Part shown: one piece after another, positions 1 through 64,000 of the stretch | How the letters are laid out: every line of letters starts with the position of its first letter | Position numbering within the stretch: the stretch's first letter is position 1 | Source: Polyangiaceae bacterium | Lineage (GTDB): Bacteria; Myxococcota_A; Polyangia; Polyangiales; Polyangiaceae | DNA: 64,000 nt | NCBI GenBank assembly: GCA_052147435.1 | Contig: JBKQKP010000042.1 | Location: forward strand, 1 to 64,000 | Direction of reading: 5' to 3' | Translations under genes and position numbers: made by a program | The notes under the pieces: generated by a model | Seen by the model: the letters and a program-made list of their open reading frames with translations, nothing else | Told to the model about the DNA's origin: nothing | Database searches by the model: none

Positions 1-499
1 GACGGCGACGCCGACGCCGACGGTGACGGCGACGGCGACGGCGACGGCCGCACCGACCGCGACAGTCGCAGCCCTGCCCACGGCGGTCCCGCCCCACGTC
101 TCGCCCGCCGCGCCGGCTCGCTCCAACGCCCCACCGACTCCTCCACCGCCCGCGACGATCGCCGCGGCGCGCGCAGCGTTCGCGCGCGGCGATCTCAACC
201 AGGCGAAATCGATCTACTCGGACCTGCTGGACGCCAACTCTCACGATGCGGAGGCGCTCGAAGGAATGGGCGAAGTCGCGCGCGCGCGGAAGAACCTCCG
301 TGTCGCCGCCTCGTTCTTCAACGCGGCGGTCGCGGCCGACCCGCGGTCCCTGCAAGCACTCACCGGTCTCGCAGACACCCAGTGGGACCTCGGCAAGCAG
401 GACGAGGCGCGGGCCAGCTACCGGAAGATCGCGAGCGACTTCCCCGGCGGAGTCTACCCGGCGCGGGTCACCGAGCGGGCGGCGCCGCCGGCACCCTGA
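1..499 (+). CDS. TPR-repeat protein, C-terminal part (5' end lies outside the window). N-terminal Thr/Ala/Pro-rich linker encoded by a GACGGC hexanucleotide repeat.
   Basis: ORF 23..499 extends open to base 1 in the same frame. Residues ~55-150 have TPR-like helices (AEALEGMGEVARARKNLRVAASFFNAAV...QALTGLADTQWDLGKQDEARASYRKI). Confidence 0.5.
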   Translation, partial: TATPTPTVTATATATAAPTATVAALPTAVPPHVSPAAPARSNAPPTPPPPATIAAARAAFARGDLNQAKSIYSDLLDANSHDAEALEGMGEVARARKNLRVAASFFNAAVAADPRSLQALTGLADTQWDLGKQDEARASYRKIASDFPGGVYPARVTERAAPPAP

Positions 500-539
500 T
501 TCGAGCCCAGCCGGCCTGGCATCGAGCTATCCTCGTCCG

Positions 540-1994
540 GTGACCCGCGAGACCGTGTGGAAGCGCGTTGCCGACGCCCTCCGCGGCGACTTCGGACGGC
601 TCCTCGATGTGCGCGACGTCCGGCGCGTGCGTCGCGTGGCAGGGGATGCGTGGCTCGTGACCGTCGTCCTGGCGGCCCCCTCCGGCGATCTTCACGTGGC
701 CGATCTCACGGTCGACGCCGCCGGAGCGATCACTCCCGTGCTGGGGCCCGAGCACGTCATCGACGCCGTCCGTCGCGCGCAGCGCGCATCGATGGCGCCT
801 CCTCCTCCCCCCGACGAGCTCGCCGACTTTGGCGACGCGTCGAGCGACGAGGACGAGCCGGCCCTCGACATGCTCAGCGAGGAGGAGCCGATCGAGGCGC
901 GCGTAGCCGTGGCTCTCGCGAAAGGGGATCCGGCCTCCCTGCACGAGGCCCGCGGCCTCCTTCCGCGCCTCCTCGCGGATCACGAGCGCCGCGGAACGAC
1001 CCTCTTCACGATGGCGCAGGTCGAGGTGAAGCTCGACGAGCGAACCCTCGCGCGCGGGTACCTCGAAGCGGCTGCCCGCGAGTTCGCCGATCGGTTCGAT
1101 CTCGCGTCGCTCGAGAAGGCGGCGGCCCTCGCGCTCGATCTGATGCCGCGCGACGCCTTCACCGGCTCGCCGATCCACACGCTCCTCGAGCAGAGCCGCG
1201 TCCGCCTCAAGCCTCTCGAGAGCCTCTTCCGCGCGCGGAGCCTCGCCGCCGTCCCCGACGACAACCGCGACCGGCTGGCGGACTGCGCGACCCTCCGGAC
1301 GCTCGCGCCAGGGGAGACCCTCGTCAACGAAGGGGACCCTTCGCTCAACGTCTTCGTGGTGAAGAGCGGCCTGCTCGGCGTGTGGCTCGAGAAACCGTCG
1401 GGGGGCTCGTGGCTCGTGCGGTGCTGTTTTCCCGGGTGGCTGCTCGGCGAATCGAGCGTGCTCGCGGGGCCCGACGCCCGGTGCACGGCGTCGCTCCGCG
1501 CCGAGCGCGTCAGCGAAGTCTGGGTGCTCCCCGCGTCCGAGGTCCGCGCGATCATGGACGAGGACTTCGCGTTCGGGCTGCGCATCGCCGAGACGAAGCA
1601 GCTCCATCGCATCGACTCGTTCTTCTCGATGCACGAGACGATGGGGCAGCTCGACGTTCAGGTGCGCGACGACATGCTGTCGTGCATCCAGCGGCTGGAG
1701 ATCTTCGACGCGGACACGATCCTCCTCCCCGCCAACGACATCCCTCAGGTGGCGTGCCTCGTGGCAAAGGGGTCGATCGCGCTCTTCGAGGAGGGGGAGG
1801 TCGAGAAGCCCGTCTCGGTCATCGAACCCGACTCGTTCTACGGGGTGCGTGACGCCATTCACCAGATCGCGTCGAGCGTGACGGCGATCGCGAGGGCCGG
1901 GACCACCGTCGCGTTCTTCGACGCGACTCGACTGCGCGCGCTCTGCGAGCGGAGCCCGGACCACGTCGTTGCCGTGCTCGAGAGATTGGGGTGA
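540..1994 (+). CDS. Tandem cyclic-nucleotide-binding (CAP-ED) domain protein
   Basis: Two cNMP-binding-like segments (TLAPGETLVNEGDPSLNVFVVKSGLLGVWLE... and ...ILLPANDIPQVACLVAKGSIALFEEGE). A GTG at 540 is the first in-frame start downstream of the TPR gene stop. The 246..539 part of the listed ORF overlaps the TPR gene and is rejected. Confidence 0.55.
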   Translation: MTRETVWKRVADALRGDFGRLLDVRDVRRVRRVAGDAWLVTVVLAAPSGDLHVADLTVDAAGAITPVLGPEHVIDAVRRAQRASMAPPPPPDELADFGDASSDEDEPALDMLSEEEPIEARVAVALAKGDPASLHEARGLLPRLLADHERRGTTLFTMAQVEVKLDERTLARGYLEAAAREFADRFDLASLEKAAALALDLMPRDAFTGSPIHTLLEQSRVRLKPLESLFRARSLAAVPDDNRDRLADCATLRTLAPGETLVNEGDPSLNVFVVKSGLLGVWLEKPSGGSWLVRCCFPGWLLGESSVLAGPDARCTASLRAERVSEVWVLPASEVRAIMDEDFAFGLRIAETKQLHRIDSFFSMHETMGQLDVQVRDDMLSCIQRLEIFDADTILLPANDIPQVACLVAKGSIALFEEGEVEKPVSVIEPDSFYGVRDAIHQIASSVTAIARAGTTVAFFDATRLRALCERSPDHVVAVLERLG

Positions 1995-2000
1995 GCCGCG

Positions 2001-4862
<2,862 letters not shown>

Positions 4863-4941
4863 CGACGCGACGCGACGGCGCGTCAGTCCCGGAGCGCTCC
4901 CGTGCTGCCAACGGGAGCCCGTTGCGGTATACGAGCGCCCC

Positions 4942-7152
4942 ATGAAGCTCCGTCCTCTCCCGCTCCTGGTTCTCGTGGCTGCCTGCGGTGGAAGCGAGCC
5001 CCCCCCGGCCGCTCCCGCACCGCCCGCCCCCACGCCGGCCGCGCCCCCCGTCGCAACACCCGCGCCGGCGGCGCCCGTCTCGCCGTGGGTGAGCCAGTAC
5101 CCGGCGACCCGCACCGAGGACACGAAAGACGTCCTCTTCGGCACCGAGGTTCGCGACCCGTACCGGTGGCTCGAGGACGGCAAGGCGCCCGAAGTGCAAG
5201 CGTGGATGACCGCCGAGGACAACCTGACGCGCAAGAAGCTCGCCGCGCTCCCCGAGCGTGACGCGATCGCCGCACGCCTGAAGGAGCTGTTCTACGTCGA
5301 CTCCCAGTCCATCCCGTTCACGCGCGGCGGTCGCGTCTTCTACGAGCGGCGCTCGGGGTCGCAGGAGAAGTGGGTGGTTTACTGGCGGCAGGGGAAGAAG
5401 GGGGAGGAGAAGGTCCTCCTCGATCCGAACACATGGTCGAAGGACGGATCGTCGTCGCTCCACGACTGGAGCGTCTCCTGGGACGGGAAGCGCGTGGCTT
5501 ACGACGTCTCGGAGAACAACTCCGACCAGGCGACGATGCACCTCATGGAGGTCGACAGCGCGAAAGTCTCCACGGTCGATGTCATCCCCGGCGCGCGGTA
5601 CGCGCATGCCTCGTGGACCCCGAAGGGGGACGCCTTCTATTACACGCGCCTCCCGGTCGACGCGACGATCCCGCCCGACAAGATGCCGGGTTATGCCGCC
5701 ATCTATCTCCACAAGGTCGGCGCGGACCCGGCGAAGGACGAGCTCGTCCACGAGAAGACCGGCGATCCGACGACGTTCATCGGCGGCGGGGTTTCGAAGG
5801 ACGGCCGGTGGCTCTTCGCGGACATCGTACGCGGTACCCGCTCGAACGACGTCTACTTCCGCGACCTGACGAAGCCGGCGAAGACCTGGACGCCGCTCGC
5901 CGAGGGGCTCGACGCGAAGTTCAGCGCCGAGGAGTTCAAGGGGAAGTTCTACATCCTCACGAACGACGGCGCGCCGAAGTTTCGGGTCTTCGTCGCGGAC
6001 CCCGCGCACTTCGAGCGGAGCGCGTGGAAGGAGATCATCCCGGAGCGGAGCGACGCGACGCTCGACGGGGCGGACATCGTCGGCGGGAAGCTGTCGCTCC
6101 GTTACTTGAAGGACGTGACGTCGCACCTCGAGCTCCACGATCTGTCCGGCAAGCTCGTTCGCGAAGTCGCGCTTCCGACGCTGGGCACGGCGTTTCTCGC
6201 GGGCGACGCCGACCAGGACGACGCCTTCTTCTCGTTCAGCACGTTCAACTACCCCTACGAGATTCACGAGACGTCGATCGCCAAAGGGGGCGACACGGTG
6301 TGGTTCAAGCAGAAGGTGCCGGTCGACCCGAGCCCTTACACCGTCGATCAGGTGTTCTTCACGTCGAAGGACGGGACGCGCGTGCCGATGTTCCTGGTTC
6401 ACGCGAAGACGATGCCGCACGACGGGAGCTCGCCTGTCCTGCTCAACGGCTACGGCGGGTTCAGCATCTCGCTCACGCCTGGGTTCTACAAGTCGATCTA
6501 TCCGTGGCTCGAGCATGGAGGGGTCTTCGCGCTGGCGAACCTCCGCGGGGGAGGGGAGTACGGCGAGGCGTGGCATCGAGACGGCATGAAGCACGTGAAG
6601 CAGCACGTCTTCGACGATTTCGAGGCCGCCGCCGAGTACTTGATCAAAGAGAAGATCACGTCGAGCGATCGACTCGCGATCGACGGAGCGTCGAACGGCG
6701 GTCTCCTCGTCGGCGCGGCGCTCACGCAGCGGCCCGAGCTCTATCGCGTCGTCCTCTGCGGGGTTCCGCTCCTCGACATGGTCCGTTACCACCTCTTCGG
6801 GTCCGGTCGCACGTGGAGCGAGGAGTACGGCACCGCGGAGAAGGAGGACGACTTCAAGGCGCTCTTCGCGTATTCGCCGTACCACCACGTCACGCGCGGC
6901 GTCGCCTACCCGTCGGTCCTGGTCGAGTCGGCCGACAGCGACGACCGGGTCGACCCGATGCACGCCCGGAAGATGACCGCGGCGCTTCAGGCGAATTCGT
7001 CCGGAGGACCTGTCCTCATCCGCATCGAGAAGCACTCGGGGCACGGCGGCGCGGACCTGATGCACGCGTGGGTCGAGCAGTACGCGGATCGGTATGCGTT
7101 CGTGCTCGCGGAGATAAAGAAGCAGGGGAGCGTGATGGGGGGGGCTCAGTAG
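4942..7152 (+). CDS. Prolyl oligopeptidase (S9A family) lipoprotein, paralog 1
   Basis: Signal peptide with lipobox (LLVLVAACGG). N-terminal beta-propeller and C-terminal peptidase domain carrying the catalytic Ser in DGASNGGLL, then ...DDRV...H. An in-frame ATG at 4942 follows the kinase gene. Confidence 0.85.
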   Translation: MKLRPLPLLVLVAACGGSEPPPAAPAPPAPTPAAPPVATPAPAAPVSPWVSQYPATRTEDTKDVLFGTEVRDPYRWLEDGKAPEVQAWMTAEDNLTRKKLAALPERDAIAARLKELFYVDSQSIPFTRGGRVFYERRSGSQEKWVVYWRQGKKGEEKVLLDPNTWSKDGSSSLHDWSVSWDGKRVAYDVSENNSDQATMHLMEVDSAKVSTVDVIPGARYAHASWTPKGDAFYYTRLPVDATIPPDKMPGYAAIYLHKVGADPAKDELVHEKTGDPTTFIGGGVSKDGRWLFADIVRGTRSNDVYFRDLTKPAKTWTPLAEGLDAKFSAEEFKGKFYILTNDGAPKFRVFVADPAHFERSAWKEIIPERSDATLDGADIVGGKLSLRYLKDVTSHLELHDLSGKLVREVALPTLGTAFLAGDADQDDAFFSFSTFNYPYEIHETSIAKGGDTVWFKQKVPVDPSPYTVDQVFFTSKDGTRVPMFLVHAKTMPHDGSSPVLLNGYGGFSISLTPGFYKSIYPWLEHGGVFALANLRGGGEYGEAWHRDGMKHVKQHVFDDFEAAAEYLIKEKITSSDRLAIDGASNGGLLVGAALTQRPELYRVVLCGVPLLDMVRYHLFGSGRTWSEEYGTAEKEDDFKALFAYSPYHHVTRGVAYPSVLVESADSDDRVDPMHARKMTAALQANSSGGPVLIRIEKHSGHGGADLMHAWVEQYADRYAFVLAEIKKQGSVMGGAQ

Positions 7153-7186
7153 TAAAGGGGACCCCGGTACGCGGCGCGCCTGGTCC

Positions 7187-8560
7187 TCAGAACTTCGCCA
7201 GGTGCGCCTGGTACGTCTGCCCGAAATCCTCGGTCGGCGTGCCGGCGTCGTAGTCCGTAATCAGGACGGGGTCCGTGTCCGTGTTCCACGACCACGCGAG
7301 GTAGCTCTGGCCTTCCGTCTCCGTCCAGGTGAGGAGATTGTCGTACCAGGTCTCGAGGTCGGTGATTTGCGCGGGGGTGAAGAGCGCGGCCGTCGACGCG
7401 CTGAACGCCGAGATCCCCGACTCTCCGATGACCAGCGGGAACCCGGCGGCGAGCACGCTCGTCGCTGACGTATTCGTCGCGGTCACCTCCGCGGAGTTGC
7501 ACGTGAGCGACGTGGAGTAGCCGTTGTACTGACTCGGGCACCCCGACTGCTCGGAGTTGAAGTCGTAGGCGTGCCACGACGCCGCGACGTTCGCGATACT
7601 GATCCCGTTCAGGGGCGACGGGAGCGTCGGAATGCCGTTCACCGACGAGACCCACTGGGACATGTCGCTCGAGTACGAGAGACCGCCGAGGATGACGACG
7701 TTCTGCGCTCCGGCGTTACGCACCGCCTGGAGGAGCGCGGCCATGCCCGCGACGGTGTAGTTGGTGCCGTTCAGCTGCGCGCACGAGCCGCCGCTGACCC
7801 AGCAGGACCAGTCCGTGATGAAGGGCTCGTTGAACAGGTCGAAGATGACCGAGCCGTTCCCCGCGAACGTCTTGGCGATCTGCGACCAGACCGTGGGCGC
7901 GTGATCGGCGTCCGCCATCGGCTCCTGGGCGTTCGAGAGCGTGGTTCCAGGCGCGGTCCAGTGCAGATCGACGATCGCGACCATGCCGTTTTGGGTGATC
8001 AGGTTCACCCAGCCCGAGATGGCGTTCTGGTAATTGGTGCCGCCGTACGCTGCAGCGACGCCGTTGATCCCAAGCCAGCAGTCTTCGTTGAGCGGGACGC
8101 GCACGGCGTTGATGTTCCAGGTCTTCATCGCGTTGATGCCCGCCTGGTCCGCGGGGCCGTCGAAGAAGCCGCCCGAGAGGCACGAGAACTCGGTCCCCGA
8201 GCGGTCCACGCCGTGGAGCTGCACGACGTTGCCGTTCCCGTCGACGATGTGACCGAGCCCGCCGTCCGCTCCCATGATGACGTGCAACCCGGTCGTCCCC
8301 CCGGACTCCGCGCTCTCCCCGGTGCCCGAGTCGGTCGGCCCCGCCGTGCCTCCGTCTTCGCCTAGCGTGCCGCCTCCGTCGTCCCCGGTCCCTGGATTCC
8401 CTAGGTTCCCCTTCGGTCCGCCGTCGGTGTTCGCGGACGAGCCTCCGTCGCCGCTTCCGTTCGATCCGGCCGGCGAGCCGCTGCAAGCGAACACGCCGAC
8501 GGCGACGATGAACCCGACCGCGAAGAGCGGGGGCGTTACTTGTTGTGGCAAAGGTTGCAC
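7187..8560 (-). CDS. Secreted glycoside hydrolase family 5 (endoglucanase/mannanase-like)
   Basis: Signal peptide, then a Gly/Thr/Asp-rich linker. GH5 hallmarks present: NEP acid/base (FDLFNEPF) and the nucleophile Glu in VIGESG. Confidence 0.75.
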   Translation of the reverse strand: MQPLPQQVTPPLFAVGFIVAVGVFACSGSPAGSNGSGDGGSSANTDGGPKGNLGNPGTGDDGGGTLGEDGGTAGPTDSGTGESAESGGTTGLHVIMGADGGLGHIVDGNGNVVQLHGVDRSGTEFSCLSGGFFDGPADQAGINAMKTWNINAVRVPLNEDCWLGINGVAAAYGGTNYQNAISGWVNLITQNGMVAIVDLHWTAPGTTLSNAQEPMADADHAPTVWSQIAKTFAGNGSVIFDLFNEPFITDWSCWVSGGSCAQLNGTNYTVAGMAALLQAVRNAGAQNVVILGGLSYSSDMSQWVSSVNGIPTLPSPLNGISIANVAASWHAYDFNSEQSGCPSQYNGYSTSLTCNSAEVTATNTSATSVLAAGFPLVIGESGISAFSASTAALFTPAQITDLETWYDNLLTWTETEGQSYLAWSWNTDTDPVLITDYDAGTPTEDFGQTYQAHLAKF

Positions 8561-8734
8561 GCGGCTCCCTTGAGCAACATACGCGCCATTCCAGTGGCGT
8601 GACGCTTCGGGCGCTCCGGGAGCCGCTTTCGCGAATTCAGTTTCGGTGCGTGGATCGAAATGTCCAACGGTGCTCGTGGGTGAGCGTCCGGCACGCGAGC
8701 ATGATTACCCACATGAGAAAACCCACCCCCGGCA

Positions 8735-8825
8735 CCTCCCTGCAAGCAGGGAGGGGAGCTCTCTCGCGACGCGGAGCACACCCCTTCCCTGCTTGCAGGG
8801 AAGGGGCCGGGGGATGGGTTGATCG
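8735..8825. repeat. REP-like palindromic element, copy A: hairpin cctccctgcaagcagggagg, then a 45-bp unit ccccttccctgcttgcagggaaggggccgggggatgggttgatcg
   Basis: Perfect inverted repeats read directly from the sequence. The 45-bp unit recurs as an exact reverse complement at 27590..27634. Confidence 0.8.
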
Positions 8826-8842
8826 AGATTCGCGCTCCGTCA

Positions 8843-9424
8843 TCACGCCCGCCAACTGACCGTCACCGCGATCCGTCCGCTCGCGTCGAGCCCGTGGCTC
8901 TCGCGAACGTCGTTCGCACGCGAGAGAGCAAGCATGTAACGGATCATCTCCGCGAACGTGCGCCGCCCCACGGGGTCCTGCACGTACGGGTGATCTGCGA
9001 GCGTCACGCGGCCGCTCGTCTCCGTGCGCCAGTCGATCTCGACCTTTCCTTGCGAGTGGAAGTGGCGCCACATGTCGCTCGCGCGCGCTCCGATCGCTCG
9101 CGGGGTCACGACCTTCATGAAGAGACGGCGGACCCCTCCGATCGCGATGTCGAGCGATCGATCGATGCACTCGGCGTAGGTGTCGGCGTTCCCGTCGGCG
9201 GTCGTTTCGTAGATCGTCGTCTGCCACGCCATGAGGTGGGACGTGGGGTACCACCGGATCGCCACGAACTCCGGCCCGCACGTCTCGCGTGCGACGTCGG
9301 GGGGGAGACGAGCGACGAGCGCCCGGAGCGCGGCGCCCCCCCACGTCTCGCGCACCGCGAGGTCGAGCGTGTGAAAGATGATGCCGCGCGTGAGCGCCAC
9401 GTTCGACGGGAACAGAGACCCCAC
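8843..9424 (-). CDS. Conserved hypothetical protein (resembles the Myxococcales-restricted DUF2378/TIGR02265-like family)
   Basis: 193-aa ORF with high GC3 and good coding appearance. The family assignment is from memory of myxobacterial paralog families, so it is tentative. Confidence 0.5.
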   Translation of the reverse strand: MGSLFPSNVALTRGIIFHTLDLAVRETWGGAALRALVARLPPDVARETCGPEFVAIRWYPTSHLMAWQTTIYETTADGNADTYAECIDRSLDIAIGGVRRLFMKVVTPRAIGARASDMWRHFHSQGKVEIDWRTETSGRVTLADHPYVQDPVGRRTFAEMIRYMLALSRANDVRESHGLDASGRIAVTVSWRA

Positions 9425-9446
9425 GGCGCCGAGGATACCGCGCGAT

Positions 9447-9821
9447 TTACGCGCGCGGCCGAACCTGCTTCCGGATCTTCTTGATGAAGGTCTGCGTGCA
9501 CAGACCGTGGCTGTCTTCGTGCTCCATGATCTCCTGGATGAGCCTGGCCTTCGCCTCGCTCGTGCACGACGGATTGTCGCGGACCTCGGTCGCGAGCTGG
9601 ACGCCGTGGGGCGTCACCGGCCACTGCGCCTTCACGACGACGGCCGCTTTGTTCGACTGCCGGTGATGGGCCGCTTTCGTCTTCGTCACGTCGTGGAAGC
9701 CGGTGTCCTCGGCGCGCTTCCCGCTGCCGTGACAGCTCGGGCACGTCGTGGTCAGTCCGAACGAGTTTCCGATGCGACGATCTCCACCACACACTCCGCA
9801 GGGGTCATCGGACACAGCCAC
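9447..9821 (-). CDS. Small zinc-ribbon protein (hypothetical)
   Basis: CGVCGG...CPSCHG four-Cys motif. It ends 23 nt upstream of the next gene on the same strand, so it is probably co-transcribed. Confidence 0.45.
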   Translation of the reverse strand: MAVSDDPCGVCGGDRRIGNSFGLTTTCPSCHGSGKRAEDTGFHDVTKTKAAHHRQSNKAAVVVKAQWPVTPHGVQLATEVRDNPSCTSEAKARLIQEIMEHEDSHGLCTQTFIKKIRKQVRPRA

Positions 9822-9955
9822 ATCCTTCCAAGACGCCGGGTTTCACGAACGCTCCATGCACCGTACGCGACGACGCCGCCGGGCGCCGGTGATCTCGCCA
9901 CGACGGCCGGCGATTGTCACAGTTTGCCCCCGCCGCGCGACGTCAGGTCGAAGCC

Positions 9956-10783
9956 ATGGAGCATCGACCCTCCCCCTTTCGCGCCACTTTCACGCTGATT
10001 CTCGCCGTTCTCGTCCCCGTAGCCGCTTGCAGCAAGGCGCCGCCGATCACGGCTCTCCCCCCTCCGACTCCGACCGCTTCCTCGGCGAGCCCGGCCGAGG
10101 TCTTCGCGGCGCTTCCCCCCGAGAGCGAGCCGGTGCGTCCGATCGATCCGTTCACGATCGCCGACGAGCAAGGTCGCCCCATCGAGGTCTACCCGCCGAC
10201 GGGCGACGCGAGCCGGTCACCGCTGGTCGTGATGCTCCACGCGACCTGCATGCAGCCCGCCTCCGTCTGCAACTGGTTCGGGGAGGCCGGGCGGGATACG
10301 GGATGGCTCGTCTGCCCTTCGGGCAACGGAACGTGCGCCGGCGAGCCGGACTGGGAAGGATCCGGGCGTGCGAAGGCTGCGTTTCTCGAGCGCGCGATCG
10401 CGCGGGTGGAGGACCGCGTGGGTGCGTTCGTGGATGACACGCCGGGCGTTCTCATCGGTTGGTCCCGAGGTGCGTTCGCCGCGCGCGACATGGTCGTCGC
10501 CCGCCGCGATCTGGTCTCGCGCCACTTCACGGGGCTCGTGCTCATCGCGGCGCAGGTCGCCCCCGACGCCGCCACGCTCCGCGCCGCGGGCATCCGGCGT
10601 GTCGTGATGGCGGCGGGCGACTACGATATGTCGCGCCCGATGATGGTCGGCGCGGTCGATGCGCTTCACCGCGCCGGGATGGAGGCGAGGTACGTCTCTC
10701 TGGGCAAGATTGGCCATGCGTGGCCGGCAGACTTCGAGAAGACGATGCGCGAGCCGATCGCGTGGGCGGCGGAGCGCGATTGA
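9956..10783 (+). CDS. Alpha/beta-hydrolase (esterase/PHB-depolymerase-like) lipoprotein
   Basis: Lipobox VPVAAC; LVVMLHA oxyanion-region motif; GWSRGA (G-x-S-x-G) nucleophile elbow. Start chosen at the ATG (MEHRPSPF) preceding the signal peptide. Confidence 0.65.
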   Translation: MEHRPSPFRATFTLILAVLVPVAACSKAPPITALPPPTPTASSASPAEVFAALPPESEPVRPIDPFTIADEQGRPIEVYPPTGDASRSPLVVMLHATCMQPASVCNWFGEAGRDTGWLVCPSGNGTCAGEPDWEGSGRAKAAFLERAIARVEDRVGAFVDDTPGVLIGWSRGAFAARDMVVARRDLVSRHFTGLVLIAAQVAPDAATLRAAGIRRVVMAAGDYDMSRPMMVGAVDALHRAGMEARYVSLGKIGHAWPADFEKTMREPIAWAAERD

Positions 10784-10834
10784 AGCGCGACGGAAAGGGA
10801 GCGCCGGCTCCCGACGCGCGTTACGCTGACGAGG

Positions 10835-12223
10835 ATGCCCGGCGAAGCGCCCAGGACCCGTCGCGCGCTCGCCTTGGCGAAGACCGTCGCGAAGTTCGCG
10901 GCGGCCTGGGGGGCGTTCATCGCGGTCGCCAACAACGACCTCCTCGTGAACCGCGTGACCGACGCTCTCGGGTCTGCGACCCAGAAAGCGCTCGCCAACT
11001 TCCCCCTCGTTGCCCGCTACACGGAGAACCTCTACCAAGACGTCACGTTCATCTTCCTCATGACGGCGTTCGTCACGCTCGTCTTCGGGACGGGCCTCGC
11101 CGTGCTGGGCGGTGCGACGCGGATGGTCGCCCGGGCGCGCGTTCGCGCGGGGCACGCCGACTTTCTCGATCGCCTCCGTGGGTGGACGGCGGCGCATCCG
11201 AAGGTGACTCGCGCGCTCCTGGCTGCCCCCGCGCTCGCGTGGATGCTTCGACTCGGATGGCCCTCTTCGATCGCGGGGTCCATCATCGACGGACCAATCC
11301 TGGATACGGCCCCCGGCCCCTACGTGCGCATCCTGCCCGCGCTCCTCGTCGCCGGATGGGGCCTGTTCGCGATGACGAAGAAAGGGGTGCGCGAGCTGCT
11401 CGCCCCCACGTTGGGCGGCGATGAAGCGACGGCCCGGTTCGAGATCGGTCCCGAGGAGATCGGTTTCGATGCGGTCGCGGTCACGCGCGAGACGCTCGCC
11501 ACCGTGGGGCTCTACTCCGCGATCACCCTCGGGCTTCCTGCGTTCGGACTCCTTTACCTGCTGATGAATCGCGGTTCGGTCCACGACGGGTCGAGCCTCG
11601 GCTTCGTCGCCTACCTGGCCTTCGTGGGGTTCGGTGCGTTCGCCTTTCGAAGGGCCTCGCGCGTCGCTATCGGCGTCGATGGAGTCCACATCCGCGGCAC
11701 GTCGCGCGCGCGGTTCTTCGCGTACCGCGACCTCGACTCGGCGCGGGTGAAGGGGGGCGACGTCGAGCTCGTTCGTCGCGGCAAGGTCGTCCTGCGCCTC
11801 CAGCTCCACGGGGAGGACGCGGCGCGGAGGGACGCGGTCCTAGCGCGGATCACCGAGAGCATCGCGCGCGTCCGCGAGGGGCGTGGGGCCGTCGCTGCGC
11901 AGATCGTCGCGTCGTCGTCGAAGGACGCTCTCGCGCGCGTCGCCGAGGGCGGCGGTGACTACCGAATGGCGACGCTCACGCGCGAGCAGCTCTGGGCGCT
12001 CGTCGAGGGGCCGGAGATCGAGGCGAGCGCGCGAAAGGCGGCGGCGGAGGCGCTCGTACGATCGAGCGACGACGGCGAGCGCGCGAGGTTGCGCGTGGCG
12101 GCGGAGCACTGCGCCGAGCCGCAGGTGAGGATCGCGCTTCAGGAGATCGCCGACGAGGAGCACGTGCCCGAGGGGCGAACGCCGATGGACGCACCGCCAG
12201 TCGCGATCCGCGCGGGCAAGTGA
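10835..12223 (+). CDS. Polytopic membrane protein of unknown function
   Basis: Multiple hydrophobic helices, high GC3, no recognisable catalytic motif. Confidence 0.45.
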   Translation: MPGEAPRTRRALALAKTVAKFAAAWGAFIAVANNDLLVNRVTDALGSATQKALANFPLVARYTENLYQDVTFIFLMTAFVTLVFGTGLAVLGGATRMVARARVRAGHADFLDRLRGWTAAHPKVTRALLAAPALAWMLRLGWPSSIAGSIIDGPILDTAPGPYVRILPALLVAGWGLFAMTKKGVRELLAPTLGGDEATARFEIGPEEIGFDAVAVTRETLATVGLYSAITLGLPAFGLLYLLMNRGSVHDGSSLGFVAYLAFVGFGAFAFRRASRVAIGVDGVHIRGTSRARFFAYRDLDSARVKGGDVELVRRGKVVLRLQLHGEDAARRDAVLARITESIARVREGRGAVAAQIVASSSKDALARVAEGGGDYRMATLTREQLWALVEGPEIEASARKAAAEALVRSSDDGERARLRVAAEHCAEPQVRIALQEIADEEHVPEGRTPMDAPPVAIRAGK

Positions 12224-12231
12224 GTCATTCG

Positions 12232-13803
12232 ATGCGAAAGCCGGCACTCTTCGGGTTCCTCGGTCTCGCGACATTGACGTCGATCGCGTTCGGGCACGGC
12301 GCGACGACGCGCGGTCTCGCCGCCCAAGCCATTCCTGCCCCGTCGGCCTTCTCCCATCCCGGCTACATCTATTACAGCGCGCCGCAGCCGCTCCCCCCCA
12401 GCGTGCAGATGCCCCCCGCGCTCAGCCGCATCGAGCAGCGGAACCTCGCGCACCTCAAGCTCGCGGCCGCGCTGCTGCGACGCTGCGACATACCGAAGGA
12501 GGTCGCCGACGGCGTCTTCGTGCACATCGACTGCTTCCCGTATCGCCGCGTGTCGATCGCCGTGCAGCACGCGACGGCGCTCAAGCTGGGCCTGATGCGT
12601 CTCGGGCGCTTTCGGTGGCAACGGCTGGCACCAGCCCCGGGCAAGGCGCGCGGTACGGCCCCCGCGGGGGCGACGTCGGCCCCGGCGCCCGCGAGCCCCG
12701 GGGCGCAGGCTCCGCTCCCCGACCTGGTCGATCACCGGCTGAACGGGACCGAAGGGCCGGTCAAAGACCAGGGGGACGTGGGGGCGTGCACCGCGTTCGC
12801 GCTCTCTTCGGTGATCGACAACTCGCTCCGCCGAGCCAATCTGAACGTGACGACCTCGCCGGAGCACGTGTGGGGGCACTACGCGACCCCGACGATGGAG
12901 GACGCCGCCTCGGGCAATCTCAACAAGGGGCTCACGACGTTCGATGCCCTGCCGTACAGCGGTCGGGAAGCGTGCGAGCTCACGCACGACGCGACCGACG
13001 ACTGCGGTCAGACGTACGGCGTCCTGCCGAACACGGCGGTCGTGGACCTTCCGCTCGAGCAGCGCCTCCGGATCGCGGACCAGTCGAATGGCCACCGCGC
13101 GGTCGGGTTCGAAGAGCTCGACGTCAGCCCCCCCAACATCGACGAGATCGTCGCGACGCTCGCCAGCGGCGCCGACGTGTGGAGCGCGTTCAACATCGAC
13201 TCGAGCGTCTGGGTCAATCGGCAAATGCAAAGCTTCGTCATCCCCGACTGGTCGCAGCCGGACGGTGGGCACGCGGTCGCGCTCGCGGGGTACAGGCGGG
13301 TGAGCGGCGGACTGCAGTTTCTCGTCCACAACAGCTGGGGGGCGAGCTGGGGGGACGGCGGGTACGCGTGGATCAGCCAGGCGATGGTGCAGAAGTGGCT
13401 GCAGCTCGCGTACAAGGTTCGCACTGACGTGGACGGCGCGTCGCCGCCGTCGACCGATGAAGATTGTCCCGGCGATCAAGTGATCGACACGGTGACGAAC
13501 CAGTGCGTCGGTGTTTGTCCGGATCAGTCACGGCCGGCGAACGGTCAGTGCCCGGCGGGGCCCGCGCCCGCGCCGCAGCCGCTTCCGCTGCCGAGCCTCG
13601 TCGGATGGCCGACGATACCTGGGTTTCCGACGATTCCCGGGTGGCCCGCCGCGCCGGCGCCGACGGCTCCTGCGCCGACGGCTCCGCCCGTGTCGCCCGC
13701 GCCGGCGCCGACGTTTCCGTGGCCGATGCCGTCCGCGATTCCGTCGGCGTGGCCGTGGTCGGTGCCGAGCGGGCTTCCGACGTGGCCGGCGCCGACGAAG
13801 TAG
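12232..13803 (+). CDS. Secreted papain-like cysteine peptidase (C1 family) with a Pro/Ala-rich C-terminal repeat tail
   Basis: Signal peptide. Active-site Cys in QGDVGACTAFAL; His in GGHAVALAGY; Asn/Trp in VHNSWGASWGDGGYAWIS. The C-terminus carries GWPTIPGFPTIPGWPAAPAPTAPAPTAP repeats. Confidence 0.85.
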   Translation: MRKPALFGFLGLATLTSIAFGHGATTRGLAAQAIPAPSAFSHPGYIYYSAPQPLPPSVQMPPALSRIEQRNLAHLKLAAALLRRCDIPKEVADGVFVHIDCFPYRRVSIAVQHATALKLGLMRLGRFRWQRLAPAPGKARGTAPAGATSAPAPASPGAQAPLPDLVDHRLNGTEGPVKDQGDVGACTAFALSSVIDNSLRRANLNVTTSPEHVWGHYATPTMEDAASGNLNKGLTTFDALPYSGREACELTHDATDDCGQTYGVLPNTAVVDLPLEQRLRIADQSNGHRAVGFEELDVSPPNIDEIVATLASGADVWSAFNIDSSVWVNRQMQSFVIPDWSQPDGGHAVALAGYRRVSGGLQFLVHNSWGASWGDGGYAWISQAMVQKWLQLAYKVRTDVDGASPPSTDEDCPGDQVIDTVTNQCVGVCPDQSRPANGQCPAGPAPAPQPLPLPSLVGWPTIPGFPTIPGWPAAPAPTAPAPTAPPVSPAPAPTFPWPMPSAIPSAWPWSVPSGLPTWPAPTK

Positions 13804-13808
13804 CGAGC

Positions 13809-14264
13809 CTACTCGCTCCCCTTCGCGATCCTCCCGCGCAGCGCCTCGCACCCGACCTGCACGGACACGCCCCGCCGGTCCATCTCGGCGAGCGCGTTCG
13901 CGAGCGCCGCTCTCACGCCGCGCGGGCCGAGATCGAGCTCCTCCGCGGCGCGGAAGACGATCGCTTCCATCACCGCGCGCCCATCGATCAGCGACGGCGC
14001 GTGCGGCACGGGGGCGAGCGGCGGAGGGGGATCCGCGCCGAGCGAGACGTCGAGCTCGACACGCAGCGCCTCGGGGAGGTCGCCGAGAGACGGGACGATG
14101 ACGGCGCGAGTGTCCTCGGTCGGGACCGCGGCGCCGCCTTCCCAGCGGGCGACCGATTGGCGGCCGACGCCGAGGCGCCGGCCGAAATCGCTCTGCGATT
14201 CACCCAGGTGCCTGCGCGCGGCGAGGAGCGCGCGAGCGAAGCGAGCTTGGTCGATGCGAGCCAT
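13809..14264 (-). CDS. XRE-family helix-turn-helix transcriptional regulator
   Basis: HTH motif (LGESQSDFGRRLGVGRQSVARWEGG). Start taken at MARIDQ; the ORF continues upstream to 14327 with an unconvincing N-terminus. Confidence 0.7.
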   Translation of the reverse strand: MARIDQARFARALLAARRHLGESQSDFGRRLGVGRQSVARWEGGAAVPTEDTRAVIVPSLGDLPEALRVELDVSLGADPPPPLAPVPHAPSLIDGRAVMEAIVFRAAEELDLGPRGVRAALANALAEMDRRGVSVQVGCEALRGRIAKGSE

Positions 14265-14477
14265 TGTCACATCGGATGTAACACGATGCGACGTCGTCGA
14301 GCCCATTGTGTACGTCGCATATGACATTTTGCGACGTCGTCGTCCCCTTTGGACAACACGAGATCGACTCGAGGCAACTCGACGTGGGGAAATTGCCTGG
14401 ATACGCCCTCATCGAGCGCAGGGGACGTGACAACTTGTGACGTCGGCGTCGAAACGCGTCATGTCGACATGCTCTCC

Positions 14478-14634
14478 GTCGATGCCGACGTGCACGCAGC
14501 CGATGCGGACCTGCTCCTAGCCGAAGCCGACGTGCACGCAGCCGATGCGGACGTGGACGCAGCCGAAGCCGACGTGCACCTGACGGATGCCGACGTCACC
14601 GTGGCCGATGCCGACATGGACGGAACCGATGGGG
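14478..14634. repeat. Tandem direct repeat: ~3 copies of a 42-bp unit, then degenerate GCCGA(C/T) hexamers
   Basis: The exact 27-mer gccgacgtgcacgcagccgatgcggac occurs at 14484 and 14526. gaagccgacgtgcac occurs at 14523 and 14565. The period is 42 bp. It lies between the esterase 3' end and the XRE regulator start. Confidence 0.8.
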
Positions 14635-14657
14635 ACGTGCTCGGGATCCATCGCGCG

Positions 14658-15515
14658 CTACCCCCGATCCATCCACGCGACCGCGCACGGCGTCCCCGCC
14701 TCCCTCAGCCACGCCTGGTCATGCGGCCCCGGCAGAACAACGAGCTCGTGCGGAACGCCGCGCGCGCGGAGCTCGCCGGCGAGCGTGACGCTCGCGTCGT
14801 GGAATGGATCGCGAGCGCTCGTCTCGATCAAGAGCGGGCGCCCGCCGGCCCCCTGCGCGAGGCGACCGGCGTATCCCCGCGCCGCTTCGCGCGAGATCGC
14901 AGTCTGCACCCCCGCCCACGCGCCGAAGCCGTGGGGGACGCGCAAGAACACTTCGAGCGAGACCCACCCGCCGTACGAGCAGCCCCCGATGCGCGCGGGT
15001 GACGCGTCGAGCCGCCCCCCTGCTTCATTCCGTACACGCGGGACGAGGACGCTGTCGATCCAGCGCGCGTACCCGTCGAGGTCCCTCCCCGACATCTTCG
15101 GCACGTAAGGGCACGCGAACCCGAGGCCACGGTAGGGACGCGCGGCGAGCGCCGCGTTCGTCGTCGCGAGCGTGTCTCCCCAGTCGTCTCGCGCCGTGGA
15201 GATGCGCGCAAGCGGCGCCCGAACGAGCCGGCGCACGCTGTCGGCGAGGCCATAGCGGTCGACCCAGGCGCGCGCCCCTGCGTGCTCGTCGCTCGTCTCG
15301 GCGAGGCCGTGAAGAAGGACAACGAGGGGCGCCGGGCTCATCGAAGCGGGAGGCAACGCCAGGACGACTTCGTGCTCCAGGTGAAGAGGCCGGATCTCGA
15401 GCGCTTCTTCGCCGATGGAGTCAGCCCGGGCGCGGGGGAGGGCGGTCGCCGCAGCGAGGCCCAACGTGAGCGCACGCCGGTTCACGAGGAGAGATTGGCG
15501 CCGACGCGAGTCCAA
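14658..15515 (-). CDS. Esterase (alpha/beta hydrolase) with a probable Tat signal peptide
   Basis: RRxLTLGLAAATALPRARA twin-arginine-like leader. HGLAETSDEHAG; GGCSYGGW nucleophile elbow; C-terminal ...RDPFHD...PHDQAWL. The ORF's 5' extension to 16532 is antisense to the HlyD gene and rejected. The start is uncertain (TTG/GTG near 15515). Confidence 0.6.
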   Translation of the reverse strand: MDSRRRQSLLVNRRALTLGLAAATALPRARADSIGEEALEIRPLHLEHEVVLALPPASMSPAPLVVLLHGLAETSDEHAGARAWVDRYGLADSVRRLVRAPLARISTARDDWGDTLATTNAALAARPYRGLGFACPYVPKMSGRDLDGYARWIDSVLVPRVRNEAGGRLDASPARIGGCSYGGWVSLEVFLRVPHGFGAWAGVQTAISREAARGYAGRLAQGAGGRPLLIETSARDPFHDASVTLAGELRARGVPHELVVLPGPHDQAWLREAGTPCAVAWMDRG

Positions 15516-15608
15516 CGTCCCGAAAAGTACCTGGCTCAGCCGAAGGATGCGGACGGATTGTTCGACGCACGGCTGGCGTTCTCGGCAGGCGGACCTATTA
15601 TCGTACGA

Positions 15609-16568
15609 ATGATAAAGAACCGCCGGCCGTGGCGGACAGTCGCTCTCCTCGCTCTCGTCGGCTGTCACCGCGGTCCCCCTGTCCCCCCCGGCTACCAAGG
15701 GCTGGTCGAGTACGACGAGCACGTCGTCTCGTTCGAAGTGCCAGGGCGAGTCGAGCGGGTCGACGTGAACCGGGGCGATCTGGTCACCGCCGACCAGACG
15801 GTGGCCAAGCTCGACGACACGGTCGAGCGCCTCACCGTCGACGCGCATCGCCAGGAAGCCAACGCCTCGCAGGCCGACCTGGCTCTGCTCGAAGCGGGGA
15901 GCCGGCGTGAGGACATCGCGTCGCTCGCGGACGACCAGCACGCCGCCGCGGCGAACGAAGACCTCATGCGGACGATCGCCGAACGGACGCGGAAGCTCTT
16001 TGCCGACGGCTCGCTCCCCAAGGCGGATCTCGACAAAGCGGAGGCGGACCTTTCCCACGCGACGTTCGAGCGGGAGTCGCTCGATCAGCGTCTCACCGCG
16101 CTCCGTCACGGGGCGCGCCCCGAGGAGCTCGCGCGCGCGCGGGCCCGTCTCGACCAGTCCAAAGCGCAGCTGGCGCTCGAGGAGGAGCTCCTCGCGCGGC
16201 ACGTCCTTCGCGCCGAAAAGGCGGGCGAGGTCGTCGACATCGCGACGAGGGCCGGAGAGCTCGCGGCCGTGGGCACCCCAGCCGCCACGATCGCCGACAC
16301 GACGCACCCCTATGTCGACGTCTTCATCCCGCAAGGGGAGCTCGATGGTGTTCGGGCCGGCGCCCGGGCCGAGGTGCGTGTAGACGCCACGAGCGCGCCG
16401 TTCACGGCGACGGTGGAGTCGGTGTCCCCGGATACGGAGTTCACGCCGAAGTTCCTCTTCAGCGACCGCGAGCGGCCGCACCTCGTCGTCCGCGTGCGCG
16501 TGCGCCTCGCCGATCCCGCGCGGCGGCTGCACTCCGGCGTCCCCGCCTTCGCGCGGATCACGCCATGA
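15609..16568 (+). CDS. HlyD-family membrane-fusion (periplasmic adaptor) protein
   Basis: N-terminal TM segment, coiled-coil middle, and a C-terminal beta-domain typical of ABC-linked HlyD proteins. It overlaps the next gene by 4 nt. Confidence 0.75.
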   Translation: MIKNRRPWRTVALLALVGCHRGPPVPPGYQGLVEYDEHVVSFEVPGRVERVDVNRGDLVTADQTVAKLDDTVERLTVDAHRQEANASQADLALLEAGSRREDIASLADDQHAAAANEDLMRTIAERTRKLFADGSLPKADLDKAEADLSHATFERESLDQRLTALRHGARPEELARARARLDQSKAQLALEEELLARHVLRAEKAGEVVDIATRAGELAAVGTPAATIADTTHPYVDVFIPQGELDGVRAGARAEVRVDATSAPFTATVESVSPDTEFTPKFLFSDRERPHLVVRVRVRLADPARRLHSGVPAFARITP

Positions 16569-17503
16569 GCGCCGCGGGCGAGCCGTCGATCATTCACACC
16601 GAGCACCTGGCGCGGTCGTTCGGCCACCTCGTCGCCGTGCGCGACGTCTCGCTCGACGTTCGGCGCGGCGAGATCTTCGGCATCCTCGGTCCGAACGGCG
16701 CTGGCAAGTCGACGACCATCCGAATGCTCTGCGGAATCCTCGATCCCACGGGCGGACGCGGGACCGTCGTCGGCTACGACATCGTGCGCGAGGCCGAGCG
16801 CATCAAGACGAAGATCGGCTACATGACCCAGCGGTTTAGCCTCTACGAGGACCTCACCGTCGCCCAGAACCTCACGTTCTACGCCGGCATCTACGGCGTG
16901 CCGCTCCGCCGTCTTCGCCGGCGCGTCGACGAGGTGCTCGAGAGCACGGGGTTGACCGATCGGCGCAAGCAGGTGGCCGGCACGCTGTCGGGCGGCTGGA
17001 AGCAGCGCGTCGCGCTTGCGTGCGCGACGATCCACGAGCCGCCCCTCTTGTTTCTGGACGAGCCCACGGCGGGCGTCGACCCGGTGAGCCGCCGCGAGTT
17101 CTGGGAGCGCATCTACGCGATCTCGGCCACCGGAACGACGGCCGTGCTGACGACCCATTACATGGACGAAGCCGAGCGCTGCCATCGCCTCGCGTTCATC
17201 TTCCGTGGCTCGCTCCTCGACGTCGGCACGCCCGAGCAGATCGTGCAGCGCCGCGGGCTTCGAATCGCGGAGCTCGAGGTCGAGCGCGCCCCCGAAGCCG
17301 CAGAGGCGCTGCGCGAGGCGGCTGGCGTCGAGGAGGTCGCTCACTACGGGCACATCCTGCGGCTCGCCGTGCGCGGTGGCGCCGATCCGGTCGCGCTTGC
17401 TCGCGAGGTCCTCGGCGCCCGCGGCATCGTGGTGCGCACGGCGCACGAGACACGCGCGACCGTGGAGGACGCATTCGTCTCCATGGTGCGGACGGACGCA
17501 TGA
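16565..17503 (+). CDS. ABC transporter ATP-binding protein (ABC-2 type)
   Basis: Walker A GPNGAGKST, signature LSGGWKQR, Walker B LLFLDEPTAGVD. Confidence 0.9.
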   Translation: MSAAGEPSIIHTEHLARSFGHLVAVRDVSLDVRRGEIFGILGPNGAGKSTTIRMLCGILDPTGGRGTVVGYDIVREAERIKTKIGYMTQRFSLYEDLTVAQNLTFYAGIYGVPLRRLRRRVDEVLESTGLTDRRKQVAGTLSGGWKQRVALACATIHEPPLLFLDEPTAGVDPVSRREFWERIYAISATGTTAVLTTHYMDEAERCHRLAFIFRGSLLDVGTPEQIVQRRGLRIAELEVERAPEAAEALREAAGVEEVAHYGHILRLAVRGGADPVALAREVLGARGIVVRTAHETRATVEDAFVSMVRTDA

Positions 17504-18627
17504 TCCTGAAGCCGCTGATCATCGCGTGGAAGGAGCTCCTCCAGCTCCGCCGCGACCGGCTCACGCTCGCGATGATGGCCGTGATGCCGGTCGTGCTTCT
17601 CCTGCTCTTCGGTTACGCGATCAACACCGACGTCCGGCACATTCTCACGCTCGTCGACGATCAAGACCGGAGCGCGGCCTCGCGCGATCTCGCGCGCCGG
17701 ATGGAGGCGACCGGGTTCTACGATCTCGTCGGTGAGGTGCGCGGCTACGACGAAATCGAGCGCGCGCTGCGCTCAGGCAGGGCGCGCGTGGCGCTCGTCA
17801 TTCCGCCGCGCTACGCCGCGGATCTCGCGAGCGGCACGACCGCGCACGTGCAGCTCGTCGTCGACGGATCGGACCCGGAGGTCGTCGGCAGCGCGCAGAA
17901 CACCGCCGCGGGGCTGATCGATGCGCGGTCGGCGGAGGTGCGCGTCGAACGGCTCGCGAAGGTCGGCGGGCACATCGCTCCCGAGGCGATCGATCTCGCG
18001 CCGGACATCCTCTACAACCCGGACCAGCGCACTGCCGTGTACATCGTGCCTGGGCTCATCGGCGTCATCCTCACGATGACGATGGTCATGCTCACCGCGA
18101 TGGCGCTGGCGCGGGAGCGCGAGCGGGGGACGCTCGAGCAGCTGATCGTCTCCCCCGTGCGCCCCTTCGAGCTCGTGATCGGGAAGATCATTCCGTACGT
18201 CGCCATCGGCTACGTCCAGATGGCGCTGATCCTCGGGTTCGCGCGGGTCGTCTTCGACGTCCCGATCCGGGGCTCGGTGCTGCTCCTTTACGCGCTCGCG
18301 CTGTGCTTCATCGCGGCGAACCTCGCCATCGGGCTGTTTTTCTCGACGATCGCGCAGACGCAGCAGCAGGCGATGCAGATGTCGTTCTTCTTTCTCCTGC
18401 CGAACATCCTTCTCAGCGGCTTCATGTTCCCCTTCGAGGCCATGCCGCGGCCGGCGCAGTGGCTCTCGCAGGCCCTGCCGCTCACGCATTTCCTCCGGAT
18501 CGTGCGCGGCGTGATTCTCAAAGGGAGCCACTTCGACGAGGTGGCCACGGAGCTCGCATGGCTCACGTCCATTCTCGTGGTGCTCGTCGTCCTCTCGTCG
18601 CTCCGCTTCCGGAAGAAGTTGCTCTGA
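17500..18627 (+). CDS. ABC-2 type transporter permease
   Basis: Six predicted TM helices in the C-terminal half. Its ATGA start overlaps the ATPase gene stop. Confidence 0.8.
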   Translation: MILKPLIIAWKELLQLRRDRLTLAMMAVMPVVLLLLFGYAINTDVRHILTLVDDQDRSAASRDLARRMEATGFYDLVGEVRGYDEIERALRSGRARVALVIPPRYAADLASGTTAHVQLVVDGSDPEVVGSAQNTAAGLIDARSAEVRVERLAKVGGHIAPEAIDLAPDILYNPDQRTAVYIVPGLIGVILTMTMVMLTAMALARERERGTLEQLIVSPVRPFELVIGKIIPYVAIGYVQMALILGFARVVFDVPIRGSVLLLYALALCFIAANLAIGLFFSTIAQTQQQAMQMSFFFLLPNILLSGFMFPFEAMPRPAQWLSQALPLTHFLRIVRGVILKGSHFDEVATELAWLTSILVVLVVLSSLRFRKKLL

Positions 18628-19295
18628 TGGCCCGCCCGCGCAGCGACATCCAGCCTCGCATCGTGGAAGCGGCTCGCGCGCGCTTCCTCGCGGAGGGGGT
18701 CGACGGCGCGTCGCTACGGGAGATCGCGCGCGACGCCGGGACCAACATCGGGATGGTCGCCTACTACTTCCCGACGAAGGACGACCTGTTCCTGTCGGTC
18801 ATCGAAGAGGTGTACGCGAAGCTCGTGGGGGACCTGGCGAAGATTCTCGGCGCCGGTGAGACCGCCCGCGAGCGACTGCGGGGGGCGTTCGTCCGCCTCG
18901 GGACGGCGAGCGATCTCGAGCTCGAGGTGATGCAGCTGATGGCGCGCGAGGGGCTCAGCTCCTCGAAGCGACTGCAGCGCATCCTCGCGCGGTTCATGCG
19001 AGGACACGTGCCGCTCGTCATGGGGACGATCGCCGATGGGATTCGAGCGGGTGAGTTCGACCCGGCGATCCCCGCGCCGATCCTCTTTCTGGCCGTCCTT
19101 GGGCTGGGTCCGCTCCCGCAGATCGCGCGTCGAGCGTCACGCGCGCTCTCGTTGTTCTCGGCGCTGCCTGACGCCGATCGCCTCGCGGACCTTTCGATCG
19201 AGATTCTCTTTCGCGCGGTGGGGGCGACGAAGACCCCCGTTGCCCGGGCTAGCAGTGGACGACGGAAGACAGCGGCGGCGCGACGCCGAGCCTGA
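18627..19295 (+). CDS. TetR-family transcriptional regulator
   Basis: N-terminal TetR HTH (ASLREIARDAGTNIGMVAYYFPTKDDLF). TGATG stop/start overlap with the permease gene. Confidence 0.85.
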   Translation: MARPRSDIQPRIVEAARARFLAEGVDGASLREIARDAGTNIGMVAYYFPTKDDLFLSVIEEVYAKLVGDLAKILGAGETARERLRGAFVRLGTASDLELEVMQLMAREGLSSSKRLQRILARFMRGHVPLVMGTIADGIRAGEFDPAIPAPILFLAVLGLGPLPQIARRASRALSLFSALPDADRLADLSIEILFRAVGATKTPVARASSGRRKTAAARRRA

Positions 19296-19321
19296 CCGTC
19301 GCCTCGATCTGCTCGGGTGAG

Positions 19322-20323
19322 TCAGAAGCCGGCGACCGCGTGCGGGACGTACGGCTCTTCGAGCTGCCTCGCCTCTTCGTCGGACAGCTTCACCACGAGC
19401 GCCGCGACGGCGTCTTCGAGGTGCTTCATCTTCGTCGCGCCGACGATCGGCGCCGCGACGCCAGGTTGTCGGAGGAGCCAGGCGAGCGCGACCTCGGCGT
19501 TCGACACTCCGCGCGCCTTCGCGAGGGCGTCGACCCGCTCGAGGACGCGCATGTCCGCGTCGCCCGAGCTCTTATAGAGGAGCTTCCCGAAGCGGTCGGT
19601 CTGCGATCGCGACGTCGCCTCGGAGGACGACGCGCTCCGCGCGAGGCGTCCGCGCGCGAGCGGGCTCCAGGGGATCATCCCGACCCCCTGGTCGCGGCAT
19701 ACGGGCGCCATCTCGCGCTCCTCCTCGCGGTAGAGCAGATTGTAGTGGTTCTGCATCGAGACGAAGCGCGCCCAGCCGTGCTTGTCGGCGAGGTACAGGG
19801 CCTTGGTGAACTGCCATGCGTGCATCGACGATGCCCCGAGGTAGCGGGCCTTTCCGGCGCGCACGACGTCGTTCAGCGCCTCGAGGGTCTCCTCGATGGG
19901 CGTTTCAGGGTCCCAGCGGTGAATCTGGTACAGGTCGACGTAGTCGGTCCCGAGGCGCCGCAGGCTCGCGTCGATCTCCTGGAAGATGGCCCTGCGCGAC
20001 AACCCGTAGTCGTTGGGCCCTGGGCTCATCGCGCCGTGGACTTTCGTGGCGAGGACGACGTCCTCCCGCCGCGCGAGCGCCTTGATCGCCCGGCCGACGA
20101 CCTCTTCGCTCGCCCCCGCCGAATAGACGTTCGCCGTGTCGAAGAAGTTGATGCCCAGATCGAACGCTCGCTTGAAGAACGGTCGCGCCTCTTCCTCGCG
20201 GAGCGCCCACGGCCAGCGGCGTGAGCCGTCGGGGGCGGCTCGTTCGGGGTCGCCGTAGCTCATGCATCCGAGACAGATGCGGGAGACCTTCAGGCCCGTG
20301 TTGCCGAGTCGAACGTAGTCCAT
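19322..20323 (-). CDS. Aldo/keto reductase
   Basis: Full AKR fold motifs (LGCMSYG, DTANVYSAG, GASEEVVG, YVDLYQIHRWD, LGASSMHAWQ). Start taken at MDYVRLG. Confidence 0.85.
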   Translation of the reverse strand: MDYVRLGNTGLKVSRICLGCMSYGDPERAAPDGSRRWPWALREEEARPFFKRAFDLGINFFDTANVYSAGASEEVVGRAIKALARREDVVLATKVHGAMSPGPNDYGLSRRAIFQEIDASLRRLGTDYVDLYQIHRWDPETPIEETLEALNDVVRAGKARYLGASSMHAWQFTKALYLADKHGWARFVSMQNHYNLLYREEEREMAPVCRDQGVGMIPWSPLARGRLARSASSSEATSRSQTDRFGKLLYKSSGDADMRVLERVDALAKARGVSNAEVALAWLLRQPGVAAPIVGATKMKHLEDAVAALVVKLSDEEARQLEEPYVPHAVAGF

Positions 20324-20354
20324 CGTGTCCTCGCTTGGTCGTGTGGGTCGTCGC

Positions 20355-21560
20355 CTAGGGCGGCAGCTGCGTCGTACGAATCGTTCCGTTCGCATTCGCC
20401 CAGTACACCGCGGCCTCGTCAACGGCGATCCCGAACGGCTCGGTTTCCTCGTTCGCAAGCGTCAGGTACGCCCCCGCGTCTCCCGCCTGTTCGAGCGGTA
20501 CCGCGAGCACCGAGGTCCCGAGACCGGTGACGTACACGTACGACGCATCGCGCGCCATCCGCGTGAGGCTCCCCCCGAGCTGCGCGAGCTGGGTGCCCGT
20601 CGAGCCGCTCGTCGCGATGGGGGCCTTGAACACCCCCCCGTTCTGCGTGATCCAGAGGACGTTCGCGACCGAGACGTCGAGCACGATGTCTGCGCTCGGC
20701 GCGGTGCCGCAGCCGGTCGTGCAGATCATCGTTCCGTAGCTCAACGCGGGGAGCGCGATCTCGTCCACGTGATCGCCGTTCGCGTTTCCGAGGAACGCTT
20801 GCTGCGCCGTTGCGGCGATGGCCTTCGACGGACCGTCCGTCTGCACATTGGTGAAGGGCGATCCGGGCGTCGCGACGCCGACGAACTCGTTGTTCGCCTG
20901 GCCGCCCGTCCCCTGTCCGAGAAGGACGATGCCGGCCCCGCCGAGCGCCATGCGCACCGTCACGTCGACCGACGAGGTCACGCAGCTCGGCCCGGCGTCT
21001 CCCCCGTCGGGGGCGCTCCCCGGCGTGCTCGCCATCATCGCCATGCACTGCGGGCCGGTCCCCGCGGGGGTCACCGACCAGTACACGCTCGTCCCGAGGA
21101 CGGCGACGTCGAGCGGGTACGCCTGACCGGTGGCGATCGTCGTCATCCCGCCTCCGTCTTTGAGGACACTGAGCACCGACCCGTTCGATCCCGCCGTGAC
21201 CCAGTAGACGCGCGTGTCGTCGAGCGCGATCCCTTGCCCTGCGCCCCCGCCGGGTGCTTGCGCGAGGGTCACCGGGGCGTCGGGCATCGCCACCGGGCCG
21301 TCGGCGCTCGGTGCCGCGTCGGTCGAAGACTGGTCCGCGGTAGAGCCATCCACCCCCTCGTCCGTGGACACATCGGGCGACGCATCGACTGCGGTCGCCC
21401 CGTCGGGCTGGGGTGAGATTGCCCCCGCTTCCTGCCCCTCGTACTCGATTCCGTCGAGCCCGAGCACCTGCTCGCAGGCCCCGATTGCGCTGGCCACGCA
21501 GAGCGCTCCTACACCGACGCCTATGCGGGGCCGAATCCTCCCGGTGCGCGTGTGCGTCAC
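20355..21560 (-). CDS. Secreted/lipoprotein beta-propeller protein with YWTD-like repeats
   Basis: Signal with lipobox-like GAC. Recurrent VYWxx/YWV motifs (VYWVTAGSNGS, VYWSVT, VYWANANGT). Gly/Thr-rich. Confidence 0.5.
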   Translation of the reverse strand: MTHTRTGRIRPRIGVGVGALCVASAIGACEQVLGLDGIEYEGQEAGAISPQPDGATAVDASPDVSTDEGVDGSTADQSSTDAAPSADGPVAMPDAPVTLAQAPGGGAGQGIALDDTRVYWVTAGSNGSVLSVLKDGGGMTTIATGQAYPLDVAVLGTSVYWSVTPAGTGPQCMAMMASTPGSAPDGGDAGPSCVTSSVDVTVRMALGGAGIVLLGQGTGGQANNEFVGVATPGSPFTNVQTDGPSKAIAATAQQAFLGNANGDHVDEIALPALSYGTMICTTGCGTAPSADIVLDVSVANVLWITQNGGVFKAPIATSGSTGTQLAQLGGSLTRMARDASYVYVTGLGTSVLAVPLEQAGDAGAYLTLANEETEPFGIAVDEAAVYWANANGTIRTTQLPP

Positions 21561-21653
21561 GAGAGAGAGCCTACCACCCTGCTATTGTTGACACTCGAGA
21601 CGCCTGGCTGCCTTGCGCGGCCTCGTCGTTCCCCGCCCCCTCGCGATTGTCCG

Positions 21654-23063
21654 ATGCCCCCCCTCCTCGACGCCGAATCGACCGTCCAACCGGGTCACGT
21701 GCTCGGCGGGAAGTACCGCGTCGAGCGGGTGCTTGGGATGGGGGGGATGGGGGTCGTCGTCGCGGCGCGGCACGTCGAGCTCCAGACGCGCTTTGCCCTG
21801 AAGCTGCTGCGCCGCGAGGCCGCGGCTGACGAAGAGTCGGTCGAGCGCTTTCTCCGCGAGGCGCGCGCTGCGGTGAAGCTGAAGAGCCAGCACTGCGTCC
21901 GGATCATCGACGTCGGCAAGCTCGAAGGGGGGGGGCCCTACATGGTCATGGAGCTCCTCGTGGGGAAGGACCTCGGAGAGCTCGTCGCCGAGAGCGGCGC
22001 GCGGAGCCCCCCCGAGGCCGTCGACTACATCCTTCAGGCCATCGAAGGGATCGCCGAGGCCCACTCGCTCGGGATCATCCACCGCGACATCAAGCCGCAA
22101 AATCTCTTCGTCACGCGCGGCGTCGACGGAATGCCGCTCGTGAAGGTGCTCGACTTCGGTCTCGCGAAGTCGATCAAATCGACGCCGGAGATCCACGCAC
22201 TCACGCACACGAAGGCGGTCATGGGCTCTCCAACCTACATGAGCCCGGAGCAGATGCGCGCGTCGCGGCAGGTCGATTCGCGCTCCGACACCTGGTCGCT
22301 CGGGGTGTGTCTCTACGAGCTCTTGACGGCGCGCACGCCGTTCGAAGGGGCGACGTATCCCGAGCTGTGCTCGATGGTCTTGAACGAGCCGCCGTCGCCG
22401 ATGCCCTCCGACATTCCGCGGGGGCTCACCCGCGTCATCGTGCGGTGTCTCCAGAAGGATCCGAGGCGTCGCTATGCCGACGTCGCGGAGCTCGCGCTCG
22501 CGCTCGAGGAGTTCGCGTCGGCACCCGGAGCTGCGGCGCGCATTCGCGCCGTCCTCGACGCGCCGAGGCCGCAGCTCGAGTCGCTGCACGCGAGCGAGTC
22601 GCACGATCCGAACGCGGAGACGAAGACGGCAGCGTCGATCGACACGACGCAACGCGCTCAGAATCGACAGCACGCCGCGGGTCGCGCGAGGTCGCTGGCT
22701 CTCGGTGCGGTGGGGCTCGTGATCGTCGGCGGTGTCGCGTTTGGAGTCGCCGCGAGGAGAACGTCGCCGCCAGAGTCTCGAACCGCGCTCGACCCGGTCG
22801 CCGTCGGCGTCGCAACGTCGCCGCCGATCGTCACGCCGCCGTCCGCGACGACCGCGGTTGAGTCTTCCGTGCCCGTTGCGAGCGCCGCGGCAACGGCGGC
22901 GACGCCCTCGGCGGTCAGCGCGGCAGCCGCGCCGACGGTGAAGTCCGGCCACGCGCGAGGCGCTCCGACTCGGCACGCGCCGAGCCCACTCGCTGCGCCC
23001 GCTCCGACGGCGTCGGCGAAGCCCAGCGCGCCGGTCCTCGTGCCGAAGACGACGGAGTTCTGA
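21654..23063 (+). CDS. Hanks-type Ser/Thr protein kinase, membrane-anchored, with an Ala/Pro-rich C-terminus
   Basis: LGMGGMGVVVAARH, ALKLL, HRDIKPQNLFV, DFGLAK, SPEQ. A TM helix near aa 380 is followed by a low-complexity tail. Confidence 0.9.
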   Translation: MPPLLDAESTVQPGHVLGGKYRVERVLGMGGMGVVVAARHVELQTRFALKLLRREAAADEESVERFLREARAAVKLKSQHCVRIIDVGKLEGGGPYMVMELLVGKDLGELVAESGARSPPEAVDYILQAIEGIAEAHSLGIIHRDIKPQNLFVTRGVDGMPLVKVLDFGLAKSIKSTPEIHALTHTKAVMGSPTYMSPEQMRASRQVDSRSDTWSLGVCLYELLTARTPFEGATYPELCSMVLNEPPSPMPSDIPRGLTRVIVRCLQKDPRRRYADVAELALALEEFASAPGAAARIRAVLDAPRPQLESLHASESHDPNAETKTAASIDTTQRAQNRQHAAGRARSLALGAVGLVIVGGVAFGVAARRTSPPESRTALDPVAVGVATSPPIVTPPSATTAVESSVPVASAAATAATPSAVSAAAAPTVKSGHARGAPTRHAPSPLAAPAPTASAKPSAPVLVPKTTEF

Positions 23064-23064
23064 C

Positions 23065-24030
23065 GTGGGTCGTCATCTCCATCGCGGGCTCCTCGCGCTC
23101 ACCCTTCTCGTCACGACCCCGTGTCTCGCCGCGACCCCCGAGGCAAACCACGCGGCTGCCGTGGAGAGCTTCCGCCGCGGAACGGAGCTCGTCGAAGCGG
23201 GGAAGCTGCAGGAGGCGGTCGACGCGTTCCGCGACGCCCTGCAACGCGAGCCCGCGAGCGTAGGTGCGCGCCTCGATCTCGCCGACTGCTACGAGAAGAT
23301 CGGCGCGCCCGCGTCGGCCTGGCGCGAGTACACCATCGCCGAGGTGTATGCGCGGAAGGGGGGGGACGCGCGCCAGGCGATGGCCCGCTCGTCGGCCGCC
23401 GGCCTCGAAGCGCGACTCTTCGTCGTGAGGCTCGAGGGGAAGGGGCCCCCCGGAATGGCTCTGCAGCTCGACGGAGATCCGGTCGCCGAGGAGATCGTCG
23501 CCCGCGGTTCGTTCGCGCTCGCGCCGGGGCGTCACCACCTCGAGATGACGGCCCCCGGGAAGAGGCCGACCTCCGTCGAGCTCACTGGCGCGGCGGGTGA
23601 GACGCGCGCGTTGACCGTCGCGCTCGAGGATGCGCCGCCGCCGTCTTCCGCGCGAATCGAGGAGTCGTCAGGCGCAGCGCCTCCGCGATCGTCGGCGCAG
23701 AAGACGTGGGGCTTCGTGCTCGGCGCAGTCGGAATCGCGGGGCTCGGCGTCGGGGGGGTCTTCGGTGGGCTCGCGCTCGCGAAGAGGTCGACCCTCGAGA
23801 GCGAATCGCTCGATCCGAGCGTCGGCTCGGCGCGGTTCTACAGCGATCGCTCGAACGCGGACATGCTCGCCGCCGTGTCGACCGCTGGTTTCATCGCGGG
23901 TGGCGTGGCGCTGGCGGCGGGGGCGACGCTCCTGGCGACGGCGCCGACCGGGAAGCGGTCGGGGTGGATTCGCGTGGGGCCCTACGTGGGGGGAGGGGGA
24001 ACGGGTCTCGTCGCGGGGGGGGAGTTCTGA
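23065..24030 (+). CDS. Membrane-anchored TPR plus PEGA-like domain protein, kinase-associated
   Basis: Signal peptide; TPR-like N-terminal region; a beta-rich segment resembling a PEGA domain (FVVRLEGKGPPGMALQLDGDP...GRHHLEMTAPG); C-terminal TM helices. GTG start 2 nt after the kinase stop. Confidence 0.55.
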   Translation: MGRHLHRGLLALTLLVTTPCLAATPEANHAAAVESFRRGTELVEAGKLQEAVDAFRDALQREPASVGARLDLADCYEKIGAPASAWREYTIAEVYARKGGDARQAMARSSAAGLEARLFVVRLEGKGPPGMALQLDGDPVAEEIVARGSFALAPGRHHLEMTAPGKRPTSVELTGAAGETRALTVALEDAPPPSSARIEESSGAAPPRSSAQKTWGFVLGAVGIAGLGVGGVFGGLALAKRSTLESESLDPSVGSARFYSDRSNADMLAAVSTAGFIAGGVALAAGATLLATAPTGKRSGWIRVGPYVGGGGTGLVAGGEF

Positions 24031-24031
24031 C

Positions 24032-24367
24032 TCACGCCGCCTCGACCTCGTAATAGTAGGGGGGCTGCGCGTCGCAGAAGCGGGCGATCCGGGCGACGTC
24101 CTCCTCCGAGAGCCCCTCGAGCACGACGCCGATGCCCGGCCCGGTCTCGCCGGACGCGTCCCGCAGCCAGCGGACCCGCCCCGTCATGACGATCGGTCCG
24201 TCCGGGAAGCGGGACCCGATGACGATCGCGCTGCCGATCGGAAGGTCGCGCCACGTGGCGACGAAGACGCCCGCGTGACCGACGTCTCCGGTCAAGTCGA
24301 CGAAGAAGTGCGACTCGCTCTCGACGGCGAGGTCGACGTCGAGAAAAACGGCCTCTAGCGCGCTCAT
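24032..24367 (-). CDS. PilZ-domain protein (putative c-di-GMP effector)
   Basis: 112 aa, with PilZ-like RxxxR...DxSxxG-like features (HFFVDLTGDVGHAGVFVATW...VIGSRF). Its start overlaps the stop of the upstream TolB-like gene by 4 nt. Confidence 0.55.
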   Translation of the reverse strand: MSALEAVFLDVDLAVESESHFFVDLTGDVGHAGVFVATWRDLPIGSAIVIGSRFPDGPIVMTGRVRWLRDASGETGPGIGVVLEGLSEEDVARIARFCDAQPPYYYEVEAA

Positions 24368-25380
24368 GACCGTGCCGGCTTTCGCCGCCCGCGGACGGCC
24401 ATTGCGGCCGCCCCCCGCACGGGGCGAATGCGCCAAATGTGGAAGCGGTCGGTCGCGTTGGCGTGAAAGTACACGTAGCCGTCCTGCGCCCAGTTGGGGC
24501 GGCACGCGATGCGGTCCCCCTCGGTGAGCTGGACGAGCCAAGAGCCGTCAGGGTGCACGGAGAAGAGGTTTGCCTGCGTCCACTGATTCTCCACGCTGTG
24601 CGCCGAGCAGAAGACGATGGCGCTCCCGTCGGGGGCCCAGGAGGGGTGGATGTCGTCGTCCGAGCCATCGGTGATCTGCGTGGCGTCCGTCCCGTCGGCC
24701 TTCATGACGAAGACGTGCGCACGACCGCGAACCGCGCGTGAGAAGGCGATGTGCGTACCGTCCGGGCTCCACGCGGGATCGGTCCCTTCGCCGAGCACGG
24801 TCGTGGCGGAGCCTTCGAGATCGGAGAGACCGAGGGCCGAGTCGAGGTGTCTCGCCGACCGCCAGCCCGATCGGAGGAAGAGGTCGAGCGGGCCGAGGGT
24901 CATCGCCACCGTTCCGCCGGGGGATATCGCGGGCCACCCCCCGGTGAGCGTGGGGTCGCCGACGCTGCCGAGGAGGCGCGTCTCGTCGATGCTCGGCCCG
25001 ATCGTCTCCACCAGCTTGTAGGGGCCGAGCGCGTTCGAGACGAAGACGAGCCTCGAGCCGTCGGAGGTCCAGGCCGGCTCGAGGCCCATCGCGTTCTTCG
25101 AGCTGTACTCCACGCGTCCAGGGCGCCCGGAGACGGCCCCCTGGAGATCCATCGCCTCGATGTGCGGCGTCGAATCGAGCGAATCGGCGACCTCGTACGC
25201 GATCGACTTCGCGTCGGGCGAGATCGCCGGATCGAGCTCGTTCGTCCGGGAGCGCGTCACCTGTTGCATCTCGGTGGCCGCTTCCGTCGTGTTGACCGCG
25301 CGCTGCATCGGCGCCGCGCACCCCCACGCGAACGCGACCAGCGGTACCGAGACCAGGACCGGTAGGAAGGTGCGAACCAT
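24364..25380 (-). CDS. TolB-like periplasmic beta-propeller protein
   Basis: Signal peptide. Repeated PD40-like motifs (ISPDAKSIAY, AWTSDGSRLVFVS, AWSPDGTHIAFS, PSWAPDGSAIVF). Confidence 0.75.
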   Translation of the reverse strand: MVRTFLPVLVSVPLVAFAWGCAAPMQRAVNTTEAATEMQQVTRSRTNELDPAISPDAKSIAYEVADSLDSTPHIEAMDLQGAVSGRPGRVEYSSKNAMGLEPAWTSDGSRLVFVSNALGPYKLVETIGPSIDETRLLGSVGDPTLTGGWPAISPGGTVAMTLGPLDLFLRSGWRSARHLDSALGLSDLEGSATTVLGEGTDPAWSPDGTHIAFSRAVRGRAHVFVMKADGTDATQITDGSDDDIHPSWAPDGSAIVFCSAHSVENQWTQANLFSVHPDGSWLVQLTEGDRIACRPNWAQDGYVYFHANATDRFHIWRIRPVRGAAAMAVRGRRKPARS

Positions 25381-25395
25381 GGCGTCTGCTCCCGT

Positions 25396-26670
25396 CTACC
25401 GGTACGGGTTGGGGTTCGTCTGCGTCAGCGTCGAGTCGTTCTTCGCCTCCGCACCTGGGGCCGAGGTGGCCGTCGCGGGGGCCGGCATCGTGTAGAGGGG
25501 CAGCGCGCTCTGGAGCCCGGCCACGCGGGGGAACAGCCAGCTCGGGAGCTTCGACCAGTCGCCGAGCATGATGCTCGTCCCCGTGCCGCCGAGCTGCCCG
25601 AGGGCGTCGTAGGCGTGCATCATGACCTGGTTGGTCGTGATGTTGGCGGCTTCCGCGCGCTTCTCCTCGGCCGACGCCTTCGCGAGCGCGAGCCTCGCCG
25701 ACGCCTCGCCGCGCGCCGCTACGACGTGCGTGGATGCTTCGGCTTCCGCCTTCATCCTGTCGATCTGCCCCTGCTCCGCCGTGAGCCTGCGCTCCGCCTG
25801 CTTGTTCCGGAGGGCCGACTCGAGGCGCGCCTTCTCCTCCTCGGCCTCCGAGGCGATCTGGATCTTCTTCACCTCGACCTGGGTGGTCGCGTTGAGCTTG
25901 TCCTGCTCCGCCTTGGCTTGAAGCTCCATCCTGCGCTGGTCGGTCTGCGCCGCGAGCTCCATCTTCTTCTGCGCGGACTGCGTCTCGAGCTCGAGTTGTT
26001 TCGTCTGGGCCGTCAGCTCGAGCTCGCGCTTCCTGCGGGCCGCTTCGTTCTCGAGGAGCTGCTTATTACGAAGGGTCTCCTCCTGGGAAACCACTCTCTC
26101 TCGCTGCGATTGCATGATCTCCGGGGCGTAAGTGACGTTCTGAATGAGGACGCTCGAGATCTCGACGTGCCTGCCGTTCAGGCGCTCCCTGAGGGCGCGC
26201 TCGATCTCGTCCTCGATGGAGCCGTTCTTCTTCTGCAGGTCCTGGTACGAGGTATGCGCGAACACGCCGATGGCCGCGCTCTTGAACTCGGGGCCGACGA
26301 CCTCGTCGAAGTAGTTGGGCCCGATCTCCGTATCGAGCATGTAAAGCTCGGCGACGATCGGCCGGTACACGACGGCGATCGTCATGTCGAGCGGGAGCCC
26401 CTCGGCGGAGAGGGTGTGGATGTTCTCCTTCGAGGTGGAGAAGGTGACGTCGAAGTCGTCGACGCGCGCGCACTTGTTGCTCGGCTCCCAGAAGGGGCAC
26501 GCGGTGCGGTACCAGCCGGGTTGCAGCACCTCGTGCTGGATCCCTCCGCTCCGCGGGTCGAAGTAGAGGGCGCGATGGCCCGGTTGAATCGCGGCGCCGG
26601 CGCAGCCCGTTCCGACGGTGAGCGCGCCGAGGGCCAGGAGCGAGAGACCTATCGATGAGATTTTTCGCAT
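25396..26670 (-). CDS. SPFH/band-7 (stomatin/HflC-like) domain lipoprotein with a long coiled-coil
   Basis: Lipobox (TVGTGCAG), an SPFH-like N-terminal region, then an extended Glu/Lys/Gln/Ala-rich heptad region. Confidence 0.7.
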   Translation of the reverse strand: MRKISSIGLSLLALGALTVGTGCAGAAIQPGHRALYFDPRSGGIQHEVLQPGWYRTACPFWEPSNKCARVDDFDVTFSTSKENIHTLSAEGLPLDMTIAVVYRPIVAELYMLDTEIGPNYFDEVVGPEFKSAAIGVFAHTSYQDLQKKNGSIEDEIERALRERLNGRHVEISSVLIQNVTYAPEIMQSQRERVVSQEETLRNKQLLENEAARRKRELELTAQTKQLELETQSAQKKMELAAQTDQRRMELQAKAEQDKLNATTQVEVKKIQIASEAEEEKARLESALRNKQAERRLTAEQGQIDRMKAEAEASTHVVAARGEASARLALAKASAEEKRAEAANITTNQVMMHAYDALGQLGGTGTSIMLGDWSKLPSWLFPRVAGLQSALPLYTMPAPATATSAPGAEAKNDSTLTQTNPNPYR

Positions 26671-26761
26671 GAGAATACCCCTTGGCGCCGGCGTCTCAGC
26701 CGCCGCCTCCTTTCCTAATGATCAAGCAAGCCGGCACCGCGCCGGCCGAACGAGCGCTGCG

Positions 26762-27313
26762 CTACTTCGTCGTCGCGACAGCTCCGAGGTCTACCCCCTC
26801 CAGCCACCCCGCCAGATCGCGGCCGACCTCCGCCATGCAGCGGTACATGATGGGAGCCCCCTTGGATGGCGGAACGATGCCTCCTTGTCGGCAGCTGGTT
26901 TGGGTTTGTGCGAGATAGACGTTCCCCGCGCGGCTGCGGAGCGTGGCGCGAACGCCGACCGAGAAGACGACCCGCCCGCGCTTGTACTGAGCGTCGGAGC
27001 TGATGACCTCGACGAACAGCTGCCAGCCGTCCTTGCTCGTCCCCTCCTTGTCCGTCGTACGGTGGCGGGCGGCCCAGGGGACCGCGGCCGAGGAGATGGC
27101 GTAGCCGAGCGCGGCTTCGACGTCGCTGTAGACCACGCCGGAGTCCCCGAGCGGCAGCGGATCGCGTACGGCCGTCGATCGCGTGACCACTTCGAGGGGA
27201 ACCGTCGCCGGCGACGTCATTCCGGCTTCTGCGAGGAGCGGGACGATCTGCTGCTCTTGGCCGCCGCATCCGGCCGCCGAGAGGAGGGCGAGGACAGCTA
27301 CCAGCGTGCGCAT
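26762..27313 (-). CDS. Lipoprotein of unknown function
   Basis: MRTLVAVLALLSAAGCGG lipobox. 183 aa. Confidence 0.55.
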   Translation of the reverse strand: MRTLVAVLALLSAAGCGGQEQQIVPLLAEAGMTSPATVPLEVVTRSTAVRDPLPLGDSGVVYSDVEAALGYAISSAAVPWAARHRTTDKEGTSKDGWQLFVEVISSDAQYKRGRVVFSVGVRATLRSRAGNVYLAQTQTSCRQGGIVPPSKGAPIMYRCMAEVGRDLAGWLEGVDLGAVATTK

Positions 27314-27534
27314 GCAGGACCCTAGAGCAAGGGGCTTGCCACTCTCACTTTCAGCCTCGGTGCGCGCGTGAAGACGCGATTTTCGCGGAGCATGAAGAGC
27401 GGCAGACGATCGCGGGGCGCGCGATCCGAGCGGGACGCGGCCACGACGCCCCGGGGCGAAGCGCGAAGGGAGGCATCCGACGTCTCGGTCTCGTTCTCTC
27501 CTTCGCGCCGGGTCAATCCGTCGCTCGCGCAAGC

Positions 27535-27635
27535 GACGATCAACCCATTCCCCGGCCCCGCGACGATCAACCCATCCCCCGGCCCCGCGACGATCAACCC
27601 ATCCCCCGGCCCCTTCCCTGCAAGCAGGGAAGGGG
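27535..27635. repeat. REP-like element, copy B: three tandem 27-bp units (cgacgatcaacccat[t/c]ccccggccccg) ending in a perfect hairpin ccccttccctgcAAgcagggaagggg
   Basis: Direct reading of the sequence. The final 45 bp are the exact reverse complement of 8781..8825. Confidence 0.85.
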
Positions 27636-28007
27636 AGTCAGGCGTCGACGCTCACGCCGGAAGCGAGGAGCACGTCCAGCGCGTAGGGCTCCGGAGTCGG
27701 TCCCGCGAGGGTAGCGACCGCCGACGCGATCGCCCGTCGCGACGCCATCGGGGGAACGCAGATCATCGCCCACGTTGCCCCTCCCGGTCGCCCCCACGCC
27801 CTGCCCGACTCGACGACCACGCGCGAGCGGCTCGGGGCGATCGCGACCCGCATGTTCGCCGGCTTCACGAGCGAGACGGCGCGCTCGGCGAAGGCCATTC
27901 GGTCGAAGCGCTCGAGGGAGGTCTCGGTTCCGTCGAGCTCGCGGTCGCGGGCAATGTCGGAGACGTACGTCGGCATGGTGGTCGCCGACGAGAGTGTAGC
28001 GCGTCCA

Positions 28008-28331
28008 TCAGCCGCCGCGCTCGCTCGACGCGCCACTCGGCCAGAGGTACGTCACGTGTGTCCGCGTCGCCCCATGGAAGTCGATGGGCCTGCGCTCGGT
28101 GAGCTGCCCGCCGTGGCGCTCGTAGAACGAGCAGCAGCCGTCGAGCTCTGCGACGAGCACGCTCGATCCTTTGCGCAAGCGCTCGAGCCACGTCGCTGCG
28201 CGCTCATCCGCGTCGGTGCGCGGCCACGAACCGGCCAGGGGGGCGTAGGCATCGTCGGACGACGCGATGTGGACCGACGCGATGGCGGCGGCGTCGTCGG
28301 TTGCGGCGCTGCGGATCGTGGGGGAGGTCAT
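28008..28331 (-). pseudogene. GNAT-family N-acetyltransferase, apparently truncated by an internal in-frame deletion
   Basis: N-terminal GNAT beta1/alpha1 (IRSAATDDAAAIASVHI) and C-terminal FYERHGGQLTERRPIDFHG motif are present. The ~50-aa motif-A (R/QxxGxG/A) region between VLVAELDG and FYER is missing. Only 107 aa. Confidence 0.35.
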
Positions 28332-28350
28332 CGAGGAAGTGCGCCCGCCC

Positions 28351-28740
28351 TCACGTCGCCGCGACCGTGATCTCCAACCACGCCCGCTTGTTGATCCGCC
28401 CCGCGATCCGGGCGAAGAAGTCCCCCATCGCCATCTGCCAGCCGTACTTCTCTCGCAGCGCTGCGTGCGCGCGCTTCACGTCCTCGGCGCTCTCGAGGAT
28501 GCGCCCCGTCGCCTCGAGCCAGGGACCTCGGACGTTCCCGCGCATGTCGCACGCGGCGACGCGGGCATGCGCGTCGCGCCGCAGGCGCTTCACCTTGAAG
28601 GCGTCGCCGGCGCTCATCACGACGAGCTTGCCGTCGAGGGGGGCGGCCCAAACCGGCGTCTTGACGCCGTTGCCGTCCTTCTTGAACGTCTCGAGGTTGA
28701 TGTATTGCTCGTCGGCGAGGGGCGGGTTCTGTGTGCTCAC
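28351..28740 (-). CDS. PPOX-class (pyridoxamine-5'-phosphate-oxidase-like, probably F420/FMN-binding) small protein
   Basis: 129-aa split-barrel-like sequence (EQYINLETFKKDGNGVKTPVWAA...LVVMS). Last gene of the peptidase operon. Confidence 0.5.
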   Translation of the reverse strand: MSTQNPPLADEQYINLETFKKDGNGVKTPVWAAPLDGKLVVMSAGDAFKVKRLRRDAHARVAACDMRGNVRGPWLEATGRILESAEDVKRAHAALREKYGWQMAMGDFFARIAGRINKRAWLEITVAAT

Positions 28741-28779
28741 GCGCGCAAGTGTGCCACCCCTCGCGACGCGGTTCGACCC

Positions 28780-29628
28780 TTACGACGCCACCCCCCGCGG
28801 AGCGTCGGTCGAGGCGCTCGCCGTTGCCTTCAGCCACCTTCGAAGGATCTCGACGAACTCAGGCTCTCGCGGCACCCAGTGTCCGCACGGGAGCCCGACG
28901 ACCTCGCCGCCGACGCTCAGCACGTGCTCGACCCACGCCGCGCTGTGGAAGGGGAAGGGTTTCTTCTCGCCGTAGACGAACAGCAACGGGCACTTCGGCC
29001 AGTACCCGCGGGTCAGCTCGCGCGCTCGCCCCGAGAAGAGGTCCGCCCAGATATTGCGGTAGGGGTAGTTCATCCACGCATCGAGGACGGGGGCTCGAGG
29101 GGCACCCGCTCGCCTCGCGAAGGCGCGCGTCATGCCGTCGCCGATCGGGCCGCCGACGACGAAGGCTCCGAAGAGCCACCACTGGTACGCGATGATCCCG
29201 AGCGTCCCGCGCCGCGAGGGCTTGAAGTGAGGGGCGACGTCGATGCTCGCGACACGCGAGACGAGCTCCGGGAAGCGATGGTGGACGACATGCCCCCAGT
29301 AGCAGCCCCAGTCGTGAAGGACGAGCGTCACGCGCTTCCCTCGGCCGGCTTCGCGAACCATGTTGGCGAGCGCGAGGACGATCTCTTCGGTCGCGTACCC
29401 CCAACGCGCGGTTCTATCGCCGGCGAAGTTCGGAAGCGTCATCCGGACGCAGCGGTACGTCCCGCGCAGCGCGGCGACGACGGGGTCCCACAGCGAGGCG
29501 TCGTCCGGCCAGCCCTGGATGAAGACGATGGTTTCGCCGGCTTCATTGCCGTCGACGAGGGGGGTGAGGTGCGGGAGCACGCCGGCAGCGTACGACGGAT
29601 CACTCTCGCCCGGTACCGAGGTGCGCAT
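28780..29628 (-). CDS. Alpha/beta-fold hydrolase (epoxide hydrolase/haloalkane dehalogenase-like)
   Basis: IVFIQGWPDD oxyanion motif and VLHDWGC nucleophile elbow (Asp nucleophile type). Start ambiguous: the listed ORF start (29661) overlaps the upstream gene. Confidence 0.65.
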   Translation of the reverse strand: MRTSVPGESDPSYAAGVLPHLTPLVDGNEAGETIVFIQGWPDDASLWDPVVAALRGTYRCVRMTLPNFAGDRTARWGYATEEIVLALANMVREAGRGKRVTLVLHDWGCYWGHVVHHRFPELVSRVASIDVAPHFKPSRRGTLGIIAYQWWLFGAFVVGGPIGDGMTRAFARRAGAPRAPVLDAWMNYPYRNIWADLFSGRARELTRGYWPKCPLLFVYGEKKPFPFHSAAWVEHVLSVGGEVVGLPCGHWVPREPEFVEILRRWLKATASASTDAPRGVAS

Positions 29629-31648
29629 CGAACCAGTGCAGGATGCGCACCGACCGGTCACGCCGGTGCTCGGCCTTTCGAAAGCCGTGCCCCTCGCCGG
29701 GGTAGACGACGAGCTGCGTCTCGACCCCTTGAGCCTGAAGGCCGCGCCAGAATTCGAAGGACTGCGGGGCGGGGCACTCTCCGTCGTTCTCGCCGACGAG
29801 GATCAGCGTTGGCGTCTTCGCCTGCTTGATGAACTCGATGGGCGAGGATCGGGCGTACACCTTGGGATCGTCGTACACGCTCGCGCCGAAGTACGGGATC
29901 ATCCAGTCGCTGATCTCGTTCTCGCCCCAGTAGCTCTGCCAGTTCGCGATGCCCGCGCCGGCGATCGCTGCGCGGAAGCGGGTCGTTTGAGTCACCATCC
30001 ACATCGCCATGAAGCCGCCGTAGCTCCAGCCGACCACGCCCATCCGGTTGCCATCGACCGGCGCGGTGCGTAGCACCTCGTCGACGCCGGAGAGGATGTC
30101 GCGCATGTCGCCATACCCGAAGTCCTTCACGTTGGCGGACGTGAAGGCTTCGCCCTGTCCGAAGCTCCCGCGCGGGTTTGGGTAGAAGAGGAAGTACCCT
30201 TCGCCGGCGAGCGCGGCGCCGAAGCTCGGCCGAGCCGCCGAGGCGGGCCCGCCGTGGACGAACACGACGAGCGGTGCGCGGTTCTTCGGATCGACGACGC
30301 TCGGCTCGACGAGCCACCCTTGCACGTCTCTCCCGTCGCTCTTCCACGTAAGGCTGCGTGCCTTGCCCCACGTGGCGTGAAGCCCTTCGTTCACGTGGGT
30401 GACTTGTTGCCACTTGCCGATCTGTCCCGCCGAGAGCTCCTCCGGCGTGGAGAACGACTCTCGCGCGACGGCGGAGACCGTGCCGTCGTTGGAGAGGGCG
30501 AGATCGTGAAGGGATGAGTCACCGCCCGACCACAGGGCCTCGACCTTTCCTCCGCCGTCGACCGCCTCGATCGCGTTCGCACCGTCGACGATCGCGCGGA
30601 ACACGATGCGATCGCCTTTGGGCCAGGCGAGCGATTGCGCCGATCCGTGGAAGCCTTCCGTCCAGTCGCGTGCGTGGGTGACCGCGCTCCCGTCGGAAGG
30701 GACGACGAAGACGTCGCCCCCGGTGGACCCCTCGTCGCTCATCAACCCTCCGATGAAGGCGATCTCCTTTCCATCCGGCGACCAGCGGGGGTGCGCGATC
30801 TGCCGAGGGGGCGCGAAGAGGAGCCGCTCCTGGCCGGTGCGGCCATCGACGACGAAGAGCTTCGCGACGTACCAGTGCCGGTCCCCGGGTGGGGGTGCAG
30901 CGATGACGGCGAACTGAGCGCCGTCGGGCGACCACGCATACTCGTAGACGTAAAGGTCCGCGCGCGTGAGCGATCGCACCTGGCCGGAGGTCGCATCGAC
31001 GAGCGCCAGGCGCTGGACGGGGACGTGCGCCTCCGCCTCGCCTCGAACGGGCGCCACGGCTTCGATGGGACCGAGATTCGTCGCGTTCTCCGCGAAGAGG
31101 ACGGCGATCGTCTTGCCGTCTGGCGAAAAGTGCGGAGCCGAGATCGCGCCAACGAGGTCGGTGAGCTTCCGGGGGGACGCATGCGCGTCGTCCGGCATGG
31201 CGATGTAGAGCTCGGTTCGGTCCTTTCCGGGCGCGTCCGACAAGAACGCCAGCGTCTTTCCGTCGGGTGACCAGGCAACGTCTCGCTCCCTTCTGGCGGA
31301 AGCGCCTGCCGTAATCGTCCGGGGCTTTGCCGCAGGGTCGCTTCGGTCGAGGGCTCGCACCACGGAAGTGGAGGTGTCGGCGCCCCGCGTGACGAACGAC
31401 TCGACCCAGGCGAGCTTGGAGCCGTCTCCCGAGAGGGTGACCTCGCTGAAGCTGGACGACTGATCCAGGGCGTCGAGCTCTCGCTCGAAGGGGGTCTCGG
31501 GCGCCGAAGCGTCGGGGGGCGGCGTTGCTCCCGGCGCTGGTGGCGGCGACTCGCGGGCGAGCGTGGGCTGTCCCTCCGACTTGGAGCAACGTGATGGTGA
31601 CTGTGAGAGGCTGAGCGCCAGGAGCGCCACGACTCGCGAGCGATTCAT
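29600..31648 (-). CDS. S9-family serine peptidase (acylaminoacyl-peptidase/DPP-like) with an N-terminal TolB-like propeller
   Basis: GWSYGGFM catalytic Ser, ...GENDGECP..., GEGHGF catalytic His region. N-terminal PD40 repeats. 4-nt overlap with the upstream POP gene. Confidence 0.85.
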   Translation of the reverse strand: MNRSRVVALLALSLSQSPSRCSKSEGQPTLARESPPPAPGATPPPDASAPETPFERELDALDQSSSFSEVTLSGDGSKLAWVESFVTRGADTSTSVVRALDRSDPAAKPRTITAGASARRERDVAWSPDGKTLAFLSDAPGKDRTELYIAMPDDAHASPRKLTDLVGAISAPHFSPDGKTIAVLFAENATNLGPIEAVAPVRGEAEAHVPVQRLALVDATSGQVRSLTRADLYVYEYAWSPDGAQFAVIAAPPPGDRHWYVAKLFVVDGRTGQERLLFAPPRQIAHPRWSPDGKEIAFIGGLMSDEGSTGGDVFVVPSDGSAVTHARDWTEGFHGSAQSLAWPKGDRIVFRAIVDGANAIEAVDGGGKVEALWSGGDSSLHDLALSNDGTVSAVARESFSTPEELSAGQIGKWQQVTHVNEGLHATWGKARSLTWKSDGRDVQGWLVEPSVVDPKNRAPLVVFVHGGPASAARPSFGAALAGEGYFLFYPNPRGSFGQGEAFTSANVKDFGYGDMRDILSGVDEVLRTAPVDGNRMGVVGWSYGGFMAMWMVTQTTRFRAAIAGAGIANWQSYWGENEISDWMIPYFGASVYDDPKVYARSSPIEFIKQAKTPTLILVGENDGECPAPQSFEFWRGLQAQGVETQLVVYPGEGHGFRKAEHRRDRSVRILHWFDAHLGTGRE

Positions 31649-33870
31649 CGCGAGACCGTACCGTGAGCCGCTTCGTCATGGGCCGGTTCCTCGTGGATTC
31701 CGAGCTGCCACGCGAGGAACGACAGTTGAAGCGAAGCGTCGTCGAGCCATTTGCCTACCGGCTCTCCGCCCGCGTGCCCCGACTTCGTATTGTAGAGAAG
31801 AACGACGGGACGGTCCGACACCGTCGACTGTAGTCGCGCCGTCATCTTTCGCGCCTGGAGCGGCGGCACCCGCGTGTCCTCGTCCCCGGTCATCAGAAAG
31901 ACAGCGGGGTAGTGCGTCCCGGGCGTGACCTTTTGATACGGGGAGTATGCGTACAGGAACTTGAACTCGTCGGGCTTCGACGCGTCGCCGTACTCGAGGA
32001 GGGCCGGAGGGTTGATGTTCTTGAAGCGGTGGTAGCCAATCATGTCGAGGTCGGGGTAGAGGCACACGACCGCGCGGAAAAGGTCAGGGCGCTGCGTCAG
32101 GGCTGCGCTCACGAGGAGGCCGCCGTTGCTCCCTCCGAGGATCGAGAGACGTTCGGGTCTCGTATACCGGTTCGCGACGAGCCACTGCGCCGCGGCGATG
32201 AAATCGTCGAAGACGTTCTGCTTCTTTTCGAGCATCCCTGCTCGGTGCCACGGTTCACCGAACTCGCCGCCACCGCGGATGTTCGGCATCGCGAAGACCC
32301 CCCCGTGCTCCACGAACCACGCGGCGAAGGGGTCGAATTCCGGCGTCTGGCTGATGTCGAATCCACCGTACCCGGTCATGAGGGTGGGGCGGTCCCCGTC
32401 GAGCGACAGTCCCTTCTTCGCGACGACGAACATGGGGACACGGGTGCCGTCCTTCGAGGCAAACCAGACTTGCTGGGTCTCGTAATCATCGCTCGCAAAC
32501 GGAACGGACGGTTGCCACCACGACTCGACCTTCCGCGTGGTCACGGTCGAGCGGAGAACGGAGTAGGGGAGCGTGTACGACGTGAACGAGAAGAAGAACT
32601 CGTCGCTGTCCCACTTGCCGGAGAAGCGACTGGCCGTCCCCAAACCCGGGAGCGCGACCTCGCCTACGGATTTTCCGTTGAGCTCGTAGACGACGACTCT
32701 GGACGTGGCGTTGTGCAGGTAGCTCACGAGGAGCTTTCCGCCGATGAGCGAGTAGTCGCCGATCGCGTCGGGACCGGTGGGCACGATCTCGCGCCAGTGC
32801 TCCGGTGACGGGTGGGCTCGGTCTACTTCGACGATGCGCCCGTTGGGCGCGTTCAGATCGGTCTGCATGAGAAGGTGGTCGTCGGCGAACGCCGCCTCGA
32901 AATGTGCGTCGAGTCCCTTGGTAACCGAGGTGATCGAACCTGGGCGGGCGAGGTCCTGCACGAAGACCTCGTTGCTTGCCCAGCCGTGCTGCGTCTGGAA
33001 GAGAACGTGACGGCCGTTTCTGGATGGGGTTACTCCGAGCCAATCCCCTGTCCCGAGTCCTTCACCGAAGACCACCGTGTCACGATCGATGGGCGTCCCG
33101 AGCTTGTGGAATCGGACGCGGACTCCGGTCGCCCGATCCTGGAGCACATAATAGAAGCCGCTCTTGTCGATCCTGAGCGCGACGTCGCGATAGAGACCGC
33201 GCGGTAGCTGGTCGCCGAGATCGGCGCCGGTGACCACGTTCTTCACGCGGAGCTCGGTCTCGTCTTCGCCGCCGCGCCGAATGCTGTACACGAGCAGCGT
33301 TCCGTCCTTCGAGACGGACTCGAGGCCAACGCTCGTCGTGTGATCGGGGGAGAGTGGATGGCCATCGAGAAGGACCTCTTCGGGGCCGTCGAGGCGCTTT
33401 CGCATGTACAGCGTCCAGAGGTCGTCAGAGGCGCGCTTTCGCCAGAGGAAATAGCGCTCGCCGACGTGCGCCGGGGGGCCCATCGAGTCGACGCGGCTGA
33501 GCGCTTCGAGCCTGGCCCTGATGGAGGCCCGCTCGGGTCGCGCGTCGAGCAGGGCGTGCGTGTAGCTGTTCTCCGCGTCGATCCAGGCTCGCGTCTCCTG
33601 GCTCTCCTGGTCCTCGAGCCAGCGATACGGATCGACGATGTCGACGCCATGGAGCACTTCGTGGAAGTCGTCGCGCCGCGTGGCCGGCGGAGATGGGATG
33701 GATGGGGCGGCGCTCGGGGCCGCGGCGACCGTCGTTTCTGGGGGCGGGCTCGACGCCGGGGCAGCCGTCGCGCGGGGTGGCGGGGCGTTGGTACCACCGC
33801 AGCCACCCACAACGGCAAGCGACGAACAGACGAGCAGCGAGGCGACGGAGCAGGTGAGAGCGGAGCTCAT
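31645..33870 (-). CDS. Prolyl oligopeptidase (S9A), paralog 2, secreted
   Basis: Signal peptide. GGSNGGLL catalytic Ser, DTRVPPLQARKM, GHGG catalytic His. The domain order is colinear with the POP at 4942..7152. Confidence 0.85.
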   Translation of the reverse strand: MSSALTCSVASLLVCSSLAVVGGCGGTNAPPPRATAAPASSPPPETTVAAAPSAAPSIPSPPATRRDDFHEVLHGVDIVDPYRWLEDQESQETRAWIDAENSYTHALLDARPERASIRARLEALSRVDSMGPPAHVGERYFLWRKRASDDLWTLYMRKRLDGPEEVLLDGHPLSPDHTTSVGLESVSKDGTLLVYSIRRGGEDETELRVKNVVTGADLGDQLPRGLYRDVALRIDKSGFYYVLQDRATGVRVRFHKLGTPIDRDTVVFGEGLGTGDWLGVTPSRNGRHVLFQTQHGWASNEVFVQDLARPGSITSVTKGLDAHFEAAFADDHLLMQTDLNAPNGRIVEVDRAHPSPEHWREIVPTGPDAIGDYSLIGGKLLVSYLHNATSRVVVYELNGKSVGEVALPGLGTASRFSGKWDSDEFFFSFTSYTLPYSVLRSTVTTRKVESWWQPSVPFASDDYETQQVWFASKDGTRVPMFVVAKKGLSLDGDRPTLMTGYGGFDISQTPEFDPFAAWFVEHGGVFAMPNIRGGGEFGEPWHRAGMLEKKQNVFDDFIAAAQWLVANRYTRPERLSILGGSNGGLLVSAALTQRPDLFRAVVCLYPDLDMIGYHRFKNINPPALLEYGDASKPDEFKFLYAYSPYQKVTPGTHYPAVFLMTGDEDTRVPPLQARKMTARLQSTVSDRPVVLLYNTKSGHAGGEPVGKWLDDASLQLSFLAWQLGIHEEPAHDEAAHGTVSR

Positions 33871-33982
33871 GAGGCGGGCGTCTTACGTTGAGGCCATGCC
33901 CACACGCAATGGGGATGCGGTCCGTGGCGCGTCTGTTGCGCTCAAGCTCTGCAGGGACTGGCGAAAGTGCTAAGCCCCGAGG

Positions 33983-34312
33983 ATGTACCGCACCGCCGAC
34001 GCGGACATCGTGCATTGCCCTGTGTGCGATGTCCCCCATCGCTCCAGCGCGACCCACTGCGACAGCTGCTCGCAGCCGCTCCACGAGCCTGCGGACCTGG
34101 AAGCGCTTCGCCGCGAGCTCTCCGCGCTCAGGCGCTCGATGGCGCTCGGGCTGGCGGGGGTGGCCGCAATGGTCGGGCTCAACGTCTTCCTCGGCGGCCG
34201 TGTTGGGGTGATGCTCTTCTATGTGGCGCCGCTCGGATGGCTCGTGAAGAGCGCGGGCCGCTACCGCATCGTGCGCGGGTGGATCGTGAGATGCTCAGCG
34301 CGGTCGCCGTAG
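33983..34312 (+). CDS. Small membrane protein with an N-terminal zinc ribbon
   Basis: CPVCDV...CDSC zinc-ribbon motif, followed by two TM helices. Confidence 0.4.
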   Translation: MYRTADADIVHCPVCDVPHRSSATHCDSCSQPLHEPADLEALRRELSALRRSMALGLAGVAAMVGLNVFLGGRVGVMLFYVAPLGWLVKSAGRYRIVRGWIVRCSARSP

Positions 34313-34402
34313 GCGCGCAAATGACCACGCCGGGGGGGGCAATCGGCCCCGTCACCACTTTGGCAGAGTGCCGACTCGCGCCCGCAGTGCAACGATCCCC
34401 GC

Positions 34403-35467
34403 GTGACGACGACGCATCCTCACGCGCTCGGCGCGGCCAGCCTCGCTCTTCTCGCGCTTGTCGCGCTTGCGTCGCTCACCGCGTGCGGCGGCAAAGACAG
34501 CGGCGCCGCCACCGCGCCCCCGGCCGACGATTCGGGCGTGCCACCCGACGCCTCCGCCTCCAACGGCGGTGTCGTCCTCCTCGAGCTCGGCACTGCCTGG
34601 AGGTTCGACGGGACACAGTGGACCGCCGAGCCGACTGCAGCCAATCCGCCCGAGCTCGTGACAGCGAGTCTCGCTCCCCTCGGAGACCAGCTCGTTCTCT
34701 TCGGCGGGTGGTCTCCTCTCGCGCAAAATGTCGACAACGACACCACGCTGACCTTCGAGGGTACGGCGTGGACGCCGCTCGCCATCGCGGGACCGGGCGC
34801 GCGCGGCGGGATGGCGATGGCGACGCTCGGATCCGAGCTCGTCCTTTTCGGGGGGGTAGGCGGCGCGGGCTCGCCGATCCTGGGGGACACCTGGTCCTTC
34901 GACGGGAAAGGGTGGGGCCAGGTCAGCGCCGCCGGCCCTTCCGCGCGGTGGGGTCACGCGATGGCGTCGTTGGGAAACACCGTCGTCCTCTTCGGGGGCC
35001 TGGACGCTCAAGAGAACAACCTCGGCGACACATGGACGTTCGACGGAACGAGCTGGACGCAAGTGAACGTTCCTGGCCCCGCGCCGCGCGAAGCGCACGC
35101 GATGGCGACGCTCGGCGACAAGGTCTTCCTCTTCGGAGGCCGAAGCCAGGGATACTCGGAGGACGGGGGATTCGAGGTCACGTCGTTCGGCGATACGTGG
35201 AGCTTCGATGGATCGACGTGGTCTCAAGTGAATGCGCTTGGGCCGGGAGCGCGAAGCGAGCACGCGATGGCGACGCTCGGCGATCGCATCGTGCTCTTCG
35301 GCGGGGTCACCGACGCGACCCCTACGTCGTCCGATCCGACGGAGCTCGCCGACACGTGGACCTTCGACGGAGTGAGCTGGACGAGCGTGGGTGGCGTCTC
35401 GCCCCCCGCCGCGGTCGAGGATGGGGAGCTCCTCATGGCGAGGCTGCCGGGGGGCGGCGGCGAGTAG
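34403..35467 (+). CDS. Kelch-repeat (galactose-oxidase-like beta-propeller) lipoprotein
   Basis: Lipobox LTACGG. Six repeats with a GG-W / LFGG periodicity (LVLFGGW, LVLFGGV, VVLFGGL, VFLFGGR, IVLFGGV). Confidence 0.75.
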   Translation: MTTTHPHALGAASLALLALVALASLTACGGKDSGAATAPPADDSGVPPDASASNGGVVLLELGTAWRFDGTQWTAEPTAANPPELVTASLAPLGDQLVLFGGWSPLAQNVDNDTTLTFEGTAWTPLAIAGPGARGGMAMATLGSELVLFGGVGGAGSPILGDTWSFDGKGWGQVSAAGPSARWGHAMASLGNTVVLFGGLDAQENNLGDTWTFDGTSWTQVNVPGPAPREAHAMATLGDKVFLFGGRSQGYSEDGGFEVTSFGDTWSFDGSTWSQVNALGPGARSEHAMATLGDRIVLFGGVTDATPTSSDPTELADTWTFDGVSWTSVGGVSPPAAVEDGELLMARLPGGGGE

Positions 35468-36361
35468 CTAGTCGCAGTCCATCTCCGTGTTGGCCGTCCC
35501 GACGATCTTCTTGACCTTGCACCCTCTCTTGCAAGCGCGGTGGACGACGAAGTGCTGCGCCGTGCACGTGAGGAACGCCTTCCTGTCGGACGAGCACGCC
35601 GTGCGCTCCGTGTCGAAGCACGGATCCCCGACGTCGGCGACGTGGTCGTCGCACGACAGGGTGTAGCCCGAGCCGCTCTCCGCCGGCGTGAGCGTGCATC
35701 CGTCCGCCCCCTTGCAGGTGGCGATGACGGCGAAATGGCCCGCCTCGCAGCGCAGCTCGACCTTGTGATCGGTCGAGCATGCATCGTCGGTGATGTCGCA
35801 CGGGTCGTTCAGGTCCGCGAGCGTCGTGTCGCAGGTCACGCTCTTGCCGCTGGCGGTCGCCCGGCAAGCGTTCGGCCCCTTGCAGGACTGAGTGACCGTC
35901 ATCTTGCCGTCCGGACCGCACGTCAGCTCTCCTTTGCCGTCCTGCGAGCACGCAGCGCGGCGGCCGGTGCAAGGCTCCCCGGCCGCCGCGACGGGGTTGA
36001 GCGGCGGGGGCGGGGTGAGGTTCAAGCCGCTCAGGGCCGCAAGGGGGTTGAATGGCGGCGGCGTGGTGACAGCCACGCCGGACCTCGCAAAGATGCCGAC
36101 CACCGCGATGCAGACGCCGACGAGGACGACGCCGGCGATGGCGAGGGCCATCACGACGATGCCGCGCGTTCCGAGGACGGTCGGTGGGCTCTGGGGTACC
36201 GAGGGCTCCGGGGCCGGATGAAAGCGCCGCCAGATCGCCTCCGGCAGGAGCATCTCCGTCTTGCAGTAGGTGCACGTCGGCGTCTGCGTGGAGCCATCGA
36301 CCGACACGTGCGCGCCGCAGTTGGTGCACGCGAACTGGATCGGAGCGGTGGAGGACGACAT
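35468..36361 (-). CDS. Membrane-anchored Cys-rich repeat protein with an N-terminal cytoplasmic zinc ribbon
   Basis: CTNCGAH...CTYC zinc ribbon; TM helix; then four ~45-aa Cys-rich repeats (C..G...C..D.K..L.C). Confidence 0.6.
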   Translation of the reverse strand: MSSSTAPIQFACTNCGAHVSVDGSTQTPTCTYCKTEMLLPEAIWRRFHPAPEPSVPQSPPTVLGTRGIVVMALAIAGVVLVGVCIAVVGIFARSGVAVTTPPPFNPLAALSGLNLTPPPPLNPVAAAGEPCTGRRAACSQDGKGELTCGPDGKMTVTQSCKGPNACRATASGKSVTCDTTLADLNDPCDITDDACSTDHKVELRCEAGHFAVIATCKGADGCTLTPAESGSGYTLSCDDHVADVGDPCFDTERTACSSDRKAFLTCTAQHFVVHRACKRGCKVKKIVGTANTEMDCD

Positions 36362-36368
36362 ACGAAAG

Positions 36369-36617
36369 CTAGGGTAGCGCTTTCGCTGGCGGCGCCGGGA
36401 GAGGACTCCCCCCCTTTGCCTCCTTCGCGCGCGCCAGTGGGCTCGCGATGTCGCCGCCTCCTCCCACGCGCGCGAGCACGGTCGCGAAATCGTGACTCGG
36501 CAGCCAGCCGAGCTCCGCACGCGCGCGCGCATTGTCGTAGACGCGGTGAATCGTCGGCGCCATCCGCCACCCCAACCGCGCGTACACCGCCTCCCACTCC
36601 GGCACGCGGGCGCTCAC
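36369..36617 (-). pseudogene. Possible remnant of the C-terminus of an NAD-dependent epimerase/dehydratase; same frame as the upstream TPR ORF, separated by one TGA
   Basis: HRVYDNARARAELGWLPSHDFATVLARV resembles the conserved epimerase C-terminal motif (D.SKA..ELGW.P...F). Only 82 aa, with no N-terminal Rossmann part. Confidence 0.25.
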
Positions 36618-36719
36618 AACGGACGGCGCGTGGCGACGAAGCTCTTCGGTATCTTCACGTCGGAACGGGGACGTGGCGCTGATGATGTAGCGACCGAACC
36701 GCCGCTTCTCATCCGCTCC

Positions 36720-38096
36720 TCATGCCGGGCGGAACGACAGCTTGGCCAGCGCGCGCTCGCACTCCTCGGCGACGAGCTGCACTCTGAGCTTGCGCGCCAT
36801 ATCCTGAACGCGGACGAGCTCTCGTGGTGCGCGGGTGTCACGGCCGTCGGCCAGAAGTCGTCCAAGCCAATAGCGAGAGTGCAGCGCGAACCAGGCGTCG
36901 CCCTTCGCCTCGAGGTCCCCGACCAGCTCCTCGATGCGGGCGGGCTTCGCGTCGAGGTAAGCCAGGAGCACCTCGTTGTGCATGCGGAGGTGCTCGGCAC
37001 CGATTTCGCCGGCGATGGCGCTCGACTCCGCGAGCGCGGAGCGCGCGCGATCGACCTCGCCCCGGCGCACGCACGCGTCGCCGACGTTGTGCAAGTTCGT
37101 GCACTCCTCGTCGCGAAGACCAGCCCGACGCGCGAATGCGACCGCCGCCTCGGTGATCTCGGCGGCTTCTGCGCAGTCACCCGCGAAGAGAAAGCTCATG
37201 GCGCGCGACTTGGCGCAGCGGGCGAGCAGTACCGGGTCTCCCCCGAGCTCGGCGGCGAGCGCCTCCGTGCGCACGATCAGGGCGAGAGTGCGCGCGTTCG
37301 CCTCGCGGCCACCGACGATCACCGTCGCGCGGGCGAGGAGGGTGAGGAGCTCGAAGCGCTCATGCCTGTCCGCGGGGAGGATCGTCGTCGTGAGGATGTC
37401 GATGACGGAGCCGCGTTCGTCGGCCAGCTGGGCGACCTTCGCCGACTCGTAGGACACGTCGCGCAGGCGCACCTTGTCGTCGGCGATGGCGGCGGCCTCG
37501 GCGAGTAGGTCCTTGGCGGCGACGAAGTCCGAGAGGGACGCGAGCGCGCGGGCTCCGCACGCGAGCCCCGCCGCGACGATGTTCGCCTTCTTGGACGCTC
37601 GCAGCGCTTCGAGGCAACGGTCGAGCGCGACATGCGCGAGGGTACGGTCGGAGCTCGAGCCGGCTACGCCCGTGGGGAGCGTCACGTGGCGCTCGAAGCC
37701 GGCCAGCACGTCGCGCTCGACGATCCGACGCGAAGACTGAAGCGCGTCGGCGAGCAGTCGAATGCGTGCTGCGAGGGTCTCCGGCTTCTCACGATGCGCA
37801 TCGCCGACGAGAAGGGCACGCACCGCACATCGAGCGGCTGCGTCCGCGCCCGCGCGCCGCAGTTGCGCCCTGCCTGCGTGCATGAAGGCCGCCGCGGCCC
37901 GATTCGGCTCGCCGGCTTCGAGCCAGTGAATCGCCACGCCTTCGAGGTCCTCGTCGTCCCGCTCGTCCCGCTCGTCACCCTCGCCGCGCTGCGAGGCCAG
38001 GCGATGGTCAGGCGCAGCGGGCGCGCGATCGGCCCGGCTCGGGGTGAGGCCTGCCGTCTCGTCCACGATCACCCCCTTGCGAGGAGTCTCGCGCAC
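36720..38096 (-). CDS. Stand-alone TPR/helical-repeat regulatory protein (similar to the C-terminal domains of the adjacent kinases)
   Basis: 458-aa alpha-helical repeat protein (Ala/Leu/Arg/Glu-rich), no kinase domain. Divergent from the kinase at 38224 across a ~125-bp intergenic region. Confidence 0.5.
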   Translation of the reverse strand: MRETPRKGVIVDETAGLTPSRADRAPAAPDHRLASQRGEGDERDERDDEDLEGVAIHWLEAGEPNRAAAAFMHAGRAQLRRAGADAAARCAVRALLVGDAHREKPETLAARIRLLADALQSSRRIVERDVLAGFERHVTLPTGVAGSSSDRTLAHVALDRCLEALRASKKANIVAAGLACGARALASLSDFVAAKDLLAEAAAIADDKVRLRDVSYESAKVAQLADERGSVIDILTTTILPADRHERFELLTLLARATVIVGGREANARTLALIVRTEALAAELGGDPVLLARCAKSRAMSFLFAGDCAEAAEITEAAVAFARRAGLRDEECTNLHNVGDACVRRGEVDRARSALAESSAIAGEIGAEHLRMHNEVLLAYLDAKPARIEELVGDLEAKGDAWFALHSRYWLGRLLADGRDTRAPRELVRVQDMARKLRVQLVAEECERALAKLSFRPA

Positions 38097-38223
38097 AATC
38101 GAGCGTGGAGCAATCTCGTCCGAGCGGTCAGGGCACCGCGTTCACGTCGAGCCCGGCGTGCTCCCTTTCCGCCGGCGCCGACGGTGCGCGCGCGGCTCGT
38201 CGCCTCGCACCGCGGGCTGTACG

Positions 38224-41043
38224 ATGTACGAAGGCACGATGGCCGAGCTCCTCTCCGCGGCAGCGACCGTCAGTCTGACGGAAGCGATGGACCAAGCGCC
38301 CGTCGCGGTCATCGCGACGGGGACGACGATCGGGCGGTACGTCGTCGTGGGGCACCTCGGCTCCGGCGGGATGGGGAGCGTCTACGCGGCCTACGACACG
38401 CAACTCGAGCGGCGCGTCGCGATCAAGGTGCTCCGCCCGGACGCGCGCGGCACCGACGGGCGCGCGCGCCTCCTGCGCGAGGCGCAGGCGATGGCGCGCC
38501 TCGCGCACCCCAACGTCCTCGCGGTGCACGACGTGGGGACCTACGGGGACGACGTCTTCATCGCGCTGGAGTACATCGAGGGGCGCACGCTCAAGGCGTG
38601 GATGCAGGAAAGCCACGGGTGGCGCGAAGCGCTCGCGGTGCTCAAGGCGGCGGGGAGGGGGCTCGCGGCGGCGCACGCCGCGGGGCTCGTACACCGCGAC
38701 TTCAAACCGGAGAACGTGCTCATCGGCGGGGACGGCCGCGTCGTGGTCGCCGACTTCGGCATCGCGCGGGCGCAAGGCGCGGACGAGACCCCTTCGGAGC
38801 GGACGATCCCCGCGCGCCCGCCGGTCGAGAGCGACGTTACGGCGACGCTGCGCACGGGGCGCACGGGGGACACGGGCGCGCCGGTCTCGTCGCGAACGGG
38901 CCCCTCGGTGCTCGAGACGCCGCTCACCGAGACGGGCGCGCTCATGGGGACGGCGGGGTACATGTCGCCGGAGCGCGCGTTCGAGGCGCGCGACGACGCG
39001 CGGAGCGATCAGTTCAGCTTCGCCGTGACGGCGTACCGCGTCCTTTATGGTCGCCCCCCCTTCGCGTACTCGGACGTCTCCACGTACATGACGTCGCTGC
39101 TGTCGGCGCCGCAGCCCCCTCCGGCGGGGTCGCGCGTTCCGGCGTGGGTCCAGGCGGCGATCGCGCGCGGCCTCGCCCGTGAACCAGACGACCGGTTCGC
39201 GTCGATGGACGATCTGCTCGCGGCGCTCGACCGCGATCCGACGCGGCCGCGCGTCGCCTGGGCGATCGGCGTGGCCGTCGTTCTGGTCGCAGGTGCGGCG
39301 CTCCTGGTCTCGGCGCACGAGCGGAGCGCAATCCACGCCCGCTGCGCCGCGGGGGACGCGCTCATCGCCGAAGCCTGGAACCCGGGCCTCCGAGACGCAG
39401 TCGGCGCCGCCATCCGGGGGACGGGGGTGCCGCACGCCGACGACACCGCCGACCGCACGCAGCGGGTCCTCGACGACTGGTCGAGGACGTGGGCGGCGGC
39501 GTTCCGCGACGCGTCCGAGGCGACCCTCCTGCGCGGCGTCGAGAGCACGACGACGATGACCGCGCGGCTCGCGTGCCTCGAGCGCCAGCGGGAGGCGCTC
39601 GCCGCGCTCTCCGACCGCCTCGCGCACGCCGACAAGGCCGCCGCGCACCGCGCGCTCGCCGCCGCGTACGAGCTGCCACCGCCGAAGGGGTGCTGGGAAC
39701 CGAACGCCGCTCGCTCCGCCGCGCTCCCCGACGCGCCGGGGCCGCGCGCGCGGGTCGTGGCGCTTCAGAAGGAGCTCGCCCAGGCGTCCGCGCTCACGAT
39801 GACCGGGAGCTGCGATGGGGTGATCGCCGCGGCGAACCGGGGGATCGAGGAGGCGCGCGCGATCCCGCACCGCGCCTCGGAGGCCGAGTTCCTGATGCTC
39901 CGCGCCGGGTGCGAGTGGGACTCGGGCGACGTGAGCGCCTCGGTCGTGTCGGAGCAGGCGGCGTTCGTCGCGGCGCTCGCCGCGGGGGACGACTCGCTCG
40001 CCGCCGTGGTGACATCGAAGATCGCATTCGACTACGCGGACCGGGTCGCGAAGGCGAACGAGGCCGAGCAGTGGCTCGCGATCGGCAAGGGAATCGTCGA
40101 GCGCGAAGGGCGCGACGACCGCGCCGAGGCCGAGCTCCTCAACGCCGAGGTCGAGGTCCTCTCGTTCGAGGGGTACGGGGAGCGGACGATCCCCCTCCAC
40201 GAGCGCGACATCGAGCTCCTCACGCGCGTCTACGGCCCCGCGCACCCTACGGTCGCGGCGGCCTACAACAACTACGCGACCGATCTGAACGACGTCGGCC
40301 GCCAGGAGGAGGGGCTCGCGGCGCTCCGGAAGGGGGTCGCGATCAACGAGGCGGTCTATGGCCCGAACGACCCGATGCTCCATATCGACTACAACAACAT
40401 CGGCGTCGCTTACACGCAGCTCGGCCGGTACGACGACGCGCGCGAGGCGCTCGCGCACGCCCTCGTCCTCGTGAAGCCGCTCGGCCCGAAGACCGCGAAC
40501 GCGATCGTCCTATGGGCGTCGATGGCGGTCGTCGACAACCGCGCGGGGCGCCCGGACGCGGCGATGGACGATGTCGAGCAGGCGATGGCGATCGTGCGGG
40601 AGACCGGCGACAACGGTGCGCGCTTCCTCCCGTGCCTCTACGAGCAGCGCGGTCGCGCGCTCCTCGCGCGGCACGACGCGGCGGGTGCCGTCGCCGCGTG
40701 CGCCCAGGGGGTGAAGCTCCAGGAGGAGCAGGGGGTGATCGGACCGGACAAGATCTACACGGACGACGCCATAACGTGCCTCGGCGAATCGGAGCTCGCC
40801 GCGCGGAAGCTCGACGACGCGATCTCCCACCTCGAGCGGAGCGTGGCGCTGACCAAGAGGGACTGGAAGGGGGGGCTGCCGATCGCCGAGATCGACCTCG
40901 CGAAGGCGCTGCGCGCGGCGAACAGGGATATCGAGAGGGCGCGAAGCCTCGCGGAGGAGGGGGTTGCGGGGCTGAAGGGGGTGACGGGGGCGGAGGCGCA
41001 AGAGAAAGAGGGGGAGGCGTGGTTGGCGGAGTGGAAGAGGTGA
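38224..41043 (+). CDS. Hanks-type Ser/Thr protein kinase with a ~600-aa C-terminal TPR domain
   Basis: LGSGGMGSVYAAYD, AIKVL, HRDFKPENVLI, DFGIAR, SPER. TM helix near aa 345. TPR repeats (YNNYATDLNDVGRQEEGLAALRKGVAI..., YNNIGVAYTQLGRYDDAREAL). Confidence 0.9.
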   Translation: MYEGTMAELLSAAATVSLTEAMDQAPVAVIATGTTIGRYVVVGHLGSGGMGSVYAAYDTQLERRVAIKVLRPDARGTDGRARLLREAQAMARLAHPNVLAVHDVGTYGDDVFIALEYIEGRTLKAWMQESHGWREALAVLKAAGRGLAAAHAAGLVHRDFKPENVLIGGDGRVVVADFGIARAQGADETPSERTIPARPPVESDVTATLRTGRTGDTGAPVSSRTGPSVLETPLTETGALMGTAGYMSPERAFEARDDARSDQFSFAVTAYRVLYGRPPFAYSDVSTYMTSLLSAPQPPPAGSRVPAWVQAAIARGLAREPDDRFASMDDLLAALDRDPTRPRVAWAIGVAVVLVAGAALLVSAHERSAIHARCAAGDALIAEAWNPGLRDAVGAAIRGTGVPHADDTADRTQRVLDDWSRTWAAAFRDASEATLLRGVESTTTMTARLACLERQREALAALSDRLAHADKAAAHRALAAAYELPPPKGCWEPNAARSAALPDAPGPRARVVALQKELAQASALTMTGSCDGVIAAANRGIEEARAIPHRASEAEFLMLRAGCEWDSGDVSASVVSEQAAFVAALAAGDDSLAAVVTSKIAFDYADRVAKANEAEQWLAIGKGIVEREGRDDRAEAELLNAEVEVLSFEGYGERTIPLHERDIELLTRVYGPAHPTVAAAYNNYATDLNDVGRQEEGLAALRKGVAINEAVYGPNDPMLHIDYNNIGVAYTQLGRYDDAREALAHALVLVKPLGPKTANAIVLWASMAVVDNRAGRPDAAMDDVEQAMAIVRETGDNGARFLPCLYEQRGRALLARHDAAGAVAACAQGVKLQEEQGVIGPDKIYTDDAITCLGESELAARKLDDAISHLERSVALTKRDWKGGLPIAEIDLAKALRAANRDIERARSLAEEGVAGLKGVTGAEAQEKEGEAWLAEWKR

Positions 41044-41251
41044 GGCCTGCCGCCTTCCCAGTCTTTCCCTCTTCTCGAAGCCGGCGCCCCGCCCCAACCA
41101 CCGCACCCCAGAAGTGCGGCGATTGCCGTCGAGACCAAGCGAGCCCTAGGAGCGGATGAGGAGCCGTACTCCTGTACGGCGACGATTCCCGACGACGGGA
41201 TCGCGCCGGTATCGGCGGCAAGCGCCGCGCTTCTGGCTCCCCACTCCTGCG

Positions 41252-41372
41252 GCTACGCAAACCGCGTCTTAAGGTCGCGCGGTGCGAGGGAGGAGCCCTG
41301 CGACGGGCGATCTTAAGACGAGGCGCGACGCAACGGCGGCGCCGCCGGCGCGTCTTAAGACGCGCGTCTGCA
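41252..41372. promoter_or_regulatory. Three CTTAAG-centred palindromic sites (cgcgtcttaaggtcgcgcg / cgatcttaagacgaggcgcg / gcgcgtcttaagacgcgcgtct)
   Basis: Direct reading. The third site is a perfect 18-bp palindrome with a nested agacgcgcgtct palindrome. The region is intergenic between convergent genes. Confidence 0.5.
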
Positions 41373-41408
41373 GCCGCCGGAGCCCCCACGGCGGGCCCGT
41401 CTCCTCAG

Positions 41409-41978
41409 TCATCGTCTTTCCGATCCACCCGCGACGTGCTCGCGGACGGCCCCGACAACGTCCGGCACGACGCGCGCGAGCCGCTCGAGCAGCTCGGCGA
41501 AGGTCATCGGTGGCTTCACGAGATCCGCCGCTTGATCGCGGAGCAATCCGACGAACTCGTCGGGGTCCAGGTCAAACAGGTTGCACAGGAACTCGTCCGG
41601 GGACTGCGCCTCGACCCCCTCCGGCAGGCTGGCGAAGTCCCGGAGGTTCGACGTCGCGATGACCTGGGCGCCGGCCTTCACCGCGGCCGCTACGACGTGG
41701 CGGTCCTTCTCGTGATTCTGCATGCCGGCGACGAGTGGCTCGTATCCCTTGACGTCAGCCTCGGGGAACTCGCGCTCCATGATCGCGCGAAGCTTCTGCG
41801 CCCTGTCTTCGCTCATCGTCTCGGTGGAGATCAGATTCCGCGTCATCTCGTCGAGGATCTGCGACGACCACCGTGCCTGATAGAGACCTGCCGCTGCCGC
41901 GCGCAGGAGCGTGTCTCGAAGCGTGAAGGGGAAGAGGACGTTGGCGTCGAGTACGACGACGAAAGGCGCGGGGACCAT
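41409..41978 (-). CDS. PIN-domain ribonuclease (type II toxin)
   Basis: VVLDANVLFP (first acidic residue), ...DRHVVAAAVKAGAQVIATSNLRDF (conserved distal Asp). 189 aa. Confidence 0.7.
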   Translation of the reverse strand: MVPAPFVVVLDANVLFPFTLRDTLLRAAAAGLYQARWSSQILDEMTRNLISTETMSEDRAQKLRAIMEREFPEADVKGYEPLVAGMQNHEKDRHVVAAAVKAGAQVIATSNLRDFASLPEGVEAQSPDEFLCNLFDLDPDEFVGLLRDQAADLVKPPMTFAELLERLARVVPDVVGAVREHVAGGSERR

Positions 41979-41994
41979 GAGTCTGAGCTCGACG

Positions 41995-42495
41995 CTACTC
42001 TTTCACCTCAGCGTCGTAGCCCCCGAACTCCTGCGTCAGCTGCGAGAGCTCGCGAAGCCCGGCACGTCGGTCCTTGTCCCGCTTTTCCTTGAACGCGAGC
42101 ACGTCCTCGACGCGGAGCCGGCGGTGCTTTCCCGTCTTTCGGAACGGGATGCGCCCCTCGTCGAGGAGCCGGACGAGGTATTGTCGCGACACGTTCAACA
42201 GATCGGCAGCTTGCTGCGTCGTGACCTCCTTGCCCACGGGCACGATCGTGATCGAGTCACCGCGTGCCAGAACCTCTGCAACGCGCTCGAGGACGTAGAA
42301 CACGGACGCCGGAATCGGAATCGTCTCCGCCTTCGGACCGACGAGCTGGCACCTCGGCGCTCGTCGCTGCGGCGGGTGCACCATGCCCTCCAGGGCGCGC
42401 GACAAGGCCGCGACCTGCGCCTGCTGCTCGGGCGGTGCCGAGACCGGCGTCATCCGGCGGATGAGATCCTCCATCGAGTGGGACATCGCGGTCAT
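41995..42495 (-). CDS. Helix-turn-helix (excisionase/MerR-like) DNA-binding protein, cognate antitoxin of the PIN protein
   Basis: HTH TTQQAADLLNVSRQYLVRLLDEGRIPFRKTGKHRRL. 17-nt gap to the PIN gene on the same strand. Start at MTAMSHS. Confidence 0.65.
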   Translation of the reverse strand: MTAMSHSMEDLIRRMTPVSAPPEQQAQVAALSRALEGMVHPPQRRAPRCQLVGPKAETIPIPASVFYVLERVAEVLARGDSITIVPVGKEVTTQQAADLLNVSRQYLVRLLDEGRIPFRKTGKHRRLRVEDVLAFKEKRDKDRRAGLRELSQLTQEFGGYDAEVKE

Positions 42496-42973
42496 CGGGA
42501 ACTCCTTAGACCCAAGCGTAACCGTAGACGTCCTAAAAGCAACTGTAAACGACACAGACGCACCTAGACCAGTCCGCCTCCGCTCCGCTACCCGCCGGGC
42601 GAAGGCGCGTTGGACCGCGAGGCACGCACGCGACATCAGTCGGCGCCGGATGTCGCGTCGTGATCACGGCAGCGCGCGAGCCGTCGGAGGTCGCTGCCGT
42701 GGCCAGAGGGGGCGGCGCCGACCAGATCTTTGCGCGGACCGCCGACGTGACGCGCAAGGATGGCCGGCGCGCGCTAGCAACCCGCGGCCCTTCCGCCGTG
42801 CGACCATGGGAACATGCTCGGCTCCTGCTCAGCGCACCCGTCTCCGCCGTCGCATGCCGCGCCGGGGACCCCTGCGTTGAGAACGAGGGCGCGCCGAGCC
42901 GCGTGGCGATGGGCGGTGGGGGCCCCGTGATACGCCGGCCTCGTACAGCGCGCCCCCCGCAGGTAGGCGCGTC

Positions 42974-44281
42974 ATGACCTCCTCTGATCCCAGCCGCCTC
43001 ATCGCCGCGCTGGCCCGCGACCAGATCAACCTCGATCTGAAGACCGTCGACCTCTGCTTCCTCGCCGGGCTCTACCTCCGGGCCGATCGGGCGGCGCTGA
43101 CCTCATTCGAGGAGGACGTGCTCGTCGACATGTTCGAGCAGGTCTGCGACGTGGTCGACCCGGGCGCCGAAAACCCGCGCAAGCGTGCGACGCACGCGAT
43201 CCAGCGCCTACGCGAGCAGCGAATGCTCGCACGAGTCGATGGAGCGGGGATCGTTCGTGCCGGCGAGTACGCGCTGACGCGGCTCGCGGCGGCCGTCGTC
43301 GAGTACTTCCTCGCCGACGAGGCGCTCACGCGCGAGAGCCTCACCCTGCTGACCGGCACCCTGCGCGCGCAGCTCGCCGAGGTCCTCGCCGCCGCCAAGC
43401 GGGCCGGCACCGACGAGGCGTGGAGGCAGGATGTCGTCGGGCCTCTGCGCGTGACTGTGGGCGATCTCGTTCAGGGCATAGAGCGTCGTCAGCGGGGACT
43501 CGATTCGCAGCAGGAAGAGGTCCAGGCCGAGATCGCCACGCTCCTCCAGGCCGACTGGTTCGGAGCGGTCGAGCGGTGCCAATCGCTTCTCGACACGACA
43601 ACCAACACGCTCCGCGAGCTGAACGAGGTGCTGCTGCGCGATACGCACCACATCGTCGCGCTGCTCCAGGAGATCCAGAGCAACGCGAGCGCCGCGGGGA
43701 ACACCGAAGCTGAGGAGACCGTCCAGCGCGTCATCGAACACGTGGACCGCATCGCGGCGTGGGGCGCCGCGCGGCAGCGTGCGTGGTCGGACTACTACCA
43801 GTACGTTCATCGCTACCTCCGCGACGTCGTGCGCCTCGATCCCGACCGCGCCCTCAGCCAACGCCTCCGCGACCAGCTCGCAGGCTGGACGGGACGTCCC
43901 TTCTTCACGCTCGTGGCCCACGCCCCGTCCATCCGGCTGCTGCGCCCGCTGGAGGCCCGCGTTGAACGCCCTGCCGTAGCAAGGCCGCGTGCCGACCGGG
44001 AGATGGCGCCGAGCCTCGTGACTGCGGAAGATGCGCTCGCCCAACTCGAGGCGCTGGTGCGCGCCGCCCTCGCCGAAGGTGCCGTCGGGCTCGTCGACGT
44101 GACGGCTCGGGTGCTCCCCGCGTTGCCGCCCGAGACCTACTACGCCGCCGCTGGGCGGATCGCAGATGCACTGGCACGGATCGCCCGAGTGCGGTCCGAA
44201 CATGAGCGACCCTGGCGAGCCGTCATCGAACGGCTCGAGATTGAGGACTGGTCGATCCCGCCCGAGCGAGGTGGGGGATGA
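42974..44281 (+). CDS. jetA: Wadjet JetA (MksF-like kleisin subunit)
   Basis: First gene of a 4-gene operon with JetB/JetC/JetD in canonical order and with 4-nt start/stop overlaps. 435 aa, helical. Assignment rests on position and size; I cannot recall diagnostic JetA motifs to verify it residue by residue. Confidence 0.6.
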   Translation: MTSSDPSRLIAALARDQINLDLKTVDLCFLAGLYLRADRAALTSFEEDVLVDMFEQVCDVVDPGAENPRKRATHAIQRLREQRMLARVDGAGIVRAGEYALTRLAAAVVEYFLADEALTRESLTLLTGTLRAQLAEVLAAAKRAGTDEAWRQDVVGPLRVTVGDLVQGIERRQRGLDSQQEEVQAEIATLLQADWFGAVERCQSLLDTTTNTLRELNEVLLRDTHHIVALLQEIQSNASAAGNTEAEETVQRVIEHVDRIAAWGAARQRAWSDYYQYVHRYLRDVVRLDPDRALSQRLRDQLAGWTGRPFFTLVAHAPSIRLLRPLEARVERPAVARPRADREMAPSLVTAEDALAQLEALVRAALAEGAVGLVDVTARVLPALPPETYYAAAGRIADALARIARVRSEHERPWRAVIERLEIEDWSIPPERGGG

Positions 44282-44958
44282 CGAGCGCGACCTTTCAGTC
44301 GCTCGAAGAGGTGATCCGCGACGAGCATTTTCCAGACACCGACCTCGCCCTTCGCCGTGGTCGACATATCGGCCGGGATGACGGCACGGCCTACGACTTC
44401 CTCGTCGATGCTGCCGACCACCTCGAGCCCTTCTACCGGCGCTTCGGCTGCGAGCTGGTGCAGCGCAGCGACGGCTACTTCTACCTGCTCCCCTCCGGCG
44501 ACAGGCTCGGCCGGCGGCAGCTTTCCGCTGGCGAGATGTTGGTTGGGCAAACGCTCGCACTGCTGTACCTCGATCCATCGACGCTGCAGCACGGCGGCGT
44601 TGTCGAGCGGGAGGTCCTCCTCCAGCGCCTCGCCGGCCTCATCGGAACGGAGTCGCTGGTGCGCACACTCAACCCGCGGCGCAAGAGATTCGACGAGCGA
44701 ATCGCCGCCGAGACGGTCCGCACGCAGGTGGGCGACGCGCTCCGCAAGCTCTCCGATCTCGGCTTCGTGGATCTGATCGACGAACCGCGGCTGCGCCTCC
44801 GCCCCGCGCTTCTTCGTTTCGCCGAGCCCGTTCGCGGCATCCAGGACCAAGCCAGCGCACTCGAGCGACTCGTCGCGCGCGGCGAAGTGATCCTCGCCGA
44901 AGCGCCCGACGGTGACGATACCGGGCCCGAGCCAGAAGACGAGGAGCCCACGCGATGA
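44278..44958 (+). CDS. jetB: Wadjet JetB (MksE-like subunit)
   Basis: 226 aa, acidic C-terminus. Sits between the kleisin-like and SMC-like genes with overlapping stop/start codons. Confidence 0.6.
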   Translation: MTSATFQSLEEVIRDEHFPDTDLALRRGRHIGRDDGTAYDFLVDAADHLEPFYRRFGCELVQRSDGYFYLLPSGDRLGRRQLSAGEMLVGQTLALLYLDPSTLQHGGVVEREVLLQRLAGLIGTESLVRTLNPRRKRFDERIAAETVRTQVGDALRKLSDLGFVDLIDEPRLRLRPALLRFAEPVRGIQDQASALERLVARGEVILAEAPDGDDTGPEPEDEEPTR

Positions 44959-47900
44959 GCCGCGCGCGCGCCGAGGCCCTCGTCCTCGTGAACTGGAAGG
45001 GCGTGTTCTACGAGCGGTATCTGCTCGATCGGCACGTCACGGCTCTCGAGGGCGCAAACGGAGCGGGCAAGACGACCGTGATGATCGCGGCGTACGTCGT
45101 GCTCTTGCCAGACATGTCGCGTCTGCGTTTCACCAATCTCGGCGAAACGGGAGCGACGGGCGGCGACAAGGGCATCTGGGGGCGTCTCGGCGAGGCCGGT
45201 CGTCCCGCATACGCGGCGCTCGACTTCGCGCTATCCGGCGCGCGCCGGTTGATCGCCGGCGTTCACCTCGAGCGCAAGGGCGAGCCCTCGGTCGAGCCGA
45301 CGCCCTTCATCGTCACCGGACTCGGAGCCGACGTTCGCCTCCAGGACCTCATGCTGGTCGCGCAGGGAGACACAGAGGTCGTCCCGGAGCTCACCGAGCT
45401 GCGCGAGAGCGCTGCTCGGCTCGGCGGACGTCTGCAGGTGTTCACGTCCGCGCGCGACTACTTCGCGGCGCTGTTCGACGAGGGCGTGACTCCGTTGCGG
45501 CTCGGCACCGACGAGGAGCGTAACAAGCTCAACGAGATGCTGCGGACGAGCATGACCGGCGGCATCTCCCGCGCGCTGACGTCGGAGCTGCGTTCCTTTC
45601 TTCTCAAGGAAGAAGGCGGCCTCGCCGACACGCTCCAGCGGATGAAGGCGAACCTCGACGCGTGTCGGCGCACCCGAACCGAGGTGCACGAGTCGCAGCG
45701 TCTCGAGCGGGAGATCGGCGGCGTGTTCGACGCGGGGCAGACGATGTTCGCGGCGGTGTTCCTAGCCACGAGAGAGCGAGCCGACGAGCTGCAGCGGCGT
45801 GTCACCGAGGCGGAAGCCGTGCGCGTTACCGCGAGCGCGGCGCATCTCGAGGCGCAGAAGGCGCTCGAAGGCGTGCGCCGGGATCTCGATTCCGCCGAGG
45901 CTCGACGCGTGGAAGGTGACGCGACGCTCACGGGCGCAAGGGACTGGCTCACGCGCGTCCGGGCCGCGCTTGCGGCGGCCCAGGACGTCGCACGACGCAC
46001 TGAAGAGCTCGAAGCTGCGGAGAAGGTCGAGCGCGCGGCGGCCCGTGAGAGGGCCATCGCGGATGAGGCTCGCGAGGCGCGACGCGCGGAGCGCAAGCGC
46101 GCCCAACAGAATCACAAGAGAGCAGCGGGCGGCCTCGCAGACCTTCAGCGGGGGCTCGAAGAGCTCCATCGTCGCGCCGGGGCCTATCATCAGGTCCTCC
46201 GGCGACGAACCGAAGCCGAGAAGCTTCTCGGCGAAACCCAGCTGCCGAGCACCGCGCTCGATACGAGACTCACGGAGTGCCGCTCGAACCTGGCCGAGGC
46301 GGATCGCGAGCGGCGCGATGGGGCGCAGCGGCTCGCCGATGCCGCCGCTCATCGCGATGAGCACGCCAAGGTGCTGAACGCTCTGCAAACGCTTGGGAAC
46401 AAGGACGTGGATGCGGAGACGGCGCACGCGTCAGCGCTCGACCAGCTCCGTCGGCTACGGGAGCTGCGCGCCGTTGCCGACCGTGCGCCTTCCATCTCGA
46501 AAGAACTCGACGCCGCGCGCAGGCTTGCTGGCCGGCAGGCCAGCGTCCGCGAGCGCGCACAAAAGCTTGGCGTGGCTCTCGGTGAAGGGCCAGCGGGTGA
46601 GCAGCTTCGGGGCCTGCTCGAGGACGCGGAGTCCGACCGGGCTCAGCTCGAAGAGGCGGAACGCACCGCGCGAGCGAGCCTGGCCGACGTAGAACGACTG
46701 CTCAAGGATGCCCACGGGCGCCGCCGTGAGCTGGCAGAGAAGGAGCCCCAGTGGCGCGACCTCGCCGAACGGGCTGGACGTCTCGGGGATGCCGCGTCGC
46801 TCCCGCTCGTGGATCGCGCGGCGCTCGACCGCGCCCGCGCCTTCGTCGGCGAGCAGCTCGACGCGGCGCGAAAGCGAGAGGACGAGCTCACGCGCGCGAG
46901 GGAGCAGCTCCATGCGGAAGCGCGCGAGCTGCTCGCCGCCGGAGGGCCGTTCGACCCCGAGCTTCTGCGGTTGAAGGATCAGCTTGCGGCGGATCTGTTC
47001 GCGGCGAGCTTCGAGGATGTGGGGCTCGACGAAGCGGGTGCGCTCGAGGCGCGTCTCGGACCGCTCGCGCAGGCCCTCATCGTCGACGACCCGGTATCCG
47101 CGGCCGAGGCGATCGCGACCCGTCAGAGTAGCCTGGCGTCGGTTTGGCTCGTGGCGCGTGATCAGAACGTGTCCGCATTGGCGCTCGACACGAGCCAGCG
47201 TCCGGGGTCACGGGACGTGCTTGTCGAGGAGGGCCCCGCGCTGCGCGTGTCACGCATTCCGGATCGGCCTCGCCTCGGACGAACGGCTCGCGAGCAGCGA
47301 GCCGCCGACCTGCGAGCGGAAGCCGCCCTGCGCGAGAAGGAGCTCGAGGAAGAGTGGACGCGCCGGCGTGCGCTCGAGCGCCTCGCGGCTGACGGGGACG
47401 CGCTGCTCGCGGGGCACGTCGTCTGGCTCGCCGGTGATCCCGGTCCCGGGCTTGCCGAGCTCCGGCGGCGCATCGTCGAAGGCGAAGCGCAGGCGGGGAT
47501 CCACGGAGGTGCCGCAACCCGCAACGCCGAGGCAGCTCGCGCGCTGCGTCCACGCATCGACGGACTCCGGGGGCTCCTTGGCGATGCTCTCTTGCTCGAC
47601 CCACCGGACCATGCTGCACGAGCCGCGGCGCTGGACGACGAGCAACGGGCGTCCATCGCGGCGCAGAGCGAGATCGCGCGGAGCGGAGGGGCCGCTCGCA
47701 TCGTGGAGGACCGGCTCGAGGTGTTGCGCCGATCGCCGCTGTCCGAGGCGGACATTGCCGCCCTGCGACGGCGCGTCGAGGAGCTTCGGGAACAACGCGA
47801 TCGGTTGGAGGGTGCCATCGATGCTATCGACTACATCGCCAAGAACGTCGAGGCTCTCGGTTGGGGAGACGCGTCCGCGAAGCTGCAGCAGAACCAGGCG

Positions 47901-49373
47901 TTGGTCCCGGCACTGGAGGATCAGCTTCTTCAGGCCGAGACCGCCGTCGAGCACGCGGAGCGGGCCGCGGGCGTGGCCGAGGACACTTACGACAAGTCCA
48001 CCTCCACTTGGCAGGACGCCGACGGCCATCGCCGCGCGGCCCTCGAACAGCTGACTGCGGCGGAAGCTCGCTTTCAGCAAACTGGAATCGGCGAGCCCAC
48101 GCCAGAGGCTGTTCACGAGGCGCAGACGGAGGTGGACAAGCTCGAGAGGGAGCTGCGAGCCCTGTCGCAACGACTCGCCGAACTCGCCACGGACTGCGGC
48201 CGCCGAGAAACGGAATGCACGCAGGCGGCGTCCAAGCAGAAGGAAGCGGAAGACAAGGTCGCGAGCGAGCGCCGCGAGGCGGAGCCCGCGATCGAACGTT
48301 GGGCGCGTCTGCGCGCACTCGCCGGACAGCACAAGCTCCTCTCGAGTGTCCTCGCGCCGGGCAAGAGCGACGTGAGCGGGATCCGCGGTCACGTGAACCT
48401 CGTCCAGGAGGCCCACAAGCAGAAGGCGGTTCTCGTCGAGCGACTGCGCTCCGCGCAGGGCGGGCAAGCACTGCTCGCCGGAGTGGAGAAGGGGCCGGAC
48501 ACTTCGGACCTCGCGTTCGCGGACACCTACCTCGAACTGTGGCTCGCGGTTCGAGACTGGCTGAGGCAGCGACTCCCGGCGCAGGTCGCCGAGGTGGACG
48601 ATCCGCGGGAGGCGCTGCTGCGCCTGCGTGACCAGCTCGCGAGCCTCGACGAGCGCCTCACACGGCAGGAAGGCGATCTGCGGGGCGCGAGCGAGGACGT
48701 CGCGCGCGGCATCGATGTGCAGATTCGCAAGGCGCGCGGCCAAGTGAATCGTCTGAACAAGAACCTCGACGGCGTCCGCTTCGGAAGCATCCATGGAATT
48801 CGTGTTCGATTACAACCCGTCGAGAAGATGGAGCAGGTCCTCCGCGCGCTGCGCGAGGGCGCTGCGCAGAGCCTGCTCTTCCAGACGGATCTCCCCATCG
48901 AGGAGGCTCTCGACGAGATCTTCCGTCGCTACGGCGGTGGCCGCACGGGCGGGCAGCGACTGCTCGATTACCGCGAGTACGTGCACCTGCAGGTCGAGAT
49001 ACGGCGTAGCGCGGGAGCGGATTGGGAGATCGCAAACCCGACGCGGCTCTCGACGGGCGAGGCGATCGGCGTCGGCGCCGCGTTGATGATGGTCGTGCTC
49101 ACGGAGTGGGAGCGGGACGCGAATCTGCTTCGGGGCAAGAAGTCGTCTGGATCGCTTCGGTTTCTGTTTCTCGACGAGGCGAACCGGCTCTCGCACGACA
49201 ACCTCGGGGTTCTCTTCGATCTCTGCCAGACGCTCGACCTTCAGCTCCTCATCGCGTCACCGGAGGTCGCGCGCGGGGAGGGGAACACGACGTATCGCCT
49301 CGTGCGCCGGACGAGCGAGGACGGACGTGAAGAGGTCGTTGTGAGCGGGCGGCGCACGAGGGCGGAAGCGTAA
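44955..49373 (+). CDS. jetC: Wadjet JetC (MksB/MukB-like SMC-family ATPase), unusually long at 1472 aa
   Basis: N-terminal Walker A LEGANGAGKTTVM. ~1100 aa of Ala/Arg/Glu-rich coiled-coil. C-terminal signature LSTGEAIGVGAALMMVVL and Walker B RFLFLDEANRLS. Confidence 0.85.
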   Translation: MSRARAEALVLVNWKGVFYERYLLDRHVTALEGANGAGKTTVMIAAYVVLLPDMSRLRFTNLGETGATGGDKGIWGRLGEAGRPAYAALDFALSGARRLIAGVHLERKGEPSVEPTPFIVTGLGADVRLQDLMLVAQGDTEVVPELTELRESAARLGGRLQVFTSARDYFAALFDEGVTPLRLGTDEERNKLNEMLRTSMTGGISRALTSELRSFLLKEEGGLADTLQRMKANLDACRRTRTEVHESQRLEREIGGVFDAGQTMFAAVFLATRERADELQRRVTEAEAVRVTASAAHLEAQKALEGVRRDLDSAEARRVEGDATLTGARDWLTRVRAALAAAQDVARRTEELEAAEKVERAAARERAIADEAREARRAERKRAQQNHKRAAGGLADLQRGLEELHRRAGAYHQVLRRRTEAEKLLGETQLPSTALDTRLTECRSNLAEADRERRDGAQRLADAAAHRDEHAKVLNALQTLGNKDVDAETAHASALDQLRRLRELRAVADRAPSISKELDAARRLAGRQASVRERAQKLGVALGEGPAGEQLRGLLEDAESDRAQLEEAERTARASLADVERLLKDAHGRRRELAEKEPQWRDLAERAGRLGDAASLPLVDRAALDRARAFVGEQLDAARKREDELTRAREQLHAEARELLAAGGPFDPELLRLKDQLAADLFAASFEDVGLDEAGALEARLGPLAQALIVDDPVSAAEAIATRQSSLASVWLVARDQNVSALALDTSQRPGSRDVLVEEGPALRVSRIPDRPRLGRTAREQRAADLRAEAALREKELEEEWTRRRALERLAADGDALLAGHVVWLAGDPGPGLAELRRRIVEGEAQAGIHGGAATRNAEAARALRPRIDGLRGLLGDALLLDPPDHAARAAALDDEQRASIAAQSEIARSGGAARIVEDRLEVLRRSPLSEADIAALRRRVEELREQRDRLEGAIDAIDYIAKNVEALGWGDASAKLQQNQALVPALEDQLLQAETAVEHAERAAGVAEDTYDKSTSTWQDADGHRRAALEQLTAAEARFQQTGIGEPTPEAVHEAQTEVDKLERELRALSQRLAELATDCGRRETECTQAASKQKEAEDKVASERREAEPAIERWARLRALAGQHKLLSSVLAPGKSDVSGIRGHVNLVQEAHKQKAVLVERLRSAQGGQALLAGVEKGPDTSDLAFADTYLELWLAVRDWLRQRLPAQVAEVDDPREALLRLRDQLASLDERLTRQEGDLRGASEDVARGIDVQIRKARGQVNRLNKNLDGVRFGSIHGIRVRLQPVEKMEQVLRALREGAAQSLLFQTDLPIEEALDEIFRRYGGGRTGGQRLLDYREYVHLQVEIRRSAGADWEIANPTRLSTGEAIGVGAALMMVVLTEWERDANLLRGKKSSGSLRFLFLDEANRLSHDNLGVLFDLCQTLDLQLLIASPEVARGEGNTTYRLVRRTSEDGREEVVVSGRRTRAEA

Positions 49374-50362
49374 TGTGGGAAACTGCAGACGAGTACTTGG
49401 CGCTGCTCGAGCTGCTCTCACGCGGCACCCTGAAGCGGCGACGCGTACAGGAGGGAGCATTCGAAGCCCTGTCCGAGCTTCCGTGGACGCGCGCGACCGG
49501 ACGCCGGGATGAGCTGGGCCTCGTGGAAGACCGACGCCACGAACTCGTCGCGCTCCTCGAGCGTGTCTGGCCCGCCTGGAGAGAAGAGCTCGCAGATCTC
49601 ACCGCGCAAGGTCTTCCACCCACCCCCGAGGGCCGGGCGCGCCTGCTCGACACCCGCCGGGCGGCGGGCATCCCTGAGCTCCCGGACCGGATCAATCGGC
49701 GTACGGCGGCGGCGCTCGCCGCGCCTCACTCCAAGGCGACCCTCACGGAGGGGAGACGAGCCGCCCTCGGCGACACGGAGGCAACCCATGACGGCACCGT
49801 GCGCTTGCGCCCTCCGCCCGGAATGGTCGCGCGCACCAACCGGGGTGTCGTCGATCTCTCGGCCGTCGCCGATGTTCTTGGCGAGGTCGCGATACCGGAA
49901 CGCGCCTTCCTCGACGACCTACAGCTCGAGGGCGACCTGCGTGCCGTCCTTCTTGTCGAGAACCTCGGTGCGTGGCGAGACATGCCCGCGCCCGCGGGCT
50001 TTCTGCTCGCGCATGTCCCCGGTTGGGACACGGCGACTGTCGCGCGCCTCCTCGACCACGTCGCGGATGTGCCCGTCGTTCACTTCGGCGACCTAGATCC
50101 GAACGGCGTCCGGATCTACTTGCACTTGCGCGAACGCCGCCCGGGTCTGCGCTGGTTTGTTCCTGCCTTCTGGGGCGAGTTCGTCGAGAGCCACGCCTTG
50201 CGCGCGCCCTGGCCGGCGGACCTCAACCTCAGCGCGGCTCCGGCGCTCGTGCGGGAGCTTGCTGGGCGTGGGCTCTGGCTCGAACAGGAGCGCATCGTGC
50301 TCGACCCCAGGATTTGCGAGGCGCTCGATTTCGCACTGCGCACCAACGGTGCCGACCCATGA
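49373..50362 (+). CDS. jetD: Wadjet JetD (MksG-like Toprim/topoisomerase-VI-A-like nuclease subunit)
   Basis: Toprim-like acidic motifs LLVENLGAW (E) and VVHFGDLDPNG (DxD) in the C-terminal half. TAATG overlap with jetC. 329 aa. Confidence 0.75.
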   Translation: MWETADEYLALLELLSRGTLKRRRVQEGAFEALSELPWTRATGRRDELGLVEDRRHELVALLERVWPAWREELADLTAQGLPPTPEGRARLLDTRRAAGIPELPDRINRRTAAALAAPHSKATLTEGRRAALGDTEATHDGTVRLRPPPGMVARTNRGVVDLSAVADVLGEVAIPERAFLDDLQLEGDLRAVLLVENLGAWRDMPAPAGFLLAHVPGWDTATVARLLDHVADVPVVHFGDLDPNGVRIYLHLRERRPGLRWFVPAFWGEFVESHALRAPWPADLNLSAAPALVRELAGRGLWLEQERIVLDPRICEALDFALRTNGADP

Positions 50363-50464
50363 CCAAGCCATCGCCCACGCCGGTGTACTCCGCCGCCGCC
50401 GCCCAGGCCGCCCACTGTTGGCTCAACGACCTCGTGGCGCTCCTGATGTATGCTGCACGTCAGC

Positions 50465-50827
50465 ATGGCCGCCAAGAAGACCCCCTCGAAGAAGCCCGTG
50501 AACAAGTCGAAGTTCGTCCGGTCGCTCCCGAGGACGATGCCCGGAGTGCAGGTTGTCAAGAAGGCGAAGGAGGCCGGGATCAAGATCACGATCGGGTACG
50601 TCTACTCAATCCGAGCCAAGAGCAATGCGACGCGGAGGAAGGGCTCGACCCCTACGGCGAAGCGCGGCCCCGGTCGCCCGCCCGGGGTGGCCATCGTGAA
50701 CGGGAACAGCCCCGCCGCGACGGGCTGGGGAGGATCGAGCGGGGGCCTCGCAGCGGAGATCGAGCGCATCGTCGAGCGCAAGGTCTCGGAGCTGCTCAAG
50801 GGGAGGCTCGGGGCTCTGTTCGGGTAG
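50465..50827 (+). CDS. Small lysine-rich basic protein (histone H1-like / nucleoid-associated-like)
   Basis: MAAKKTPSKKPVNKSKFVRSLPRT...VKKAKEAGIKITIGYVYSIRAK... Very high GC3 despite Lys richness, which argues for real coding. The overlapping long ORF 49972..51468 in another frame is rejected. Confidence 0.6.
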   Translation: MAAKKTPSKKPVNKSKFVRSLPRTMPGVQVVKKAKEAGIKITIGYVYSIRAKSNATRRKGSTPTAKRGPGRPPGVAIVNGNSPAATGWGGSSGGLAAEIERIVERKVSELLKGRLGALFG

Positions 50828-51036
50828 TCTCCTCTCCGGAGCGCCCTTTCTCTGAAGCCTGCCGCGCGGCGGTTACGGACCGTGCGCCGGCAATGCCCGG
50901 CCTGCTGATTTCGGCCTTCCGGAGCACTACCGTTCGAGGGCCGCTCCAACCGCTAACGGGGCGCGCACGACGCGCGATCGGTCATCCGGGCGCAGTCCCG
51001 CTTGACCGCGCCGATCCGCTTGGTTCTCCTGGCCGC

Positions 51037-51468
51037 ATGAAATTCAATGACAGGTCTTGGGTCGGAGGAATCGTCGCAGTCGTCCTGATGGCTTGTCTGA
51101 CGGCATGCGCGAAGACTGCACCGCCTGTCGCGGAGTCCGACTATGCGACGAAAGTCGTCGGGCTCTGGCAAGGCACGGTGGGCTCATCGAAGGAGACCAT
51201 GTCACTCGACAAGAATGGGACCTTCGTTTGCCAGCTTCAGCCGACGGGATTCATTTCCACCATGATTTTCCCCACGAAGGGGGGCTCGATTCGGGGAACG
51301 TGGAAGGTCACTGGCACCGCGATCACGCTCGATATCACCGGTGAGAAAAATGAGCGTCTGGAGAACAATACGGCATCGAGCACGATCGTGTCCTTCAAGG
51401 AAGACGAGCTCGTCTTGAAATCCGATCGTGGAGGGACTGCGGCCTTCGAGCGCGTACGCAACATGTGA
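51037..51468 (+). CDS. Small lipoprotein (lipocalin/beta-barrel-like), lower-GC gene
   Basis: Lipobox VLMACLTACA. 143 aa. Local GC is visibly lower, with AAA/ATT codons, unlike the neighbouring genes. Confidence 0.6.
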   Translation: MKFNDRSWVGGIVAVVLMACLTACAKTAPPVAESDYATKVVGLWQGTVGSSKETMSLDKNGTFVCQLQPTGFISTMIFPTKGGSIRGTWKVTGTAITLDITGEKNERLENNTASSTIVSFKEDELVLKSDRGGTAAFERVRNM

Positions 51469-51793
51469 TCGAGAGATCGCCCCCCGCACCCTGTCCCCCG
51501 CCCTCGTCGCCGAGTACAGACCGCGCTGCCACCCAAGGCGACGCTTCAGAGGAAGCTCCACGAGCTCTACGCGCAGCGCGCGCCGCGCGGGTTGGCGGGG
51601 AGCGACAGAGCCACGGGCGTGCGCGGCGGGACCCGGGGAGCCGAGCGGAAGCGCCGAAGATGGTGAACCTCGCGCCGCCGCGGGACCGGCGCCGTCCACG
51701 TGGGCGTTGGGGGCCGCGGCGGCGTCCCGGCGTACCCACGAATGTGCAGGCCAGCGTCTGCACGATTGCCGTCGCCGCGCTCCGACAGGATCC

Positions 51794-52021
51794 TCAATCT
51801 GCAGCGCAGACTCGGTCGATCGCCGCGGCGATCCGGCTGACCGTTCTCTCGGGTAGAAGCGCATACGGATCGGTCGCGCATTCGAGCGTGACCACTCCGA
51901 CGCCGAGCGCGCGCGCCGCCTGGTGACGCCCGAGGGTGGCCACGAGGCGGCGCAATCGTTCGCGGCGCTCGGGAGCGAGGCGAACCTTTCCATTTCCCTC
52001 GGCGCGAGGACTGGCGCTCAC
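51794..52021 (-). CDS. Small HTH DNA-binding protein (hypothetical)
   Basis: RLRRLVATLGRHQAARALGVGVVTLE resembles an HTH. 4-nt overlap with the upstream ORF 52018..52596. Confidence 0.35.
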   Translation of the reverse strand: MSASPRAEGNGKVRLAPERRERLRRLVATLGRHQAARALGVGVVTLECATDPYALLPERTVSRIAAAIDRVCAAD

Positions 52022-52596
52022 GGTGTAGCCCCTCCTGGAACATCGGACGTACGTGGGGAGCGGCGCCGCCGAAGGACAGCTTCGCCGCCCGCCGAGCGGA
52101 GCACGTCCTCTCCGCGGCGCGCTGCCGGAGCACGCGCTTCTTCGGGTGCGGGCGCCACCACGGCGTCGTCCGTCCGGGGGCTCACGATCTCGGGCCGACG
52201 GGTGAACCGCTCCACCGCGGCGAGAACGGACGCTGGATCGACGATCGCGACGTTCGGATACGCTTCGGTTAGATCGACGGCCTCCGCGAGCGACACCGGC
52301 TCGCCGGGCCGAATGGGGGTCGCTCTTCGCGCACGGGGTGTCGGCACGGTATCGCTCCGTGCGGCAATCGATCGGGCCGTGGCTGAGGTTGGGCGATGGG
52401 GCCGACCCTGCGCGCCGCGATCATCCCGGGGACGGATCACCTCGGCGAGCTCGCTCATGGAGGCTGCGCGCACCGCGTCGAGCACGGCCTCAGCAAGGCC
52501 CTGCGCGAGCCGCACGAGGGTAGCGTGGAGTGAAAGACGGCGGGTGGTCACGGGGGAGATTCTGTACACCCGATCGCCCATGCTCGGACCGGACAT
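52018..52596 (-). CDS. Hypothetical protein
   Basis: 192-aa ORF with high GC3, translationally coupled to the small HTH gene. No recognisable motif. Confidence 0.3.
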   Translation of the reverse strand: MSGPSMGDRVYRISPVTTRRLSLHATLVRLAQGLAEAVLDAVRAASMSELAEVIRPRDDRGAQGRPHRPTSATARSIAARSDTVPTPRARRATPIRPGEPVSLAEAVDLTEAYPNVAIVDPASVLAAVERFTRRPEIVSPRTDDAVVAPAPEEARAPAARRGEDVLRSAGGEAVLRRRRSPRTSDVPGGATP

Positions 52597-53039
52597 CGCG
52601 TCGGTGACCGCCCGCGCTCCTCCATCGACGGCCGTGTCGTCGTCGTTGTTCAGTGGGAGGCCGCAACCCCTCGAAAGGAATCATTGTCGAAAGGCCGCCT
52701 TCAGTGAAAAGTGGCCGTGCGCGCCCTCCCGCGATCAACGCGCTGCGGACGTCCTTGCGAGCCGCGCGAGCCGGGGCGCGATCCGAGGCGGTCGCTCGCC
52801 GCTCGGCCCACCTCATCGGAGCCAACGCGGCCGACGCGCTATGCCATCCGACACCGCTTCGCGTTGAAGCGAAAGGCATCCTTGCCCACGAGACCGCTTC
52901 GCGCAGTTCATGCGCTCGCGCGGGCTCGACGGCGTGGCCCCCTTCGTGCCTGGGATCGGCGGTTGTCGACGACACCGGCGCAGTACTCGGCGTACGCAGC
53001 GCGCCCTACGCCGGGAACCCCATCGAGGGACGCGCAAAG

Positions 53040-55430
53040 ATGACTCCAAGCACATCCAAATCGCAGGAACGCCCCACATCCGGGAGCCCTCCCTGCTGCC
53101 ACGCCGCGGACGGCGCGGCCTCGCTTGGGCACGCTACATCGGACCCCGTCGTCGCTCGCCCAAACGTCCCGGACCCACGGCTAGGTTCTCCCGTCGCGGC
53201 GGATGGCTACACCTGCCCGATGCACCCCGAGGTGCACTCGGACAAGCCAGGCGCGTGCCCGAAGTGTGGGATGGCGCTCGAACGTGTCGTCATGACGGCT
53301 CCGGCGACCAAGACCACGTACGTCTGCCCGATGCACCCGCAGATCGTCCGCGACGCGCCCGGAGCGTGTCCGATCTGCGGCATGGCTCTCAAACCCAAGA
53401 CCACCACGAGCGACGAACCGGCGAATCCCGATCTCGTCGCGATGTCACGCCGCTTCTGGTGGTCCATCGCGCCGACCGTCGTCGTCGTCTTCCTCGGGAT
53501 GTCAGGTCTCGCGGGAAAAGCGGGTCCGTGGATCGAACTCGCGCTTGCCACACCCGTCGTTCTCTGGGGAGGCTTCCCGTTCTTCCAGCGAGGAGTCGCC
53601 TCGATCGCGCACCGCAGCCTGAACATGTTCACGCTCATCGCCCTCGGAACGGGCGCCGCGTACGTCTACAGCGTCGTCGCCACCCTCGCGCCCGGCGCGT
53701 TTCCCCCGTCGTTCCGCGAGGCAAATGGGACGGTCGGCGTCTACTTCGAGGCCGCCGCGACCATCACGGTGCTCGTGCTCCTCGGCCAGGTACTCGAGCT
53801 GCGGGCGCGCAGCCGGACGGGAAGCGCGATCCGCTCCCTGCTCGGGCTCGCGCCGAAGAGCGCCCGTCGGCTTCGTGACGATGGGACCGAGGAAGACGTC
53901 CCCCTCGAACAAGTGAGGGCCGGTGACCGGCTTCGCGTGCGCCCCGGCGAGCGAGTGCCCGTCGACGGGACCGTCCTCGAAGGCTCGAGCACGGTCGACG
54001 AATCGATGATCAGCGGTGAGGCCATGCCGGTCGAGAAGGCCGTCGGAGCTCGTTGCACCGGCGGCACGGTGAACGGGACGGGGGGCTTCGTCATGCGCGC
54101 GGAACGCGTCGGGAGCGAGACGCTCCTCGCCCAGATCGTCAAGCTCGTCGCGGACGCGCAGCGCAGTCAGCCGCCGATCCAGCGCATCGCCGATCGCGTA
54201 GCGGCCTACTTCGTTCCGGCCGTCTTGCTCGCGGCGATCGTGACGTTCGCGGTCTGGGCGCTGGTCGGCCCCGAGCCTCGGCTGGCGCATGCGCTCATCA
54301 ACGCCGTCGCGGTCCTCATCATCGCTTGCCCCTGCGCGCTGGGGCTCGCGACGCCGATGTCGATCATGGTCGGTATCGGCCGCGGCGCGACGATGGGTGT
54401 GCTCTTCAAGGACGCGAGCGCGCTGGAGACGCTCCGGAACGTCGACACGATCGTCGTCGACAAGACGGGAACCCTCACCGAGGGAAAGCCCCGTGTCGTG
54501 GCCATCGTCGCCGCTTCGGGTCGCACGGAAGGCGAGGTTCTCCTCGCGGCGGCGAGCCTCGAGCGCGGGAGCGAGCATCCTCTCGCCGCTGCGTTCCTCG
54601 CGGCGGCGAAGGAGAAAGGGCTGACGCTCGTCGCCGCAGAGGACTTTCGGTCAGTCACTGGGAAGGGGATCACGGGGCGAGTGAACGGCCGTCAGACGGG
54701 CGTAGGCAATCGCGCCCTGGTTGTCGAGCTCGGAGCGGATGAGCAGCCCCTGGCGGCAAGGGCGGAGGAGCTTCGCTCCAAGGGACAGACGGTCGTCTTC
54801 GTCACGATGGGGGGGAAGCTCGCAGGCCTCATCGGGGTCGCCGACCCCATCAAGGCGGGCGCCGCCGAAGCCGTTCGTGCGCTCCGCGCGGAGAAGGTCC
54901 ACGTCGTGATGCTGACGGGCGACAACCGTACGAACGCCGACGTCGTCGCCCGCGCGCTCGGTATCGACGAAGTGGAAGCCGAAGTCCTCCCCCAACAGAA
55001 GGGCGAGGTCGTGCGAAAGCTGAAGGCCAAGGGACGGATCGTCGCGATGGCCGGAGACGGAATTAACGACGCACCGGCGCTGGCCGAAGCGAACGTGGGG
55101 ATCGCGATGGGCACGGGGACGGACGTCGCGATGCAGAGCGCGGGCGTCGTCCTCGTCCGCGGCGACCTCGCTGGCATTGCCCGTGCGCGCGAGCTCAGCC
55201 GAGCCACGATGCGAAACATCCGGCAGAACCTGTTCCTCGCGTTCGTCTACAACGGCGTGGGCATTCCGATCGCGGGCGGGGCGCTCTACCCGGTGCTCGG
55301 CCTGCTTCTCAGCCCGATGATTGCGAGCGCGGCGATGAGCCTCAGCTCGGTGTTCGTGATCGGCAATGCGCTCCGCTTGCGACGCGCGAGCCTAGGCGGC
55401 GCTACGTCCAGCCGGCCGGAGGGCCCATAG
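53040..55430 (+). CDS. copA: Copper-translocating P1B-type ATPase (CopA-like) with two N-terminal CPMHP...CPxCGM metal-binding motifs
   Basis: CPC in TM6, DKTGTLT phosphorylation site, [14 protein letters not shown]-terminus has [22 protein letters not shown] and [22 protein letters not shown]. Confidence 0.9.
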
Positions 55431-55503
55431 CGTGGTACACCGAGGTCTCGTGACGAGGAGACGCGCAAGCTCACCCAGGCGAGTCGCCGCCGCGAGGCGC
55501 GTG

Positions 55504-55902
55504 ATGGGGGCGCTCTGCGTTCTGTTCGCGTGCGTGTTCGCGTCCGGGATCGCTCATGCCGGCGCGCGCTACTTCTATTGCAACGCGATGAGTGAGCTGC
55601 TCGCGGCGCCGTGCTGCCCATCGGCGTCGGACGACGCGCGCGCGAGCGGCGCGACCGAGGCGCCGATAGTGACCACACCCGAGTGCTGTCACGCGGAGGC
55701 GCTGCCGGCGCTCCCGCAAGCGACGTCTGGCGACGCGCCGGCCGTGCATGCGGCTCCGCTCCTCGCGACCGTTCCGTCGCCGAAGCACGACAGCCAGGAG
55801 CGCTTCCTCTCACCCCCCCTTCGCGCGGTGCTCATTGCGTCGTCGGCGCCGCCACTCTTGGCATCGGAACGGCGTGCTCGATTGATGGTCTTCCTCACGT
55901 GA
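55504..55902 (+). CDS. Small secreted Cys-rich protein (possible periplasmic metal-binding accessory)
   Basis: Signal peptide MGALCVLFACVFASGIAHA; CNAM...CCPS...ECCH cysteine pairs. Lies between copA and the outer-membrane factor gene. Confidence 0.4.
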   Translation: MGALCVLFACVFASGIAHAGARYFYCNAMSELLAAPCCPSASDDARASGATEAPIVTTPECCHAEALPALPQATSGDAPAVHAAPLLATVPSPKHDSQERFLSPPLRAVLIASSAPPLLASERRARLMVFLT

Positions 55903-56009
55903 GCGGCTCGCGAGACGGCTGAACGCCGCTTCGCTCGCAGAGCGTTCGCTCCAATGTCGATCGGTGCCCCGCCTTGCCGCGGGAGCGCCATGAGGAAGGA
56001 CCCGTGCCA

Positions 56010-57368
56010 ATGGTCTCCCGCATCTCTAGCGCTTCGTGCGTGCTGTGGTTGTCTCTCACCGGATGCGCCACGAGCGGCGGACTCTCCTATGACACCCTCC
56101 GTGTCGCTGCGGAGAACACCGGCGTCGTTGAAGAGCCCGCGCGCGCCGCCGACGACGGTGCTCTCCGCGCCACGGCCCTCGACCGAGCGTCCTTCATCAC
56201 GGCCGTCCTGCATCGGAATCCGACGATTGAGTCCGCGCGGGCAGGCTGGCGAGCAGCGATCGCGCGCATTCGCTCGTCGGGAACGTTCGACGACCCCATG
56301 GTGTCGCTCTCGATCGCGCCGCTTTCGATCGCCGCGTCCGGCGTTCCCCTCGGCTACGAGGGGATGATCAGCCAGCGCGTCCCCTGGCCCGGGAAGCTGT
56401 CGCTCGACGAGTCCGTCGCGCGAGCCGAGGCCTCCGCCGCGAAGAGCGACTTCGAGGGGACACGCCGCGAGCTCGCGCTGGCCGCGGCACTTCTCTACGA
56501 CGAATACTTCGTCGATGTCCGCTCGCTCGACATCAACGCCCAGCACCAGGCGCTCCTTCGCGAGCTAAAGGCCGCGTCGGTCGCTCAGTTCGAGAGCGGG
56601 CGTGGCTCGGCGCAAGACTCGCTTCAAGCGGAGACCGAGCTCACGCACCTCGAGCACCACGCCGTCGTCCTCGCGACAGATCGCGACGTAGCCATCGCGC
56701 AGATGAACGAGCTCCTCCATCGCGATCCAGACGCGCCACTGCCTCCACCACCGGGCGAGATCGCGCTCCCTCCCACGCGTGATCGCGCGATGAGCGCCCT
56801 CGGTGCCGAGGCCGCGCAGCAACGCCCGGAAGTCCGAGCCGCGCGCGATCGCGCGGCTGCCGAGGCCGCGCGCTCCAAGCGCGCCCAGCGCGAGTGGTTC
56901 CCCGATCTCACGCTGTCGACGTCGTACAGCTCGATGTGGGCGATGCCCGAGATGCGCTGGATGGTCGGCGTCGCGTTCAATCTCCCCGTCCAGAGCGGCC
57001 ATCGCGACGGCGCGCGCGACGAGGCCGACGCCTCACGCGTGCGCTTCGAGCAGCAGGCGACGGCGCTCGGTGACAAGGCGCGCACGGAGGTCGCCGTGGC
57101 CGCCGCGAGACTGCATGAAGCGCGGCACGTTGTTGCTCTCTACGGCGAGCGTTTGATCCCGATCGCCCGCGACACCATCGACGCCGCGCGCGCCGGGTTC
57201 GTCGCCTCCCGCAACGACTTCGTCGCGGTCATCGCCGCCGAGAGGAACCTCCGCGACGTGGAGCTCGGCTACCTGGTCGCGCGCGCTGACGTCGATCGAC
57301 GGAGCGCGGAGCTCGATCGCGCGCTCGGTCGAATCCCGGGTCTGCACGGGACAGAGGCGTCGCGATGA
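56010..57368 (+). CDS. cusC: Outer-membrane efflux factor (TolC/CusC-like) lipoprotein
   Basis: Lipobox LSLTGCATSGG. Two OEP repeats with coiled-coil. Overlaps the next gene. Confidence 0.85.
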   Translation: MVSRISSASCVLWLSLTGCATSGGLSYDTLRVAAENTGVVEEPARAADDGALRATALDRASFITAVLHRNPTIESARAGWRAAIARIRSSGTFDDPMVSLSIAPLSIAASGVPLGYEGMISQRVPWPGKLSLDESVARAEASAAKSDFEGTRRELALAAALLYDEYFVDVRSLDINAQHQALLRELKAASVAQFESGRGSAQDSLQAETELTHLEHHAVVLATDRDVAIAQMNELLHRDPDAPLPPPPGEIALPPTRDRAMSALGAEAAQQRPEVRAARDRAAAEAARSKRAQREWFPDLTLSTSYSSMWAMPEMRWMVGVAFNLPVQSGHRDGARDEADASRVRFEQQATALGDKARTEVAVAAARLHEARHVVALYGERLIPIARDTIDAARAGFVASRNDFVAVIAAERNLRDVELGYLVARADVDRRSAELDRALGRIPGLHGTEASR

Positions 57369-59488
57369 GCACGCAACCGAAATCACGGCGCTCGCTCCTC
57401 GCCTCGCTCGCCTTCGCAGCGGCGCTGATCGCGCTCGCGCTGGTCTTTCACCGGCCGCTCACCGCCTGGTTCACGGGCAAGAGCATGGGTGGACGCGAAG
57501 GCGCCGCGATCACCGCTCAGGCGGGCCCGTTCACGCTCGTCGCGACCCTCGATCCGGATCCACCCGGCACCACGGGCAATGCAATCGTCCTGCGGGTGAC
57601 CGACGCAAGCGGCAAGCCCGTCGAGGACGCCTCCGTCGACGCCGTCTGGGACATGCCCGCCATGGGCGCGATGGCCGAGATGAAAGGTGCCGCGAAGGTC
57701 TCGCACGAGACAGGCGGCCGCTACCGCGCCGAGTTCGACCTTCCGATGGGCGGGAGCTGGACGCTCAAGACGTCCCTCGCCTCGCCCGCAGGCCGTACGA
57801 CGCAGGACTTCACGCTGACGGTAGGGAGCAAGGGGCTCACGCTCACGGGGGACGCCAATACAGAAGTCACGTCGGCGAAGGTGAAGACGAGTGACTATCC
57901 CGGGCCGGTCGCCGATGCGCTCCGAGGCGCGATCGACGCGTACGAGCGCGCGCAGGAACGGCTGGCGAAGGACGAGACCAAAGGCGTCGGCGACGACGCG
58001 CGAGCGCTCGCAGAGGGGCTTCGCGCGGCGGTCGCCGCGATGCCGGCGAAAAGGAAGGACGCGCGCGACGCTGCGACCAGGGCGGCCGACGGCGCCGACC
58101 GCGTCGCCAAGGCCACGACGCTCGACGATGCGCGCCGCGCTTTCGCCGACGCGAGTCGCGACTTCCTGTCGGTCGTCGCCGCGGATGTGCGTCTCACCAG
58201 CGCGGCACACTTGTTCGAGTGCCCGATGATCGCGACGCACCCCCGATGGATGCAGCGCGGTCCGACACCGGAGAATCCATACCTCGGCACGCAGATGGTT
58301 GCGTGTGGCACCCCTCAGCCGTGGGCGGCGCCCACTGGGAGCGCCGTGGCGTCCCAGCCGGCGTCGTGGGCGAACAACGAGAACGACGCGCCGGTCGTGC
58401 GCATCGACGAGGCGCGACGACAGCTCATCGGCGTCCGCACCGCGAAGGTCGTCGAAGCGCCGATGCACGACTCCTTCCGCGCCGTCGGGCGCGTCGCCTA
58501 CGACGAGACGAAGCTCGCGGACGTGAGTCTTAAGGTCCGTGGCTGGATCACGAAGCTCTACGTCAACGAAACGGGCCAGCGCGTCGCGCGCGGCCAGCCG
58601 CTCTTCTCCGTCTACAGCCCCGAACTCTACAACGCGGAGCAGGACCTCCTCCTGGCCACGCGCGGAGCCGCGAGCAGCGCCGCGCTCGACGCCGGACCGA
58701 GCCGCGGCGGATACCTGGTGACGGCCGCGCGCCAGCGCCTGCGTCTCCTCGGCCTCGACGACCCGCAGATCGATCGCATCGCCAAGGACGGAACACCCGG
58801 CGAGAGCGTGACGTTCGGCGCACCCGCAAGCGGGTTCATCATCGAGAAGAACGTCGTCGAGGGCGCCGCCGTCGACGCGGGCATGCGCCTCTATCGCATC
58901 GCTGCGCTCGATCGCGTCTGGGTCGAGGCCGAGGTCTACGAGGCCGATCTCGCGCACGTGAAGACCGGCCAGCGCGCCGACGTGACGCTCGACTACCTGC
59001 CGGGGCGCTCGTACGAGGCGAAGGTCGCGTACGTCTACCCGTACCTCGATCCTGCCTCACGCACCGGTCGGGTCCGCGTCGAGCTCGCGAACGCGAAGCT
59101 CGACCTCCGCCCGGGGATGTACGCGACCGTGGCGCTCGCCGCCGATCTCGGCGTGCACGTTCAAGTGCCGGCCGGCGCCGTCGTGTACACGGGCCCGCGT
59201 CGACTGGTGTTCGTCGATCTGGAGCAGGGGCGTTTCCGCGTCCAGGAAGTGACCGTCGGCACGGAGTCGGACGGGATGTACGAAGTGCTGTCCGGGCTCC
59301 GAGCCGGCGACGTCGTGGCCACGTCCGGCGTGTTTCTCATCGCCGCCGAGGCGCGCCTGAGCACCGCAGCGAAGTATTGGGAGGGGGCGGACGACGGAGG
59401 CACGCCGGCGGTCGCGGGGCCGTCCGCGCCGATGCCCGCCTCGATGCCGGGCATGGACATGAGCGCGCCGAAGGGCGGCGCGCGATGA
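57365..59488 (+). CDS. cusB: RND efflux periplasmic adaptor (CusB-like) with a ~300-aa N-terminal extension
   Basis: Adaptor beta-barrel/lipoyl motifs (VRGWITKLYVNETGQRVARGQPLFSVYSPEL..., GMYATVALAA). N-terminal region has FECPMIATHPRWM metal-site-like and Big-like (YRAEFDLPMGGSWTL) segments. Confidence 0.8.
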   Translation: MSTQPKSRRSLLASLAFAAALIALALVFHRPLTAWFTGKSMGGREGAAITAQAGPFTLVATLDPDPPGTTGNAIVLRVTDASGKPVEDASVDAVWDMPAMGAMAEMKGAAKVSHETGGRYRAEFDLPMGGSWTLKTSLASPAGRTTQDFTLTVGSKGLTLTGDANTEVTSAKVKTSDYPGPVADALRGAIDAYERAQERLAKDETKGVGDDARALAEGLRAAVAAMPAKRKDARDAATRAADGADRVAKATTLDDARRAFADASRDFLSVVAADVRLTSAAHLFECPMIATHPRWMQRGPTPENPYLGTQMVACGTPQPWAAPTGSAVASQPASWANNENDAPVVRIDEARRQLIGVRTAKVVEAPMHDSFRAVGRVAYDETKLADVSLKVRGWITKLYVNETGQRVARGQPLFSVYSPELYNAEQDLLLATRGAASSAALDAGPSRGGYLVTAARQRLRLLGLDDPQIDRIAKDGTPGESVTFGAPASGFIIEKNVVEGAAVDAGMRLYRIAALDRVWVEAEVYEADLAHVKTGQRADVTLDYLPGRSYEAKVAYVYPYLDPASRTGRVRVELANAKLDLRPGMYATVALAADLGVHVQVPAGAVVYTGPRRLVFVDLEQGRFRVQEVTVGTESDGMYEVLSGLRAGDVVATSGVFLIAAEARLSTAAKYWEGADDGGTPAVAGPSAPMPASMPGMDMSAPKGGAR

Positions 59489-62400
59489 GCTCGCCCGCGC
59501 CCCCCGCATCTCCGCCTCCGGGGATCGTCGCGCGGGTCATCTCGGCCTGCGCGCACCGGCCGGTCGTCACCGTGCTGCTCGTCGCGGCGTTCGCCGTGTG
59601 GGGCTGGATCTCACTCAGTAGCGCGCCGCTCGACGCCATCCCCGATCTGTCGGACGTCCAGGTGATCGTCTTCACGGAGTGGGAAGGACAGAGCCCCGAC
59701 CTCGTCGAAGATCAGATCACGTACCCGGTCTCCGCCGCGCTCATCTCCGCGCCGAAGGTCCAGGCCGTGCGCGGGCAATCGATGTTCGGGATGTCGTTCG
59801 TGAACGTCATCTTCGAGGACGGCACCGACATCTACTGGGCGCGCAGCCGCGTGCTCGAGTACCTGAGCTCCGTCCGCGACAAGCTGCCGAGCGGCATCAA
59901 CCCGACCCTCGGCCCCGACGCGACCGGCGTCGGTTGGGTCTTCGAGTACGCGATCGTCGACACGACCGGCAAGCACGACCTCCAGGAGCTCCGCTCGATC
60001 CAGGACTGGAACGTCCGCTACGCGCTCGAGAGCGTGCCCGGCGTCGCCGAGGTCGCCAGCGTCGGCGGGTTCGTGAAGCAGTACCAAGTGAACGTCGATC
60101 CGACCAAGCTCCTCGGCTTCGGCGTCACGATGGAGGAAGTGGCCCACGCGGTCCGCGCGTCGAACGACGAAGTTGGCGGGCGCGTGATCGAGATCGCGGG
60201 GCACGAGCAGGTGATCCGCGGTCGCGGCTACGTGAAGTCGCCCGACGACATCGGCTCGAGCCCGGTGAAGGTCGTGAACGGCACGCCGATTCGCGTCCGT
60301 GACGTGGCGCACGTCTCCATCGGGCCGGACATGCGCCGCGGCCTCGCGGAGCTGAACGGGGAGGGCGAGACGACCGGCGGCATCGTCGTCATGCGCTACG
60401 GCGAAAACGCACTCACCGTGATCGAAGCCGTGAAGGAGAGGCTCGCAGAGATCAAGTCGAGCCTTCCTCCGGGCGTCCACATCGTGACGACCTACGACCG
60501 CTCCGGCCTCATCGAGGACTCGGTGCACACGCTCAAGCACACCCTCATCGAGGAGATGGTGGTCGTGAGCATCGTGATCTTCATCTTCCTGCTTCACGCG
60601 CGGAGCGCGCTCATCCCGATCCTCACGCTCCCGATCGGGGTCTTGCTCGCGTTCATTCCGATGTTCTACCAGCACCTCACTGCGAACATCATGTCGCTCG
60701 GCGGCATCGCGGTGGCCATCGGCGCCATGGTCGACGCGTCGATCATCATCATCGAGAACATCCACAAGAAGCTGAGCGAGTGGGAGACGGGAGGTCAGCG
60801 CGAGTCGCGCACGGAGGTGATCATCCACGCGATGCAGGAGGTCGGCCCCTCGGTCTTCTTCTCGCTCCTCGTCATCACGATTTCCTTCCTGCCCGTCTTC
60901 ACACTCGAAGCGACCGAGGGGCGCCTCTTCAAGCCGCTCGCGTTCACGAAGACGTACTCGATCGGCTTCGCCTCGATCCTCGCGGTGACCCTCACGCCGG
61001 CGCTCGCGGTCTTGCTCATCCGAGGCAAGGTGCACGACGAGCACAAGAACCCGATCAATCGCGTTCTCATGGCGCTCTACACACCCGTCGTACGCTTCGT
61101 CGTCGACCATCGGTGGAAGGTGATCGTGATGGCAGCGCTCTCGATCGCGCTCACCGTGCCTGCACTGATGCGCCTCGGGAGCGAGTTCATGCCACCGCTC
61201 AACGAGGGCGTCATTCTCTACATGCCGACCGCGCCGCCGGGCATGTCGGAGAACGAGTCGGCGGTCGTCCTCCAGGCGATGGATCGCGAGCTGAAGAAGT
61301 TTCCCGAGGTGGAGAGCGTCTTCGGCAAGATGGGGCGCTCGCGCTCGGCCACCGATCCCGCGCCGCTCGGCATGGCGGAGGTCATCATCGCACTCAAGCC
61401 ACGTGAGAAGTGGCGTCCGGGAGTCACGTGGGATGCGCTGCTCAAAGAGATGGATGCGAAGCTGCATTTCCCCGGCATGCCAAACGTCTGGTGGATGCCG
61501 ATCCAGACGCGCACCGAGATGCTCGCGACCGGCGTACGCACCCCGCTGGGCATCGAGGTCTTCGGCGACGACCTCGCGACGATCGAAAAGACTGCGATCG
61601 ACATCGAGCATGCGGTCGCGAAGATCCCAGGCACCCGGAGCGCGTTTGCCGAGCGCTCGACCGGCGGCTTCTACATCGACTTCGACGTGAAGCGCGAAGA
61701 GGCGGCGAGACAAGGGCTCACCGTCGCCGACGTGAACGCGATCGTCGCCAGCGCGATCGGCGGAAAAAACGTCTCCGAGACCGTAGAGGGGCGCGAGCGT
61801 TACCCGATCGACGTCCGCTACGCGCGCGAGTTTCGTGACGATCCGGAGTTGCTGGATCGGACGCTCATCGGTACTGCCATGGGTACGCAGGTGCCGCTCT
61901 CGCAGGTGGCGAAGACTCGCACCGTGCTCGGGCCGCCGATGATTCGGAGCGAAGGGGGGCGACTCGTCGGCTTCGTGTTCGTCGACACCGACCGCCCGAT
62001 CGCCGACTACGTCGCAGAAGCGAAGCGGGCCGTCGCGAGCGAGGTCACGCTGCCACCCGGCACGCGCCTCGCCTGGGTGGGGCAGTTCAAGTACTTCGAG
62101 CGGGCAAAGGAGCGGCTCAAGTGGGTCGTGCCGCTGACCCTCGGCTTGGTCCTCGTGCTCCTCTACTTCAACACCAAGTCGATCACGGAGACGGCGATCG
62201 TCATGCTCGCCGTGCCATTCTCCCTCGTGGGCGCCGTGTGGCTCTTGTATCTGCTCCACTACAACGTCAGCGTCGCGGTGTGGGTAGGAATCATCGCCCT
62301 CGCGGGGCTCGACGCGGAGACGGGCGTGGTGATGCTGCTCTACCTCACGCTCGCGCACGACCAATTCGCGCGCGAGGGGCGCATGCGATCGCGAGTCGAT

Positions 62401-62643
62401 CTGCGCGAGGCGATCGTCGAGGGCGCCGCCAGGCGGCTGCGACCGAAGCTCATGACCGTCGCGGCGATGATCATCGGCCTCGTGCCCGTCCTCTGGAGCA
62501 CAGGAACCGGGGCGGACGTGATGAAGCGGATCGCCGCGCCGATGATTGGCGGACTTGTGACGTCGTTCCTCCTCGAACTGACCGTCTATCCCGCGATCTT
62601 CGCGATCTGGAAGGGGCATCGCTTGCCGGAGGCCCCCGCGTAG
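59485..62643 (+). CDS. cusA: Heavy-metal efflux RND transporter (CusA/CzcA-like)
   Basis: 12-TM RND topology with two large periplasmic loops. ATGA overlap with cusB. 1052 aa. Confidence 0.9.
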   Translation: MSSPAPPASPPPGIVARVISACAHRPVVTVLLVAAFAVWGWISLSSAPLDAIPDLSDVQVIVFTEWEGQSPDLVEDQITYPVSAALISAPKVQAVRGQSMFGMSFVNVIFEDGTDIYWARSRVLEYLSSVRDKLPSGINPTLGPDATGVGWVFEYAIVDTTGKHDLQELRSIQDWNVRYALESVPGVAEVASVGGFVKQYQVNVDPTKLLGFGVTMEEVAHAVRASNDEVGGRVIEIAGHEQVIRGRGYVKSPDDIGSSPVKVVNGTPIRVRDVAHVSIGPDMRRGLAELNGEGETTGGIVVMRYGENALTVIEAVKERLAEIKSSLPPGVHIVTTYDRSGLIEDSVHTLKHTLIEEMVVVSIVIFIFLLHARSALIPILTLPIGVLLAFIPMFYQHLTANIMSLGGIAVAIGAMVDASIIIIENIHKKLSEWETGGQRESRTEVIIHAMQEVGPSVFFSLLVITISFLPVFTLEATEGRLFKPLAFTKTYSIGFASILAVTLTPALAVLLIRGKVHDEHKNPINRVLMALYTPVVRFVVDHRWKVIVMAALSIALTVPALMRLGSEFMPPLNEGVILYMPTAPPGMSENESAVVLQAMDRELKKFPEVESVFGKMGRSRSATDPAPLGMAEVIIALKPREKWRPGVTWDALLKEMDAKLHFPGMPNVWWMPIQTRTEMLATGVRTPLGIEVFGDDLATIEKTAIDIEHAVAKIPGTRSAFAERSTGGFYIDFDVKREEAARQGLTVADVNAIVASAIGGKNVSETVEGRERYPIDVRYAREFRDDPELLDRTLIGTAMGTQVPLSQVAKTRTVLGPPMIRSEGGRLVGFVFVDTDRPIADYVAEAKRAVASEVTLPPGTRLAWVGQFKYFERAKERLKWVVPLTLGLVLVLLYFNTKSITETAIVMLAVPFSLVGAVWLLYLLHYNVSVAVWVGIIALAGLDAETGVVMLLYLTLAHDQFAREGRMRSRVDLREAIVEGAARRLRPKLMTVAAMIIGLVPVLWSTGTGADVMKRIAAPMIGGLVTSFLLELTVYPAIFAIWKGHRLPEAPA

Positions 62644-62785
62644 GACCGTATGGGACAGGCCTTCGAAGGAGTTCGGAGAGCGCCGTCACGCTTGCCCGGG
62701 GGGAGCCTTGGAGGTCAGCTCAACGCGGCGACGCCCGCCTCTCAGGGCCACGCCGCGGAGGCCCTGGCATTGAGCTAGGCACGCG

Positions 62786-63067
62786 ATGCCGGAAATCGGT
62801 GGGTTTGCGATCGGACTCTTGTCGGGCGCGACGCTGACGGTCTTGCTGGGGCCAATGATCAAGAATCGGCTGAGCTCCAAGCCCGGCATCGTGATCCAGG
62901 AACAGCGGGGAGACGCCACGACCGATCACGTCGGACGCGATTCTGCAATCGGGTCTGCTTCGCCCGTGCACGTATCTGCGAGAGTGATCGCATCGGAGAG
63001 TTCCAACAAGGCCCTCCTCTCTTCTTCTTCCGCTTCTTCCGCGCGGGAGGCGTTCTTGACTCAGTGA
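62786..63067 (+). CDS. Hypothetical small membrane protein
   Basis: Hydrophobic N-terminus, Ser-rich C-terminus, in a lower-GC segment. Weak. Confidence 0.25.
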   Translation: MPEIGGFAIGLLSGATLTVLLGPMIKNRLSSKPGIVIQEQRGDATTDHVGRDSAIGSASPVHVSARVIASESSNKALLSSSSASSAREAFLTQ

Positions 63068-63167
63068 GGCGTTTCCGCGCGTGCAAGCGCGTCGTTGGCT
63101 CGAGCCTCGCGCTGATATTCGCATGGACGCCGACTTGCACTGGTCGCGTTCCGTCAGCGGAGGCGGC

Positions 63168-63447
63168 CATGACGAGCAAGAGGCGAAGCGACTACCTCAC
63201 CCGGGATGCCGTGATGAAGCTCCTCTCCGACGAGGAGATCGCGAGCGTGAGCACGGCAGAGACGGCGCCGCGGGTCGCGGCAGGAGACGAGTATCTCGAC
63301 CTGGAGCAGCTCGACCGCGGAGTGCTGCGCGGACCGACGGCGACCCCGATGGGCCGTGTCTTGCCGAGGAAGGCCGTCCGCAAAGCCACATGGAGCGCGA
63401 TCCTGACTCGGCTTCCGGAGCCGGCTGCTGGCGTTGCGGGTCGCTGA
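63168..63447 (+). CDS. Hypothetical small protein
   Basis: ATG preceded by GGAGG. 93 aa (MTSKRRSDYLTRDAVMKLLSDEE...). Confidence 0.35.
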
Positions 63448-63512
63448 AGGCCTTCGCGAACGTGGCGTCGGGGCGCGGCGGGGTCTTCGAAACGCGAGAG
63501 TGAGGATTGTCG

Positions 63513-64000
63513 ATGAACGGCCTAAGGCTCGTTACCGCGATGGCTGTTCTCTCCGCCGTCTCCGCGTGCACGGGCCCCAACGGCCCCGCGGGGGCTGCAG
63601 GATCCAACGGAGAGGCGGGTGCACAGGGCACCGCAGGCCCGATGGGCCCCCTTGGGCCGATCGGGCCGACGGGCACCGGATCGCTCGACGGAAGCGTCGT
63701 GAGCATTCCGGTCTCCTGCCTCTCGCCGTGCCACGGGTTCAACGGCGTCGTCGCGCAGTTCCAGACGAGCGTGCACTACACGGAGTATCTGGCCAACGTC
63801 GCCTCCGCGACGCCCGAGGCCGAGTGGACCACGACCGGCGCGGCGTGCGGCAACTGCCACGCCATTGATGGTCTCCAGCAGCGCGTCGCCGGAAACGTCG
63901 GGACCACCGACGGCGGATCCGTGGTCAACCTCGCGAGCGGAGAGCTGCAGTACCGCGACACGACGACAGGTGCCCTCTCGACCTCGAACTACCTCGGCAC
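63513..64000 (+). CDS. Lipoprotein with a collagen-like (G-X-X)12 tract followed by c-type heme-binding motifs; 3' end lies outside the window
   Basis: Lipobox LSAVSACTG. 12 consecutive GXX triplets (GPNGPAGAAGSNGEAGAQGTAGPMGPLGPIGPTGTG). Then CLSPCH and a canonical CGNCH (CXXCH). Not in the ORF table because no stop is reached. Confidence 0.6.
   Translation, partial: MNGLRLVTAMAVLSAVSACTGPNGPAGAAGSNGEAGAQGTAGPMGPLGPIGPTGTGSLDGSVVSIPVSCLSPCHGFNGVVAQFQTSVHYTEYLANVASATPEAEWTTTGAACGNCHAIDGLQQRVAGNVGTTDGGSVVNLASGELQYRDTTTGALSTSNYLG

Follow-up and report, generated by a model that had tools for sequence, protein, structure and literature searches.

A mukF-mukE-mukB cassette with a Toprim nuclease gene in a Polyangiaceae bacterium, a further member of the catalogued but uncharacterised FEBG subtype

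A four-gene cluster of a Polyangiaceae bacterium combines a kleisin, a KITE protein, a large SMC-type ATPase and a Toprim protein, and raises the question of whether it is an anti-plasmid Wadjet system, a chromosome-organising condensin or a DNA-repair module. The preliminary description had taken it for a complete JetABCD system with an atypically long JetC and a short JetD, or else for a divergent Wadjet subtype. The window analysed here is a stretch of 64,000 nucleotides of the metagenomic contig JBKQKP010000042.1, in which the four genes span positions 42974-50362.

The cassette and the lineage of its core proteins

To begin with, the four co-directional, overlapping genes of the preliminary description were recovered as ORFs at exactly the same positions, all on the + strand, together with all the motifs quoted there (GANGAGKTT, LSTGEA, FLFLDEA, LLVENL and GDLDPNG; Table 1). 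The gene junctions were overlaps of the form ATGA, ATGA and TAATG, and such start/stop overlaps at all three junctions indicate translational coupling. Moreover, a chance pattern of ORFs is ruled out by the highly significant family matches of the four proteins. The four genes make up an undisrupted cassette, mukF-mukE-mukB-mukG, that is complete in itself; 'mukG-like' is the name used here for the nuclease gene.

Table 1. Genes, domains and motifs of the cassette (positions in the window)
Feature	Position	Strand	Remarks
mukF-like kleisin gene	42974..44281	+	435 aa
mukE-like KITE gene, acidic C-terminal tail	44278..44958	+	226 aa
mukB-like SMC ATPase gene	44955..49373	+	1472 aa
Walker A GANGAGKTT (SMC residues 33-41)	45051..45077	+	
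MukB-type hinge domain (SMC residues 641-799)	46875..47351	+	Pfam PF16330 MukB_hinge, 130.8 bits, 5e-38
ABC signature LSTGEA (SMC residues 1365-1370)	49047..49064	+	
Walker B FLFLDEA (SMC residues 1403-1409)	49161..49181	+	
MksG/JetD-like Toprim nuclease gene (mukG-like)	49373..50362	+	329 aa
Toprim glutamate motif LLVENL (nuclease residue 193 on)	49949..49966	+	E196 invariant across family
Toprim DxD motif GDLDPNG (nuclease residue 239 on)	50087..50107	+	D240, D242 invariant
LWLEQE, family-specific motif	50273..50290	+	E304, Q305, E306 invariant; also in Aeromonas homolog

The kleisin matched the NCBIfam MukF model NF003615 over residues 3-428 with 401.3 bits, just under the cutoff of 407, and its Pfam domains MukF_M (3.5e-27) and KicB winged-helix (1.5e-10) were both above their gathering scores. 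The KITE protein matched Pfam MksE (4e-34) and MukE (3.6e-33), the latter above its gathering score, and stayed below the cutoffs of NCBIfam MukE NF003602 (114.3 bits, cutoff 250) and of Pfam DUF4194/JetB (26.1 bits, cutoff 32.7). Sequence searches of the PDB returned MukF chains only for the kleisin and MukE chains only for the KITE protein. For the SMC protein, the NCBIfam MukB equivalog NF003422 covered residues 1-1471 with 1100.6 bits (cutoff 699), the Pfam MukB N-terminal domain was found at 1e-82, and the full length matched the PDB MukB entries 9gm6/7nyw with 312 bits. The alignment to E. coli MukB (1486 aa) was colinear, so the length of 1472 aa, previously thought atypical for a JetC, is ordinary for a MukB; the catalytic glutamate is E1408, which by the same alignment would be the counterpart of E. 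coli E1407. Furthermore, direct phmmer comparison matched the SMC, kleisin and KITE proteins to E. coli MukB, MukF and MukE at 298, 123 and 99 bits, respectively, and at E<=10 none of these core proteins matched the Bacillus type II operon (TIGR02677-80) or the Acinetobacter BEFG operon.

These results bear directly on the reading of the locus as an ordinary Wadjet (of type I, II or III) with a long JetC and a short JetD. The four-gene architecture fits it, and weak PADLOC matches were obtained for the SMC protein with JetC1 (45.9 bits, restricted to the C-terminal head; JetC3 models gave <=19 bits) and for the nuclease with JetD1 (27 bits), besides a Pfam JetD_C match. However, at E<=0.01 no PADLOC family, including the JetA and JetB models of any type, matched the kleisin or the KITE protein, DUF4194 remained under its cutoff, phmmer favoured E. 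coli MukB/F/E, and the PDB searches returned Muk entries and no Jet entries. An ordinary Wadjet is therefore very unlikely, being already contradicted by the HMM tests. By their sequence matches, the first three proteins are subunits of the MukF/MukE/MukB lineage and not members of the JetA/B/C models. Thus, the JetABCD family assignment does not hold; the lack of JetA/JetB matches, named in the preliminary description as evidence against itself, was found for the PADLOC models, with DUF4194 as a match below cutoff. The kleisin/KITE/SMC/Toprim architecture is borne out and puts the locus in the Wadjet/Mks group, broadly defined. What survives of the first reading is its alternative, a divergent Wadjet subtype.

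Another reading would make the large ATPase a repair protein of the RecN/SbcC/Rad50 type and the cluster a DNA-repair module. The SMC protein does carry a Pfam SbcC_Walker_B match (32 bits) of a kind common to C-terminal heads of SMC/Rad50 proteins in general, and weak coiled-coil matches to Rad50 and SMC models. Against this stand the scores of the NCBIfam models for Rad50 (NF002572, 23 bits vs. a cutoff of 1087) and SMC (31 vs. 567), the full-length MukB match of 1100 bits with a MukB hinge, and the kleisin and KITE genes immediately upstream. Grouping with RecN/SbcC, the other outcome by which the preliminary description was to be judged, was excluded by these HMM scores; the repair reading was rejected and its probability is negligible.

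The Toprim nuclease

The fourth protein belongs to a family of which 782 clusters were found, with homologs of 320-347 aa, so that its 329 aa, previously described as short for a JetD, are the family norm. In the family alignment, the invariance of E196, D240, D242 and EQE304-306 points to purifying selection on catalytic residues. Its PADLOC matches were weak (JetD1 <=26.8 bits, JetD3 14.5 bits), and the family profile found no PDB sequence at E<=1, including any solved JetD or MksG, which made structure prediction and fold search necessary. The predicted fold matched MksG 8b7f and JetD 7til; the N-terminal 135 residues were modelled with low confidence. According to this model, the protein adopts a Toprim fold of the MksG/JetD (topo VI-A-like) kind, and the acidic residues predicted to bind metal are conserved in it.

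The kleisin-KITE-SMC motor plus Toprim nuclease logic is common to type I Wadjet/MksBEFG (JetABCD of E. coli GF4-3 and P. aeruginosa PA14; MksBEFG of C. glutamicum). However, the SMC protein of the window is approximately 350-400 aa longer than that of type I Wadjet, and the nuclease falls short of the solved JetD/MksG chains (365-374 modelled residues) by approximately 40-80 aa; its poorly modelled N-terminal domain also differs from theirs. For type I Wadjet, docking through the IFDR motif of JetB has been described. Type II Wadjet (Neobacillus vireti; TIGR02677-TIGR02680) has a four-gene FEBG operon, as does the window, and its hinge and dimer geometry are reportedly MukBEF-like (bioRxiv 10.1101/2025.03.10.642339). 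In contrast to the 226 and 329 aa of the window proteins, the Bacillus type II example presents a tandem-KITE JetB of approximately 400 aa and a JetD of 444 aa.

Relatives, transfer and decay of the cassette

The orthologous operon of Sorangium So ce56 had already been tabulated as 'FEBG' by Bürmann et al. 2025 (Cell, PMC7617805, Data S1). The long-armed FEBG operons listed there include those of Sorangium cellulosum So ce56 (CAN95859-56), So0157-2, P. aeruginosa NCMG1179, Bradymonas sediminis, Massilia, Sulfurifustis, Thiococcus and Plasticicumulans (PMC7617805). Gene order and sizes of these operons are as in the window (MksB of approximately 1470 aa, MksG of approximately 320-330 aa). The So ce56 operon (locus L049, identified by matching coordinates) showed identities to the window of 79% (MukF), 74% (MukE), 66% (MukB) and 67% (nuclease). 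The window copy, from an uncultured high-GC organism and in another genomic context, shows no difference in kind from the tabulated operons and is a further member of the FEBG subtype, which is catalogued but uncharacterised: our literature search turned up neither a name nor a description of this clade, and no experiment on it, the published source being a table and a tree.

In the published tree, the FEBG clade is sister to canonical MukBEF with a bootstrap of 100, and Sorangium CAN95857.1 falls in the sister clade of Endozoicomonas and E. coli MukB (PMC7617805). The window protein was placed through its Sorangium ortholog in that tree and by HMM and pairwise scores; going by the position of the ortholog, it would lie outside the canonical MukB clade. 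Among nuclease-bearing relatives, the FEBG clade is the one nearest to MukBEF. With MukBEF of E. coli and other gammaproteobacteria, the window cassette has in common the colinear architecture, lengths and motif positions, a MukB-type hinge and long arms, yet identities to the E. coli proteins are only 26-33% (26% for MukB, 28% for MukF and 33% for MukE). MukBEF has been described as lacking MksG/JetD (PMC7617805), unlike the window, where the Toprim nuclease gene overlaps the mukB stop codon. Moreover, cmoM (smtA), located upstream in the E. coli mukBEF operon, is absent from the cassette, which is patchy and multi-phylum in its distribution, whereas MukBEF is vertically inherited within gammaproteobacteria.

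Among 80 genome loci with sufficient upstream DNA, nearly all kept the F-E-B-G order; they belong to Myxococcota, Gammaproteobacteria, Betaproteobacteria, Planctomycetota, Acidobacteriota and Gemmatimonadota. Pseudomonas ulcerans and P. lini are also hosts, and homologs are present in Salmonella SPB7, Vibrio natriegens and Shewanella. In a metagenome sample seeded on MukF, and thus independent of the nuclease gene, the latter was present at 32 of the 35 loci whose downstream DNA was long enough. One locus (L086) appeared to lack mukB upstream of the nuclease; this was rejected as an assembly artefact, as four indels relative to the window frameshift the gene. Neither a fifth conserved gene nor shared neighbours were found among the related loci, and none of the flanking genes of the window recur beside the cassette elsewhere.

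As for those flanking genes, a PIN and HTH pair, the neighbouring TA module of the preliminary description, does lie directly upstream on the - strand (41409-42636). The downstream neighbour (50450-50827), previously called histone-like, encodes a small basic protein that neither Pfam nor PADLOC models matched. The other neighbours in the window are metal-efflux genes, peptidases and a kinase, which do not form a dense defence island. GC3 was 0.78-0.84 in the cassette vs. 0.84-0.93 in the neighbouring genes. Neither tRNA genes nor Rfam families were found when the window was scanned for them, and the short direct and inverted repeats at possible insertion boundaries around the cassette were at chance level. 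No sigma-70-like promoter was detected, and terminator-like sites occurred at background frequency; both scans are uninformative in a genome of 70% G+C.

Between a MAG of Haliangium and one of a gammaproteobacterium, nucleotide homology (76.8% over 7.4 kb) was confined to the cassette, with unrelated flanks, which points to horizontal transfer. The published tree puts P. aeruginosa NCMG1179 and Sorangium So ce56 as nearest neighbours on short branches (PMC7617805). One variant (P0093, 543 indexed blocks) was flanked by genes for a tyrosine integrase, KfrA, a Tn3 transposase and BrnT. On the Burkholderia pyrrocinia megaplasmid pBPJTT, the cassette was located between IS21 and a CBASS-like cluster (ThiF-family adenylyltransferase, nucleotidyltransferase, WYL and SAVED), and AbiEi/AbiEii, RES, Fic and N6_Mtase genes were among the flanks of 30 loci. 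Furthermore, about one-tenth of the cassette copies were truncated, with truncated or internally deleted cassettes at eight loci (L014, L036, L041, L045, L048, L052, L053 and L067); among the truncated copies are the second one of Sorangium So ce513, which is decayed, and the remnant left in So ce315. On the other hand, the cassette locus was syntenic across Sorangium strains, and some relatives lie among housekeeping genes without any mobile-element signature, such as that of Marichromatium beside smpB/tpiA/secG/nuo. Overall, the cassette behaves as a mobile accessory module that has been horizontally transferred, and its patterns of mobility and decay fit those typical of accessory and defence genes.

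Putative function and relation to MukBEF

Wadjet/MksBEFG systems cut circular DNA by means of MksG/JetD (PMC10123090; bioRxiv 10.1101/2022.10.04.510915; PMC10586767). By homology to such systems, the cassette proteins would be expected to form a complex that includes the nuclease, to extrude loops, to act specifically on circular DNA and to confer defence. The proposed machine would consist of a dimerising kleisin, a KITE dimer, an SMC protein with arms of MukB length and a MukB-type hinge, and a short nuclease of the MksG/JetD family. A MukFEB-like dimer of motors would load onto DNA and extrude loops driven by ATP; on a small circular replicon, extrusion would run to completion and the motors would stall against each other. 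The stalled state may then recruit or activate the Toprim dimer, which would cut the DNA through a metal-binding centre formed by E196, D240 and D242. The chromosome, being far larger, would never be fully extruded and would be spared.

The main rival to this mechanism is a chromosome-organising condensin, that is, MukBEF proper as the main or backup system of the host, with the Toprim protein as an accessory of chromosome maintenance (e.g. resolving entanglements); both roles might also be combined. Such a function would agree with the MukB score above the NCBIfam equivalog cutoff, with the PGAP label 'chromosome partition protein MukB/MukE' given to relatives, with the location of some loci among core genes (e.g. 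Marichromatium), with synteny across Sorangium strains and with a nuclease homolog 5.5-7.4 kb from canonical mukB in Aeromonas; Wadjet motors may, moreover, act on chromosomes too (bioRxiv 10.1101/2022.10.04.510915). However, the distribution is patchy across phyla, homology is confined to the cassette, and the multi-phylum spread argues against a system that replaces Smc-ScpAB and co-occurs with MatP/SeqA/Dam. In addition, integrase, transposon or CBASS-like genes flank some copies, about a tenth of all copies are truncated, including those of So ce513 and So ce315, strains of P. aeruginosa and Salmonella in the published table harbour such operons besides their known condensins, and the characterised nuclease-bearing relatives are all plasmid-restriction systems. 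The condensin reading is thus considered unlikely. The cassette is probably an accessory, horizontally transferred module of the MukBEF lineage with a nuclease, rather than a housekeeping condensin; Wadjet-like extrusion and cleavage of circular DNA would be its most likely activity and anti-plasmid defence its most likely role.

The Aeromonas homolog touches on the origin of MukBEF. Across this genus, an intact nuclease homolog coexists with canonical, presumably housekeeping MukBEF; it has the same motifs as the window family (VEN.GA / HFGDLD / GLWLEQE), and its gene follows mukB on the same strand at a distance of 5.5-7.4 kb in three of the four species examined. No work joining Aeromonas and JetD was found among the literature matches listed. 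Reviews have speculated that a Wadjet-like defence system gave rise to MukBEF once its nuclease was lost (PMC10586767; bioRxiv 10.1101/2022.10.04.510915; 10.1101/2025.03.10.642339). If the Aeromonas nuclease still works with MukBEF, housekeeping MukBEF could restrict circular DNA too, and the MukFEB-G cassette of the window would be a dual-purpose motor instead of a pure defence system. It is conceivable, albeit rather doubtful, that the cassette is a living, nuclease-bearing form of the precursor machine of MukBEF, and that the split between defence and housekeeping is less clean than the literature states.

Finally, the NCBI pipeline assigns chromosome-condensation GO terms to the relatives of these proteins. 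Given the Muk names of PGAP and the failure of the PADLOC JetA and JetB models to detect these genes, the subtype probably goes uncounted as defence and is not rightly counted as housekeeping either. The FEBG clade offers a direct experimental handle on the origin of MukBEF, opening the questions of whether a motor with MukB length and a MukB hinge restricts plasmids, what its size limit would be compared with the approximately 100 kb of type I Wadjet, and whether removal of the nuclease would turn it into a chromosome organiser. Furthermore, a nuclease without sequence match to solved JetD must dock on a surface of the MukE/MukF/MukB type, and the way in which it does so could reveal general features of the extrusion-cleavage mechanism.

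The four-gene cassette and its family assignment

The four open reading frames of the preliminary description were recovered with the same coordinates, sizes and strand, together with every motif it had quoted from the SMC and the fourth proteins; its gene-level account was correct, and the feature is real and intact. The gene junctions read, in order, ATGA, ATGA and TAATG, and the four frames are therefore translationally coupled.

Features of the window, motifs of the cassette proteins and related loci in other genomes
Feature	Position	Strand	Remarks
Ser/Thr kinase with TPR repeats, 999 aa	38044-41043	+	strong PADLOC kinase-model scores (C3a189, PD-T4-6)
PIN-domain protein	41409-41978	-	
HTH_17/AbiEi_4-like protein	41995-42636	-	PADLOC mad1, 37 bits; precedes PIN gene
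ORF1, mukF-like, 435 aa	42974-44281	+	
ORF2, mukE-like, 226 aa	44278-44958	+	
ORF3, mukB-like SMC, 1472 aa	44955-49373	+	
Fourth ORF, nuclease, 329 aa	49373-50362	+	
Very basic 125-aa protein	50450-50827	+	Lys-rich N-terminus; AT-hook-like KRGPGRPPG stretch
Metal-resistance cluster	52653-62643	+	
Heavy-metal P-type ATPase, HMBD domains	52653-55430	+	
Walker A GANGAGKTT	from residue 33		SMC protein
Signature LSTGEA	from residue 1365		SMC protein
Walker B FLFLDEA	from residue 1403		SMC protein
LLVENL	from residue 193		fourth protein
GDLDPNG	from residue 239		fourth protein
MukFEB-like operon lacking the nuclease gene	L161:8637-15141		
Nuclease homolog, Aeromonas caviae KAM479	L092:8827-9852		NZ_AP026896.1
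Nuclease homolog, A. veronii	L096:10001-11002		
Nuclease homolog, A. hydrophila	L097:10001-10990		
Nuclease homolog, A. cavernicola	L098:10001-10969		

The cassette had been read as a Wadjet JetABCD system with an atypically long JetC and a short JetD. Over its whole length, ORF3 scored 1100.6 bits against the NCBIfam MukB equivalog model (cutoff 699), and it carried the Pfam MukB N-terminal (1e-82) and MukB_hinge (5e-38) domains. Its hinge spans residues 641-799, and its head motifs occupy MukB positions; the supposed long JetC is therefore simply an SMC protein of MukB length (1486 aa in E. coli). ORF1 reached 401.3 bits against the MukF model (cutoff 407), with MukF_M and KicB domains present, and ORF2 matched Pfam MukE and MksE at about 1e-33, while DUF4194/JetB scored under its cutoff on ORF2 in the Pfam scan. 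The JetA and JetB models of PADLOC had no match among the cassette proteins, JetC1 gave only 46 bits, confined to the C-terminal head of the SMC protein, and JetD1 gave at most 27 bits for the fourth protein. Every entry returned by sequence searches of the PDB with ORF1-ORF3 was a MukB, MukF or MukE chain, none being a Jet protein. In a small panel of direct comparisons, E. coli MukB, MukF and MukE were matched by ORF3, ORF1 and ORF2 at 298, 123 and 99 bits, respectively, and neither an Acinetobacter BEFG operon nor a Bacillus type II Wadjet operon was matched by them, even at E<=10. Identities to the E. coli K-12 proteins were 26% (MukB), 28% (MukF) and 33% (MukE), and over residues 1 to about 1000 the MukB alignment was colinear. 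Judged from sequence, the library scans shift the assignment off JetABC: Wadjet types I-III as PADLOC models them were rejected, as the JetA and JetB models were unmatched, and placement in the Wadjet group was retained under the corrected label of a MukBEF-lineage Wadjet-group cassette. Canonical MukBEF of E. coli shares the MukB length and hinge, but of the two only the window cassette carries the nuclease gene, and canonical MukBEF was likewise rejected as the identity of the locus.

The fourth protein contained Pfam JetD_C (36 bits, cutoff 22) at residues 185-258, and no solved structure was found by sequence with a profile of 22 homologs. Its family comprised 782 clusters at E<=1e-3, and in the best 120 of these all lengths fell between 320 and 347 aa, so that 329 aa is the family norm and not a short JetD. 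The family was conserved over its full length, with E196, D240, D242 and the LWLEQE motif invariant, and the putative catalytic centre is under purifying selection. Both oddities are thus normal for MukBEF-lineage Wadjet-group cassettes.

Surroundings of the cassette in the window

The window has a G+C content of approximately 70% and showed no tRNA or Rfam matches, and the GC3 of the cassette (0.78-0.84) was slightly lower than that of its neighbours (0.84-0.93). Directly upstream of mukF, in divergent orientation, the PIN and HTH genes form a toxin-antitoxin-like pair, which was not conserved beside the cassette at other loci. Downstream, the small basic protein, which had been called histone-like and had no Pfam or PADLOC matches, was followed by a lipoprotein-like ORF and by the P-type ATPase with a CusCBA-like efflux system, consisting of an outer-membrane factor, a CusB/HlyD-type adaptor with a YtkA domain and an AcrB/CusA-type RND pump. 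The basic protein was present in contigs of the same population and missing at other cassette loci. The PADLOC scores of the kinase probably reflect the general similarity of kinase domains, in a genome that is Myxococcota-like and rich in kinases, and not a role in defence. The organism is uncultured, and metagenomic contigs in ENA and NCBI matched the window at 99.6-100% identity. One of them (L086, ENA ERZ25039484 contig_53741), from the same population at 99.6% identity, carried four indels in the mukB-like gene, and the gene caller therefore placed spurious minus-strand ORFs there; the apparent absence of mukB was rejected as a biological difference and attributed to assembly.

Relatives, mobility and decay

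When genomes were scanned with the nuclease as seed, 80 loci were obtained, in Myxococcota (seven Sorangium genomes, Haliangium, Nannocystaceae, Kofleriaceae and Archangium), Gammaproteobacteria (Pseudomonas ulcerans, P. lini, Stutzerimonas stutzeri TS44, Thioalkalivibrio, Woeseiaceae and Steroidobacteraceae), Planctomycetota, Acidobacteriota, Gemmatimonadota and others, and the order mukF-mukE-mukB-nuclease was retained in nearly all of those with sufficient upstream DNA. In a second scan of metagenome loci, seeded with MukF and hence not biased toward the nuclease, the latter lay downstream in 32 of 35 informative loci; two of the three remaining loci were truncated, and the other (L161) was an intact FEB operon with a MukB 47% identical to that of the window, followed by a convergent TPR/peptidase gene. 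This operon exemplifies nuclease loss inside or close to the clade of the window cassette. No conserved fifth gene was found across the cassette loci compared, nor did the flanking genes of the window recur at other cassette loci. At the nucleotide level, loci that were assigned to different phyla were homologous only up to the cassette borders; the four genes behave as a cassette of accessory distribution.

According to Bürmann et al. 2025 (PMC7617805), MukBEF lacks MksG/JetD. Their table of Wadjet-group operons (Data S1) lists a So ce56 'FEBG' entry (mksB 8011092-8015513, mksG 8010124-8011092), which corresponds to our locus L049, with a MukB 66% identical to that of the window. In their tree, So ce56 belongs to a clade in which all eight members are FEBG (the others being Bradymonas, So0157-2, P. 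aeruginosa NCMG1179, Massilia, Sulfurifustis, Thiococcus and Plasticicumulans) and whose sister, with a bootstrap of 100, comprises Endozoicomonas and E. coli K-12 MukB, both FEB; the operons of Salmonella Paratyphi B SPB7, Shewanella and Vibrio natriegens belong to the next clade out, and each of them is FEBG and combines a short MksG with an MksB of about 1500 aa (PMC7617805). Since So ce56 and its relatives are contained in that table and tree, the subtype was already catalogued, although no published text naming, describing or testing it was found, and the window locus adds one more member to this catalogued, uncharacterised subtype.

The assembly collection indexes one nuclease variant (P0093) in 543 blocks. 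The cassette with this variant was preceded by tyrosine integrase, HTH_31 and KfrA_N genes in all four contigs shown (L088-L091) and followed by DUF7673, Tn3 transposase and BrnT genes in three, which suggests either a mobile element that has spread widely or an organism of very high abundance. Genes for AbiE, RES, Fic and methylases were present among the flanks of 30 loci. About a tenth of the copies were truncated or internally deleted (L014, L036, L041, L045, L048, L052, L053 and L067, some being 5' truncations): L036 had lost its MukB arms (residues 31-1339), and in L052 and L053 MukF residues 4-23 were fused to a nuclease that starts at its residue 47. At about 1.7 Mb, a remnant was present in both Sorangium So ce315 and So ce513, the latter having an intact cassette (L046) as well. 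On the Burkholderia pyrrocinia LWK2 megaplasmid pBPJTT (L093, NZ_CP091309.1:64452-89441), the cassette lay between a CBASS-like cluster (ThiF-family adenylyltransferase, nucleotidyltransferase, WYL and SAVED) and IS21 istAB. PGAP labelled its genes as hypothetical protein, 'chromosome partition protein MukE', 'MukB' and DUF2220, with GO terms for chromosome condensation, probably an instance of systematic mis-annotation across the subtype.

Proposed mechanism and the Aeromonas homolog

Following characterised Wadjet/MksBEFG systems (PMC10123090, bioRxiv 10.1101/2022.10.04.510915, PMC10586767), the best-supported model, which we regard as likely, is that the cassette proteins would assemble into a complex in which a MukFEB-like dimer of motors extrudes DNA loops. 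On small circular DNA, once fully extruded, extrusion would stall, and the Toprim dimer would then be activated to cleave the DNA. Specificity for circular DNA and the phenotype are likewise predictions of this model, whereas the composition of the cassette, its intact motifs, its behaviour as a unit and its accessory distribution were observed directly in the sequences.

The main rival, a chromosome-related or dual role, seems improbable to us; the grounds for retaining it are the position of some cassettes among core genes, as in Marichromatium, and a nuclease homolog near canonical mukB in Aeromonas. The sole other match of the nuclease search in the plasmid collection was a chromosome-sized A. 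caviae record, where an intact JetD_C protein of 341 aa, 33% identical to the window nuclease and sharing its VEN.GA, HFGDLD and GLWLEQE motifs, is encoded 7.2 kb downstream of canonical mukB. Homologs occurred genus-wide (48-96% identity). In three of the four species examined (A. caviae, A. veronii and A. hydrophila) the gene shares the strand of mukB and lies 5.5-7.4 kb downstream of it, whereas in A. cavernicola it does not have this position. The stretch between mukB and the homolog contained small variable genes and, in the case of A. caviae, an IS605 tnpB. No paper mentioning Aeromonas together with JetD was found among the matches listed. The homolog may be what is left of an ancestral mukFEB-G operon within a canonical MukBEF lineage. 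Descent of MukBEF from a Wadjet-like ancestor via nuclease loss has been put forward in reviews as speculation only.

The existence of such operons would not surprise a specialist. The MukFEB-nuclease subtype is, however, unstudied and mis-annotated in public records, and it is the natural choice for experiments that test the defence origin proposed for MukBEF.
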